From Antedon mediterranea (Eukaryota; Animalia; Echinodermata): a stretch of 64,000 nucleotides of DNA. Below the pieces are notes generated by a model. The model was given only the letters and a program-made list of their open reading frames with translations. It searched no databases and was not told the DNA's origin. Positions 1-64,000 of this stretch are shown piece by piece; position 1 is the stretch's first letter; every line of letters begins with the position of its first letter. The stretch is from contig NC_092672.1 of assembly GCF_964355755.1 (NCBI RefSeq), positions 21,217,237 through 21,281,236 of the forward strand. The letters are read 5' to 3'. The position numbers were made by a program, and so were the translations under genes.

Positions 1-930
1 ATTTCAAATTTCAGTACAAGCTATTTAACAAAAATATATATGCCAAGTTATTGTAGCATAACTTTATATTTTAATCAATGGATGTAAATGACTTTGCATA
101 TATAAATGTATTACAATTGTTTATAAACTCTTCATTGTTGTAGATTCTATTTCAGTACAACCTTTTTTTAAACTAATATTGACCTTGGTTCGTCCTTTGT
201 TTCAGTTGGATATGGTCTTTTTTTTTCAATTTACATTATTGATTTGATTTAGACCAATTTCATACACATTTAGCAATAATTTTTTCATTTTTTAACTAAT
301 AATATGCATAGAAAATGTTTATTTTACTACTACAATACCACATTAAGTGATTCTTTTATTAACTTTTTTATGGCTTTAACAAGCTGAATTCTGTCATGAG
401 ACCAATATAATATTCATATTCATATTCATATTCATTTATTATCCAGAAAAATAATACAAAAACAATACAAAAAGCATATATTACATAGAACAACAACAAT
501 AGTCTTATAATACACAATAAATTTCTATTGATCGTACATTCTAATAATATATTGATCCATAATTTCCCCTATGTTTCATAATTTTTTTTATTTTATTGTG
601 CTACAATAAAGGAAAAATAAACGGTGTGGTCAAAAATATTACCAGATGACTAAATATATGTAATATAATAACGTTTACGTTTCTGGTGTTTTTATGCAAT
701 TTCAAATTTTTATTTTTGTGCTGTAGTTTAGTAAAACTAAATTTATCTTACCGGTTCCACCCTTTAAGAGAGAAAGGTCCTACTTCCCTTCCCTTGTAGT
801 AGAGCACCATATCAAGAATGTTAAATAACGGGCAAGAGACGTAAATACTAAAATTGCTTGTTACAAACACTTTATTCACAGTACACATATATGGCTAAAT
901 GCATATATAACAATATTACTATAAGCCCAA
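1..930. repeat. Dispersed segmental repeat, paralogous to ~39760-40500 and ~58100-59420
   Basis: Shared strings such as ATTTCAAATTTCAGTACAAGCTA, AATCAATGGATGTAAATGACTTTGCAT and GTAGTAGAGCACC..TCAAGAATGTTAAATAAC recur in order at these loci; boundaries approximate. Confidence 0.75.
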
Positions 931-2054
931 TAGTATACAGCCACATATGTAAGGAAAACTAGCTCCAGCTTGATATTTGTGCCAAAATAGATTTTATTGG
1001 CTAACTTTGTTATTCTTGAGTTGCTGAATTCCAAAAAATTAGGTGCCATTTTTTTCGACCACTCCTTCAAAATGGCCGACATCCCACACTAAACGTTGTC
1101 ATCCATGGTATCATCGGAAAGGGAATGTAATACTGATCATTTTATCCAATTAAATCTATTATAAAAAAATGCATAGTTACATAGATGAAATACCCCTTGT
1201 AGCATTTCAAAGATATCATTTTTGATAAATGAATTTGACAATTATTGAAACCATTAGAGATCAGATGGTCATCAAACTTATATAAATAAAAAATGGAAAA
1301 ACCAATACAATAGATCTTTAGTCTGCTTTATGGCATATTTAACTGTCTGCTGACTGCATATTTAAACATTGATGATTGTTAGAATTCAAATTATTAATGG
1401 TGGGCTTATACTTAACATAGGTCTACTTTACTGTGAAAACAGGATGCTGGTCAACTCATCACTAAAATACTTTGATAACAATTAGTATATCAAGACTTAA
1501 ATATTATGAAGAGGGAAGCTTGAATGCCACTATTATTCCAAAATAGGGATAAGCTGCTGTGTAGTGTTTATATGACATGTTCAGTTTTTAAATTCACTAG
1601 TAAATAATAAACCTTCTTAGTTTCTGTCTAATAGCATTACTGCTAATGCAGCATATTAAAGTTTAAATTTCTAAATTAGATAATTTATTGTACTATACAT
1701 CACAGCCACTGATCATAACTGGGCCCTCTTGGAGACCAGTCTTTGACTGAAGAGGTTGCCCAGTATAAACAAAATATTTTAATTTCAATAATGACACGTC
1801 AACCAGTAATTTTGATCAAAACAAATTTAAGGCAAATGTACTGTACATTACTTTACATATAGTCTACTCGCCCTAATTTGCTAAACATTTTAGCAGCTAG
1901 AAATATTGCCACATAATTTTTTTTGGGTAAAAAATGTGTATTTTTTTTTTCGTCCAATGTTGAGAGTGGCCTAACAACAATGAAATCCATAAATCATAAA
2001 TAATTACAACATTGTTTTTCATATGTATGGACAATGGTGTTTATAACCCTTTAA

Positions 2055-3958
2055 AGGGGGGTTCAGGGTTTAAAATGAATAGTAAAAAATGTAAAATATA
2101 TTTGTTTGTCTCTTGAACGGTAAAAGTTTCAATTTATATAAGCGCCCAGTGAAGCAGAACGAAGGCTGTGAAATGAGGCCAGATTACAAGTGCAGCTACG
2201 GCGATATGACACTGTGTTACAGAATAGGAAATTCGTGAAATGGTCAATCTTCCGACGACTCGTTATCATTAACCATATCAATTACTTTTGTAAAATTATA
2301 CTTATCTGATGTAATTTTAGTCGGTCTTCCCATTTATAAAGTCAATGTTCTATGAAAATTCATCAAAACAGTGAAAAATTAGATATGTTTGCACTTTACG
2401 TTTGCCGATTTTCGCACTGACTTAGGGAAAGCCTTCAAAATAAATGAAGCGTAACGTATACATTCCTGCTGAGCGAGAGGATAGCGAGACGACGATACAC
2501 GTGCTTTACCTGCCCATGCCTGGCATCGTCACGTGATAAGCAGATACAGTATACAATACCAAACTGGTCGGGTCGAGTATACCCCGTCTATAATTACTAC
2601 ATGAACGATGTACAGTATTTGATTGAAGGTCGACTCGACCTACCGGAATGGTATAGATAATATAGTATTATATACTATACTGTATATGAAACCATTTCAA
2701 TATTAACTATCATGATAATTTTAATATCGTCATCAACAAATATTTTTGTAACTACTTCCTCTTTATGTATATAAATATATTTAACTAAAATGTATCAACT
2801 CATGTCAGACAAATATTGCCACAGTATATAGTACTAATTTTAATTCAAATTAGCTTAAGTATCCGTATCCGTCATTTTATGTTAATTGTGTTCAATATGG
2901 ATGCACCACTTCCTGTGTGTGCCACCGATGTAAAGGTGCAATTTCCAAATAAATTGATTGATTGATTGATAGCTCGAATGAGAGAGTTTGAATATTTGTA
3001 AACATAAGTATTGCTAATTTTAAGAAGTGTAGCCTAGTAAAAGGCCTGGTAGTATCAATTCGCATAGGGTCTACTACACTAGCTAGCTCAATTTTTAACT
3101 GGGCCGGATCGGCTATACCTAGTACCTGGTCTACTTGCTTGATGCAGTAGTATCCGCTTTTTTGGAGAGTAAACTAGGCCTCTAGGCCTATTTTAGGCCT
3201 ACTTAGACGATCGGGACACCATACGTGCGGACGGCGATATTTACAGCCGATTTTGTAGAATGTTTTAGGTTTAGATTGTTTAGGAGTTTGGTTGATAGGA
3301 TGGGTTTGGAATCCACTGAGTTTTGTTATTTATGGGCCAATCGTTTAGTAGTGGGCCAATCGTTTAGTAGTAGGCAAGCTAGGCCCATGGGCCCCAATGT
3401 TTTAATAGCGTTTTAATCCCTAGTCAAAATGGCTCTCACCCATGAAAAAAAATGATTTAGGCTAGGCCTAGCCTAGTACGTGAAGCCGATAATACGATCT
3501 GTACTATTCGAGGTATAAAAATAGTATATTATGACTCCGTAATCTGTACTAAATTTGTATTTCATTAAATGTCAAATAAATATATGCTACTACTGTTATT
3601 ATTACACTTTAGGCCTAGCTTAGAAAATCTACAAAAAATGTATTTCACAATGATCGGGTGGTCGTCGTTTGACAGGGGAGAGAGATGTAAATTTAGTTGA
3701 CAAACACAACGTACATGACGTCGCGAGTTTGGAATCCACTGATGACGTGATTTTGTGAATATCTCATGAATATTAATGAGCTTCCTTAAGCTGCTGAAAA
3801 ACAGACTTTCCATGAATTTACCCTAAAATGTATATGAAATTTTATTTTTTTAATTTCTCGTTATTATTTCTTCATTCTGACATGTCTATATTGTTATAAT
3901 ATTTTTTATTTAATAAATAAACGATATTTAAAAGCAATTTTAAACCCAGAATCCCCCT
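2055..3958. mobile_element. Non-autonomous Kolobok-like DNA transposon
   Basis: TIRs AGGGGGGTTCAGGGTTTAAAA / TTTTAAACCCAGAATCCCCCT flanked by TTAA (2051-2054, 3959-3962); purine-purine termini plus TTAA TSD fit Kolobok; second copy at 8164. Confidence 0.75.
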
Positions 3959-4685
3959 TTAATTAACCCCACATTTCATAGGATACATCTGTACAGTACA
4001 AACAATGGCATAGACTCGACATTAGGATGTTTTTTCACTGACAGAATTAACTTGGATTTATAGATTCAACAGCAAAGTGAAGTTCTCGTTCATGTTTTAT
4101 GCCACAAATTCAGACCACTGGTTCCTTCTGAGCATGCAGAATACAATTGTGTCATCATCTCCAATGAATCTTTGCTTACAAGAAATCAAAGTGGTTCTGA
4201 AGCGGGTTGATTTGACAGATTTCCATGTTAATTCATTGCTCCTTGCTTATTCTTAGTAATATTGTAATACGTCAACGCAACTTCTGTAACACAAGGCAAA
4301 CTAGTGCTGATCTATTGATACTAACACTAAGAAATCTTCTGACAGATTCTGAGCTGGTTTATATCCATTGTTAATCTAATTTGTTTTCATTCTGAATTGT
4401 CTGACTTGGCATAACCATCAGGTATGCAAATAACCATCTGGTATGCAAACACAATAATCAAAGGAAGTATCCTCATTATCACATTACCTGTACAAATTGT
4501 TGTACTTTATTATTAGGAATTTAAAAGAGAAAAAAATGTTACCTTTGAGTTTGTTTTTTTAAATTACAGTATAACAAAGTTTACTAAAATACATTATGAC
4601 TCTGAGAATAAGAACATGATGTTTGGTATGATAATTATCTATATTATATGAAATATAATAACCTCTATGTGCTTAATATTTTCAG

Positions 4686-4784
4686 TATCAAAGAACACCT
4701 TTATCGTATGCTGCCCAAGCTGGTGACAGCAGCACATGTATGTGCCTGATCAATGCAGGATCAGACGTGAATATTGCAAACAAG
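4686..4784 (+). CDS. Host ankyrin-repeat exon (one 33-aa repeat)
   Basis: ttttcag|99 bp|gtaagt, phase 0; translates YQRTPLSYAAQAGDSSTCMCLINAGSDVNIANK, matching the TPLxxAA..G....LI.AGADVN ankyrin consensus. Confidence 0.88.
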
Positions 4785-7358
4785 GTAAGTCATGCACACT
4801 TGTATTTAAGTGTCTCAAGTAATTGTATATAACTTTTTTTTCCAATTTAAAAAGTATAGATTAATTTTTCACAAAATCTACAAATTGGAGTAGTAAAGAT
4901 TTTGTCTGATTTAATGTTGTAATTATAGTTACAAAATTTTCACTCATCTTAAACCTTATTCATTATTTTAATGATTTACTTACATTAATACATATACAAC
5001 AAATACAATACATTAGTTTATATTTTTAAATGACAGGTTTGTCAAATATAATTGTGGCACATTTCAACAAATTACAGCATATAATTACTGTAGATAATAA
5101 AACCAAATTACATTTGCTCATAAAGAGTATTATCGTTCTTCGGAATGTGCCTTGAAAGCTTTGGTCTTTGCTCTATCGTCCTACTGTACCCCATTGCTTG
5201 TAGTATAATATCCCACTACCCGGCCTGTGTTAACTATAAAGGCATCCATGTCTAATTCATATGTTATATTTACCTGTTTCAAATGAAAAAAATGGATAGC
5301 TAAATTGATTTAAATTTAAAGAAATGCAGAGAATAATTTGCAAGCATATTAATTATATTGAACATAATGAACAACTATCTAAAAGGTAGTCTTCTTTATT
5401 GTACCTTTTTAATATCCTAGATGTGAGTAAAGTACATTGGAAGAATCCTCTTTCACTTCTCATCTGTTAACATACATATCTTATTTGTTTATTTTTTAAC
5501 TTCATTTATATATTATCTTTCATTTATATGTAAAATTGTGAAATTCTAAGCATGCCATGAAACATTTTATTATCTTATTTTATGCAATGTAATTATATTC
5601 TTCAATTTAAAGTAGGATCTTGATGTTTTTCAACAACAGCTAGCTATAGAAAGAAAGTTGATTGAATATAATTATATGTAACTTTTTTAGAAAATGGTTT
5701 AAAAAAAAAGAAATATTTGATACAATATTTAAAATGAATTAATGAAAACAATTATGCATTTCTTCAATAGTCGCAAATGGTAACTGGCTGGCCTCTTAAT
5801 TTATTTCAAAATGTACCCAACTTTGTCAATAAATGATCCAATATTGTGAAATAAGTAAATTATATTCTAATTTTAGCTATTAATTATGTGAAAATCATTC
5901 AAGTTGAGGCCTCTAATATTAATCTCATATTAGTAAACATGTCCTGATCAATTTTAAATTTCAGTGCTAAATAAACTTGTCTCCTAAAAACTTAGTTTTC
6001 TTCATTTTTCTGAGATAAAACATTGTTTGAATGCCTTTCTGATGAATTTGACAGTAAAACAAAGGTTATTTCATTGCAAACCATTGTTTATATCACCATA
6101 GTTAATACAGTTTTAAAGAAAACTGAATAGGCCAAATTTGTTTCATGTCCAGGATTTGAATTTTTTATTTTTTATTTGAGAAATGTACAAAATATGTGAA
6201 AGATGGTGTTACAGTTCAGTTGTGTTTGCATACCTTAGAGTGTGTAATAAATGCTTCATTTTTATTTTTTTTATTACTATTAAAATATACAATGTAGCTA
6301 TTAAATTAGAAAGTCTTCCATCTACAAAATTTGATTATAAAGGAAATATGAAACTAATTAACATTTTTTTTAATTTATTTTATCTTTCAATGTTATTAAT
6401 CTATGATTTATATATACTACAGCTTGTGTATCTGACAGTGTTCTTTTTTCTTTATTTTAAAATAAAAAACGCCAGTTTGGAGCAATGTTAAATGATTAAA
6501 GCTAAACATAATTGTCAAAAATAATAATTATAATACAGTTAACCTTTCCACCTATGTACTGTAATTATTATTTACAAACTTTCTTATTTACAAATGCTGG
6601 TAAAATCATCACTAAGTTTGTTTACACTTGATATACTTACTTTCTGCAATGTAAATTATAATATTTAAAGTACTATGTTATTTCAAAATTACATGGAACA
6701 ATAAAGTTATTGATTAATCATTAATACTCCTCACACTTTTTTAAATTTTATTAATCAAATACTGTAATTTAATAATATTGATATTAATGTGCCAAATTGT
6801 TAAGTTAAATTGAGATTTGCTGTTCTCTTAAAAACAAAAAACCAATATATTCTTACATAATTTATTTTAAATTGTATTTTTAAGTGTATATGGTCATTAT
6901 TACAGTTATGATCATACTTCAGTTCTATATAATTTCCATTAAACAATTCTATAAGAGAAGGAGCACAATACATGCAATGGCTTTCTTTAACTTACCAGTA
7001 TTTTCAGTTAATTCATTGCAATTATTATACTACTATATAATTTGAATTCAAGCAAATTATTTAGTTAGACAGGAGTAATAATGTAATACAATCACGCTGC
7101 TAGAAACAATGGTCAATCCAATTAATTGTGGTCCCAATATGTCCCTCATAAAGAATGATAAAATAATAATAATAATGGATAAATAAATCACAAATAACTT
7201 TAAAATCATAGCACATGGGCGGTACTCACCAATTTTCATATTTGTTGCTCAAAAACCAAAATGTAAAACCACTAATGCTAGAGAATTTATTTACAGAATT
7301 ATGGCTAAATCAGCATTGCATTAAACTATCACATGGAAGTTTTCAAATATTATACTAT

Positions 7359-7998
7359 GGCCCTGTTTCTGCTGCCAAGAATGTACACACTGTATATGGT
7401 ATATTTTATATGGTATTTTTTGTGGCAGCAGAAATGGGTCTCATAAAAAATATACTGTATAAACATGGAGCTATAAAATTAGTTTTTATAGCTCCATGGT
7501 ATAAATATACCGCATATTTATCTTGATCATTATCGATATCGTTATCTCTGATATTTTATCATATATTTCTTGCACCTTTCTGCTGCCTTATGAATATACC
7601 ATCTATATTGTTCACCCATAACACAAGGTTTGTTGAGCATACCCTACTTAGAACAATTACTAAAATATCACAGTGGACTGAAAATGTTAAGATATTTGCT
7701 CTATTTAAATGTGATAGAACCGAGGCTTCAGGGTAATAACAGGAGATGTGGAGTTTGGTTATCGTCAAAACAAGTAAACAGAAAACAGCAAACTGACCAT
7801 GGACAATGACTGCAAGTTGGGTAGACACGGGGTTTTCCGGTCCCATATGGAATTTTAAGGGATCGAACCATAGCTATCTATTCCTCAATCCATACAATCC
7901 CACAAAGTAGTTTTCAAAAGAAACAGGTCACACAATTATAATTCTAATATATTATTACGGTATGTTTATGCCGTACATATTGTAGCAGAAACAGGGCC
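7359..7998. mobile_element. PIF/Harbinger-like MITE
   Basis: TIR GGCCCTGTTTCTGCT...AGCAGAAACAGGGCC with 3-bp TSD TAT on both sides. Confidence 0.65.
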
Positions 7999-8163
7999 TA
8001 TCTTACATTAATGCCCCATTGGGATGACTAAAGGTTGGTATTAATAGTAATACCTAAGGGTAGACTCACAGCGTCAGGTTTGTTATCCAACACAAGGTAA
8101 TCCGTGTCGTTAAAAGTCAAGGTGTTTAGACACAAAGATCGACATTCCAATGCCCACATTTAA

Positions 8164-9613
8164 AGGGGGGTTCCGGGTTTAAAATGAATAGTAAAAAATG
8201 TAAAATATATTTGTTTGTCTCTTGAACGGTAAAAGTTTCAATTTATATAAGCGCCCAGTGAAGCAGAACGAAGGCTGTGAAATCAGGCCAGATTACAAGT
8301 GCAGCTACGGCAAAATCACACTGTGGTTACAAAATAGGAAATTCGTAAAATGGTCCATCTTCCGACGACTCGTTATCATAAACCATATCAATTAATTTTG
8401 TAAAATTATACTTATCTGATGTAATTTTAGTCGATCTTCCCATTTATAAAGTCAATTTTTTATGAAAATTCATCAAAACAGTGAAAAATTAGATATGTTT
8501 GCACTTTACGTTTGCCGATTTTCGCACCGACTTAGGGAAAAATCAAAATCAATGAAGCGTAACGTATACTGTACATTCCTGCTGAGGATCGGATCGAGCG
8601 AGACGACGATACACGTGCTCTCTCTGCTGCCCATGTCTGGCATCGTCACGTGATAAGCAGATACAACAATACCAAACTGGTCGGGTTGAGTATACCCCGT
8701 CTATAATCACAACATGAACGATGTACAGTATTTGATTGAAGGTCGACTCGACCTACCGGAATGGTATAGATAATATAGCTCGAATGAGAGAGTTGGAATA
8801 TTTGTGTAGTGCAGCCTATAGTAAAAGGCCTGGTAGTATCAATTCGCATAGGGTCTACTACACTGGCTAGCTCAATTTTTAACTGGGCCAGATCGGCTAG
8901 GTCTCCTTCCTACTACCTGGTCTACTTGCTTGATGCATGAGTATCCGATTTTTTGGAGAGTAAACTAAACCTATTTATTTTAGGCCTACTTAGACGATCG
9001 GGACACCATACGTGTGGACGGCGATCGGACCTTGTTTTGCTTCAATATTTACAGCCGATTTTGTAGAATGTTTTAGGTTTAGATTGTTTAAGAGTTTGGT
9101 TGATAGGATGGGTTTTGTTATTTATGGGCCAATCGTCTAGTAGTAGGCTAGCTAGGCCCATGGGCCCCATTGTTTTAACGTAGCCATCGTGGCATGGAAT
9201 CCCTAGTCAGAATGGCTCTCGCCCATATTATTATTAGGCTAGGCCTAGAGTAGTATTGTACGTGAAGCCGATAATACGATCTGTACTATAGAGGTATAAA
9301 AATAGTATAATTTATGACTCCGTATCTGTACTAAATTTTGTATTTCATTAAATGTCAAATAAATATTTGCTACTACTGTTATTATTACACTTTAGGCCTA
9401 GCTTAGAAAATCTACAAAAAATGTATTTCACAAGGATCACAATGGTGGTCGTCGTTTGACAGGGGAGAGAGATGTAAATTAGTTGACAAACACAACGTAC
9501 ATGACGTCGCGAGTTTGGAATCCACTGGTGACGTGATTTTGTGAATATCTCATGAATATTAATGAGCTTCCCTAAGCTGCTAAAAAACAGACTTTCCATG
9601 AATTTACCCTAAA
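8164..9613. mobile_element. Second, right-truncated copy of the Kolobok-like element at 2055
   Basis: TTAA+AGGGGGTTCCGGGTTTAAAATG start; colinear with 2055-3830 but lacks the ~2670-2970 segment; no right TIR. Confidence 0.8.
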
Positions 9614-10180
9614 AAATTCTTCTTCACTAAAAAGTTTTTAAAAGATATGCTACATTTAATATTAGCAATTCACACCTAAATCCAGCCCTCAGTCTTAACC
9701 CTTTTCCAACATGCAATTCGTTTTTTAAGGATATTCACTACATTATTAGCAAATTACCCCCTAAATCCACCCTTTTCCAACATGGCTGTTGAAAAAGTGT
9801 GTCATCCAATGGAATAGTTTTATTGCCAGTATTGTATGTCTGTGGATTTTCCATCTGAATTGACATAGCAGCAATCAATCATTTAATTAAGAAACCTTTG
9901 ATATCAACAAACGTATAAGCCAGTTTCGAAGTTACCTACTTCTATTCTAGTTGTATTTAAATTGTTTCTACTGAATAATAATTTAAACGAAACACAATCG
10001 GCCTATAAAATTAGAAGTTAAAAAAAAACTAGAGGTGCCATTTATTATGAATTTCATGTGCGAAAGCATTTCCGGCCATCTAGAGGTGTCATTTAACAAA
10101 ATTTGCTTTAAATCCCGCTCCCTTTTCAGATCCTGGCTAAGGCCCTGGACATTTGGGCAATCCCCTTAAGATAGTCCTGC

Positions 10181-10357
10181 TGCAATGTCCGATATTATGT
10201 TTAATATTATGTGATTCATTAACGAAAATAAATACAATGGACACCTCGTTTTGCCGTGTGTACTGGAGTGCTTTATTCACCAACAAATACATGAATCCAC
10301 ATCGGATAGAGGGCGCTGTATCATTATTTTACATGATCATGAATACAATACATTACA
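10181..10357 (-). repeat. 3' LTR
   Basis: Direct repeat of 14675-14851; preceded on the minus strand by polypurine tract AAAAAGGGGCA (10358-10368). Confidence 0.95.
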
Positions 10358-10554
10358 TGCCCCTTTTTATTATATTTATTTTTTTAATTTTTTTTTTTAA
10401 ATTAGTTTGTACATACAGTAGTTTGTGATAAACTGACATTTTGAAAAGATGTTCAATAGTATGAGTTATTGCATTGTGGCATTTTCTTTTATTTACATTT
10501 TAACAATCGCTACTTAAGATACTACTTTCTACTTGCTTTCTCAATGCGCTTTAC

Positions 10555-12200
10555 TTATATATCTATATATGGACTCCCACGCCCACTCCTTGTTATTACT
10601 ACATTAGATCGCGCTGGCACAGAGTCATACTTCTGATTATGTGTTTTTATACTGTGTTGGTGTGGTGTGACCTCAGTGGTATTTGGGCCTTCAGTAGGCT
10701 CATCCTCAACATCACTACTAATCTTACTGCTATCTAACGGTTCACTTTTTTCTTTTGTTGGATAAATGTGCTTGCTATTTCTTTTGAATTTTTTTCCTCT
10801 GCTGCTTTCTACCAACATACTACGTGGTTGTTCAAGACTCTAGTCATGGTACCATACTCCCATTTGTTTCCATTTTGAAATCTAACCTTCTGTCCTTCAT
10901 TCAATGGTGGTATGGGCTTAGATGCATGTTGATCATAATAGTACTTTTGTTTGTCCTGTCTAGCACATAGTTGCTTGTATACGTTTGGTATGTATTGTGG
11001 TCTTAGCAGTCCGGGTTTAGTGGGGAGCTTTGACCTTAAAAGTCTTCCATTTAGTAGCTGGCTTGGACTGTATCCGTATGTTCCATCCAGTGGTGTATTT
11101 CTCAATTCGAGAAGGGCATTATACACACACTCGTTCGATTTAGTGCACTTCTTGATTATGTTTTTACAGTTTTAACAGTGTTTTCGGCTTGACCATTGGA
11201 TTGAGAGTGGGTTGGACTGATTGTAATATGCTTATTTATGCCCCATTCTTTCATCATGTTCGAGTATTCTTCACTCGAGTAACATGGACCGTTATCACTA
11301 ATGATAATTTGTGGTCCACCTTGTCTTGCAAAGACGTCCAATGTAGCTTTGATTACTGAGCTTGCAGTCTTATCTGGTATTTCTATGATCTCAAGGAATT
11401 TCGAATAATAGTCTGTTAGTATCAGATAGTTCCTTCCCTGAATCTCAAACAAATCTGTTCCTATTTTAATCCAGGGTGCATCTGGCAACTCGTGTGGAAT
11501 CATCGGCTCTTTTGGCCTTTGTGGTTTTATCTCCATGCATGTTTTGCACTGTGAGATGATTTCTTCTATTTGGGCGTTCATTCCTGGCCAGAACATTATC
11601 CCTTTAGCCCTTGATTTAGATTTTACCATACCCTGGTGGCTTGCATGTAGCTTTTTTAGCATCTCTTTTTGCATTTTTCTTGGAATAACTATTTGATTAT
11701 TTTTAAATATGACATCATCGCAGCATGAGAGGTCGTTCCTGTATTTAAAATATGGCCTTGCTGGCGAGTCATTGGCTAGGGTTTTAATGTGTTCCGGCCA
11801 ACCACCTTGAATTAATGTCTTTACTTGTGCGAGTGTTTCGTCGTTATTGGTCATTAGTTTGACTTGTTGTAGCTTTTCATCAGAGATGGATAGTTGCGAG
11901 ATTACGCTTAACACTAACGGCGTGTCTTCTTCTTTGTCTTTTGGTTTATCGTTAAGGGTTGCTCTACTTAATGTATCTGCGATTACATTGTCTTTACCGG
12001 GCACCCATTTTAGTTTCAGGTCGTATCTTAATAGTGCCATTCTCATTCTTTGAATTCTTGGGCTCAGTTTGTGTAATGGCTTGTCAAATATGCCAATTAA
12101 GGGCTTATGGTCGGTTTCTACAACCACTGTGCTACCATATACGTAGTGGTGGAATTTATTGCACCCAAATACAATAGCGTTAATCTCCTTCTCGATTGGT
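10555..12200 (-). pseudogene. pol: pol: RNase H C-terminus and integrase, frameshifted at ~11156 and ~10810
   Basis: ETDHKPL, ADTLSR, HASHQG..CKTC zinc finger, D-D-E residues in GTDLF/ISDNG/GQAENTV, C-terminal TRSGR; split over three ORFs. Confidence 0.92.
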
Positions 12201-12208
12201 GCATAATT

Positions 12209-13264
12209 TTATTCGGCCGAATTTAAACACCTGGAACCATATGCGACTGGTTGGTTCATTTGCATGATGACTGCCCCATAACCGTGGTTGCTCGCATCTG
12301 TAGCAAGTGTGATCGGTAGTGTCGGATCGTAATACCTTAGCACTGGAGCCGTGGTAGCAGCTATGATTAACTCATTGTACGCTCGCTCTTGGGCAGTACT
12401 CCAATCAAATTCGTTCCCCTTTTTAAGAAGTAGTCTGAGCGGCTCGCTCATTTTGGACATGTTAGGGAGAAACTTTGCCAAATATGTCATCATTCCTAAG
12501 AATGTTTGGAGCTGCGCTTTATCTACAGGCTTCGGCATGTCTCTCAAGGCTCTAATTCGTTCTGAATTTGGTTTTAAACCTTCGCTGGTGATTAGATGCC
12601 CCACATATTTTACTTCGCTTCGGTTGATTTCTGACTTATCTCGATTTAATTTTAGGCCTGTATGTCTCACACGGTCTAAGAACTCTTTGAGCCGTTCGAA
12701 ATGTTGCTAGGTATCTTTTGCAGTAATTAAGAAATCATCGACTATTATATTAACAGGTACTCCTTCAAAACCTTCTATCATTGCCCGTTGCCATTCTTCC
12801 GCAATGGAGTTTATTCCGAATGGGGCTCTGTTAAATTTATACCGGCCCCAAGGAGTGTTGAAACACGTTAGTAGTGACGCCTTTTTTGTTAGTTTGAGCT
12901 GCCAATAGCCTGATGTGGCATCAAGTTTTGAGAAGATTTTAGCGTTTGGCATTGTAGCGGCAACCTCTTCCACGGTTTTCATTGGGTAATGTTGTCTTAA
13001 TATGGCTTTATTCAATTCTCTAGGATCTAAACATATTCGAACTTTACCGTTCTTCTTTGCAACAGATGTGATTTGGCTGACCCACTCTGTGGGCTCAGTA
13101 ACACGCTCTATTACCCCGAGTTTGGTCATTCTTTCTAACTCCTCTTTAACTTTATCTTTGATTCTGTGCGGTATTTGACGTGGTGGGAGTTGCTTGGGCT
13201 GTATAGACTTGTCTACCTTAATGTCGAATTCACAGTTCTTAAGACAGCCCAACCCTTCAAACAA
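12209..13264 (-). pseudogene. pol: pol: reverse transcriptase and RNase H N-terminus with premature stops
   Basis: KVRICLDPRELN, KLDATSGYWQ, TPWGRY..RAPFGI, IVDD (YxDD position), TDAS..GYGAVI; in-frame stops at ~12707 and ~12209. Confidence 0.93.
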
Positions 13265-13278
13265 ATCTTTGTTTGCCT

Positions 13279-14637
13279 CTAGTAGTGACTCGATTTGGCA
13301 TTATAATTTACTTGTTCTTTCTCAATGGATTCCACCCGCTTAATTATGCCTAGTTGTTCACATGAGTCTAAACTAAGTATAGGCAAACAAGGCCCCTTTA
13401 TAATTTGGAATGTTAGCATCTGCTCAACATTTGCTTTTGATACTTTAGTTTTCAAAAGCATTTGAATTTGGCCCATTGGTTTGACTATTTTGCCACCAAA
13501 TCCCTTTAACCTATCCTGTTTCTTTATCAATTTTTGCTGAAATTCAGCATCAATTAAAGACATTACATCAGATGAGATTACATTGGCTTCAGAGCCAGTA
13601 TCTATTTTAAAGGATACTGGAAACCCATGTTGTACCAGGCATTCCTGGAACCAACCTTTTGCGGCCCTCTCTCGTTCTAATTCCGATATTGTTATTTCTG
13701 TCATTTCAAACAGGTCGCAATTGTCGCCGTCTTCGTCGCTTTCCACTCTGAGTTCCTTCATCTGTTTCTCAACGCCCTTTGTTCTGCACGCCCGGCTGAA
13801 ATGTCCCTTGCGGTTGCATGAGTTGCATTGCGCATCAATTGCGGGACACCTGACACCATCCTTGTGGTTGTTATAACCACACCGCCCACATTTGTTATGG
13901 TTCCCTGTAGTGGTAAACCTCTGCGATGGATGTTTGTTGTGATTGTATATTGGTTCAGCAGCTTGAAAATTCTTACCGTGTGAGTTTGTATTTCGGAACG
14001 ATTGTCCATGCTTTTGTGGTCTCTCATAATGCCTCTTGAATCTCATTTCGTGGACCGTTTGCTCTTGGCTTTTCATGGACTGGGCTTCTTGAATGTCGTT
14101 CATTTGACGGGTTGTACACTCATGTGCTCGGATCATGGTCAGGGCTTGGTCTACCGTCATGTTATTGTCCTTTGCGATGAGTTTCCTTCTGGTGGTTTCA
14201 TTGTGAACCCCGGCTATGATACAGTCTAGCAGCTGTTCCTCCTTGTTTGTATAATCGCAGTCTGCCAGTATGATTTTGGCTTTTGTGATGAAACTGTCAA
14301 TAACTTCTCCTTCCTTCTGTTTTAACGCTCGGAGTTGAAATCGTGCTACCCGGAAGTTTGATTTTGGGGTGACATATGCTTCAAATTTCTCCCAATGCTT
14401 ATCCAGAGTTTCGTCCCCATCTGCCAGGTTCCAAGAATCTTTAATGTCACGTCCCGTTTCGCCTACCCAAAGTAGGAGGTAGCGTAGTTTGGTTTTGTCT
14501 GGCTTGTCAGCCAGTGGACCCTCGAAGATCAGCGTCACTGTGCGCTTGAACTTTCTTAGTGCCTCCGGCAAATTCTGTGCCTTCCAATCTATCGTAGGTA
14601 TTGGAATTCCTGTTAATTCCGCTATATTTGTGGTCAC
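13279..14637 (-). pseudogene. gag: gag-protease ORF (452 aa, no ATG start)
   Basis: Two CCHC knuckles (CGRCGYNNHKDGVRC, CNSCNRKGHFSRAC) and aspartic protease FKIDTGSEAN; probable start ATG mutated to ATA before AELTGIP; not in frame with RT. Confidence 0.9.
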
Positions 14638-14660
14638 CAGTACTTACTTCACAGTTCCTG

Positions 14661-14674
14661 CACTTCTGACACCA
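14661..14674 (-). promoter_or_regulatory. Primer-binding site complementary to tRNA-Leu 3' end
   Basis: Minus strand TGGTGTCAGAAGTG immediately after the 5' LTR. Confidence 0.85.
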
Positions 14675-14851
14675 TGCAATGTCCGATATTATGTTTAATA
14701 TTATGTGATTCATTAACGAAAATAAATACAATGGACACCTCGTTTTGCCGTGTGTACTGGAGTGCTTTATTCACCAACAAATACATGAATCCACATCGGA
14801 TAGAGGGCGCTGTATCATTATTCTACATGATCATGAATACAATACATTACA
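14675..14851 (-). repeat. 5' LTR
   Basis: Direct repeat of 10181-10357 with a single T/C difference. Confidence 0.95.
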
Positions 14852-17800
14852 CTGCTACCACCCCTGTAAATAATTCTAAGCATGTGAAACAAAATACTGA
14901 TTATTGATTATTTGAAAGTGGATAATTTAAACACATAAAATATGTTGGTATCACATGGATGACACACACACACACACAGAGTGATATCACTTTGTTAGTT
15001 TTTCTGTCTTGTGCTGCTATTTGGTATTCTAGCTTTAAAGTTTAAAAAAAAATTAAGATAAAATGAGTTGAATATTTATTATTGAAATGAGTATTTATTA
15101 TTCAATTACATAATAAAAAATTAGTTTTGATAGCTGAATTCAATTAGCTTGGTGTTTATGAACATCTATTACTACATTAATACATAACTTGCTTGCTCAT
15201 CTTGATTGTGCTAAATACTTATGCTAGGGTTTTATTTCTAGATTTTTCGTCCTCTTTTAATACTATACAATCAAATATTTTAATGATGAGCTTATAGAAT
15301 AATAGGAGCTAAAGAGAACACTAAATATATTGTTAAAAGTGCCATAAGTAAAAAGTAATTATGTCGGATGAGTATCACCCTTCCTCATCATTACCTTGTC
15401 TTTAGTACCAAGATGGAAAACCAATAGGATGAGAAACTCGTTTCTCCCTACTGCAATGAGTCAATTCAATGAAACTTGGAAACATTGATCATTTTATGCT
15501 ATACCCTTACACACACCAATCTTGCTTGTATTTTGTATTTTAAACGATTTATTTTATCTGTATTTTACCAAATTTTAACATTTTTTAACTCATTTTTATA
15601 TCTTTATGTGAATTTTTAACTTGAACAAACAAAAATAATGTACATATTTTTCTGTGTTTGACCATGAATAAATGAATACTAGGCCGGTAATTTGTTTTAA
15701 ATAGTGAAGAGCAATGATATTAAAGGATGTAATATACATCCATTTTAGACCCATTTTTAGTTTTCCATAATACATTACAAGGGCCTATACATTTTATATT
15801 ACACAGTGCCCTCACTCATCATTTATTTTACTTTTTAAAATTTCTTTTTTTGTTCGCACTTTCAGTACCAGTGTACTGTTCAACAAAAACCAATGTACTT
15901 GACAGTGATTATTTTGCTTTTTATTAAAAGAAAGAAATTAACAAACACAAATAAAAAATAAAACTTGGTCTACTAAAATCCGTGAATAAGTGCATATATA
16001 TTAAAAGCTTTGGTTGCAGTGCAAGTTAGTTGACCAATAACCAGTAATTTGTTTAGTTTTGAGTAGGTGTACTGTAATAATATCATAGGCTATAAAACAT
16101 GTACATTTACTATCAACATTTATATCCTGATGAATTTCAACATTTCTTAAAAGCTAAATGGAACTTAGTCTACAACCTAGTTTTCCTGATAATATCTATC
16201 TGAGATCAAATTTTTTACACTTATTGATAGATTTGTTTGATAATAAAACAAAGGGATTGTCATTGGCAACCCTTATCACCATGGTTAGGAAAAGACTGAA
16301 TAACACAAATTGTTAAAGACTGTTCGTTTCATGTCCAGGATTTGAATTATTTATTTGTTATGCGGGGTAATTACTATTAGTCAATCAATGAATTCTACTA
16401 CAAATAGAAATATGTTGTAAATGCAATATTGTGGGCATGCAATGCATGTGGCGGGGCGTTTACTCAAGGAAATAGTCCAAATGATGTTCTATAGGGACGT
16501 AATATTCGTGGGGGATTATTCAAAAGAGGGTGTTTAATCAAATTGTCATCCATGCACCCTACCAGGTCCCCATCTCTGAAACCTATCAGCACCACAACCA
16601 CACAGGTTCAGTACATTTTCTAGTAAAAAGATCCCCACCTTCAATAACAACCCAGCAAATGGGCATTTGATATGGAAACACAATCTAAAATGTTTGTCAC
16701 CGAAGTTGAGCTTGAGTGACAGTCGATACTGAAACACACATGGAATTTGATTTAGTGATTTGAATAAAATAAATTTAATTAATTTCAAACAATGACAATT
16801 TATTTAATTTATTTAAAAATTGATATTAAAATATAAAGCATTTTGTTCATTTAATCTGGGGATGGTAATGGGGTAAAAAATAAATAATAATTTAAGTATA
16901 AGCTAGTAAAATAGTTTGTTTAGCAGAATTGCTATCGAAGTTTACTCAATAATATAGTTCTGCTGTTACCACTATTACATTCTTGAATGATTAATTAACA
17001 CCAAACATGTTGAGTGCTTTCTGCCTTTTTAGCTTACATACATTTTGCCATTTTGGTGCTTAATATCAGGTGAATAGTGGTAAAGTTGGCACCACATGCA
17101 GTTGATTGAAAGTATTAGTTAAATGTTCTTGATTTTAATTTCCAGGGCATGGACCTATAATCATTGATACAACCGAAGTATCATAACCCTTATCTATCTT
17201 ATCTAGTTTGTTAACTCTTCTCAAAATGATTTCACAAGGTTCTTCTAGATAGTGTAGTGTTTTTTCGTTTGTTTTTTTGATCACTTGCCTAATTTCAGGT
17301 CTTGAAATTTAAAAATGAATATTTGGTTGAAATAAATGAAAAAATGATGAAAATGAGAGCCTCTGTTTAGGCTGTACACTTTTATGCTTCAAACAGTATA
17401 GTTGTAAAACAAAATGGTAATGATAATGGTTTATTACATTTTATAGACTTGTTATTATGGCTACGTATGGCTGTGTATTAATTATATAAACAGTTTAATT
17501 TTCTATTAATACCAAACATGTTGGATAATCATTTGACTAATATCAAAACAATTTTAATATTTTAATAATATTATGCTTTTATAAATAATCATAATTTTAC
17601 TAAATAAAATACCAAAAAGTAATGAATATATTATTTAAAGTATTTATTATTCTAATGCACAACAAATTAGTTTTGCTTATTATTAGTCTGTGAATCTTTT
17701 TAGTTTCTTTGTAATAATAGTTATTTCTTGTTTATATTGTTTTAAAAGTATTTGTAGTAGAAAAATATTAGTTTAATATGTAGTATTTTTAATGATTTAA

Positions 17801-20427
17801 TTAACACAGTAGGCTGTGAATCATTTTAGTTGTATGCCTAATTACTGTAATAATATCACAAATTGTTCAATATTATCTTATAGTTTAAAAAGTATATACT
17901 AAAATTTAAGAAATTAAGACTCTTTGTACACATTTTGTACATCATTGATTTTTTATACCATTGCCACCGCATTTTCGTTCTTTGAAATACCCATGTTTAT
18001 ACTGTTATATACATTAATATCTTTCTTTTTTTAGTAAGTGCCCTCTATGTTTTGATATTTTCCTAAAATGTTATAGTGCATGCTATTAGTGTGGACATAC
18101 TATCATAAAACCTCTCAATATTTCATTTGTTCAAGTTGAGATGTCATACTTTAATTCATCGTTCACATCAGCAGTTGATTGAATGTAATGTTTAAATATT
18201 ATCTACTCAACAAAAATATGTTCCATTTGTATAATGTACAGTAAGCATTAAATAAACTTTACATTATTTTTTCTTTGCGTATCTAAATACCCTATAAAGT
18301 ATGAATACATATGTGGTTGATAACCATAATAAAATAAAATATAGATAAATTGGCCAGACAAATTGGTACGCATACTGGCCCACATCTTTCTGTTTCACTA
18401 CATTATACTGGTACTGCCAGTAACTGCTGCTGCTAATAACTTGATCAATTCCAATAAATCAGACAACAATGAATGCAAAAAGAATTTGTTTTACCATAAA
18501 AAAGACTTTCTGAGATAACAGTTTTAATTATTGTTCTTTCTTCATTAAATGATATTTTCTAAATTGATATTCTATTTAATAATTTAAGAAATAAAGATTT
18601 ATTATCAATTATTTTTGTTTAAAAATCAGTCGTAAACATTTTGTGTAACATAAATATAGTTTGAATTACTATAGACAATAGTACTATGCATATTCTGAGT
18701 GGCATTACTCCCTAAGGTTGGAGTGACCCACTCATACCCACAAACATTTAAGTGAACAAAACATATATAATTTTCCATGAGCCTTCATCGTACAACAGCC
18801 GCCGACAAACGTACTCACTAATCAAACAATTGTCATCTATACACACCCCATTCGGCAAAAATATTTGAACATTATTGATATACCTGATAGTATTATACTC
18901 GACCTCTACGTTGAAAGCTGCATAGATATCTCATAGACTCTCTGTGTACATACCCAGTTTGAGTTTACAAATTACCATTTAGACTTTATTCCCAGACTTG
19001 CTTTGAGGTATCCACATGCCCAGTCCATGGAGGTAAAAAATAAGTTTTTTTTTACCTCCATTCCCTCTCCATGTTTCCAAATACACATTTTTCAGCCTGA
19101 GTAAACTTGAAACATGTTTTCCGCCTTAGTAAACTATAAGCTTCCCCATGGTAAATGTTTCCCAATACTTTCGTCCTTTTGAATAACTGCCTAAAGGTGT
19201 GGCGCGAAAATTATTGTTTACTTTTTGAAAATTAACTTTTTTATTTATTTTATTTACTGAAGTATAAAAAATGTTGATGGGATAAGCAATGATTATGGAA
19301 CATACAGCACTTTATTTGTTTATTGGTATACTCCTGGTGAGCATGGTCTACTATGAAAGTTTTAGCCTCAGTGAATATTATTCACATCCTTTACACAATG
19401 TATCATTCCACTGTTTGTCTTCAGTGTTCATCAAAATAATATATTAATATTTATTAGCTTGTTATAAAATCATTAGTTGTAGGATTTATATAGATACTTT
19501 TTAGTTCAATCTGTTTTAAATGTCGGTATATATACATGTGAATAAATAATGTTTATTTCTTGGTATAATTACAGTATAATGATTTATTTCAAGTGATTTA
19601 TTTTTATTTCTTTGAATTAAAAAGAATAACAATTTTTATGAATTTGTTTTAATGTAAATGTTATTATTAATTTTATTAAGTATATAATATAAAAGAAATA
19701 ATAAAGATCTTAAAATCTATTAAACTGTATAAATGTTAAGTTTGCATTTCTTATGTACTGTATTGATTTTCAGATTCAATATTTTTCATATTGATATGAT
19801 TTGTTAGGTTGTTGGTATTCAGGCAACAGCCAAACCTTTACCCATTTTAATTCTCTGACAGGCTTGAGCTATCCAATTAAATTGTCCATCAGATTAAACT
19901 CAAGATTAACATTGTTAATGTTACAATCAATATTTAGACTAATATGCTACACTTGCAAGAACTTGTACTAGCTAAACTCCACCACCACACCATAGAGCAA
20001 TGAACTATTTCTTTGCTCTATCATCACATAAAGGATAATTAACATAATGAAGTTACTTAAACATGCCCCTGAAAGTAAAAGTTTGTATGCCAAACCTTCA
20101 TTAATTTTATATTTAAAAAAATTTATATAAATAAAACTAAAATGTGATTGATAATTTAAATACCAGCAACAACATTTTGACATTAAAATTGAAATAATAC
20201 AAAATTGTATAAAAGTATATAACATAATTATCATATTAATAAAAAATTGTATACAAAAGTAGAAATCAAATTCTGAAAACTAATTTGACTTGGTTGCATT
20301 GCATATGATGATGCAGTAAATAGTTGCAAATTGATTTTTGTAAAGTAACACTCGGTATAAATTACATAACAAATGAATATGTGCAACTGTAAGATATAAC
20401 CAATATTGTATGTATTTCATATTATAG

Positions 20428-20526
20428 AATGGTTGGACAGCTTTGCATTATCCAGCAGCCAATGGAGTGACAGCTTGTTGCAGCCTGCTGTTGAATGCAG
20501 GAGCAGATGTCAATCTATCAAACAAT
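20428..20526 (+). CDS. Host ankyrin-repeat exon (one 33-aa repeat)
   Basis: attatag|99 bp|gtaagt, phase 0; NGWTALHYPAANGVTACCSLLLNAGADVNLSNN. Confidence 0.88.
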
Positions 20527-20577
20527 GTAAGTCATCTTCATTATTATTCATTTTCATTTTTAAATATATAACATTTT

Positions 20578-23548
20578 ATTAGGTGATCATTTAGAATAAA
20601 ATGATCACCTATTGTTATTGTATGCAATCTTTGTTATTAGTTATCCGCATTCAGCGGATAACTCCTTGTAACTGTCCTGTTTCATCTTCTTTTTTTTCTG
20701 TATTTTTCTTTCTTTCTGTCATTTTTGTGCAGAGCGTATCTCTAAAACATGTAAACATAACATTTCAGAACTTTGTCAACATATGGGCATTCGCGTGAAG
20801 TTGTGCACCTCTTATTGTGAATGACGTCAGAGTTACGCAACATGACTTACGCGCGTTTTTACGTTTTTCGCGTATTTAACATAGATCGAAAACCATATAA
20901 CAATTTCAAATGAAACTTAGCATAAGTTTAATTTATATCATGCGCTAACTTTATGTGTAAAAAAAATGACATGTTTCACACGAAGTTACGCGCGCACGCG
21001 CGTTTAAAATTTTTAAACAATTTCGACTTAAAATCACGTAATACGGGCACGTAGAATTGGATAATTTTCGCGAGTTTTTGATGAAAAAGTTAAAAAATTC
21101 GTCAAAATTTGTCAAAATTATGCCTTTTTTTAAACAGTCGTAATTTCTAAACTGGACGGTCAATTTTTTGTGGATGACATATTCTTGAAGTTGATGAGTG
21201 ATAGATATCGGATCATGTATTAATATGGCTAACCGGACATTGTGACGTCATCGTATGGCCACGCGTATCTAAAATATAGGATTTTTGTATCTTTCGTCGT
21301 AGCTCATCACATTTAATAGAGCGCATCTCTACTTATCCGTTTTCCATTTTCACCCTGATTGTGATATTGTCTAGATCAATCAACTATCTTTCGCATGAAT
21401 TAAAACTATTTTAATTTTTATTACGTCATCATGTCTAAAAACGTAAATAACGTGGGTCAATTATTTTCATCTTTACAGTAAATTTCAATCTGTTATAGCT
21501 CGTCAGAACAAAAAGTGATAATCATGATTAAAATGTTTCCTGGAAGCTATTGGATTGTAGATACGAATTCATGTGAACATTTTTGCAATCCGACGTTGTG
21601 ATGTCATCATATGGCCAGTTGAATAATAAAAGTCGTATTTTCATATTTTGCGTAATAGTTCATCACATTTAAAAGGGCGCGCATCTATATTTTACGTATT
21701 CAAATTTCTTCTACACGGTAATATGTGATTGCTGAGATAATGTCCTTCCGAAATTGCTATCTTAGTGTTTCATTTTGATACCGTCGCCATGTTAAAAATA
21801 AGAATAAACGGGGGGTCCCGTAATTTCACCTATTCTACACTGTATGTAACATGTATACAGATTATACCGTTTGCACTGTATATACTATATGACACAAAAT
21901 TGACAGAATTCAGCACTAACAGCATATGATACTCTTCAGTTCAGGTCATATTGCCATAATCTTTTTCCGTGTACAAAATTCCAACGTATGACGTGCGCGT
22001 GGCGTTTGTCGTGCGGATAACTAACTCGTCAAAGTGACGAGTTACATGTCTAGTTATTATTTATTACTTTCTGTACAGATTTTGTGTAACAGATATCTCA
22101 AAAAGTTTAATGTCAATGATTACCAAAATTTCACAATGTCTTTCAAATACTTTAACTTTAACTAACTTTTCACCGTGACGTAATTTATACGCCATTTTGT
22201 GAAATCACATTATCAATCATATCTCCATAATTAATTATCACATATTAATGTAACTCACTAAACGTAAACTTCAGGTCAATTGTAAAAATATTAGCAAATA
22301 AAAACGCACGCACACGTAGGGTTATGCGCGTGAAATTGCGCTTTAAAAATTTAAAAACCTCAAAATTAAGTTTTGATCAATTTAGAGCATGATTTTAGAG
22401 AGCCATTTGCGTGTTTCAGAAAATTACTGCGCAAAAAAAAATTTTTGAGCGCGCGATACTTAAAAAGCGTAAAAAATACGATTTTTTTTTTACAAATCGC
22501 ATTCTACTCACCATCTTTAGTACATTCACCAAATTTGAGTCAGTTCCGATATAAAATAACGCTATACGAGCAGGTTCAAAATGACAAAATGCGCAAATTA
22601 ATTGCATCAAAGTGTTGAAAATCGTGAAAAATAAGGCATTTTAGAAATGAAAATAATTCTTCAGAATGCACGATGACCCCCAATTTTTTTAACTTTTTCT
22701 GGAAGCCGTTGAGTTGTAGATATGAATTCATGTACATATTTTACGTACAAAATGTGTTTACGTCATCAAATGGCCACTTGAATTTAAAATTAAGTTATTT
22801 TTTTCTTTTGTCATTCTTTTTCACATTCAATAGAAGGCATCTCTGTTATTTTGTGCCCGGTTTTCGCTCAATTTTCAGTATGTGATTGCTCAATTAATTG
22901 ACTTTCTTATGACTTGCCACTACTTTTATTTTGATGACGTCATCACGCGTAAAAACTTGATTAACATAGGTCGTGTAATTTCACCTTCACCGTAAATTTG
23001 AATATCTTACAGCTCTTCAGAATTAAAGGTTACCTTGATGATTATAATTTATTATGAAAGCTGATGAAATGTAGATATGAATTCATACAAAAATCAAGCC
23101 TATTGGATGTTGTGACGTTAAGATTATGGCCAGTTGAAGTTAAAAAGTAGTATTTTCATCTTTTTCGTAAAAGTTATACAAATTTCAAAGAGCGCGTACA
23201 GCGCTTCTACGTGCCAAATTTTCTTCCAATTCTTATATTTATTTGCTCAATTCATTATATTTCGAAATTGTCATCTTTGAGTTTATTTTGATAATTCCAT
23301 CATACCACAAAAAATGGAACATATGCTACACTGTATATACTGTAGATATACAGTACAGTATATACTGTACATAATGTATTGGCATATAATAGGCACAACT
23401 CAGCACTATAAGCGTATAATAGGATGGCATACATCAACATTTTTCGATTGTATGTTAACGTACGTGCATGTTTAAAAAAATATTAATGTCAATAAAATGA
23501 TAAAAATTATCACCTATAATTCGTCAAAGTGACGAATTAAATTCTAGT
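20578..23548 (+). mobile_element. Helentron-associated (HINE/DINE-like) non-autonomous element, outer
   Basis: 5' palindrome AGGTGATCATTT..AAATGATCACCT; 3' subterminal inverted copy ATCACCTA, stem-loop AATTCGTCAAAGTGACGAATT and terminal CTAGT. Confidence 0.6.
20635..22054 (+). mobile_element. Related Helentron-like element nested in the outer one
   Basis: 5' TAGTTATCCGC..GCGGATAACT; 3' TGCGGATAACTA + AACTCGTCAAAGTGACGAGTT + CTAGT; internal sequence resembles 22060-23550. Confidence 0.6.
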
Positions 23549-24612
23549 TTTTTAATTATAATGGTCTTTTGGGTAATAATATTTAATGTATAAAACTTCA
23601 TTGATGCTGAAATTGGCATACAGTAATTTGAAGTTATTCAATATATTTTTTTTTTATATTTAGTCATAAAAATTGCTATGACACTACATTAACATTTTGT
23701 CATGTATTTCCATTGAACAATTAAAACAATGAAAATGATAGTGTCAATTTTACTTAACTAAACTACAGCAACATGCTATGCACAATTGAAATATATCTTT
23801 ATTCCAAAGTGTTGATATACAGTAATTTAAACAGTATTATGAACACTACAACTTCACAAAATTTCAATTTTTCTTTAGATCATTATGATTTTGTATATCA
23901 TAAAAGTTCATTTTTTAACAATATTTTTTAATAACTTTTGAAACACTATGATTCTACCTGTATATCACATAGAAATACAAATGATCAAAGATGCTAGTTG
24001 ATAGACATATAGACTGTATTCATTTACTTTATAATTATCATCATACTCATTTGCCATACTCTCTTTTATTCCTTTCAACAACATCACCACCAACTCCAAC
24101 CACCTACTGGTTTTAGTCACCAAGGATGATGATGCAGAATTTGGTTGAGCGCTAAAGTGATCTTTTATACACACCCACATTATAGTTCTTTTTTATTAGG
24201 TTGTAATTAATTATTTTTTCCATACAATATAAGATACAGATTGTATATCTGCCACTTATCTTTTATCTATCTTTATTTATTCTTTCTTTATACTCAGAAT
24301 AACTTTTTTAAAGTGACACATCTAAAAACAACAATAAAACTGAAATAGTGGTACAAATATAATTTGTTTATTTACCGTACCTAGGTTTTAACAAATCACC
24401 TTACATAATAATTACAGTATCAAACCACCATTACAATGTCATACAAAATTTGTAAAAATAAACAAATCATCATTAGCATAACTAGGTGCAATATTTTTAG
24501 TCTATTGAAAAAAATGTTTCTTTCTTAAACATTTATTTAAATATACATACACGTCACATAGTAAATTATAGTTAACAAAAAATAGTGACATTGTTTAACA
24601 CTAAATAACTAA

Positions 24613-26060
24613 AGCCTGGTTTCCTGTCGACATAAGAACATCACTTTTGTTGCGACTACGTCGATTTGTCGTAAGAAATGCGGATTTTACAGGAAACCGA
24701 TTACGATCGAAAATTTATAAAATCGACGCAACGTAAGAAAAATGGTAACGACAAACGATTTTACAGGAAACCGATGACCTAACAATTGTTGCGTTACGCT
24801 TGAATGAACGCCCTTGCGTCACGTTTCTTACGTCTCTTACGAAAGTTGACTTGAAGTCAACTTTCGCAAGAGACGTAAGCGCAATTGTAACAAGCAACCA
24901 ATGACCGACAAGAGTTATGACGTAATGTGTATGACCTTATAGTGAAATAAAGCCGGACAATAACATTTGTATGTATTTACTACTGTATTTTAGCCCACTT
25001 TACGATGTTGTACATACTTTACAAATGCACAGTAGTTTCAATATAATAATGTTCTAATCAGGGAGTTTACAACTCATATCAAAATGTAATACTCCTATTT
25101 ATGGACGTGCAATAAACAATCAGCATTTCAAAGAAACCGACATTCTTCTGTTCTATTTGTCGGTAGAAACGTCGCGAAAAGTGAATATTTTCAACAAGAT
25201 AAGATATAGAAAGCCCCTTTGTAAGCAATATAATATTATTATGTAACTTTAAAAAAAAATGTTTGCTTGATTTTGTATAATTTATATTGTTTTGTTAAAT
25301 TTATTATTATTATAGGCCTGTAAATAATGGGTATCTTACTGCGGTAGTAGGCCTACTATCTCATGCTCGATTAGAGTATGCCTGGGCCCACAGGCCAAGG
25401 CCTAGCCTAGGGCCTAGGTAGGTCTAATAATAATAGGAATCCCGAAATGATTTGCTTTTTTTAAATTTTGAAAACAGTTTAAGGCTAGGCCTAGAGGGCC
25501 AGGATAATTCATTTATATTTTGATTCATACAATAGTACAAAGGCCTACTAGCATAGGCTCCTAGGCTAGTTTGATTAGATTTTGGTCAAATCAATTCCTA
25601 TTAGTACAGTATTAAATTAGTATTATTACTAATACTAAGGGCCTAGCCTATCTACTAAAAATAATATGTTGGTGTGCTGCACTGACACTGCTGTTGAGTA
25701 GCTACAGGTACAATAACATCATTCAACATTTCTCGCGAAAAATGATAAAATCCGCTCTAAAAAGAAACACTCAATCAGAGATGTTTTTCAAATACGTCAT
25801 AAATCTGACCGACGTAAGAAAAAAATTTCAACTTTCGTAACAACACTAAAATCGACGTAAGCATACGACGTGTGTTTCACAGCCAACATTTCAACTTTCG
25901 GGAGCAGCATAACTACAGATGTTTCTCTGCGGCCCGATACGATCTTGACTAACGTCAACGACGTCCATTTTTTCTCAACTTTCGTAAGAGACGTAAGAAA
26001 CGTATGAAACGCAAGAATCGTTGCAAAATTCGACTTCTTACGTCGACAGGAAACCAGCCT
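24613..26060. mobile_element. PIF/Harbinger-like non-autonomous DNA transposon
   Basis: TIR AGCCTGGTTTCCTGTCGAC(A)TAAGAA / TTCTTACGTCGACAGGAAACCAGCCT, TSD TAA (24610-24612, 26061-26063), subterminal ACGTAAG repeats. Confidence 0.8.
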
Positions 26061-26111
26061 TAAGAAACACAAGAAACCAGCTGAACTAGACTTAAATGTT
26101 CATACAAACAT

Positions 26112-27270
26112 AGTAGTATAGTTCCCCGTTCAGTCCAATGAATAATTCATAAATTAATTAATGAATATTAATATATTAATTATGAGTGTACTATTTATGA
26201 ATAATTAATTAGGGGGTAGTTTTATGAATATTTAATAATTAAAATGGTATTATTTTTTAATAAATGAATAAATTAATTTGTTTAGCGATCTCAGTCCAAT
26301 GAAGAAGTAATAAGATATTTTAATATTCATGAATATTAATATATTTTTATTAATATGAGGGGTGTTTTAATGAATAATTAGTAAATGAGTGATAGTTTTA
26401 CGTATAATTTTTAAACGTAATACATGTATTACATGATGTTTAAATAAATATTTACATTTAAATATTAAAGACAATGTGCTTACCTTCATTGAGAAGTCTA
26501 ATGTACAGTTTAATGAATAAAATCCACAAGTTTAATCAGCTTTGATTACTGTTTTTTATGTTTGTATAAGGAATCATAACATCAATTCGCTGTCTTTCCA
26601 TGGAATTAGTTTACATGTGAGGCGTGGACAGGTCATTTTTTGTAATTCTGTGATTTTAGCGGGTATGTGACGTCATCCGGCAATGAACCAATAAGATTCC
26701 TTATAAGCATAATGCTAATGAAATTAGAATTCGTTGTCCTTGTTGAGATATTCAAAGATATTAAAAGTTATTTAATTATTTTATTAGTTTTTTATCCTTT
26801 TGTTTTTTCGTTTAGTTAAATAACCGCATTATTTTTTAAGGGTATTCCTTCAATATATAAAGATGGTAATAAATAAATAAATAAATAAAAATTAAAAATA
26901 ATGTGCTTACCTTCATTGAGAAGTCTGATATTATAGTATATTTTAATGAATAAAATCTACAAGTTTAATCAGCTTTGATTGCTGCTTTTTTTATATGTTT
27001 GTAAAAGAACAAAATCATAACATCAATCCGCTGTCTATTTTTTCAAATCCTGTGATTTTAGAGGGTATGTGACGTCATCAGGCAATGAACCAATAAGATT
27101 CCTTATAAACATAGCGCTAATGAATTAATCTACCAATCATAATTCGTTGTTTTTGTAAGCGTAGCGATCTCAGTCCAATGAATAAGTAATGAGATGTTTT
27201 AATATTCGATCGTGAATATTAATATATTTTTATTAATATGAGAGTGTTTTAACGAATACTTAGTAATTGC
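26112..27270 (+). promoter_or_regulatory. Terminal origin/enhancer-like repeat region (mirror at 37599-38757)
   Basis: TCAGTCCAATGAA x3 (~26130, 26291, 27170); duplicated block ~26473-26725 / 26900-27125, each with TGACGTCA, CCAAT and TTATAA; many ATGAATAT/AATT motifs. Confidence 0.6.
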
Positions 27271-27455
27271 GTTGGTATTTATTCTATGAATTATTGAATT
27301 AAGTATGATATATGTAAATTGTTTTATTTTTAACACGGTACCTGATTTACTATATATATATACAGATTGTTAATTTGAAAACAGTACAGTTTTTCTGCTT
27401 TAGATTTTTAACATTTAGTCATCTGTTCTTTATCCTGCTGTTATTATCTATCAGG

Positions 27456-28148
27456 ATGAATTCTACTCAAAATCAATCCGGTAGTAAGAGAGTTTTTTCT
27501 TCTTCAAAAGGACAGAGTCCTGTATCTAATCGAGTAAAGATACACAAAGTTTCACATCAACACGGCACAGCAGTACCTTCAAATTGTATGACGTTTTTAA
27601 TGGCGATTCAACCTCCACCTCCAATGAACGTTGATTTCAATAATGTATCTAATACTGAAGAAGACGAACATTATAGATCGAGAATAATTTCTGAAGAGGA
27701 GAGGATTGTATACGACGACACGTCATCGGTAGTTGACTACCACCTATTTCTGGCAAGAAAATCCGATGTAGAAGATGAGGTAGAAGATGAGGTGTTTGCA
27801 GAAGAGTACCTGAACCCTGTGCTGGAGGCGGAGATTAAGAAAGAAACTACCGAACTTGAGTACAAAGAAATAATGAGAACAATTGAGAAGGTTTTCATAG
27901 AAGAATTTATATTCATTCTGAAGGACATGGTTGAACGTTATAACTTTCACGGCTCAAGATATGAACAACTCTTAACATTTTTTCGACCAATTCTGGCATT
28001 GAAACTTGTGGACAATAGCGCTACCCATTTTGAATGGGCGCTAAACTACTTTCATTTACGTTGTATCAATGTTGATGCGTTCGATAAAGCCATAAAGTTG
28101 ATTACAAATGATTCAGAGCTTTTTAATAAGATTCTTTACCAATTGTAA
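27456..28148 (+). CDS. Orphan 230-aa protein: S-rich N-terminus, PPPP, acidic middle, helical C-terminus (left arm)
   Basis: Uninterrupted ORF in very AT-rich DNA with natural composition; first ATG at 27456 (track start 27375 is TTG); AATAAA downstream at ~28280. Confidence 0.7.
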   Translation: MNSTQNQSGSKRVFSSSKGQSPVSNRVKIHKVSHQHGTAVPSNCMTFLMAIQPPPPMNVDFNNVSNTEEDEHYRSRIISEEERIVYDDTSSVVDYHLFLARKSDVEDEVEDEVFAEEYLNPVLEAEIKKETTELEYKEIMRTIEKVFIEEFIFILKDMVERYNFHGSRYEQLLTFFRPILALKLVDNSATHFEWALNYFHLRCINVDAFDKAIKLITNDSELFNKILYQL

Positions 28149-28403
28149 TTTGTACAAATTTAAAATAATATCTTAACACTTTTTTAATTAATGTTACATA
28201 ATTTTATAATTCTTATTTCTTTTCGGTAAATTTATTATTATTATGGTTATAAATTATATTGAAATAGAATGTGTGTTAAAATAAAGGTTGTGTTTTTTTC
28301 TTTTAAAAGCAACAACAACAAAAATGAAATTTGATCTTTGCGTGTTATTTAAGTATTTGATTTATTTTTTTAATTTTCATTTGGGTGAATGAGGGTAATG
28401 AAT

Positions 28404-28626
28404 ATGGATGAGTACTTAAGAAAAGTATATTAAGATCCTAAGCATCCTGATAGTTTTGGTGGTGTGGACCGACTTTATCAAAATGTAAAAGACGATTTAA
28501 ATATTACCAAGAGACAAGTTCAAGACTGACTGAACAAGCAATACATTACACACATCCATTCAACGTAAATTCAAACAAAACTGGGTACTTGTAAGTGCTA
28601 TTGATGAACAATGGGGAATGGATTTG
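28404..28626 (+). pseudogene. Polinton-type integrase N-terminal remnant
   Basis: MDEYLRKVY*DPKHPDSFGGVDRLYQ...VQD*L then, after a frameshift, TLHTSIQRKFKQNWVLVSAIDEQWGMDL; matches recalled Polinton INT motifs YYDP.HP.SFGG and TLH.P.R..F.R..V.V..ID.QW.ADL. Confidence 0.85.
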
Positions 28627-28627
28627 G

Positions 28628-28810
28628 AAAAATAACGTGTATAAAATTTGATTCAGACAAACTGTTTGCAAAATCAAAGGTTTGACTCTAGATTTCCAAA
28701 AATCAAAGGAAGTCAATTTTGAAATAGTTGGTAGCATGGTACGAGGAATCGGACTGGAAAAAATAACAACAACTAATCCTAACAAAATAACCCGTAAACC
28801 AAAATCTCAC
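28628..28810 (+). pseudogene. Protein-primed DNA polymerase B C-terminal remnant
   Basis: KNNVYKI*FRQTVCKIKGLTLDFQKSKEVNFEIVGSMV..ITTTNPNKITRK resembles Polinton pPolB KNYAY..TVCKVKGFTL..NF..I...NP.KI.R. Confidence 0.8.
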
Positions 28811-29902
28811 TTAATATTTATTTTGTATTATAAATTTGTAAAAGTAGTTACCCTATTTTAATTCATGGTAAATTTATTTTTCGAATTAATTTAATTTGTT
28901 TTATTTTCTGTTGAATTTTTATTATTATTATGTTTGTAAAGTGTATTGCAATAGATTTGTTTAATAAAATAAATTAATTATGTTTTGACTTAATTTATGT
29001 CAGTGTAAATTTGTAAAAGTAGTTTTCCTATTTTAATTCATGATAAGTTTATTTCTTGACTTTACTTAATTTTTTTCTTTTCTGTTGAAGTAGAATGTGT
29101 ATTGAAATACATTTTGTTTTTAACATCAACAACAAAAAATGAAATTTTATCTTTGCGTGTTGTTTAATTCGTGTATGATGTTTTTCTAATTTATTTAAAA
29201 AAAAAAAAAAAAAAGAAAACAAGTTTTTGAATTTGTTAAATGTAATTGCAAACATACAAAATAAATGATTGCGATTAAAAATTATATTTTGTAAAGTGAA
29301 TTACAATAGAATGTGTATTGAAATACATTTTGTTTTTAACGTCAACAACAAAAATGAAATTTGATCTTTGCGTGTTGTTTAACTCGTGTATGAAGTTTTT
29401 GAATTTGTTAAATGTAATTGCAAACATACATATTAAATGATTGTGATTAAAAATATTCTGTTTACTTTTTATTTTTTATTTTAAACAGTAGTATTTTTAA
29501 CAGTAGTTATATTTTATATATAATAAGTAATATTACAAAAATAAACATACAAAATGTATAAAGTATAGACTTATTAAATTTAAATACAATTTCTTTTTTT
29601 CAAAATGAATTTCATTTTATACGTGTTTTCAATTTTAAATCTTTTAAGAAAGACACAATACGTACTGATATAAAAACGCACACAAAAGGAAACAAATTTG
29701 AGACGCACGGTTTGTAACGACACTTTCAATAAGAAGGCATATTATAAATGTATTTTTACAAAATTTATAAAGTAAATGTTTATTATTGAGAAATATACAT
29801 TTTAGATAAATGATAACACATCTAAAAGTAATTAGAGAGATCAATACAATATGGTGTTCATAATAATTTGTTTTGATGACTAGACGAAACATCTGAAGAC
29901 AT

Positions 29903-30467
29903 TCAACGAAAAACAAGCGTTAACACCATACCAGTCACTAAAAATGCCACTGCTTTGAAAAAAACATCTCCCTTCCTACACAGAGACAAATTCTGAACGA
30001 AAATAATAAATAAAAATAATTAGTAAACAAAACACGCGCATTATAAATAAAATGAATAATTTAAGAATATTTGTTAAACTACCCACGAACAAAAAACGAA
30101 ACATACTAACCGACTCATCGTCATTACGAAGTTCAAATAACGAAAACTTTTCCTTGAAAAATCCACAGGAGACACGTTTTACATTTTCTAACTGCAATTC
30201 AGTGTCACATTGTGTCGCAACACATGTACATACAACGAGTCCTGTCACAAGTCTGCCGACGTTTATTTTTCTATCGCTCATCATTTGTTCTAATACATAA
30301 TACAGCGCTTCCAAAGAAATATCTTTACACAATTCTAACACATTAAAATTGTTTTCCAACTCTTTACAAGCACGAATAGTACTCTGGAGGATGGGTGAAT
30401 CCAAAACAACTAACCCCGTCAATTTATATTCAATGTATGCTAAAACTACTTCCTCTAAATCAACCAT
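29903..30467 (-). CDS. Bcl-2-family protein, left-arm copy (exons 30467-30111 and 29992-29903; 148 aa)
   Basis: Exact mirror of the gene at 34402-34966. Confidence 0.82.
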
Positions 30468-31149
30468 AACGCTCGACAAAACAAATGATAATGGATGTAA
30501 TTACCAAGAAAGTTACAACTTAAAACCTTTATTTTTGTTTTTAAAAGAAGTTGTAACATAGAAACTAATTTTGTCAGGAAATGTGTTTTTATTATTTATG
30601 TGATTTATTTGTGTTTAGAAAGTTACAACATTAATATTTAATTTGGTAAAAAAATGTGAATATACGGAGCCGATTGTAATTTTTAATCCTTAGTATAGTG
30701 AGAGATTTTATAAACAAAAAAAGAGCGAACGGAAATTAATGATTGCAGATTAGACATATAGAAATGGATTGAAATTGGAAATCTACATGATCAAAGAAAA
30801 GAAACCCATTGTTCCGACAGAAGCTAATGACATTTACAAAGGATGACACACTTTGAATAGAATAAATACCGTATAACATAATTAAATTTTGTCAAGATAG
30901 TTGTCAAAAATAAATAAAATATATTATACTGAATTTACTTTGTACATTTATTTAATTTAGGCCGTAATTAGGTTTATTGTTCATTTATGATTGTGAAAAA
31001 AAAAAAATACATACTAATAAAACAGCATAGGCCTATAAAAAAAGTAAAAAAAAAAATAATGATTCAGTGTTATAATTTTATTTACCTGTCATTATGTTAA
31101 TAAAACATATTTAAATTTAATTTATGTCATGTTAGATATATTTTCAAGG

Positions 31150-31340
31150 ACATTTGTTACATACAAATAATTTTGTAAAGAAATTTGTTACATAAGATAA
31201 ATTTGTTAAGAAGTTTGTTTCATAAAAATATTTGTGAAGATAAATTTGTTACATAAAAATAATTTTGTAAAGAAATTTGTTACAAAAATTTATTTTTTAC
31301 AAGAAGTTTGTAACAGAAAATTATTTTGCAAAGAATTAGT
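31150..31340. repeat. Degenerate ~20-bp minisatellite (AATTTGTTACATAAA..), mirror at ~33530-33720
   Basis: Repeated ATTTGTTAC/TTTTGTAAAG units; similar units again at ~31690-31810. Confidence 0.6.
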
Positions 31341-31888
31341 TGCATCAATTGATTTTATCAAACGTATGTAATATAAAAAAATTATGTTGTTGTTGAATAA
31401 AATATTTTGTAATTCAGTCCATTTGCTCAGTAGTTTGTTTAAGTTGTTAAGTCTTGTTTGTGTAATATTCTTGTAAATAAAAGAATTTACTTTTAACCTT
31501 TGTAATTATTTTGTAAATATCATTTATGCATTTTTTTTTTTTTCGTAAATAATTGAATTTATTTATACTTTTTTTTTTGTATGGGAATCAATATTTGTTT
31601 ATAAATTTAATTGTGATTATAGATTTCTTCTTTATTTAGTATGTCGATTAATTTCAGATTCAGAAACATGTTACACAAGAAACAAACATTTTCATGAAAT
31701 TCGTTACATAACAAATAATTTATCAAGAATCTTTTTTTACATAAATTTAAATTTATCATTAATTTTGTTGTAAAATTTATTTTGTCATTAAATTTTGTTA
31801 CATAAAAAATAGTTGTTTCATGATTCTTGTTCTTTTTGTTCAGTACTTATATGAAAATTCAAGTTAAGAACGCAATGACAATGACTGG

Positions 31889-32070
31889 ATGTTTAGCGTG
31901 ATTAGAGGACCGCTTTCCTTCGGTAAATCGGTATTTGTTAACAATCTTTTAGAGAATAATTACTTTGACAAGTCGTTTGATGATATGACATAGTGTTATG
32001 GCGAATATCAAACTTAGTTTACGGAACTAATTACTGCAACATCTGACACAAGTTATAAGAAGGGTATACT
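31889..32070 (+). pseudogene. Polinton packaging (A32/FtsK-like) ATPase N-terminal remnant
   Basis: MFSVIRGPLSFGKSVFVNNLLENN..MT*CYGEYQT*FTEL..KKGI: Walker A GPxxxGKS and the (W)CYGE.Q motif; a second degenerate FTAII...GKSVF at ~32135-32195. Confidence 0.78.
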
Positions 32071-32214
32071 TATACATTGGATGTTTTCGATGTTAGTAAA
32101 TAACACAATGGTGAATAACTAGATGTTTACACCTTCACTGCTATAATTACAGTTAGAATGTCATAAAGGGTAAATCGGTATTCTTTAAAGAATTAGGCCT
32201 ATAAAACAATTAAA

Positions 32215-32654
32215 TTGTCGAGTTGCTTGACGTTAGAGAAGTAAATGTTGTTTGTGTTTACATGTGTGTCATAGTAGAGAATGAATTATAAACCATTACA
32301 TTGTCGAGTTTCTTGACGTTAGAGAAGTAAATGCTGTTTGTGTTTACATGCGTGTCATAGTAGAGTTTTGTGTTTACATGCGTGTCATAGTAGAGTTTGT
32401 AATTACATTTTTTTCTCAATATAAATGTATTATATGTTGTCGATAGTTGTTGAGAAAAAAATGTAATTACAAACTCTACTATGACACGCATGTAAACACA
32501 AAACTCTACTATGACACGCATGTAAACACAAACAGCATTTACTTCTCTAACGTCAAGAAACTCGACAATGTAATGGTTTATAATTCATTCTCTACTATGA
32601 CACACATGTAAACACAAACAACATTTACTTCTCTAACGTCAAGCAACTCGACAA
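32215..32654. repeat. Palindrome centre: direct repeats (~85-bp period x2, 30-bp unit x3) on each side of a 30-bp non-palindromic spacer (32420-32449)
   Basis: TTGTCGAGTT.CTTGACGTTAGAGAAGTAAATG twice and TTTGTGTTTACATG.GTGTCATAGTAGAG three times; spacer TATAAATGTATTATATGTTGTCGATAGTTG. Confidence 0.9.
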
Positions 32655-32798
32655 TTTAATTGTTTTATAGGCCTAATTCTTTAAAGAATACCGATTTACC
32701 CTTTATGACATTCTAACTGTAATTATAGCAGTGAAGGTGTAAACATCTAGTTATTCACCATTGTGTTATTTACTAACATCGAAAACATCCAATGTATA

Positions 32799-32980
32799 AG
32801 TATACCCTTCTTATAACTTGTGTCAGATGTTGCAGTAATTAGTTCCGTAAACTAAGTTTGATATTCGCCATAACACTATGTCATATCATCAAACGACTTG
32901 TCAAAGTAATTATTCTCTAAAAGATTGTTAACAAATACCGATTTACCGAAGGAAAGCGGTCCTCTAATCACGCTAAACAT
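32799..32980 (-). pseudogene. Packaging ATPase remnant, right-arm mirror
   Basis: Reverse complement of 31889-32070. Confidence 0.78.
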
Positions 32981-34401
32981 CCAGTCATTGTCATTGCGTT
33001 CTTAACTTGAATTTTCATATAAGTACTGAACAAAAAGAACAAGAATCATGAAACAACTATTTTTTATGTAACAAAATTTAATGACAAAATAAATTTTACA
33101 ACAAAATTAATGATAAATTTAAATTTATGTAAAAAAAGATTCTTGATAAATTATTTGTTATGTAACGAATTTCATGAAAATGTTTGTTTCTTGTGTAACA
33201 TGTTTCTGAATCTGAAATTAATCGACATACTAAATAAAGAAGAAATCTATAATCACAATTAAATTTATAAACAAATATTGATTCCCATACAAAAAAAAAA
33301 GTATAAATAAATTCAATTATTTACGAAAAAAAAAAAAATGCATAAATGATATTTACAAAATAATTACAAAGGTTAAAAGTAAATTCTTTTATTTACAAGA
33401 ATATTACACAAACAAGACTTAACAACTTAAACAAACTACTGAGCAAATGGACTGAATTACAAAATATTTTATTCAACAACAACATAATTTTTTTATATTA
33501 CATACGTTTGATAAAATCAATTGATGCAACTAATTCTTTGCAAAATAATTTTCTGTTACAAACTTCTTGTAAAAAATAAATTTTTGTAACAAATTTCTTT
33601 ACAAAATTATTTTTATGTAACAAATTTATCTTCACAAATATTTTTATGAAACAAACTTCTTAACAAATTTATCTTATGTAACAAATTTCTTTACAAAATT
33701 ATTTGTATGTAACAAATGTCCTTGAAAATATATCTAACATGACATAAATTAAATTTAAATATGTTTTATTAACATAATGACAGGTAAATAAAATTATAAC
33801 ACTGAATCATTATTTTTTTTTTTACTTTTTTTATAGGCCTATGCTGTTTTATTAGTATGTATTTTTTTTTTTTCACAATCATAAATGAACAATAAACCTA
33901 ATTACGGCCTAAATTAAATAAATGTACAAAGTAAATTCAGTATAATATATTTTATTTATTTTTGACAACTATCTTGACAAAATTTAATTATGTTATACGG
34001 TATTTATTCTATTCAAAGTGTGTCATCCTTTGTAAATGTCATTAGCTTCTGTCGGAACAATGGGTTTCTTTTCTTTGATCATGTAGATTTCCAATTTCAA
34101 TCCATTTCTATATGTCTAATCTGCAATCATTAATTTCCGTTCGCTCTTTTTTTGTTTATAAAATCTCTCACTATACTAAGGATTAAAAATTACAATCGGC
34201 TCCGTATATTCACATTTTTTTACCAAATTAAATATTAATGTTGTAACTTTCTAAACACAAATAAATCACATAAATAATAAAAACACATTTCCTGACAAAA
34301 TTAGTTTCTATGTTACAACTTCTTTTAAAAACAAAAATAAAGGTTTTAAGTTGTAACTTTCTTGGTAATTACATCCATTATCATTTGTTTTGTCGAGCGT
34401 T

Positions 34402-34966
34402 ATGGTTGATTTAGAGGAAGTAGTTTTAGCATACATTGAATATAAATTGACGGGGTTAGTTGTTTTGGATTCACCCATCCTCCAGAGTACTATTCGTGCT
34501 TGTAAAGAGTTGGAAAACAATTTTAATGTGTTAGAATTGTGTAAAGATATTTCTTTGGAAGCGCTGTATTATGTATTAGAACAAATGATGAGCGATAGAA
34601 AAATAAACGTCGGCAGACTTGTGACAGGACTCGTTGTATGTACATGTGTTGCGACACAATGTGACACTGAATTGCAGTTAGAAAATGTAAAACGTGTCTC
34701 CTGTGGATTTTTCAAGGAAAAGTTTTCGTTATTTGAACTTCGTAATGACGATGAGTCGGTTAGTATGTTTCGTTTTTTGTTCGTGGGTAGTTTAACAAAT
34801 ATTCTTAAATTATTCATTTTATTTATAATGCGCGTGTTTTGTTTACTAATTATTTTTATTTATTATTTTCGTTCAGAATTTGTCTCTGTGTAGGAAGGGA
34901 GATGTTTTTTTCAAAGCAGTGGCATTTTTAGTGACTGGTATGGTGTTAACGCTTGTTTTTCGTTGA
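34402..34966 (+). CDS. Bcl-2-family protein, right-arm copy (exons 34402-34758 and 34877-34966; 148 aa)
   Basis: BH4-like EEVVLAYIEYKLTG, BH3-like IRACKELENNF, BH1-like VLEQMMSDRKINVGRLVT; phase-0 intron GTTAGT...TACTAAT...TTTTCGTTCAG; exon 2 gives tail anchor FFKAVAFLVTGMVLTLVFR*. Confidence 0.82.
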
Positions 34967-36058
34967 ATGTCTTCAGATGTTTCGTCTAGTCATCAAAACA
35001 AATTATTATGAACACCATATTGTATTGATCTCTCTAATTACTTTTAGATGTGTTATCATTTATCTAAAATGTATATTTCTCAATAATAAACATTTACTTT
35101 ATAAATTTTGTAAAAATACATTTATAATATGCCTTCTTATTGAAAGTGTCGTTACAAACCGTGCGTCTCAAATTTGTTTCCTTTTGTGTGCGTTTTTATA
35201 TCAGTACGTATTGTGTCTTTCTTAAAAGATTTAAAATTGAAAACACGTATAAAATGAAATTCATTTTGAAAAAAAGAAATTGTATTTAAATTTAATAAGT
35301 CTATACTTTATACATTTTGTATGTTTATTTTTGTAATATTACTTATTATATATAAAATATAACTACTGTTAAAAATACTACTGTTTAAAATAAAAAATAA
35401 AAAGTAAACAGAATATTTTTAATCACAATCATTTAATATGTATGTTTGCAATTACATTTAACAAATTCAAAAACTTCATACACGAGTTAAACAACACGCA
35501 AAGATCAAATTTCATTTTTGTTGTTGACGTTAAAAACAAAATGTATTTCAATACACATTCTATTGTAATTCACTTTACAAAATATAATTTTTAATCGCAA
35601 TCATTTATTTTGTATGTTTGCAATTACATTTAACAAATTCAAAAACTTGTTTTCTTTTTTTTTTTTTTTTTTAAATAAATTAGAAAAACATCATACACGA
35701 ATTAAACAACACGCAAAGATAAAATTTCATTTTTTGTTGTTGATGTTAAAAACAAAATGTATTTCAATACACATTCTACTTCAACAGAAAAGAAAAAAAT
35801 TAAGTAAAGTCAAGAAATAAACTTATCATGAATTAAAATAGGAAAACTACTTTTACAAATTTACACTGACATAAATTAAGTCAAAACATAATTAATTTAT
35901 TTTATTAAACAAATCTATTGCAATACACTTTACAAACATAATAATAATAAAAATTCAACAGAAAATAAAACAAATTAAATTAATTCGAAAAATAAATTTA
36001 CCATGAATTAAAATAGGGTAACTACTTTTACAAATTTATAATACAAAATAAATATTAA

Positions 36059-36241
36059 GTGAGATTTTGGTTTACGGGTTATTTTGTTAGGATTAGTTGT
36101 TGTTATTTTTTCCAGTCCGATTCCTCGTACCATGCTACCAACTATTTCAAAATTGACTTCCTTTGATTTTTGGAAATCTAGAGTCAAACCTTTGATTTTG
36201 CAAACAGTTTGTCTGAATCAAATTTTATACACGTTATTTTT
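36059..36241 (-). pseudogene. pPolB C-terminal remnant, right-arm mirror
   Basis: Reverse complement of 28628-28810. Confidence 0.8.
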
Positions 36242-36242
36242 C

Positions 36243-36465
36243 CAAATCCATTCCCCATTGTTCATCAATAGCACTTACAAGTACCCAGTTTTGTTTGAAT
36301 TTACGTTGAATGGATGTGTGTAATGTATTGCTTGTTCAGTCAGTCTTGAACTTGTCTCTTGGTAATATTTAAATCGTCTTTTACATTTTGATAAAGTCGG
36401 TCCACACCACCAAAACTATCAGGATGCTTAGGATCTTAATATACTTTTCTTAAGTACTCATCCAT
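36243..36465 (-). pseudogene. Integrase N-terminal remnant, right-arm mirror
   Basis: Reverse complement of 28404-28626 with the same lesions. Confidence 0.85.
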
Positions 36466-36720
36466 ATTCATTACCCTCATTCACCCAAATGAAAATTAAA
36501 AAAATAAATCAAATACTTAAATAACACGCAAAGATCAAATTTCATTTTTGTTGTTGTTGCTTTTAAAAGAAAAAAACACAACCTTTATTTTAACACACAT
36601 TCTATTTCAATATAATTTATAACCATAATAATAATAAATTTACCGAAAAGAAATAAGAATTATAAAATTATGTAACATTAATTAAAAAAGTGTTAAGATA
36701 TTATTTTAAATTTGTACAAA

Positions 36721-37413
36721 TTACAATTGGTAAAGAATCTTATTAAAAAGCTCTGAATCATTTGTAATCAACTTTATGGCTTTATCGAACGCATCAACAT
36801 TGATACAACGTAAATGAAAGTAGTTTAGCGCCCATTCAAAATGGGTAGCGCTATTGTCCACAAGTTTCAATGCCAGAATTGGTCGAAAAAATGTTAAGAG
36901 TTGTTCATATCTTGAGCCGTGAAAGTTATAACGTTCAACCATGTCCTTCAGAATGAATATAAATTCTTCTATGAAAACCTTCTCAATTGTTCTCATTATT
37001 TCTTTGTACTCAAGTTCGGTAGTTTCTTTCTTAATCTCCGCCTCCAGCACAGGGTTCAGGTACTCTTCTGCAAACACCTCATCTTCTACCTCATCTTCTA
37101 CATCGGATTTTCTTGCCAGAAATAGGTGGTAGTCAACTACCGATGACGTGTCGTCGTATACAATCCTCTCCTCTTCAGAAATTATTCTCGATCTATAATG
37201 TTCGTCTTCTTCAGTATTAGATACATTATTGAAATCAACGTTCATTGGAGGTGGAGGTTGAATCGCCATTAAACACGTCATACAATTTGAAGGTACTGCT
37301 GTGCCGTGTTGATGTGAAACTTTGTGTATCTTTACTCGATTAGATACAGGACTCTGTCCTTTTGAAGAAGAAAAAACTCTCTTACTACCGGATTGATTTT
37401 GAGTAGAATTCAT
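36721..37413 (-). CDS. Orphan 230-aa protein, right-arm copy
   Basis: Mirror of 27456-28148, differing by one F/C substitution. Confidence 0.7.
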   Translation of the reverse strand: MNSTQNQSGSKRVFSSSKGQSPVSNRVKIHKVSHQHGTAVPSNCMTCLMAIQPPPPMNVDFNNVSNTEEDEHYRSRIISEEERIVYDDTSSVVDYHLFLARKSDVEDEVEDEVFAEEYLNPVLEAEIKKETTELEYKEIMRTIEKVFIEEFIFILKDMVERYNFHGSRYEQLLTFFRPILALKLVDNSATHFEWALNYFHLRCINVDAFDKAIKLITNDSELFNKILYQL

Positions 37414-40400
37414 CCTGATAGATAATAACAGCAGGATAAAGAACAGATGACTAAATGTTAAAAATCTAAAGCAGAAAAACTGTACTGTTTTCAAATTAAC
37501 AATCTGTATATATATATAGTAAATCAGGTACCGTGTTAAAAATAAAACAATTTACATATATCATACTTAATTCAATAATTCATAGAATAAATACCAACGC
37601 AATTACTAAGTATTCGTTAAAACACTCTCATATTAATAAAAATATATTAATATTCACGATCGAATATTAAAACATCTCATTACTTATTCATTGGACTGAG
37701 ATCGCTACGCTTACAAAAACAACGAATTATGATTGGTAGATTAATTCATTAGCGCTATGTTTATAAGGAATCTTATTGGTTCATTGCCTGATGACGTCAC
37801 ATACCCTCTAAAATCACAGGATTTGAAAAAATAGACAGCGGATTGATGTTATGATTTTGTTCTTATACAAACATATAAAAAAAGCAGTAATCAAAGCTGA
37901 TTAAACTTGTAGATTTTATTCATTAAAATATACTATAATATCAGACTTCTCAATGAAGGTAAGCACATTATTTTTAATTTTTATTTATTTATTTATTTAT
38001 TACCATCTTTATATATTGAAGGAATACCCTTAAAAAATAATGCGGTTATTTAACTAAACGAAAAAACAAAAGGATAAAAAACTAATAAAATAATTAAATA
38101 ACTTTTAATATCTTTGAATATCTCAACAAGGACAACGAATTCTAATTTCATTAGCATTATGCTTATAAGGAATCTTATTGGTTCATTGCCGGATGACGTC
38201 ACATACCCGCTAAAATCACAGAATTACAAAAAATGACCTGTCCACGCCTCACATGTAAACTAATTCCATGGAAAGACAGCGAATTGATGTTATGATTCCT
38301 TATACAAACATAAAAAACAGTAATCAAAGCTGATTAAACTTGTGGATTTTATTCATTAAACTGTACATTAGACTTCTCAATGAAGGTAAGCACATTGTCT
38401 TTAATATTTAAATGTAAATATTTATTTAAACATCATGTAATACATGTATTACGTTTAAAAATTATACGTAAAACTATCACTCATTTACTAATTATTCATT
38501 AAAACACCCCTCATATTAATAAAAATATATTAATATTCATGAATATTAAAATATCTTATTACTTCTTCATTGGACTGAGATCGCTAAACAAATTAATTTA
38601 TTCATTTATTAAAAAATAATACCATTTTAATTATTAAATATTCATAAAACTACCCCCTAATTAATTATTCATAAATAGTACACTCATAATTAATATATTA
38701 ATATTCATTAATTAATTTATGAATTATTCATTGGACTGAACGGGGAACTATACTACTAAACATGTAACAAGTTCAGAGTGTATCCAACATTTAACATTAT
38801 GAAATATTTTAGACCACCGACAATGATGATCACCATTGCTTTGCAAAGTCTGCAGTTTCTGTAATTATTCATTCATATTTATCTCCATCATCCAACATTA
38901 TCAAACAAAACTGTTTTGAGGATAAGCATAGTTATTGTAAGGTTCAACTTTAATAATTTTTAAAAGTTTTACACACAACACAAATAAGTAAAGCTTTCCC
39001 AGTTTATTCATAGTATACATTTAACAATACATAATATTTATTTCTACTGATACTGTACAAGCAATGCTAAATACTACTAAAGCTTAATAATATACTACAT
39101 TTGGCCTCTTGGGGGCTACCACTCATATGACATCGCTGTATTAAAGGTCCAGTGTGTTGTCACAGGAGCGAGTAAATCAAATTGTTGTTATTAAGTATAT
39201 CGGAAGGATGTAAGTGACATCCGTTAGGTAAATTGTGGAATTTGGGGGAAAAATAATTCCCCAGAATTATACCAGCCAAATGAGCGAATAGCATGAGTAA
39301 CATATGAGTTAGCGCCTGTGTTGAAGTTAGGTGTTGGATGATGCCGGGGGATGGCTGGGTGGGAAGATTGAAAAGTTTGTACAACTATTAAACGGCTAAT
39401 TTAACAATGAAGTGTGCTATTATGTATCTTAGTAAACAACTAAAATACTCTGAATTCCCATTGGTTGCCAATTAGAAATTAGCCTATCCTACATTTTGTG
39501 GTTCCACTATTAGATATACCCGTTGGTCTGTAGAAATACATTGTCAATTACTGTGGTTGGAACTTTAATTACCTGTAGAAACAATATACCATTCATCCTA
39601 ACACTTCTGTAACTCTGAAATCTACCCACATTATATACCACATCCTTAGTTAAAAGAAAGTACTTGTGCTCTGTATAAACTATAATTTATTACTTTAAAT
39701 TTCCTTTAACATTTTCTAACATTAATGTTAAAAGATTACTTTTAAAAGAACTTATATAGACAAATTTCAAATTTCAGTATAAGCTATTTAACTATTTAAA
39801 AAATAAATATGCCAAGTTATATTTTAATCAATGGATGTAAATGACTTTGCATTATATAAATGTATTACAATTGTTTATAAACTCTTCATTTTTGTAGCAC
39901 AAATAATATTGACCTTGGTTTATCCTTGTTTCAGTTGGATGGTCCTACCTTCATTACATTCATTTTCACAGAGTAAATTAAAATTTATCTCCTTTAAAAT
40001 TAAATTCAATAAACTTTATCCCATAACAATTTTCCTATGAATAAATAGATGGAATTATTCTTAGTTTATTGATTTAATGCAAACCAATTTCATACACATT
40101 TACACATCCAGAAATATTCTGTTCATTTTACTACTATTATACAATTCATTTATTAGCTTTGTTATGGGTTTAACAAGCTAAATTCTGTCTGTCATATAAT
40201 ATAATAGTCAAAGGCAAAAAATGTCTTAATAGGCAAACAATTTCTATTAATCATACATCCTAATAATCTATCCATAATTGTTTCATAATCACATAATAAT
40301 TTTGATTTTTATTGTGCTACAATAAAGTTCAAATTACACAGTACAATCTCTATTCTTTTGTACATAAATGATAGAGACGCACTTTAAACAAAAATTGAAA

Positions 40401-40619
40401 AAATAAACGGTGTTGTAAAGAATATTATCAGATGACTATAATATAGATAATATAACGTTACGTTTCTGGTGTTTTTATGGTCAAATTTTTATTTTTGTTT
40501 TATTGTTTATTGTGGCTAGAACTACACTGTTTCCTTCGCTAGGCTGATCCTAATGCTAATCCTAATGCTCCTAATGTTGACATGATTATCATGGAACGAT
40601 AAGTTCCCCACCTTCAAAT

Positions 40620-41670
40620 GAATAACCTTATTTTTTTCTCATAAAACCAAATAAAGAAAGCACTAGATCAAGCATTTAGTAAAAATTGTATACCTGCATT
40701 TTCTTACGCACAACGCCTTTGCACCTACGCTTAGCACCTTCCAATATCATGTGCAATTACACTTGAGTTATTGTCTTCTTCTTCTAGACTGCAATCATGT
40801 TCCCATTTAATACTGAAATATGGAGATTCAATCCTGGAATAGCACCATTCACCATCACAACCAAATACAACTTAGCATTTGTTCAACATTATCGACTCCA
40901 TAACTCAATTAACCATTTAGTAGGTAGCCTAACCAATACGGTTCCTGCCACAATCATCCAGTTTATGGGCGCTTGGTCTGTGGCTGTAGCCATTCAGTTT
41001 TCCTTAGTCATTTGACTTAACCATTCCCAATTGGCAATTGGAAAGCATCTATACGCAACCAACACTGAGCTACTAAACCGAGGAATCTTAAAATTATCAA
41101 AAGTGAGTGGACCCCAAATGGCATTCCAAATAATAGAAAAAAATCTCATTCATAAAAATCTATCTCCCTGCTGAGCAGATTAGCCTCCCAATTGCGCTCT
41201 CTATGCACCCATTGGACGTCTCTGAATAATTTTTTTTCGCAAAGCTCTAAAGCCAACTGATTCAAGTCTTCATGCATGCTACCTTTCCTACAAATTGAAA
41301 CAACACCTCTGTTATCTGTAAATATTTTAATTTGTTTCTCTTTTAAGTTAGGAGCAAATGCTTGCAATGCCAATAACACACCTTTCAGTTCTCTACACGT
41401 ACAGCTTCTGACTGACTCATGCTGATTCCAGCCGAGACAAACTGCAAACGGTCATATACCTCGCTTCACAATTCACTCCACTAGCGTCAGTAAATGTAAT
41501 TGAATAATCAAAAAAATATTTTGCTTCCAAAAAAATATCTCCTCAATAACTAGACCCCCACTCGCTGTAGTAATAAAATGCCACAACTTGAGAACTAACA
41601 ACAAATCTCTGGACCTATAGTGAGGGAGACCCTGATTGACCTCTAATAAACCCAAACCAGCCATAGCCAG
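40620..41670 (-). pseudogene. DIRS/Ngaro-type tyrosine-recombinase retroelement remnant
   Basis: RNase H RELKGVLLAL..KIFTDN..QWVHRERNWEANLLSR; following WGPLTFD..IPRF (MT-like); ILEGAKRR..VRKK (YR N-terminus-like); possible continuation at ~44210-44400. Confidence 0.7.
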
Positions 41671-41715
41671 GTTACAACCGGACTTAGATCCTATATTGAT
41701 TTTTTGACGTTTTAA

Positions 41716-44205
41716 AGATGTATTGTCCCCCTGAAAAAAAAATTTTTTTTCAATATTTTTGTTGAATAGGCCATTTTAATTGCACATAAAAGTTATTCAC
41801 TTTGACCTCAATTTGGATTGAAAAAAATAATTTTTTACACGGGAAAATCGCAATTTAATGCAAAAATTAACCAACCGGAAGCTATTTGTCTGGAAGACAA
41901 ATGTGTTCCGGTTTAATTTAACCCTTGACCTGAGTTAGCTCATAAATATTCATATTGTATGGATACATCGTGTGGATGATGACGCTTTCCAAAACAACGA
42001 TAGCAATGCCATGCGTGCGAGAGAGTCGAGTAGTGATGCGAGACGAATCTTGAAGAAAACACGAAAACTATAGCTAGCAGAATGCTAAGTTAGAATTACA
42101 GTTGGTGACGTTGATGTTGAATCTTATTCATTTAGGTGAGTTTTTGTTTCGCTAACAGGAGAGGCCTAGCTAGGCCTAGGCCCGAATTTGCTGCTACTGT
42201 ACTACTAGTCTACTACTACTACTACTACTAGGCTAGGCCTAGTACTACTAGCACTGACAGTCTCGAGTAGCCTAACTGCTGCCTACTTCTGTCTCTAGAA
42301 GTAGAGTGTAGTAGGCCTAGGCAGTACACTGCTAGCTAGGGCTACAGTAGACCACCACCAGAAGGGATGTATTTTTGTTTTAATCATGATGAATTGGTTT
42401 AATTTTTAAAGATTTCAATTATCTATCCGGCAGTGAAAATTAAAAAAAAAAGAAAATCTAAATATTGTTTTGGATGTTTTACTGATGCAATATTTTAAAA
42501 ATATTTTCTGTATCAAATGCAATAGGTTCAAATTAACATTCCGCAAATAAACATTTTATGCAGATATTTTGACACAAATTTCTTTTTTTTTAGGTTGATT
42601 GATTGAACAATAAGACTCTTAAGAGCAAGTAGTGAGAAACATAAAATGTATCGTACAGTGGCAACATTCACAATTTATTGAAACGTTTCTTACTATTAAA
42701 ATGACACTTTGTAATGGATGTGAGCGATCTTAGAAGACTATAGCTGTCGTAATTACTGCCACAATCAACACATTGATAATTAGTAGAAAATTGACACAAA
42801 AAACAATACAGGAATTCAATAAGATATACTGTATATATATATTTTATTAACTCCTTTTGCACTGTAATATTTACAGTAAAATTATGAAGTGTAAGTAAAT
42901 TTGAAGAATTTATCCTGTGTACTGTTGTAGTAGTTTTTTTTTATTTATTGAATGTTATGTTTACAAAATAATATACTGTACATATAATACAAAAAAATTA
43001 TACAATATTTTACAAGCTGGACAAGAACATATTGGCCGAATGCAGCAGGAGAGTCAGAAATATTTTTCCTGCAATATCCAATCATATTCCAATACCGAGT
43101 CTATCATTGTTGTCTTTGGGTGACCTCTGTTCCAGTCTTCATCAGCTCAACGTCTTTAAAAAAAGTAAAAGCAAAGTATGAAAATCTGGAAAAAATAGAT
43201 CATGCATATTTAGTGCAAAATTGGGCTAGTGAAATTGCTTACTTTGACATAGTCAAATAAGTATACTACCTTCTATGGTAATTAAAACACATTACTTATA
43301 ATGTTATAACTTATAAAAATAGAAAATAAATATTTGACTTACTACAGTACAGAGAACATTTGTTTTATGTTGTAAAATGGCTAAGCTGGCTTTTCCCCTC
43401 TGTCTACTTGTACAGTGCTGCTGGAAGGTTCTCAATTTCAGGCTTGTAAGTTGTATTGCAACCATTTTCCCTGAAAAATGTTTGTTTTATTTTTATCATG
43501 AAAATTAGTTAAACAAGCTTCAACTGTAAATATATATGGTACAGCAAGCTGGCTGTATTTTCGGAATGTAGCTAAGATTGATGGCATATAGCCTAGGCCA
43601 GTCTATGAAGAGTACAATGTATAGGGCCTAGCTGGGCATCTTCTGCAGGGACCCGATTGTCACAGTCTGCTTGCTACTAGCCTAGTTATGCAGCAGCATG
43701 TATTAATTATTCTAGGCCTAGCCCTGAACTGAAAAAATCCCAGGCTAAGTTAATTAATTTACCTTCCTGTTATTATTGCGTTATATATATTATTATATTT
43801 AAAATAACCGTCTAGGCCTACATACCGACAAATTAACAGCTCAGCTTTACATATTTATACGATCAGCCATCCCAGGGAAACCCACAGTCGAGTCGCGTCG
43901 ATCTTCTCTGGTGGTGTTGTTGTACCATACAACGTGCATCGTCCATTGTTAGATCAGATCTCTGCTGTGTGGATGCTCATTAACATATCATGCATATGTA
44001 TGAGTTAGCTCTACCAGCCTAATTTCTGAGCCGATGAGTTCGAAAAAATGGTAAACTTATTTTGATTTTTTTATAAGCGAAATCAATATTTTTTTCGGAT
44101 TTTTTTTCGGTAGAAGTGAATAACTTTATGTTAACTACAAAACGGTCTATTCAAAATTTGATTTTTTTTGTCTTTATTTTTCATTTTTTGGGGGACAATA
44201 CATCT
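41716..44205. mobile_element. Kolobok-like non-autonomous element inserted in the DIRS remnant
   Basis: TIR AGATGTATTGTCCCCC / GGGGGACAATACATCT with TTAA on both sides (41712-41715, 44206-44209). Confidence 0.8.
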
Positions 44206-45869
44206 TTAACAATGTTAGAGACTTTAGTACATGCGGCATGGGAACCTCTCTTACCAACCATCGTCCAAAAATACTAGGATCCAATACATCACTAATAAGT
44301 TGAATACGATAAATGGTTGAATCAAGACTATTCCACTTATATTTGGGGTAAAACATTATTTTTTTGTTAAAAATAATTGCCAAACTCTGCAATCCTCCAA
44401 AAACATAGCAAACCTCATTTAACCAACCTCATTTAACCAACATAAAAGTGATTGAATCAGTAGTGCACAACTCACTTGGTTTGTCAATTTAAATATATTT
44501 TTTGTTTAACTAATTGTTTTGCCATAAAGCATTATTGTTTGGTTTAAAAAAATAAATGCTAAACCTTCACTCTTGGATTAAAGGGGACGTAATTACCAGC
44601 CCAAACAATGTTACAGTACTGTATAATTAAAACATTTTATTTTAATTTCTTTAGAATACATATTTAGATATTTAATTGATAAAAATTGTTGGCAGCCAAT
44701 AATCCAATTAAAAGACCAAGGAATGATACTTCACTTATTAATTTTCCCATCAAAAAAAATATAACAATTACTGTGTGTAAGTTTATATCTAATACAATTT
44801 GTTTTAGCCGTATTAATTAATAATTGGTTTGTAGTGAACCATTCACTAGCTTACTTAACTCTAAATTTAAAAAGTTCAACAAGACATCAATATTGTTATT
44901 AAAATAAAATAAAGTTGTACTGTATTATCTGCATAAAAAAGGTTGTCTGGAAGATTTACTAATTATTAATTTGAAATAATGATTTCGGTCTGTAAAATAG
45001 CTTTAAACCAATCTAAGAAAAATACCATAGCGAAACAACTTGAAAATATCATGGTTAACAACATCAACATGTTTTCATACATCTAGAAAAGTACTTCATA
45101 AAATTAATTGTTTTCAAATGCAGTATTAACAGAATTAGTGAGTTCAAGAAAAGTATGACAAGTATACAAGTATACATTTTTCATTATTTTTTGAAAAAAA
45201 TGGGTAAAATTAAGATTGGTATAAAACTATCCGTTTTTAAATACAGGATTTACTTTTAATATGATTAGGTACAGAACCCATCATGAATGATTAATTAATG
45301 GCATGAGATGGCTTATAATAATGGAGAAACCTTTTTAAGAATCATGCTCTGAACCTTTACTAGAATCCAAATTATTAATTATATTAAGCACTTCTGTTTC
45401 AGATATAAATGAGAGGCTATATGGGAGGTGGTAATTAAGAGATTAGATCTTTGGTATTTTTAGGAATATAGAATTACAGAGTTTTACAAATTTATGAAAA
45501 ATAATCACTAAATTCTGGCTAATTATGTTTGTATCATAAAAATATTCATCATTAATTTGTTAAACATGAGGTGTATTTCTACTTTCTTTACCAGGATTAA
45601 TTACAGAATGTATTACGTCTCATTTTTTATGTTACATTAAGTCTGATTGAATTTAGTTTCATGCATTTTTTCTTAGAAATTTTACAGTGCAGTAATAATG
45701 TTCATAGCATTTTATTAAATACATTATGTGTATGACAAAGATGGTGATTTGTTTAGAAGGATTTCTGAATCATAAACATTACACATTGTATATTGTACCT
45801 ACCTACTGTAAATCATTACCAACATAGTATGTGTAAAGATTACTATTTTTAATAATTTTCCTTCATTAA

Positions 45870-46450
45870 ATGCTTTTTCTGGATGTCGACAGCCGGCATA
45901 AAATGTTGTTGCCTTCATAGCCTTAGCTTTTCGAATCACAATGGATCTTTGCGGCCTATAAATGATAATGTGTCTTAGGCATAGATCTTCACCTCAATTT
46001 TTCTAGTTCAGTGTACATTTTCAATCGAAATATTATTTAAGCCAAGATCAGTTTTAAATATGTCCTTTACAAGGTGCATTTGATCTTTTCCTTGATGTCA
46101 CCAAATCATAGGTTGTAGCTTCTTAAATGCCTTTCAACTCGTAGCAAATTCAGCTTCCATGTAGCTATTGTATCCTGTTTAGATTTGATGTTTCACACAT
46201 TCATGTCAAACTATCCGTTGTAGCTTTAAATTTATCCTTAGTTTTACTTTGAAGTTCCATAACATTTCTGTTTAGCAATGCTTGTTAGCCTTGCTTTAGT
46301 GATGCTCTTTCCTTGTCAATCCTACAATTTATGTCAGCTGCTAAGCTACTCATTTCATCACTCAATGCATTCATTCAACATTTTTTTATTCATAGCTTGT
46401 TCAGTAGGCTCAGTTTTTATACCTATACTATGAATTCGTGTTTTTCTTGT
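45870..46450 (-). pseudogene. Probable LINE (L1-type) ORF1 remnant
   Basis: Minus-strand fragment ERHLRSYNL*FGDIKE following coiled-coil-like sequence resembles the L1 ORF1 RRM start; heavily decayed. Confidence 0.35.
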
Positions 46451-47830
46451 ATTCATAGTTCAAGATAAAGCACTATTAATTGGTTATGAATACTCCTAGG
46501 CTTATATTCTTAGTAAAATGTAATACTTGCAGAATGATCAACTGTTGGGAATTAAATATTATACAGAGCATTGTATGTCTTCACTCAGAGATGTCCATAG
46601 CCCTTTAATTTTACTGTAAATAAGAATTTGGGTTCTCTACACTAAGGTTATTCACATGACAGTATGTAATAGTGATATGTAAAAGGAATTTAATAATAAA
46701 TCATAATCATCAGAAATAGAACAATTTATTTAATTAATTCAAATTGTTCAATATAATTTAAAATATTTAATATTCCTGGAGTATTATCACAAATAGATAA
46801 TCATTTCAATTTGTAGTATTCAAAATACAGTAGGAGGGTTTGTTTATAATTTTATAATTGTATTACTTGATGGGTTGGCACCCAAACATTTTTAATTTTT
46901 TTTACTCCATCTTTGGTATTTAATTGCATTCTTTGAAAATTACCTTTTTTTCAATGAGCTTTCCTGAATCTTCGACTGTCTGGTGTTTTCAATTCTCCTT
47001 CTTTTTATTTGGATATATATTGTATTTTCATCTTCTTCCCAACTTTTTTATTATTTTTTTCAGGGAGCCTAGGCGTAAAGTTTTTCAACTTATATAGGTT
47101 TCCTTCTACACATACTATGTTTTTTATTGGTTATTATTAAGTGTTTATATAATTATTATTTTATGTATTTTTAATATATGTATGGAGAACATTTATTGAA
47201 TATTTATTGAAAATTGATTAAACAAATCAAATCAAATAAAACAAATCATAATATATTAATTTTGTGTATATGCTAAAAATGCCTTAGTAAACAACTCACA
47301 TGTTGTATACGAATACCATTGGGCTACTGGTTTAAATTTTGGTTTATATCTAGTAAGACTAATAATACAATTAATGTGCATTACTAGAGTAAGCTAAGCT
47401 AGTGTCATGTTTTGAAATTAAAATGACCATTTTGATTAACTGGCATTACATAAATGAAAGTGAAACTATTGTTTAATAGTGAGTACAGGTATTCTTTAAA
47501 CCAATAGAGTTAGCCTAGGCCTCTGGGCTTATAATACATAGCAGACAATATTTTTGTGAATAGAATAAATAAATAAAAATACTTTTGTTTTTTTCTAATT
47601 GGACATTTGGATTAATCATAAATACAACAGTTCTGACTACATTAGGTGTCCTATAAAATCATTTCATTTTTTTTTTCTGTGGCTTAGACATTTTTTCATT
47701 CATACTTCAAATTTTGTAAGAATTGTCAGGATATCATGTCATGCAACATGTAAATATTGCTGTTTTTGGACATGACATCATAACTCAGGTTTTCATAGCC
47801 ATACAGCAAAGACTCTCCTAATATTAACCA

Positions 47831-47860
47831 CTAGCATTATACCCGCCCCAGGGCGGGTTT
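47831..47860 (-). mobile_element. Helitron-like 3' end
   Basis: Hairpin ACCCGCCC-CA-GGGCGGGT next to terminal CTAG; 5' end not located. Confidence 0.45.
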
Positions 47861-48701
47861 CAAAATTAGTTTAAAGCCTTCTCAACACCCGACGCCAGTA
47901 TCTGTCTATATACTCACCAATCTCCACCCTTCTTCAATATCACGTCCCCATACTCTTTTTTAAAAACAAATTCTTCCCAGTGATGGACAAATTCAATTCA
48001 ACGTAAGCTTCAAATTGAGAGGAGTATACATAGCTATGATGGGTCTAATAATGGTTGAAGTACGTTGTAAATTGTGTAAATGAATAGGTGTCATATTGGC
48101 TGATAATTAAAATATGTAATTTAGATACTGCGGGGCCCCAGCCTTCTTTCTCCTCTCACCACCCCAGCCACAATCAACAAACCTTAACTCCTCCCCTAGA
48201 CAGTTCAAATATAGTAACTTTTCCTAGTACAATTCCAAGCATATAGGCTACTTCATCATAGAGGGCGACATTTAAGTTTATCTAAATTGTGTGCACAATA
48301 AAAAGAAGTTTGCTATTCATTTTGTATAACAAACACATGGAATATTTTAAAACACATTTTGTTTTTATTGTTCACTAATCATTGTATACTTTATTGTTTT
48401 ATAGCATTGCTATGTTTTAATATTGTTGGTGTTCCACTTTAGTGCTTTTTGACAATTAGGCTTAAATATAGTTGTTACTGTGTGCAAAACAATATCAGTT
48501 TTTTGTGGCAACAGTGTACAGTTATATGCTCTAATTTAAAATATAATCTTTAATGTGTATTATTATCAATACATAATGATATACATTATGTTTTTTCACG
48601 CTATGGTCATAAATTTCCATTTGAAATACTTTATAAAACATTTACAATAGTGCCTTGACCATTATTTAATTAATATTATTTTTTTAAACAGTATTTAATC
48701 A

Positions 48702-48986
48702 AAAGGTGTATTGTCCCAAAATCATGAAAAATGAAGATTAATTAAATCAGATTTTGAATATGTTGTTTTGTAGGGTTTTAATAAAGTAACTGTAATCACT
48801 TCCGTAGAAAAAAAAAATTTTTTCATGGTTAAATTCAACCAAAAACCCATTGGCTGGCAGCCAATTTGAACATTTTTTCATTAAAATATTTAATTTTTTT
48901 TGGATCAAATTTTTGGTCTAAATGGCACTTTCAACAAAATTGTTTTTAAGAATAATTTTTTTTTTCAGGGGGACATTGCATTTTTA
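48702..48986. mobile_element. Short degenerate MITE related to the 41716 element
   Basis: AGGTGTATTGTCCC ... GGGGGACATTGCATTTTTAA ends. Confidence 0.45.
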
Positions 48987-50008
48987 ACAAAAACACTTAA
49001 AATTTCACAAACCTTCAATTGTTCTTAAATATGATTTTGTATTTTAAAAGTGCAATTTTCACAAATTTGTTTTTTAGACAAGTCACTTAAAAATGCCCTC
49101 ATGATCCCTGTGTATTATAATGATCAAAGATGCTAGTTGTACTGAATATTTTAGTAATGACATGTTTTATTCATCATTTTTAGTAATGCATTTTGCCATA
49201 CTCTCTTTTATTGTCAACACACTACCAACTCCGTCCACCACCTCCTCATCATTAAATAGTGAAGAGCAATGACATTAAAGGATGTAATATAGACCCATAT
49301 TAGACCCATTTTTAGTTTGTGCTTATTTTTTTCCATAATACAATACAAGGGCCTATACATTTTATATTACACAGTGCCCTCACTCATCATTTATTTCTTT
49401 TTTTGTTCACACTTTTAGTACCAGTGTACTGTTCAATAAAGGCCAACAAATCTGTAAAAAATTTAACTAAATTTAATTTTTTAGACCTTTTTTACGAAAC
49501 ACATTTTAATTGAAATAGCATTTAAAATAAAAGAAAAACAATTACCAGCATTAAACTAGAAGATGGTTTCATTTCATTATTCGGTCTATTTCAGTATATG
49601 CATAAAAAAAACCTGAAGTTGGGGAGACCAGGGTCAACCTACAGTAATTAGTGAACTTAATCACTGAGCTATACGGTATATATATGTATATATATATCTG
49701 TCAACGATTTTAACTTTTATATGAATTTTATATAATCATTGTAAATCTTTAAGCCTTTAATATTTTTTATGTCATTTGAATATTTTATATTTTATGTATT
49801 GTACTGTATGTTTGTTTTATCGAGGGCCCTGAATGATCAGTTCTATTAGGAACTGGATAGGCTACCCTCTGTAAATATGGTAATAAATAAATAAATAAAA
49901 ATAAATATTTGTTGTCTTATACCCCTTCATTACGTGTACAGACCCATTAGAGAATGTGTTCATTTTTACCCGAAGTTTTTCAAAACTTCGGGTAAATGTC
50001 ACTTAACC

Positions 50009-51628
50009 CAAAGATAGTGTAGTAGGAAGATGTTACACTTCCTATTCGTTCAATGCAAATAAAAGCGAGACAACATGGAGCTAAATTTAAAGGGCGCCTC
50101 GCACGTCGAGTAGGGATACGGAAAGTTATTGTATAGGAAATAGGCTATTATAACAGTAGAATAATATGATTGTAAAATTAAGATTTAATACGAATTAACA
50201 TTTAAAATGTAATGTTATCTTTATAGAAAGTGCAAATGAATCATATTTATATGTTTTGGAATACAAATTTGTGTTTCAATTACCTGGAATTGTTTAGGTA
50301 CCTGGAATTTATCTACCCGTATTTTATTTCTTTTATTTTAATGTTTTTATTTGCAAATCAATTGAACTTTTTAAAATTATTTACATTTAATTGTTTATCA
50401 TTGGACATAGATAGAAAATTTAATACCTAGCTTTAGAAACACTTCTTCATCAGAGTGAATAAATATATTAGGAGCCTATAGTGGTAAATAGGCCTACAAT
50501 GTGTATGCCTATATAATAATCCATTACGTGGTTTATTTCTAAGGGTAATAAAAGAGAATATGTAGTATGGCATGTAATCAATAATCAATCAATCAATCAA
50601 TCAATATTTATTATAATCAATAATATTATACAAATAGTCGATCTGCATAAACTGAATACGGTACCAGTAGGCTTGCACATTATAGGAATTTAGGACTACG
50701 AGTATGTTTTTTTACTGAAAAAAAAAAACAATTATTGTTAATTATCTATTAATTTTAATAATTTAATAATACTGTAACTAATTATTATATTATGCTTGTA
50801 ACACTCCGAACTTTCGTGCATTCATCGTAATTGTATATGCCCTGATTAGCGCCTAACATTATTGATAATATTAGTTATAAGCCAGTGAGTTCATTATTGG
50901 TAAGGTTATATCAAGGAAAAAATATCCGCGGGGAGGCCTACTTTACCCCCTTTCATTATACTACCCTTACAAAAAATGTTCTATCTATAGAAGTTTTAGA
51001 ATTCTATGTTAATCTATAGAAACAGATAATTTCTATAGAAACGAATTTACAGATTCTACCCCTAGAGTTTTATAGAAATTGCAGAAGAATTGCTATAATT
51101 TATTCATAAATCATATATTGTTTGTCAACAACAATACTGTATACTGTAAAATTAGCATTATGACTTCAGACTTAACTGGGGTTTACCAAGATAGGTAAGC
51201 GAGTTTTTATGGGTACGGGTTGGTTTGGGTACGGGTTGGTTTGGGTACGAGATGACCACCATCCATTCATGAATGCGTCTACAGGCGCGCGTAAGCCTCC
51301 TCCTGATCCTAGCTCAGTGTTTACAGTCATGTCATGACAAAACTCACTCCAAATAAATGTATTAACAATTAAAAAGATCCAAAAACAGTATGAAAACATC
51401 ATATTAATTTTTAACTTTGTATAATAAAGACAAAAAAGAAGTTTTTGTTTGTTTTTTGTGGCTTATTTTTACAATTTATTGCCGAAAACACCATTTTCAT
51501 TGGGCTTTGCCATTGCGCTCCTCATGTTTCAGATTCGTCTATCCCTACTCGTCGTGAGAGGCGCCCTGTCTCGAGCGGTTCTCTAATTTTTGAGCGAAGT
51601 GTAACATCTTCCTACTACACTATCTTTG
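50009..51628. mobile_element. P-element-like non-autonomous DNA transposon
   Basis: 32-bp perfect TIR CAAAGATAGTGTAGTAGGAAGATGTTACACTT; 7-bp TSD CTTAACC (50002-50008, 51629-51635). Confidence 0.8.
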
Positions 51629-51897
51629 CTTAACCTCCTACTGTGACATGTGTTTATATAAGTCCAACTTTGATAGGCAGGTCGTTAAACCTTTTGATCA
51701 TTGCCGACTTCTGCTAGTTTTTGCCTGACCATTGACCTTGCAACATACTGAAGAATGTACCTTGTCCTAATAAATCAATTACAAGAGAGCTAATAATATC
51801 ACAGGGATATAGGATTCAAGTCATTAATCACCTGCTTAGTTGATATATCTGATAAGGATTTTGACCAAAAAGTTCTAATGGGGATGTACACCTAATG

Positions 51898-52480
51898 TTT
51901 CACACCAAAACTCCGGAGTGTCTCCGGAGACACCCCGGGGTTTATGACCATTCAAAACGTCGAGAAACTCCGGAGATACCCCTTTCACACCAACCTAGCA
52001 ACTCCGGGGTTTATAAAATAAATTTGTAAATGTCGCCCTCTATTTTGTTTGTTTACATAGCGACGATCATTAGAATCATTTTAATTAATAATTATGTTTA
52101 ATTTAATAATTAATTTCAAAAGTCTCAGAAGTAATATAATATTTTATTGATACTACTTATTATTTTCTAGACCCGCTATATATTTTTTACAAATATTTAA
52201 AGTATTTTGAAATAAAACTAAAGCAATGAGTGATCGTGTGAGGATGACCTTTTGACCCGAAACACTCCGGAGTTTGATGTTGGTACCTTTCACACCAAAA
52301 CTCCGGGGTGTCCCCGGAGTTCGCTCTCCGGAGAATGTTCAGCTGTTCAATCCCGCAGTTTTAAACTCCGGAGTTGCTTGATTTTACCTTTCACACCAAA
52401 CAGCGGGACGTCAACTCCGGGGTGTCTCCGGGGTGTCTCCGGAGTGTCTCCGGAGTTTTGCTTTTGGTGTGAAAGGGGTA
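51898..52480. mobile_element. MITE with TTTCACACCAAA / ACTCCGGAG subterminal repeats (copy 2 at ~54296-54867)
   Basis: Multiple TTTCACACCAA and CTCCGGAG motifs; right end TTTTGGTGTGAAAGGGGTA. Confidence 0.55.
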
Positions 52481-52682
52481 TCAGTCTAATTTGGCATTTT
52501 TAGTCATGTGCAAATGAGACTCTATAGCTCACTATGTCGGTCGGTAGGTCGGTCGGTAAACACTAACTCAAATTTGCGCATGTGACTGCAGCCATGTATA
52601 TGGCCTTGTTAATCATCTATTTAAATAATAATAAATACAACATAGTATAAAACTGACTCCAAATAACGAGAGGCAAGCCATG

Positions 52683-52721
52683 ATTCAACGTTTCGATCTT
52701 TATTGTATCATCATCAGGAAT
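52683..52721 (-). ncRNA. Minimal type I hammerhead ribozyme motif (Penelope-like)
   Basis: Minus strand AUUC-CUGAUGA-U-GAU(loop)AUC-GAAAC-GUU-GAAU with palindromic stem III AACGUU. Confidence 0.55.
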
Positions 52722-52989
52722 GATTACAGAATGTAAGCATTATTGTTATTATTATGGAATGTTTTATTAAATAGGTAACAGCAGTGAGCATCAGTGCTTT
52801 GCACGGGTAGTAACAAAGTGCGAGGCAGCGAGGCACGCGAGGCAGGGAAGGCATGCGAGGCAAGTCAGAAATTTATGCGAGGCATCGTTTTACCATCATC
52901 GAAAAATGCGAGGCATCATTTTATCATTTCTCAAAATTGCAAGGCAGGAAATCACCGAAATTGAAGTAGCCTAGGCCTAGGCCCGCTAG

Positions 52990-53830
52990 GCTAGTTTCCT
53001 TTTGCACCTGCCTTGTATTTTAACCAACTTTATCCTGAATACCACAGCTTAGAATTAGTAGGCCTACTTTAATGAAGAAAAATCACATAAAAGTAACAAT
53101 AAATCCATTAAATTGCTAATTTTACAGACGTTGTTTTTCTCGCATTTCGCACACTCAATGTTCAATATTTTGGTTTCTATGGAACGCCAAAAGAGCAAAA
53201 TTAATTAGATGGCTAAAAACTCTGTGGAATCCATTTATATTTAACGCATTATTTGGTGAAAATCAAGTACAATTTCAATAGATTTTGTCACTGTCAGTAA
53301 GGAAAAATGTTACTGTTCACCGGTGTACTGTTGATAATGTACACGGTTTCGGTAACCTTTTAAAGAATAAAATAGAAAAATTCATCATAATATCCTTAGT
53401 AGGATGTCCTAGGTCTAGACTAGGTAGTGATGTTGATTTAGGATCGATTATTATTCTTTGAAAACAGAACAGTATCAGCAGTAACATATTACAGCATTTT
53501 TATTGACAAATTAACAAATATATTGAAATAAAACGTGTTTTTCACCAATAAATGCATGAGAAATTGACGCATTCCACTGAGTTTTAGTCCTCTATTATCG
53601 TTGGTCTTTTGGCGCTCCATAGAAACAAAAATATTGAACATTGAATAAGTGAAATTCGCGAACAGTGTGCGAGAAACACGCCTGTAAAATCATTAATTTA
53701 AGGATTTATTTGTTACTTTTTATGTGATTCTTTCATTAAAGTACTCATGAGGTATACTTCTAAGGTGTGGTATTCACACGATAAAGTTGTTATCAAATTT
53801 GGAGTAAAAATACAAGCGAAGGAAACTAGC
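52990..53830. repeat. Diverged ~280-bp inverted repeat (fold-back MITE)
   Basis: ~52990-53265 mirrors ~53535-53830, e.g. CAATGTTCAATATTTTGGTTTCTATGGAACGCCAAAA vs TTTTGGCGCTCCATAGAAACAAAAATATTGAACATTG. Confidence 0.7.
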
Positions 53831-55036
53831 GCCAGGTTTATTAGTACGTACATGGACAACAATAAATAAAAATCGTTCGTAATATACCTAGCTTACTAAA
53901 ACAGGAATAGTGTATCATTATTAAATATTACACCAATTATTATTATATCAAAATTGATTAAATTATTTTCTACATAGGCCTCTTATCTAGGTTAGGGCTA
54001 AGCATATTAGCTAAAGTTTAATTTTAGGCCTAGTATTACAATTGTCGGACGTAAGTCTTTTTTCACACGCGCTAACAGGTCGTTAAACCTTTTGATCATT
54101 GCCGACTTCTGCTAGTTTTTGCCTGACCATTGACCTTGCAACATACTGAAGAATGTACCTTGTCCTAATCAATCAATTACAAGAGAGCTAATAATATCAC
54201 AGGGATATAGGATTCAAGTCATTAATCACCTGCTTAGTTGATATATCTGATAAGGATTTTGACCAAAAAGTTCTAATGGGGATGTACACCTAATGTTTCA
54301 CACCAAAACTCCGGAGTGTCTCCGGAGACACCCCGAGGTTTATGACCATTCAAAACGTCGAGAAACTCCGGAGATACCCCTTTCACACCAACCTAGCAAC
54401 TCCGGGGTTTATAAAATAAAATTGTAAATGTCACCCTCTATTTTGTTTGTTTACATAGCGACGATCATTAGAATCATTTTAATTAATAATATGTTTAATT
54501 TAATAATTAATTTCAAAAGTCTCAGAAGTAATATAATATTTTATTGATACTACTTATTATTTTCTAGACCCGCTATATATTTTTTACAAATATTTAAAGT
54601 ATTTTGAAATAAAACTAAAGCAATGAGTGATCGTGTGATGATGACCTTTTGACCCGAAACACTCCGGAGTTTAATGTTGGTACCTTTCACACCAAAACTC
54701 CGGGGTGTCCCCGGAGTTCGCTCTCCGGAGAATGTTCAGCTGTTCAATCCCGCAGTTTTAAACTCCGGAGTTGCTTGATTTTACCTTTCACACCAAACAG
54801 CGGGACGTCAACTCCGGGGTGTCTCCGGAGTGTCTCCGGAGTTTTGCTTTTGGTGTGAAAGGGGTATCAGTCTAATTTGGCATTTTTAGTCATGTGCAAA
54901 TGAGACTCTATAGCTCACTATGTCGGTCGGTAGGTCGGTCGGTAAACACTAACTCAAATTTGCGCATGTGCTATTTAAATAATAATAAATACAACATAGT
55001 ATAAAACTGACTCCAAATAACGAGAGGCAAGCCATG

Positions 55037-55075
55037 ATTCAACGTTTCGATCTTTATTTTATCATCATCAGGAAT
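55037..55075 (-). ncRNA. Second copy of the minimal hammerhead motif
   Basis: Duplicate of 52683-52721 with one loop substitution. Confidence 0.55.
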
Positions 55076-55158
55076 GATTACAAAATGTAAGCATTATTGT
55101 TATTATTATGGAATGTTTTATTAAATAGGTAACAGCAGTGAGCATCAGTGCTTTGCAC

Positions 55159-56561
55159 GGGTAGTAACAAAGTGCGAGGCACGCGAGGCAGGGAAGGCAT
55201 GCGAGGCAAGTCAGAAATTTATGCGAGGCATCGTTTTACCATCATCAAAAAATGCGAGGCATCATTTTATCATTTCTCAAAATTGAAAATTGAAATCACC
55301 GAAATTGAAGTAGCCTAGGCCTAGGCCCGCTAGGCTAGTTTCCTTTTGCACCTGCCTTGTATTTTAACCAACTTTATCCTGAATACCACAGCTTAGAATT
55401 AGTAGGCCTACTTTAATGAAGAAAAATCACATAAAAGTAACAATAAATCCATTAAATTGCTAATTTTACAGACGTTGTTTTTCTCGCATTTCGCACACTC
55501 AATGTTCAATATTTTGGTTTCTATGGAACGCCAAAAGAGCAAAATTAATTAGAGGGCTAAAAACTCTGTGGAATATATTTAACGCATTATTTGGTGAAAA
55601 TCAAGTACAATTTCAATAGATTTTGTCACTGTGTATCATTATTAAATATTACACCAATTATTATTATATCAAAATTGATTAAATTATTTTCTACATAGGC
55701 CTCTTATCTAGGTTAGGGCTAATTGCATATTAGCTAAAGTTTAATTTTAGGCCTAGTATTACAATTGTCGGACGTAAGTCTTTTTTCACACGTGCTCCAG
55801 AATTCTGTCGCAATTTTTTTCTTTGCGGCATGTTATTGGATCGCCATATCAGTTACCTTTTATTCACCGCCAGTTATTCAACTTTAGAGAGGTACACGTG
55901 TTGTTCCTAGAGAATAGAATGTCAAAAATGTCTTTGGCACGCCGCTCAGAGAGAGAAGTCTGTGCGTTGCTGCTAAAACCACGTGCTATAGGAGGGGAAT
56001 GCACCACAATCCTCTGAGCTGAGGGCTGAATCATTCCGCTACCTGCTAAATAGTACAGAGGGATTTTCCATCTCTCGGGTCTACCGGATCTAGGCGCAGG
56101 GGTGTGACAAAATATTATTTTCACTCTGCTAGGTTCGAGAGACATGTGAGTGAACACGCTCGAAATGCCAACAAACATTGCAGTCATTTGATGAGTGTGT
56201 TGCTATAACAATTATTGTTTATCGAAAGTTGAAGATTGGCGTTCAGATTTTTGAACCGTAGTTTGGGCACTTTTGTAAAAGTAAAATTTGACACGATATG
56301 ACTTGAATGAAAAAACAATCGTTACATAAAAATAAACAACATGATGAGTGTATACACGAATCTATTTAGATACGCTTGTATCGATTGATTATTAGGCCTA
56401 TAATATAGCATAATAGCACGTTAAGATATGCCTCGCACCTTTTTGAAATTGTAAACTATATGTCTCGCATGCCTCGCACTTTTGGAAATGATAAAATGAT
56501 GCCTCGCACAAATATGTGGCATGCCTCGCGTGCCTCGCTGCCTTGCACTTTGTCAACACTC
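55159..56561. mobile_element. Mutator/MULE-like non-autonomous element; left end also duplicated at 52805
   Basis: Imperfect long TIRs with TGCGAGGCA repeats; 9-bp TSD GCTTTGCAC (55150-55158, 56562-56570; also 52796-52804). Confidence 0.75.
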
Positions 56562-56919
56562 GCTTTGCACAGTCTGTAGTATAATTAAAATGATTCCATC
56601 TTCTATCATTGTTATATTTATTCATCTTCTTCTTCATTATAAGACAATAACAAACAAACTCGTTTAAATATAAATCTACCCACTATAATGTTGGTGTTGC
56701 TACAGTTTTTCATATTTTAGAACAATGACAGATTATCAATGCTTACTTTATAGCATTCATTCAAGTATAAGCAATAATGTCAACAGTATACTATTTGAAG
56801 ATCACAATATAAAGAGATCAACTTTATTATTATGATTTTGTAAAGTTTAATATTTGTTAACAGACTGTTCTTTATTTATCCACAAAATAGCAAAGATTAA
56901 AAATAAACTTGTTTATACA

Positions 56920-59420
56920 TTTTGTCATGTTTAAACATTTCCATTGAACTCTTTATAAAACAATGAAAACTACAGCAACATACTATTGAAATATAATCCT
57001 TATTCCAAAGTGTAGATATACAGTAATTAAGTCGGAATTATGTACACTTCTATTACACAAAATTTCAAATTTTTTTAGTTCATTTTCACAAAACTGTTCA
57101 ATAACTTTTGAAACACTATGATTCTACCTATATATCACATAGAGGTACAAATGATCAAAGATGCTAGTTGATAGACATATAGACTGTATTCATTTATTTT
57201 ATAATTATCATCATACTCATTTGCCATACTCTCCTTAATTCCTTTCAACAACATCACCACCAACAACAACCACCTCCTGGTTATAGTCACCACCACCAAT
57301 CCCAAGAATGATAATGCAGAATTTGGTTGAGAGCTAAAGTGATCTGTTAATACACACCATAATTATAGTTCTTTGTTATTAGGTTGTAATTATTTTTTCC
57401 ATATAAAATATAAGATACAGATAGTATATCTGCCACATTTATTCTTTATACTCAGGATTAACAAACATAACTAAAACTGAAATAGCGAAACAAATATAAT
57501 TTTGTAAGTTATTTACCGTAGCTAGTTTTTAACAAATCACCTTACATAATAATTACAGTATCAAACCACCATTACAATGTCATACAAAATGTAAAAATAA
57601 ACAAATCATCATTAGCATAACTAGGTGATGATTTGAAATATTTTTATTCTATTCAAAAAGATGTTTATTTCTTAACATTTATTTAAATATACATACACAC
57701 ATAGTAAATTATAGTAAACAAAAAATAAAGGGAAATTGTTTAACACTATTAACAACCTACATTAGAGGTGAAAAACAACAAAGAAAAACAAGAAAGTTGA
57801 ACTAGACTTAAATGTTATACACAACTGTAACAAGTTCAGAGTGTATCCAACTTTTAACATTATGACATATTTTAGACCACTGACAATGGTGATCACCAGT
57901 GCTTTGCAAAGTCTGCAGTTGCACTTTAATCATGTTTTATTCATTCATATTTATCTCCATCATCCAACTTTATCAAACAAAACTTTTTTGAGGATAAACA
58001 TACAGTAGCTATATGTAAGGTTCAACTTTTATAATTTTAAGTTTAACATTTTCTAACATTAATGTTAAAAGATTACTTTTACAAGAACTTATATAGACAA
58101 ATTTCAAATTTCAGTACAAGCTAATTAACAAAAATATATATAAGTTTTTGTAGCATAACTATATATTTTAATCAATGGATGTAAAAGACTTTGCATTATA
58201 TAAACGTATTACAATTGTTTATAAACTCTTCATTGTTGTAGATTCTATTTCAATACTACCTTTTTTAAACTAATATTTACCTTGGTTCATCCTTGTTTCA
58301 GTTGGATATGGTCCTATCTTTTCAATTTACATTCATGTTCACAGAGTAAATTAGGATTTATCTATTAAGATTAAATTCAATAAAACTATATTCCATAACA
58401 ATTTTCCTATGAATAAATAGATGGAATTATTCTTATTTATTGATTTGATTCAAACCAATTTCATACACATTTACACATCCAGCAATATTCTGTTCATTTT
58501 ACTACTATTATACAATTCATTTATTAGCTTTGTTATGGGTTTAACAAGCTAAATTCTGTCTGTCATATAATATAATAGTCAAAGGCAAAAAATGTCTTAA
58601 TAGGCAAACAATTTCTATTGATCATACATCCTAATAATCCATAATTGTTTTTTATAATATCACAGAATAATTTGGATTTTTATTTTGCTACAGTAAAGTT
58701 CAAATTACACAGTAAAATCTCTATTCTTTTGTACATAAACTTTGAGGCACTTTAAAAACAAATTGGAAAATTAGACGGTGTTGTAAAAAATATTATCAGA
58801 TGAAAATAATATAGGTAATATAATGTTACGTTTCTGGTGTTTTCCTTTATTGATTTGATTCAGACCATTTTCATACACATTTAGCAATATTTTTTTCATT
58901 TTTTAACTAATAATATGCATAGAAAATGTTTATTTTACTACTACATCTCATTAACTGATTCATTTATTAACTTTTTTATGGCTTTAACAAGCTGAATTCT
59001 GTCATGGGACCAATATAATAGTCTTATAATAGACAATAAATTTCTATTGATCGTACATTCTAATAATTATTGATGTTTCATAATTTTTTTAATTTTATTT
59101 TGCTACAATAAAGGAGAAATAAACGGTGTGGTAAAAAATATTATCAGATGACTAAATATATTTAATATATACGTTTATGTTTCCGGTGTTTTTATGCAAT
59201 TTCAAATTTTTATTTTTGTGCTATAGTTTAATAGTAAACTAAATTTATCTTCCCATTTCCACCCTTTAAGACAGAATAGTCCAACTTCCCTTTCCTTGTA
59301 GTAGAGCACCGTATCAAGAATGTTAAATAACAGACAAGAGACGTAAAATTGCTTGTCTACATACACTTTATTCACAGTACACATATGGCTGAATGCATAT
59401 AACAACATTACTATAAGCCC
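56920..59420. repeat. Paralogous segment of 23690-24600 + 26064-26111 + 38764-38960 + 39710-40480 and of 1-930, lacking the insertions
   Basis: Colinear shared text; GAACTAGACTTAAATGTT..GTAACAAGTTCAGAGTGTATCCAAC is contiguous at ~57800-57850. Confidence 0.85.
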
Positions 59421-60033
59421 AACAACTGGGAAACCTTTAACATGTGGCTTACCTTTCATCGGTCATGCTTTTTAACAACCTACCTTAAACCCCTGCGTTA
59501 GCGGCTAAGGTAACACCAACCCAGCGAATGCTATGCAGTTCAAATATACTCATTGTACCCACAGCATAAAATATCCTTAAACAGCACAGCAGCGTGAATA
59601 GGACATCTTTCTAGCATGTGGCTACTAGTTGATTTCACTGACTAAATAGTGCTAATGTGGTTCCATGCCTTCTACTCTCTATATCAGCATGTACTGTATA
59701 AAGGCCCAGGTATCTGTGTCCAACAATAATGCCCAACCACCAATAGTTCTTGATAGTTCAAACACTGAATTATTTAATATTTTAAATAAACTAAAATTTA
59801 CACTATGTAGTATTTTTTAAAAAAAATAATAAAATATGCACTAAAGGTTGATTTTCCTTTTGCCCAAACCTTGTATTATTTTAGGTAAATACAGAATTTC
59901 ATTTACAGTATTGTGGTACAAAACTATGGAACAATCAAGTCCTTCTGTTTCTGAATTATTTCTTGTAGATGTTAAATCTTTGATTAGTTTTACACCTTTT
60001 CACCTTCTGTCAATTATTTAAGAATTACTAACA

Positions 60034-61490
60034 CTAGATGATGGTACGCTCGCTTCGCTCGCGTACCATCTAGGTCGTGCCCACAGATGGTTCTCGAATA
60101 CATAATAATGTCAGCGTTAAAAAAACTGGCGATTTCAAATGTACGTACCGCAGGACAATAATACATGTCGTTTACAGGAACGAATAAATAGACACTGTGA
60201 TTTATGTACTGTAAAATTAGTACCCTGGGAATTACTTCCGAAAGAGAAACTTGTCACAAAATGAGACCAATTGTTTAAGTCAAATTTAAACAAACTTAAA
60301 TTGTGTTTTGTATGTAACATTTGGGTTGAGGGATGGGGAAGAGGATGGGTGCAAAGAGGAACAATTTTTAAATATATTCTTTACCCATTTATTAACGAAA
60401 TATTAATTGTTTTCATGTTTTACAAATAATATACCACTAAACACACAGTAAAACATTGCGATGTAATACTTTGTTGAAACTATCACCGTCCTAGTCGATT
60501 GAAATAGTACAGTACATGTAACGATACATCACTACGACGTATATATGTTTATATAATGTAAAACAATTTGTGAAAACCACCTCTATTCGGGGAAAATCAT
60601 ATAATTCGATTTAATCGTCAATAAATATTAAATTATCTAACTCAACTTAATTAGTAGGCCTAATGGTTTTACATTGTTTCTTAGAGCAAATTCTAAGTTG
60701 GTTCCTACCCTACCCACCCCCTACCCACCAAAGTTGTTCTGCGTTTAGGGCATGTGATGTACCGTAGGCCTATCCTCTACTGGTTTTACAACGCTACTCA
60801 TGCCAGTGAGGGAAGGGTGATGATATGGGTGGTTTAACTGCAATAATAAAGATGTGTAATATACGGCGAGTGAAAACGCTAGCTCATTATCTGTTTAAAA
60901 AAAATTTATATCCAACCTCTGCAGCACAGATTGAAAAAAAAAATGGATCGAATTTCTGTTATGAGTATACAGTACCTGTACTTGCCTTTACGACGCCTGA
61001 GGGAATAGACACTTGTGGAACAGAGATTGGAATGTTCCATTCATCGCAAATCAATACATTTGTATAAACGTATATTAAATCTATCAAAATAGTATTTTTT
61101 AAAGAAAATCGGCCTTTCTTCAACATTATGATGCTATACTCGAACTGTTCAACCGGTTTTCAGCCATTAAAAACAATTATCGTAGGAGGAGATAGGAAAA
61201 TGCGAAGCATCCTCGTATTATTGTCTGCAGGTATTTTTCAAGACGGACATCCATTAGACAGTGTATACCACGATCGAAAACACCCCTATTTGGGGCAAAT
61301 CGTTGAACCTAAATTCGTTTTAATCGTCAATAACTAATTATCGAACTCAATTTAATTAGTAAACAGGGTTACATCAGGTGGTTAAAATCAGTACCGAAAG
61401 TACGAACCAACTTTATATACCATCGAGTAAACATTCTAGAAATAACGCGCGATTTACCAAATTTTGCCCTTACGTAAATGTATATATAGA
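60034..61490 (-). mobile_element. Non-autonomous Helitron
   Basis: Minus strand A|TCTATATATAC... 5' end; 3' hairpin GATGGTACGC..GCGTACCATC then CTAG|T; A^T target, no TSD. Confidence 0.75.
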
Positions 61491-61499
61491 TTCAGTACA

Positions 61500-62460
61500 A
61501 ACAAACATACAAACATTATAAACAAGGTACGGCATCATTCAATAAAACAGAACAAAAGTACTATCAGCACCTGCGGGTAACCAAAAGCGGATCAGTTCAA
61601 AAGAACTACACTGTCGAGTGGCTTTCCCAACTAATAGTACGAAAAACGCAATAGACATAAAAACACAGAGATAGTCTAGATAAATTCGATATCATTATCA
61701 GTAATACATTTTTTCAAATCCCTTCTAAATCCCCCAAAGTTAAACAGGACTTTGTTACGAACTTCATGCGGGATACATTCCCATATTTGAGGGAAATTAA
61801 CAAACAGGGAGTATTTAAATGCATTAGTTCTAGCATACATGTGTTTAAAGGTGAGGGACTCTGGATACCGAGAATTAATTGTAAGGTATTCAAATATATC
61901 AAAATAAATTAACTTATGCAAACACTTAACTACAAAAATTATACTATGAATGAAATTTCATTCTTTGAACCATATCTGGTAAATTTATTGTCTTAAGCCT
62001 GTCAGTGAAATCGCCTTCAACACACAATTTAGTAACCCGTCTTAATGACTTGTTAATAGCTATATTATGTTGTTTTTGATGTGGATCCCACACAGGAGCA
62101 CCATATTCAATAACAGGTCGACATAGTGCATTAAAAAATCGTAGTAAAATTTCGGTGTCATTGAAACCTACAGACCGTTTGATAAACCCAAGCATTCTCA
62201 TAGATTTCATCGATACATCATGAACGTGAGCAGACCATGTTAAATCACGTGAGAAGTTAATACCAAGATATTTATGTGAATTAACAGCTTCAAGGGGATT
62301 GGATTCGATTGTATAAATAAAATGAGGGATATAATTACGTTTCCTAGTTATGTGCATGACTTTACACTTCTTTGCATTTAATTTCATTTTATTATCCTCG
62401 CACCATTTGGAAATTTTACAAAGATCCTGTTGTAAGGTAAGTGCATCATGACGACTGAAT
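61500..62460 (-). pseudogene. CR1/L2-clade LINE ORF2 C-terminal region and 3' UTR
   Basis: LQQDLCKISKWCEDNKMKLNAKKCKVMH, KYLGINFSRDLTWSAHV, RPVIEYGAPVWDPH. Confidence 0.88.
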
Positions 62461-63656
62461 CAGTGGTGGCGCCAGGATTTCCCCGACGGGGGTGCCGAAT
62501 TCCCCGACGGAGGGCCGAATTCCCCCACGGGGGCCATACGCGCGAAAGCGGGGGTGGGTTTGGGAGGGGGTATTCCCTCTCCCGAGCCTCAGAAAATTTT
62601 AAAAAAATAGATGCTTACACACTGTTTAATAGGCTAGAGCAACTGTTTCCATTACATTTAATAACAATGTCACATAATAATGTAAATTTAAATAAATCCT
62701 ACCTAAATACTCTAATACGGATCTTTTTTAACGAACTAATAATAAACTTTGATCGAAAAACACTTCAAACGAAATGAACATTTGGTAATGCGGGACTCCG
62801 AAAATGCCTCGATAGTGCATGTATTTAGTGTACGACTGTGCTTTGGTTTTTCTGTTAACCTCAGATATATACCCTATAGCCGGGTGAATAACTCAATGTA
62901 ATTTAGTATACAATGATGATTGCCGTAATCGCCGTGTCTATAACACAAATCAATAAAATGCCAAATACGCCACACACGTTTTTTCGGCCGTGTACATAGA
63001 ACAAGACATTTCATGTTTATGTTATGCCTATGAAATAATAATAAAAGAACATCATGTTTATCGTTTTTTTTATCGTTTATACTGCATACCATTATATAAA
63101 AAACCTTCATACGCGAGAAAAAAGTTCACGATATTACACTCTACTTTGTTCAGGGGTGTAAATATAGGTCCACGCTAATGCTTGCACACGGACCAGGGCG
63201 GAAAATGGTGTATTTTTGGAAAGTGATGACGTCCGCATTCACAAGAGGAGCGAGCTAAGACAACGTGATGCTGGTAGTGGGAGTGCATGTGTTTTGAAAA
63301 TAACTCAGTTGTGGGTATTTTCCGAAGATTTTAAATCGCTTTTTCTTTTTAAACTCTTGAATTCATAAATAGTAATTAAACTCTTAGCTCTTTCAATATG
63401 TAGGCCTATTTACACAACTATAACTCTAGCCTACTCTTCTTAATTAAAAGAGTCAAGTGCGTCGAATCCGCGTCTAGCGACGGTCGCGAGTTTGGTGCAT
63501 CTTTTTTTCCCTTTAGAATTAAGGGAGGTGGCTAGCCACCCTATTCACCCCCTACCCTAGATCGAGATTTATGCGCGAAAAGAAACGTGACCAGACCCTG
63601 TTTTATGGTTCGGCCAACCGCTTCCTTTTCCCAATCGAACCCCCACCCAAACCCCT
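62461..63656. mobile_element. Unclassified insertion interrupting the LINE RT
   Basis: Begins CAGTGGTGGCGCCAGG with GC-rich CCCCGACGG repeats; separates two colinear LINE RT fragments; no matching right TIR seen. Confidence 0.45.
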
Positions 63657-64000
63657 TTAATCGACAGCGAACATATACGCGGTACACCAAGGGTTATTGG
63701 AAATTGAAACAATTCGTAAACTCAACCGTGAGAACATAACCAGCTTTCCCCGTTGGAATCTGTCACTGAGAAAGGAGTGAAGACACTTTAGGAGAGATCC
63801 ACATACTCCCATGTTGTGCAGTTTCTTGATTACTAAATCATGGGGAACACGGTCAAAGTCCTTCTCCCAATCAAGGAATATTGCATCAATTACAGGAGGT
63901 TGTCTAACATCCATTGTTTGTGACCAATCATGATATAACGCTGAGGCCTGTGTAATACACGATCTACCTGGATAAAACCCGTGTTGCGTGGGACTGATGA
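63657..64000 (-). pseudogene. LINE reverse transcriptase fragment (continues beyond window)
   Basis: QHGF.PGRSC, IDAIFLDWEKDFDRVPH..KKL..GV.GSLL...SFLSDRFQR, MFAVD (FADD-like) after an internal deletion. Confidence 0.85.

Follow-up and report, generated by a model that had tools for sequence, protein, structure and literature searches.

In the portions of the published accounts available to us, Mavericks (Polintons) carry the end motif (AGT)2//(ACT)2 or (AG)3//(CT)3 and a 6-bp target-site duplication (TSD) (Barreat and Katzourakis 2021, PMC8097293). Their terminal repeats, of 46-1,447 bp in vertebrates or 100-1,500 bp, flank unique genes (PMC8097293; Jeong et al., 10.1101/2023.08.22.554363), and the smallest intact vertebrate Maverick is 12,723 bp long (PMC8097293). 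According to a second-hand statement in the part of the literature available to us, the racket, or hairpin, model of Polinton replication rests on bioinformatics (PMC4196379).

The window analysed here, a stretch of 64,000 nucleotides from Antedon mediterranea (GCF_964355755.1, NC_092672.1, positions 21,217,237 to 21,281,236), contains at 26112-38757 a 12.6-kb near-perfect palindrome composed of two inverted arms and a central spacer (Table 1). Like Polintons and Mavericks, the element has their ends, a 6-bp TSD, remnants of integrase, pPolB and ATPase, and a length close to 12,723 bp. Unlike these elements, in which terminal repeats of about 0.05-2 kb enclose a unique interior, it is 99.8% repeat (arms of 6,308 nt against an interior of 30 nt) and has no intact core gene. 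We think it probable (roughly 0.6) that this is a real, gene-depleted Polinton/Maverick derivative in which one parental end was duplicated as a mirror image, and that it is likely a member of a lineage whose palindromic form is copied and inserted by the polymerase and integrase of a helper Polinton, that is, a non-autonomous copy-back lineage mobilised in trans.

Table 1. Features of the palindromic element, in window positions
Feature	Position	Strand	Remarks
TSD, left copy	26106..26111	.	AAACAT, 6 bp
Left arm	26112..32419	+	6,308 nt; AGTAGT at start
Terminal non-coding region	26112..27300	+	internal duplications; 3 copies of CAGTCCAATGAA and 2 of TGACGTCA motifs; inner boundary approximate
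ORF-A	27456..28148	+	230 aa; uninterrupted in each arm; orphan
Integrase N-terminus remnant	28389..28629	+	stops, one frame change, without catalytic core
pPolB C-terminal end remnant	28655..28798	+	directly behind integrase remnant; weak match, about 48 codons
Bcl-2-like gene	29903..30467	-	exon 1 30467-30111; predicted exon 2 29992-29903; unspliced ORF 155 aa
Predicted GT..AG intron of Bcl-2-like gene	30110-29993	-	118 nt
A32-like packaging ATPase remnant, N-terminal part	31898..32023	+	broken; tblastn E 1e-4, profile iE 4e-5
Short tandem duplications	32204..32398	+	76-nt and 30-nt units immediately before the turn-around
Spacer	32420..32449	.	30 nt; sole unique sequence; predicted hairpin loop
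Right arm	32450..38757	-	reverse complement of left arm; second copy of every gene and remnant; ACTACT at end
TSD, right copy	38758..38763	.	AAACAT, 6 bp

The palindrome and its insertion site

Alignment of the arms revealed 3 mismatches over 6,308 positions (at 26981, 27004 and 27595) and no indels, and all five A/T runs of at least 9 nt, including an 18-nt A run, are equally long in the two arms. The earlier note's description of two 6,308-bp inverted arms with no indel offset and a 30-bp spacer is thus borne out. A resemblance of the spacer to 30872-30905 lacks significance, being reached in 20 of 200 shuffles. The terminal non-coding region is likely the original terminal repeat and origin of the parent element.

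The ends conform to the (AGT)2//(ACT)2 motif, and a scan of TSD lengths from k=3 to k=9 found a duplication at k=6 only, so that the AGTAGT/ACTACT termini and the TSD AAACAT reported earlier hold at both ends. The flanks lack mirror symmetry, with an ungapped identity of 29% across 1 kb. At 57781-58048 lies a paralogous copy of the host repeat whose alignment passes from the left flank to the right flank without interruption, providing an analogue of the empty site, and one contig from sequencing run X3 departs from the window at 26101 directly into right-flank-like sequence. Because the paralogous host repeat is continuous across the site, the element appears to be a true insertion and not a fold-back read. 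The second arm could in principle be an artefact, if a read folded back or the assembly resolved a repeat wrongly; the lack of indels even in the 18-nt A run would fit, and polishing can make arms look over-similar. However, the unmirrored flanks resume in register with a 6-bp TSD, the arms differ at three sites, and the spacer is joined to the arm in read-derived contigs. We therefore regard an artefact as very unlikely.

It had been proposed from the clean TSD that the palindrome itself was the integrase substrate. The TSD alone is insufficient for that conclusion, because a conventional element could become a palindrome in place and retain it. In such an in-chromosome origin, a deleted conventional element would have inserted; fold-back at an internal break would then have copied the left half, with rejoining via the right terminal repeat, and gene conversion would keep the arms alike. 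Fold-back inversion is an established logic, the tandem duplications before the turn-around are possible slippage sites, and the TSD fits this route as well as it fits insertion of a palindrome by a helper. On the other side, the spacer variants seen in several X3 contigs would require repeated in-place events at one point, and long palindromes in chromosomes, at a spacer length of 30 nt, tend to be lost and not to be created time and again. We consider an in-chromosome origin quite unlikely.

Core-gene remnants and cargo genes

The integrase remnant was detected by a profile (iE 1e-8) and is 73% identical to P0001, a sequence that carries Pfam rve (E 1e-16); all that P0001 shows is the existence, somewhere, of an integrase with 73% identity. 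The pPolB remnant was found by a single tblastn match (E 9e-5) and a profile match (iE 0.007), the latter weak because the 'PW' profile gave iE 0.018 on a control. Pfam searches with nine remnant pieces returned no relevant family. A 'PZ' profile match on the integrase remnant probably reflects integrase sequence within that profile, and a tblastn match at 26869-26958 is low-complexity. No capsid or protease traces were detected on the arm, where profiles from L005-like capsid and protease ORFs scored no better than controls; these three ORFs we take to be capsid and protease from gene order and general knowledge, and among the source ORFs of the core-gene profiles Pfam named only those of pPolB, ATPase and integrase. 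Thus, integrase and polymerase B are present as remnants only, and of the set comprising ATPase, protease, major capsid protein and minor capsid protein the ATPase remnant alone was found. The integrase and packaging ATPase remnants recognized in the earlier note are confirmed, and pPolB weakly so. Its wider claim of a Polinton origin with dead core genes and non-autonomy is supported by the ends, the TSD and the broken remnants. Polinton ends and TSD, loss of core genes and several related copies together place the element among non-autonomous Polinton derivatives.

The long inverted arms with internal repeats also recall Foldback transposons (FB, Galileo, Tetris), which have long modular inverted repeats around a small unique centre. 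Foldback transposons use cut-and-paste transposases and have other termini and TSD lengths. That the element is a class II transposon of this type, with Polinton scraps acquired by chance, seems to us extremely improbable, since its termini and TSD length are those of Mavericks and all recognizable remnants are of Polinton core genes.

Two genes remain open in both arms. ORF-A, with a low-complexity, acidic N-terminal half and a predicted helical C-terminal half, is longer than any ATG-initiated ORF in 200 shuffles (longest, 114 aa). It matched no Pfam family, no relative among 181 candidates or 1.84 billion representatives, and none of 40 stretches in viral_contigs; its structure model has a pLDDT of 40.

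The second gene, open and present once per arm, is predicted to encode a Bcl-2-like cell-death regulator, so that the element would carry two copies of such a gene. The ORF scores 22.3 bits against Pfam PF00452 (E 2e-4), below the curated cut-off of 31.4, and its only sequence match in the PDB is fowlpox FPV039 (E 0.33). With a structure model of pLDDT 43, 37 of the 46 Foldseek matches listed are Bcl-2-family proteins by title, none at E <= 0.001. The predicted exon 2 would encode a hydrophobic tail, which depends on the predicted splice. No relatives were found among 43 candidates or 38 stretches. In run X5, which is only presumed to be RNA, the pieces listed cross the predicted intron unspliced and none of the joints listed is a splice joint, neither of which is evidence on expression. 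The cargo genes and the intron had not been identified in the earlier sequence-only reading.

Related copies and the origin of the palindrome

Public contigs from 5 of the 14 listed runs were compared (X1, X3 and X5 from organism A, X6 from organism B, and X10); X7-X9 and X11-X14 were not used. Sample S1, the source of X1 and X3, may also be the source of the window assembly, in which case these runs are not independent of it. With a threshold of 85%, the left arm with its flank was matched by 1476 contigs of X3, 366 of X1, 156 of X5 and 1278 of X6. The arm is a multi-copy family with a common arm-spacer junction. No match to the element terminus was found in viral_contigs. Among the arm contigs listed, comparison with the window gives 17 differences in 2248 positions for X1 (7 of 8 pieces) and 8 in 1279 for X3 (6 of 7 arm pieces). 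Copy-to-copy divergence is therefore about 13-16 times that between the two arms of this element (3 of 6308), and the arms within this copy are more alike than are different copies.

The centre of the family is more varied. Contigs of X3 span the junction of arm and spacer and include two indel variants that are absent from the window. One X3 contig leaves the spacer at 32450 with 12 letters that mismatch the right arm of the window, which indicates that at least one spacer-bearing path is an imperfect mirror or non-palindromic. A related junction, from 32016 or 32020 to 32318 or 32322, occurs in X1, X3, X5 and X6; in X3 its path exits the arm at 32363 and continues in different sequence, so that part of the family has a different inner structure. 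None of the 15 contig pieces listed at the centre bridges the spacer to the right arm. X5 and X10 have no centre contigs and X6 has no cover at 32380-32459; such holes in cover prove nothing. In a self-comparison of 22 of 63 loci, those of at least 7 kb, 9 had inverted repeats, the longest of 649 nt; as short-read contigs cannot show whole palindromes, this result carries no weight as evidence.

These data bear on whether the palindrome is a one-off product of copy-back: a defective, non-palindromic family would have yielded one aberrant replication intermediate, which integrated once and never spread. The departure of the loose end behind 32450 from the mirror arm, the subfamily that exits at 32363, and the small indels that separate the window spacer and arm end from the deepest X3 variants all favour such an event, which the mere three arm mismatches would make very recent. 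Against it, mirror-like letters follow the spacer in another variant (9 of 13 letters of a loose end behind 32450 are in register with the mirror arm), as fold-back at an imperfect stem would leave. A palindromic family is expected to show depths of 1:1:0.5 at terminus, centre and spacer, and a conventional element 2:1:1. In X3, depth sums are equal for contigs by the terminus (2469-2922) and by the centre (2585-3046), with the spacer path at about 0.4 of this depth, which also speaks against a single event, although these are decomposed bin sums in which contig depth does not equal copy number, and the comparison is a weak hint only. On balance, a one-off product seems unlikely.

We propose that the copy-back lineage arose in several steps. 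Most of the integrase and pPolB genes would first have been lost from the parent by internal deletion. During protein-primed strand-displacement synthesis, the new strand may then have folded back on itself, within the ATPase gene or immediately behind it, and served as its own template, producing two identical origin-bearing ends. On self-annealing, a displaced strand would form a 6.3-kb hairpin with an ordinary duplex origin at its open end, so that a helper polymerase could rebuild the palindrome, and the duplex would be inserted by a helper integrase, generating the 6-bp TSD. Hairpin repair or renewed fold-back might keep the arms alike. Copying of the hairpin regenerates the palindrome but alone leaves mismatches between the arms, and repair or repeated fold-back is needed. 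High arm identity would also follow from a one-off event of very recent date or from gene conversion within a chromosomal palindrome. The labels 'satellite' and 'defective-interfering' used in the earlier note go too far, as they presuppose a helper, free replication, packaging or interference.

We speculate, with considerable doubt, that Polintons of animals naturally give rise to satellite genomes by copy-back: equal to the helper in size and fully palindromic, replicating through a giant hairpin, inserting into the germ line, maybe transported in helper capsids, and maintained for a doubled host-modulating cargo (for example, an anti-apoptotic Bcl-2-like gene). If so, the present copy would represent an early stage in which the deleted core genes are still readable. 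This copy records the route, with integrase and polymerase remnants fused and the turn-around at the ATPase, and it shows that palindromic derivatives can retain open cargo genes. Since the family would be made wholly of terminal repeat, the racket model becomes testable from sequence alone; it predicts that arms co-evolve within copies and that a 6.3-kb snap-back species is detectable. Repeat pipelines based on core genes, and short-read assemblies, would overlook such elements.

Comparison with known systems

Our literature search found no publication describing palindromic Polinton derivatives as a class; Repbase entries or supplements could contain such non-autonomous forms. Butterfly polintons have terminal repeats of about 2 kb that contain genes, and derivatives lacking polB are reported to be active (Pannagram, 10.1101/2025.02.07.637071). 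They resemble the present element in having terminal repeats long enough to duplicate genes and, in those derivatives, in mobility after the loss of polB. Unlike it, they retain a unique interior and core genes, and the part of that report available to us does not mention palindromes. Nematode Mavericks, in the available text, carry intron-bearing cargo (proteases and kinases) in the interval from the left terminal repeat to the integrase (Widen et al., 10.1101/2022.07.12.499685). The present element likewise has intron-containing cargo (the intron being predicted) and has ORF-A at the same position. In contrast, the nematode elements have a conventional architecture with core genes, and their cargo is not Bcl-2-like.

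Protein-primed replicons offer the closest parallels in mechanism. The genome of adenovirus 12 SYREC is reportedly palindromic, and adenovirus vectors are said to have been generated by recombination between inverted repeats. Palindromic mini-replicons of phi29 and hairpin plasmids of yeast pGKL1 are also known. In the available portions of the respective papers, SYREC needs a helper (PMC2396429) and phi29 undergoes strand switching (PMC5910420). By analogy, our element may work like these symmetric replicons, in which one end is mirror-duplicated and helper replication proteins are required. Unlike our element, the symmetric adenovirus, phi29 and pGKL1 genomes are laboratory or episomal forms without an integrase. 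To our knowledge, none of them is a family inserted in the germ line with TSDs. A palindromic Polinton family would offer a naturally occurring, inherited equivalent of the symmetric, helper-dependent genomes of adenovirus and phi29.

Structure and insertion of the palindrome

The earlier note had described a palindrome with two 6,308-nt arms and a 30-nt spacer, AGTAGT and ACTACT ends and a 6-bp AAACAT duplication, and these features are borne out. The alignment of the 12,646-nt element with its reverse complement is gap-free, and its arms differ at 3 of 6308 positions (26981, 27004 and 27595). The termini are AGTAGT on the left and ACTACT on the right, and AAACAT is found on either side, as a duplication at length 6 only (lengths 3 to 9 were tried). 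The difference at 27595 (mirror position 37274) changes the residue at codon 47 of one of the cargo genes, ORF-A, and the two ORF-A copies are thus non-identical.

The host sequence at the site is a repeat. Its paralog in the window, at 57781-58048, aligns to 26062-26109 and then continues unbroken to 38759-38973. A contig of X3, a run of public read-derived contigs, departs from the window at 26101 into sequence resembling the right flank. Comparison of the element's two flanks revealed no mirror-image relation. Because a fold-back read would also have produced a mirrored flank, we conclude that the insertion is genuine; an artefact is very improbable, even if polishing may have inflated the likeness of the arms. 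The palindrome could instead have formed in place after an ordinary insertion. The duplication is compatible with this, since that of the ordinary insertion would be kept, and we consider such an origin unlikely.

Features of the palindromic element and its surroundings
Feature	Positions	Strand	Remarks
Gypsy-type LTR retrotransposon	10181-14851	-	young; LTRs ~99% identical; 4-bp duplication CTGC; in-frame stops break pol
Non-coding element	24613-26060		1.45 kb; terminal inverted repeats; TAA duplication; presumably Harbinger-like; lies 51 nt to the left of the palindromic element, within the repeat that hosts both
Palindromic element	26112-38757		
Left arm	26112-32419		
ORF-A	27456-28148		open in left and right arm
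Integrase remnant	28404-28574		
pPolB C-terminal motif	28667-28720		
Putative Bcl-2-like ORF	30467-30003	-	several weak lines of evidence
Predicted GT..AG intron	30110-29993		118 nt, in the Bcl-2-like gene
ATPase region	31898-32023		
Spacer	32420-32449		
Right arm	32450-38757		
Direct duplication	51678-53294 / 54076-55632		2.4-kb offset; 96-98% identity; copies separated by an inverted segment
LINE-type reverse transcriptase fragment	61944-62459		

Core-gene remnants and cargo

Remnants of the integrase and ATPase and, weakly, of pPolB (protein-primed polymerase B), all three named in the earlier note, were recovered in tblastn and profile searches. The integrase remnant, with stops read as X, matches P0001, a protein with an integrase core domain (73% identity, E 1e-16, 1/1 candidates). 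P0001 was used to fetch 63 loci out of 227 candidate stretches of metagenome contigs, and the 549 ORFs of at least 100 aa in these loci were the tblastn queries against the arm. Of the alignments, 75 fell in the integrase region (best E 2e-8) and 8 in the ATPase region (best E 1e-4), with a single one on the pPolB motif (E 9e-5); five control sequences reached a best E of 0.003. One further match was rejected as a low-complexity stretch. The pPolB motif corresponds to the C-terminal end of a DNA_pol_B_2 protein (L004:1-1947, from a fetched locus). Among twelve profiles, those for integrase scored iE 1e-8 and 4e-6 on the arm, that for ATPase reached 4e-5 and that for pPolB 0.007. In the same search, profiles of ORFs that we take, from gene order, to be capsid and protease gave no arm score above controls. 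The N-terminal remnant of the integrase is joined directly to the C-terminal remnant of the polymerase, an arrangement that suggests a single large deletion inside the parental element. The element is a real Polinton derivative, and we find a Foldback transposon hardly credible. Another fetched locus, L005:384-15912, is a conventional Polinton and serves as a comparator; it carries pPolB, ATPase and integrase, and its terminal repeats are 646 nt long and 97% identical.

ORF-A encodes 230 aa, versus a maximum of 114 aa across 200 shuffles, and Pfam, protein and viral-contig searches found no relative of it. The second cargo ORF is probably Bcl-2-like, a reading on which weak lines of evidence converge: a Pfam match under the cut-off (E 2e-4), one PDB match only, to fowlpox FPV039 (E 0.33), and Bcl-2 family proteins in 37 of the 46 Foldseek matches listed for a poor-quality model, none significant. 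The predicted splice would keep the frame and add an exon of 29 residues whose tail is hydrophobic, a likeness to the established tail-anchored Bcl-2 proteins. Intron-containing cargo is known in Mavericks (10.1101/2022.07.12.499685).

Other copies and variant centres

Parts of the arm are present in 14 runs from 6 studies, and at least half of it in 4 runs, all from sample S1, which may be the sample behind the source assembly. Contigs were compared over 25300-32449 (left arm plus flank), where organism A contributed 1476 (X3), 366 (X1) and 156 (X5) and organism B 1278 (X6). Because these contigs carry variants along the entire arm, the arm belongs to a family with many copies in organism A, and related copies occur in organism B. 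A one-off copy-back insertion, a single event rather than a family of such elements, seems to us rather doubtful. Among the arm pieces listed, 17/2248 letters in X1 and 8/1279 in X3 differ from the window, in contrast to the 3/6308 between arms (Fisher p 6e-8 and 7e-5, respectively). Not counted were X1 record 4, with 2 differences and 16 gap letters, X3 record 15, with 12 differences and 10 gap letters, and X3 record 9, which lies in the flank; including the first two would leave the contrast no lower.

The centre (32060-32510) is represented by 29 contigs in X3, and the contigs over 32413 and 32432 have a summed depth of 1876. Among them, one variant lacks 3 letters at 32413 (depth 772) and another has an extra T after 32432 (depth 950); by our decomposition of the bin sums the two contigs are consecutive on one path. 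The arm-spacer junction therefore occurs in forms that differ from the window's. X3 depths of 2469-2922 in the terminal part, 2585-3046 in the inner arm and ~1100 in the spacer lie near the palindrome expectation of 1:1:0.5, which is a hint only, since depth does not equate to copy number and the run type is unspecified. One X3 contig exits the spacer at 32450 into 12 letters similar, not identical, to the mirror arm (9/13 in register). Contigs of X1, X3, X5 and X6 reveal a related subfamily (window 32016-32363) in which 32017-32317 is missing and which, in X3, departs from the arm at 32363 to continue in different sequence; its joint is near-identical in organisms A and B. This subfamily may represent either another centre or a relative that is not palindromic. 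Both exits count against a simple all-palindrome picture; a palindromic form across the whole family is likely rather than proven.

A proposed hairpin mechanism and known systems

The analysis established the palindromic structure with its ends and duplication, the loss of working core genes, the open cargo genes and the existence of a family. We postulate, with a probability of about 0.6 for the whole mechanism, a palindromic Polinton derivative that replicates via a hairpin and is inserted by a helper. Core genes would have been deleted in the parent, and a single fold-back near the ATPase would have occurred during protein-primed strand displacement. Copying would proceed via a 6.3-kb hairpin with its open end as the duplex origin, a helper integrase would insert the element, and the arms would be homogenised when the hairpin is repaired or folds back again. 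On this scheme the satellite of the earlier note is a candidate label for the element. A palindromic form is reportedly also that of the adenovirus recombinant SYREC. In published work, SYREC needs a helper (PMC2396429), strand switching by the protein-primed polymerase of phi29 is noted (PMC5910420), and Polinton replication is modelled with a single-stranded racket intermediate (PMC4196379).

The architecture is striking, and the source assembly allows a direct test. Our literature search, in the portions of the sources available, found no description of Polintons that are palindromic throughout and none of Polintons with Bcl-2 cargo; such palindromic elements may be described in Repbase, in supplements or by Kapitonov and Jurka (2006). 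The word "palindrom" has 0 occurrences in PMC6431247 and in the available text of a nematode preprint (10.1101/2023.08.22.554363). The longest printed Polinton terminal repeats that we found are ~2 kb (10.1101/2025.02.07.637071), and the palindromes reported for endogenous virophages are terminal and 52 nt long (10.64898/2026.07.28.741278). With Mavericks, as delimited in PMC8097293, the element shares the end motif and the duplication, whereas it departs from them in terminal-repeat length and in having no intact core genes; because of these two differences, we regard it as a derivative and no autonomous Maverick.

What the first reader, a model, noticed from the sequence alone, without database searches (positions are those of the whole stretch)
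34759..34876. Hidden intron in the Bcl-2-like gene at the ancestral BH2 position, revealing a tail-anchor exon missed by the ORF track
Seen: G|GTTAGT donor after ...ELRNDDES, TACTAAT branch-like site, T-rich tract and CAG acceptor. Phase-0 splicing yields NLSLCRKGDVFFKAVAFLVTGMVLTLVFR*, a typical tail anchor. Known: BCL2 and BCL2L1 have an intron right after BH2 'NGGW', and read-through gives beta isoforms. Inference: the gene was captured from host genomic DNA rather than mRNA. Intron retention stays open in frame (163 aa) and could give a second C-terminus. Mirror intron at 29993-30110.
Basis: partly seen in the sequence, partly recalled or inferred. Interest (0 to 1): 0.75.

Follow-up and report, generated by a model that had tools for sequence, protein, structure and literature searches.

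The report
Spliced Bcl-2 gene in palindromic Polinton
A virus-like jumping element that forms a 12.6-kb DNA palindrome in an animal genome carries two copies of a highly diverged, likely cell-death-blocking (Bcl-2-type) gene whose predicted intron sits roughly where animal Bcl-2 genes have theirs, which likely means the element took the gene from host chromosomal DNA and would still rely on host splicing to give the protein its membrane anchor.

Summary
The intron is very probably real (about 0.85). Donor, branch-like site, T-rich tract and CAG acceptor are where stated. The downstream exon is the only tail-anchor-like exon among 76 acceptor-like sites in the window. Near-identical copies keep the splice sites and gather indels in the intron, and an ~80%-identical sister family has a canonical donor at the same place. 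The gene is Bcl-2-like by weak but concordant profile and fold evidence. BH2 (GGW) itself is lost, and the intron maps only to within about two codons of the ancestral boundary. The 163-aa read-through 'isoform' is not conserved: other copies break that frame. The gene lies in a 12,646-bp near-perfect palindrome with Polinton/Maverick ends ((AGT)2, 6-bp target duplication) and a dead integrase remnant; the 'mirror intron' is simply the other arm. Bcl-2 cargo in adintoviruses and intron-bearing Maverick cargo are both published. The combination (ancestral-type intron, core-less giant palindrome) was not found in my searches, though other AI notes report it in other genomes. Splicing, DNA-level capture and anti-apoptotic function are inferred.

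The parts
26106..26111 (.). Left 6-bp target-site duplication (AAACAT)
26112..38757 (.). Non-autonomous Polinton/Maverick-derived element, 12,646 bp, near-perfect palindrome; ends AGTAGT ... ACTACT
   Evidence: end motifs and 6-bp TSD as in PMC8097293 passages
26112..32419 (.). Left arm (6,308 bp)
   Evidence: 3 mismatches between the arms
27456..28148 (+). 230-aa ORF of unknown family (mirror 36721-37413, - strand)
   Evidence: no family or relative found
28404..28626 (+). Broken N-terminal remnant of an rve integrase: stops and a frame change (mirror 36243-36465, - strand)
   Evidence: E 6e-16 to P0005, which carries Pfam PF00665; 73% and 68% identity in two frames
29903..29992 (-). Mirror exon 2 (tail anchor)
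29993..30110 (-). Mirror intron
30111..30467 (-). Mirror exon 1
31898..32011 (+). Short broken P-loop-like stretch, by eye like a Polinton packaging ATPase N-terminus (mirror about 32858-32971)
   Evidence: only weak Pfam ATPase-type hits (E 0.036, 0.12); the likeness is recalled, not tested
32420..32449 (.). 30-bp non-palindromic centre spacer
32450..38757 (.). Right arm (6,308 bp)
34402..34758 (+). Exon 1, 119 codons: Bcl-2-like helical domain with a BH1-like motif at residues 67-73 and no GGW
34759..34876 (+). Predicted phase-0 GT-AG intron, 118 nt; branch-like TACTAAT at 34844-34850
34877..34966 (+). Exon 2 coding part: 29 residues and stop; predicted tail anchor (best 17-residue Kyte-Doolittle mean 2.14, two residues from the end, last residue Arg)
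35085..35090 (+). AATAAA poly(A)-signal-like hexamer 119 nt after the stop
   Evidence: a motif match only
38758..38763 (.). Right 6-bp target-site duplication (AAACAT)

Best explanation
The segment 34759-34876 is a predicted spliceosomal intron in a two-exon, likely Bcl-2-type gene that lies in both arms of a 12.6-kb palindrome with Polinton/Maverick ends and only a broken integrase, and the intron was likely inherited with the gene when an ancestral Polinton took it from host chromosomal DNA. Shown: the element's ends, target duplication, palindrome and integrase remnant; the splice motifs; several distinct copy types that keep the donor. Inferred: host RNA polymerase II transcribes the gene and the host spliceosome removes the intron. 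The product would be a 148-residue protein, with a six-helix Bcl-2-like core on exon 1 and a tail anchor on exon 2 that targets it to mitochondrial or ER membranes. There it would most likely act as viral Bcl-2 proteins do, holding off apoptosis in cells where the element or its autonomous helper is active. Because Polintons replicate as DNA, with no reverse-transcription step, the intron was never purged. The palindrome is best read as a fold-back derivative of one end of a Polinton: it keeps both termini and would be moved in trans. Rough odds: intron real 0.85; Bcl-2 fold 0.85; intron homologous to the ancestral BH2 intron 0.65-0.7; pro-survival role about 0.6.
For: Splice anatomy and composition; 1 of 76 acceptor-like sites gives such an exon. 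Copy comparison: one contig spanning 34490-34975 has 21 other letters and 9 gap letters. The gaps are a 1-nt and an 8-nt insertion, both in the intron. Of the 18 of 21 substitutions listed, 7 lie in the 118-nt intron, 7 in 269 nt of exon 1, 4 in exon 2, and none in the donor hexamer, branch-like site or CAG. A second contig (34802-34975) leaves branch site and acceptor unchanged in the 9 of 10 differences listed. An ~80%-identical family (81% over 90 nt, 79% over 120 nt, no gaps, joint marked 'same length, diverged') has a start codon at the place of 34402 and the canonical donor hexamer at the place of 34759-34764; its GT shows in both studies. In that family 5 of the 8 listed differences in 34425-34514 (17 in all) are at third codon positions. 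Bcl-2 likeness: Pfam PF00452 E 1.2e-4; only PDB sequence hit is fowlpox Bcl-2 FPV039, E 0.18; 45 of 48 Foldseek PDB rows shown are Bcl-2 family; ranks 1-6 of 48,161 chains in the Foldseek-free search, Z 6.2-6.7, rmsd 4.1-5.2, 102-113 aligned; 49 of 50 rows. Animal Bcl-2 genes, sponge and Trichoplax included, end the first coding exon at the W of GGW with the TM on the next exon (PMC8998228 passages). Mavericks carry intron-bearing cargo (10.1101/2022.07.12.499685 passages); adintoviruses carry Bcl2 homologues (PMC8502044 passage and supplement text).
Against: The Pfam score (23 bits) is below the family cut-off (31.4). The models have mean pLDDT 50 and 42, no Foldseek row reaches E 0.001, and all Z are under 8, which the tool calls common for helical bundles. 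The search of viral structures gave no clear Bcl-2 signal. GGW is absent, so the intron cannot be mapped exactly. The donor has T at +3, a weaker than usual match. The read-through frame is open, which happened in 9-15% of shuffles and 5 of 433 overlapping T-rich windows, and its tail is also hydrophobic (KD 3.12). Among near-identical copies, only 3 of 7 exon-1 differences in the spanning contig are at third positions. Of the 12 indels shown (25 in all), 9 lie in exon 1, though all of these belong to one low-depth decayed copy. One listed difference at codon 28 in the diverged family of one sample would by itself give a stop; 9 of its 17 differences there are unlisted, so this is open. The acceptor and exon 2 of the diverged family were not seen.
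Confidence: 0.62

Rival explanations
1. The intron is real but arose inside the element (intron gain near the domain end) after the gene was acquired without introns, so its position tells nothing about how it was captured.
For: GGW is gone and the position maps only to within about 2 codons. No cellular relative was found. A second acceptor-like site sits just before the 230-aa ORF, so the element may gain or use introns generally.
Against: The phase (0), the place at the end of the Bcl-2 domain and the split of core from anchor all match the gene structure described for animal Bcl-2 genes. A random gain would hit this phase and a 5-codon window in a 148-codon gene only about 1 time in 100 (my arithmetic: 5/148 x 1/3).
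Confidence: 0.17
2. There is no splicing: the gene is the 163-aa read-through ORF with its own hydrophobic tail, and the downstream 'exon' is chance.
For: The frame is open through the intron (9-15% in shuffles); the tail is strongly hydrophobic and is the only confident part of the model.
Against: The tail has intron-like composition. Two copy types have frame-breaking insertions there that lead to stops at 34788 and 34793, and a third type loses the stop at 34891 while keeping the exon-2 frame. The diverged family has a canonical donor at the same place.
Confidence: 0.08
3. Regulated intron retention gives two products with different C-termini, as in the beta isoforms of BCL2 and BCL2L1 (recalled).
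For: Weak donor (+3 T); open read-through frame in this copy and in the near-identical contigs.
Against: The retained frame is broken in other copies that keep both exons, so it is not under visible constraint.
Confidence: 0.07
4. The gene is a dying passenger or not a Bcl-2 at all: a helical ORF in a decaying non-autonomous element with no current function.
For: Sub-threshold Pfam score and low-confidence models; the integrase beside it is broken; a decayed copy exists.
Against: Gap-free colinearity with an ~80%-identical family and third-position bias; three different searches of solved structures or their sequences put Bcl-2 proteins first.
Confidence: 0.06

Closest known systems
Bcl2 homologues of adintoviruses (animal Polintons/Mavericks), Starrett et al. 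2021, PMC8502044 (passages and text of Supplementary Fig. S2 read; Fig. S1 slides not readable)
   Same: A Bcl-2-like accessory gene in an element with Polinton ends and an rve integrase.
   Different: Those are described as ORFs in gene-complete elements; no intron was mentioned in the passages found. Here the gene is split and the element has lost PolB, capsid and protease genes and is a palindrome.
Intron-bearing cargo genes of nematode Mavericks (wasp proteases, krma kinases), 10.1101/2022.07.12.499685 (passages read)
   Same: Host-type genes with introns carried near the terminal repeat and integrase, read by the authors as taken up from the host.
   Different: Different cargo family; those elements are largely complete, with ordinary terminal repeats.
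Cellular pro-survival Bcl-2 genes (Bcl-2, Bcl-xL, Mcl-1, A1; sponge and Trichoplax homologues), PMC8998228 (passages read)
   Same: Two coding exons, core on the first and TM on the second, boundary in phase 0 at the end of the domain.
   Different: No GGW, BH1 tryptophan replaced, only 119 residues before the intron, 10-23% identity in fold alignments; lies in a mobile element.
Vertebrate Mavericks, PMC8097293 (passages read)
   Same: (AGT)2//(ACT)2 ends and a perfect 6-bp target duplication.
   Different: There the terminal repeats are 46-1,447 bp and core genes are intronless and intact; here the repeats are 6,308 bp, make up the whole element, and no core gene is intact.
Poxvirus Bcl-2 proteins such as fowlpox FPV039
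   Same: Small, diverged Bcl-2 fold; only PDB sequence hit (E 0.18).
   Different: Cytoplasmic poxviruses do not splice (own knowledge); this gene would need the nuclear spliceosome.

Membership tests
Canonical multi-motif Bcl-2 family (Pfam PF00452) | Score at or above the Pfam gathering cut-off | tested here: not met
   23 bits against 31.4; E 1.2e-4, residues 36-100 to profile 15-79
Canonical multi-motif Bcl-2 family (Pfam PF00452) | Bcl-2 helical-bundle fold | tested here: inconclusive
   Six helices in the expected order; Bcl-2 proteins fill the top ranks, but pLDDT 42-50 and Z at most 7.3
Canonical multi-motif Bcl-2 family (Pfam PF00452) | BH1 motif | tested here: inconclusive
   Residues 67-73 match FPV039's BH1 at most places but with Val for Trp
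Canonical multi-motif Bcl-2 family (Pfam PF00452) | BH2 motif ending in GGW | tested here: not met
   Residues 109-119 hold no Gly or Trp. Filed therefore as Bcl-2-like, not as a canonical member
Canonical multi-motif Bcl-2 family (Pfam PF00452) | C-terminal transmembrane anchor on its own exon | tested here: met
   Exon 2 alone: KD17 2.14, ends in Arg and stop; depends on the predicted splice
Canonical multi-motif Bcl-2 family (Pfam PF00452) | Exon boundary right after the BH2 Trp, phase 0 | tested here: inconclusive
   Phase 0 met. Model residue 115 pairs with Bcl-xL 186, Bcl-2 193, Bak 175, Bax 156, Mcl-1 310; with the Trp two residues further (numbering recalled) the intron is 2 codons late
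Canonical multi-motif Bcl-2 family (Pfam PF00452) | Binds BH3 peptides and regulates apoptosis | not testable with these tools
   No assay
Polinton/Maverick (adintovirus) elements | (AGT)2//(ACT)2 ends | tested here: met
   definition in PMC8097293
Polinton/Maverick (adintovirus) elements | Perfect 6-bp target-site duplication | tested here: met
   AAACAT on both sides
Polinton/Maverick (adintovirus) elements | Terminal inverted repeats | tested here: met
   6,308 bp each, 3 mismatches; far longer than the 46-1,447 bp in PMC8097293
Polinton/Maverick (adintovirus) elements | Intact rve integrase | tested here: not met
   Only a broken N-terminal remnant
Polinton/Maverick (adintovirus) elements | Protein-primed PolB, ATPase, protease, capsid genes | tested here: not met
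   Only two ATG-started ORFs of 100 aa or more per arm, neither of these families; a possible ATPase scrap. Filed as a non-autonomous derivative, not as an autonomous member
U2-type spliceosomal intron | GT donor, branch site, pyrimidine tract, YAG acceptor | tested here: met
U2-type spliceosomal intron | Splice sites kept in related copies | tested here: met
   Donor kept in near and ~80% copies; branch site and acceptor unchanged among the listed differences of two near copies; acceptor of the ~80% family not seen
U2-type spliceosomal intron | Excision shown in RNA | not testable with these tools
   See Tried and rejected

The most novel reading that the evidence does not exclude
Core-less giant-palindrome satellites of Polintons are a distinct class of fold-back hitch-hikers that shed every replication and capsid gene yet keep, in double dose, a spliced Bcl-2 gene taken from host chromosomes. 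The gene would keep germ or stem cells alive while the element and its helper mobilise, and the BH2 intron would outlast the BH2 motif itself as a fossil that marks otherwise unrecognisable viral Bcl-2 genes.
Probability: 0.3. Interest if true: 0.7.

Novelty: new variant of a known kind. Interest (0 to 1): 0.47.

Why it matters
If true, it shows how a nuclear DNA virus-like element acquires a death regulator: as a piece of chromosome, intron included, not as a retrocopy. The intron position then dates and traces the capture even after the protein has drifted beyond sequence searches. It also means that ORF-based annotation of Polintons misreads such genes, giving a false hydrophobic tail and missing the true anchor. 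That a core-less, multi-copy palindrome keeps this gene in frame while its integrase decays would point to selection on host-cell survival at the level of a selfish element, which RNA data and dN/dS can test directly. The separate ingredients are already published, which caps the surprise.

Tried and rejected
Expression: no RNA holder listed. Of 5 runs (one organism, 2 studies), 1 was guessed to be RNA, but its contigs run through the intron and upstream non-coding DNA like the others. No GT..AG joint at 34758-34877 was listed in the runs laid (all 5 runs laid at least once). This is no evidence either way. Relatives of exon 1: none at E 0.01 among 42 candidates. The 2 hits among 1.84 billion representatives were summed matches to repeat proteins and were rejected. 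None in viral contigs; the Atlas could not read the sequence; exact look-ups of the window's ORFs were blank. No relatives of the 230-aa ORF among 181 candidates. P0005 gave no usable viral locus. Search of viral structures: nothing clear. No whole genome is held, so the host's own Bcl-2 genes, the copy number and an autonomous parent could not be looked for; contig depths were not used as copy numbers. A host gene caught in a chance inverted duplication was rejected because of the Polinton ends, target duplication, integrase remnant and several copy types. An assembly fold-back artefact is unlikely (unique flanks, matching target duplication, 30-bp spacer, 3 arm mismatches) but not excluded without long reads. 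An alternative donor GT at 34755 is out of phase with exon 2 and is lost in several copies. The bacterial promoter scan does not apply. Literature: searches (listings seen) gave no paper on an intron-bearing Polinton Bcl-2 or on giant-palindrome Polintons. Most subscription papers are not held; Kapitonov and Jurka 2006 and Krupovic and Koonin 2015 could not be read, and Repbase was not available, so non-autonomous palindromic Polintons may be on record. Passages of PMC6431247, 10.64898/2026.10.13.758929 and 10.1101/2024.01.15.575659 added nothing on this point.

Full report
1. Observation. Exon 1 runs 34402-34758 (357 nt, 119 codons), followed by G|GTTAGT, 118 nt ending in CAG, and a 29-codon exon with a stop at 34964-34966. 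TACTAAT lies at 34844-34850 and an AATAAA at 35085. The intron is 23% GC and 55% T, against 36% and 38% GC for the exons. Exon 2 has the same GC profile by codon position as exon 1, and the read-through tail does not. Of 76 acceptor-like sites in the window without the right arm, 11 lead in frame 0 to a 20-45-residue peptide and 1 to a tail-anchor-like one, this exon (criteria set knowing the exon). The mirror copy is exact.

2. Self-comparison shows a near-perfect palindrome: arms 26112-32419 and 32450-38757 (6,308 bp each, 3 mismatches) around a 30-bp spacer. It begins AGTAGT, ends ACTACT and is flanked on both sides by AAACAT. These are the (AGT)2//(ACT)2 ends and 6-bp target duplication of Mavericks (PMC8097293, passages), where terminal repeats are 46-1,447 bp. 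Each arm holds a broken integrase remnant (28404-28626; 73% and 68% identical in two frames to P0005, which carries Pfam rve), a 230-aa orphan ORF, a possible ATPase scrap (by eye; weak Pfam hits only) and the Bcl-2-like gene. No PolB, capsid or protease ORF is present. The surrounding DNA is AT-rich and holds a Gypsy-type retrotransposon; I read it as animal from this and from the Bcl-2 gene. So this is a non-autonomous Polinton derivative, and the mirror intron is a by-product of the palindrome.

3. Is the protein a Bcl-2? Sequence searches find no relatives. Pfam PF00452 matches residues 36-100 at E 1.2e-4 but below the cut-off. The only PDB sequence hit is fowlpox FPV039 (E 0.18), with a matching BH1-like stretch. 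Single-sequence models are poor (pLDDT 50 and 42) but give six helices in Bcl-2 order. Bcl-2 proteins make up 45 of 48 Foldseek rows shown (none at E 0.001), ranks 1-6 and 14 of 50 rows in the Foldseek-free search (Z 6.2-6.7 at the top, whole-domain cover, while most unrelated rows cover only residues 49-119), and 49 of 50 rows. Each signal alone is under the tools' noise level; their agreement is the evidence. The viral structure library gave nothing clear. GGW is absent, so I file it as Bcl-2-like, not as a canonical member.

4. Intron position. Animal pro-survival Bcl-2 genes, and those of sponge and Trichoplax, end the first coding exon at the W of GGW and carry the TM on the next exon (PMC8998228, passages). 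In most fold alignments model residue 115 pairs with Bcl-xL 186, Bcl-2 193, Bak 175, Bax 156 and Mcl-1 310. By recalled numbering that is two residues before the tryptophan, which puts the intron (after residue 119) two codons late; a few rows are shifted by three more. Extending the Pfam match without gaps puts the profile's end at residue 121, so the intron would be 1-2 codons early. Phase agrees. The position is therefore ancestral-like within about two codons, not shown to be identical.

5. Natural copies as a test. Contigs of 5 public runs of one organism (2 studies) were laid on the gene; the tables are cut (40 of 78 substitution rows and 12 of 25 indel rows shown). More than two sequence types occur in one sample, so the family is multi-copy. 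(a) A contig spanning 34490-34975 has both its insertions (1 and 8 nt) in the intron. Its substitutions are 7 in 118 intron nt, 7 in 269 exon-1 nt and 4 in exon 2 (18 of 21 listed), none in donor, branch-like site or acceptor. (b) Another type has a 5-nt insertion in the intron. Read against the window's frames, the 1-nt and 5-nt insertions lead the retained intron to stops at 34788 and 34793. (c) A further type changes 34891-34892, which removes the read-through stop but leaves exon 2 open. The 163-aa form is thus not conserved. Its open frame here is modestly unusual (9-15% of shuffles; 5 of 433 overlapping T-rich windows). (d) An ~80%-identical family is colinear without gaps over the two stretches that align (34425-34514, 34646-34765). 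It has a start codon at the place of 34402 and the canonical donor hexamer at the place of 34759-34764, and 5 of its 8 listed differences in the first stretch are at third positions. At this identity a kept donor is supportive, not decisive, and that family's acceptor and exon 2 were not seen. Against: one listed difference at codon 28 in that family (one sample) would alone be a stop, with 9 of 17 differences unlisted. One low-depth copy is decayed, with 9 listed indels in exon 1. Only 3 of 7 exon-1 differences in contig (a) are at third positions.

6. Mechanism. Shown: ends, target duplication, palindrome, dead integrase, splice motifs, donor kept across copies. Inferred: an ancestral Polinton picked up a chromosomal two-exon Bcl-2 gene. 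Since Polintons copy DNA to DNA in the nucleus (own knowledge; PMC6431247 passage on PolB and integrase), the intron stayed while the protein drifted and lost BH2. A fold-back event then doubled one end of an already decayed element into a palindrome that keeps both termini and would be copied and integrated by a helper's PolB and integrase. The spliced 148-residue product would be tail-anchored and most likely pro-survival, like viral Bcl-2 proteins. Fold scores do not separate pro- from anti-apoptotic members (Bax and Bak rank as high as Bcl-xL), so direction rests on analogy.

7. Comparison with what is known. Adintoviruses carry Bcl2 and IAP homologues (PMC8502044, passage and Fig. S2 text; the Fig. 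S1 slides, which may show gene structures, could not be read). PMC11071296 (passages) notes anti-apoptotic homologues in mammal-associated adintoviruses. Nematode Mavericks carry intron-bearing cargo between terminal repeat and integrase (10.1101/2022.07.12.499685, passages). I found no paper on a BH2-type intron in a Polinton Bcl-2 or on core-less giant palindromes (searches; listings only; key older papers not held). Unchecked AI notes from this scan describe Bcl-2-carrying palindromic Polintons and two-exon Polinton Bcl-2 genes in other genomes. I did not test them; they suggest recurrence but are not support. None shared sequence with this locus.

8. Verdict. Observation confirmed; interpretation partly supported. 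New variant of a known kind; interest 0.47.

Noticed in passing
window 27400-27458 (+) and mirror: A T/C-rich tract and CAG (27452-27454) sit one base before the ATG of the 230-aa ORF, and the 46 codons upstream read like T-rich intron. The ORF may have an upstream exon or a 5' UTR intron, so this element family may splice more than one gene.
   Followed up: no
window 34802 and 32430-32449: In run X1 a contig follows the intron's 3' half and exon 2 but, before 34802, continues in DNA that by eye resembles the palindrome's centre spacer. This may be a deletion derivative of the palindrome that lost exon 1, and would show the palindromic form exists in other copies.
   Followed up: no
window 26112-27250: The terminal 1.1 kb holds three CCAAT-containing repeats and two TGACGTCA (CRE/ATF-like) repeats (families D6, D8); adenovirus terminal repeats bear similar host-factor sites (recalled).
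   Followed up: no
window 31136-31335 and mirror: Degenerate tandem array of about 31-bp AT-rich units inside each arm.
   Followed up: no
window 10181-14855 (-): Gypsy-type LTR retrotransposon: 181-bp direct repeats 98.9% alike at 10181-10360 and 14675-14855, with gag/protease, RT, RNase H and integrase in separate ORFs.
   Followed up: partly
window 51678-55796: Nested inverted and direct duplications of 0.2-0.9 kb at 96-98% identity; a separate fold-back-like structure.
   Followed up: no
window 1-930, 38759-40509, 57823-59422: Related host-like segments at 85-92% identity; the DNA right of the element matches 57823-58038, so the element sits in or beside a local segmental repeat.
   Followed up: no
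window 61944-62387 (-): 147-aa ORF that by eye resembles the C-terminal part of a LINE reverse transcriptase (recalled likeness; Pfam gave no such hit).
   Followed up: no
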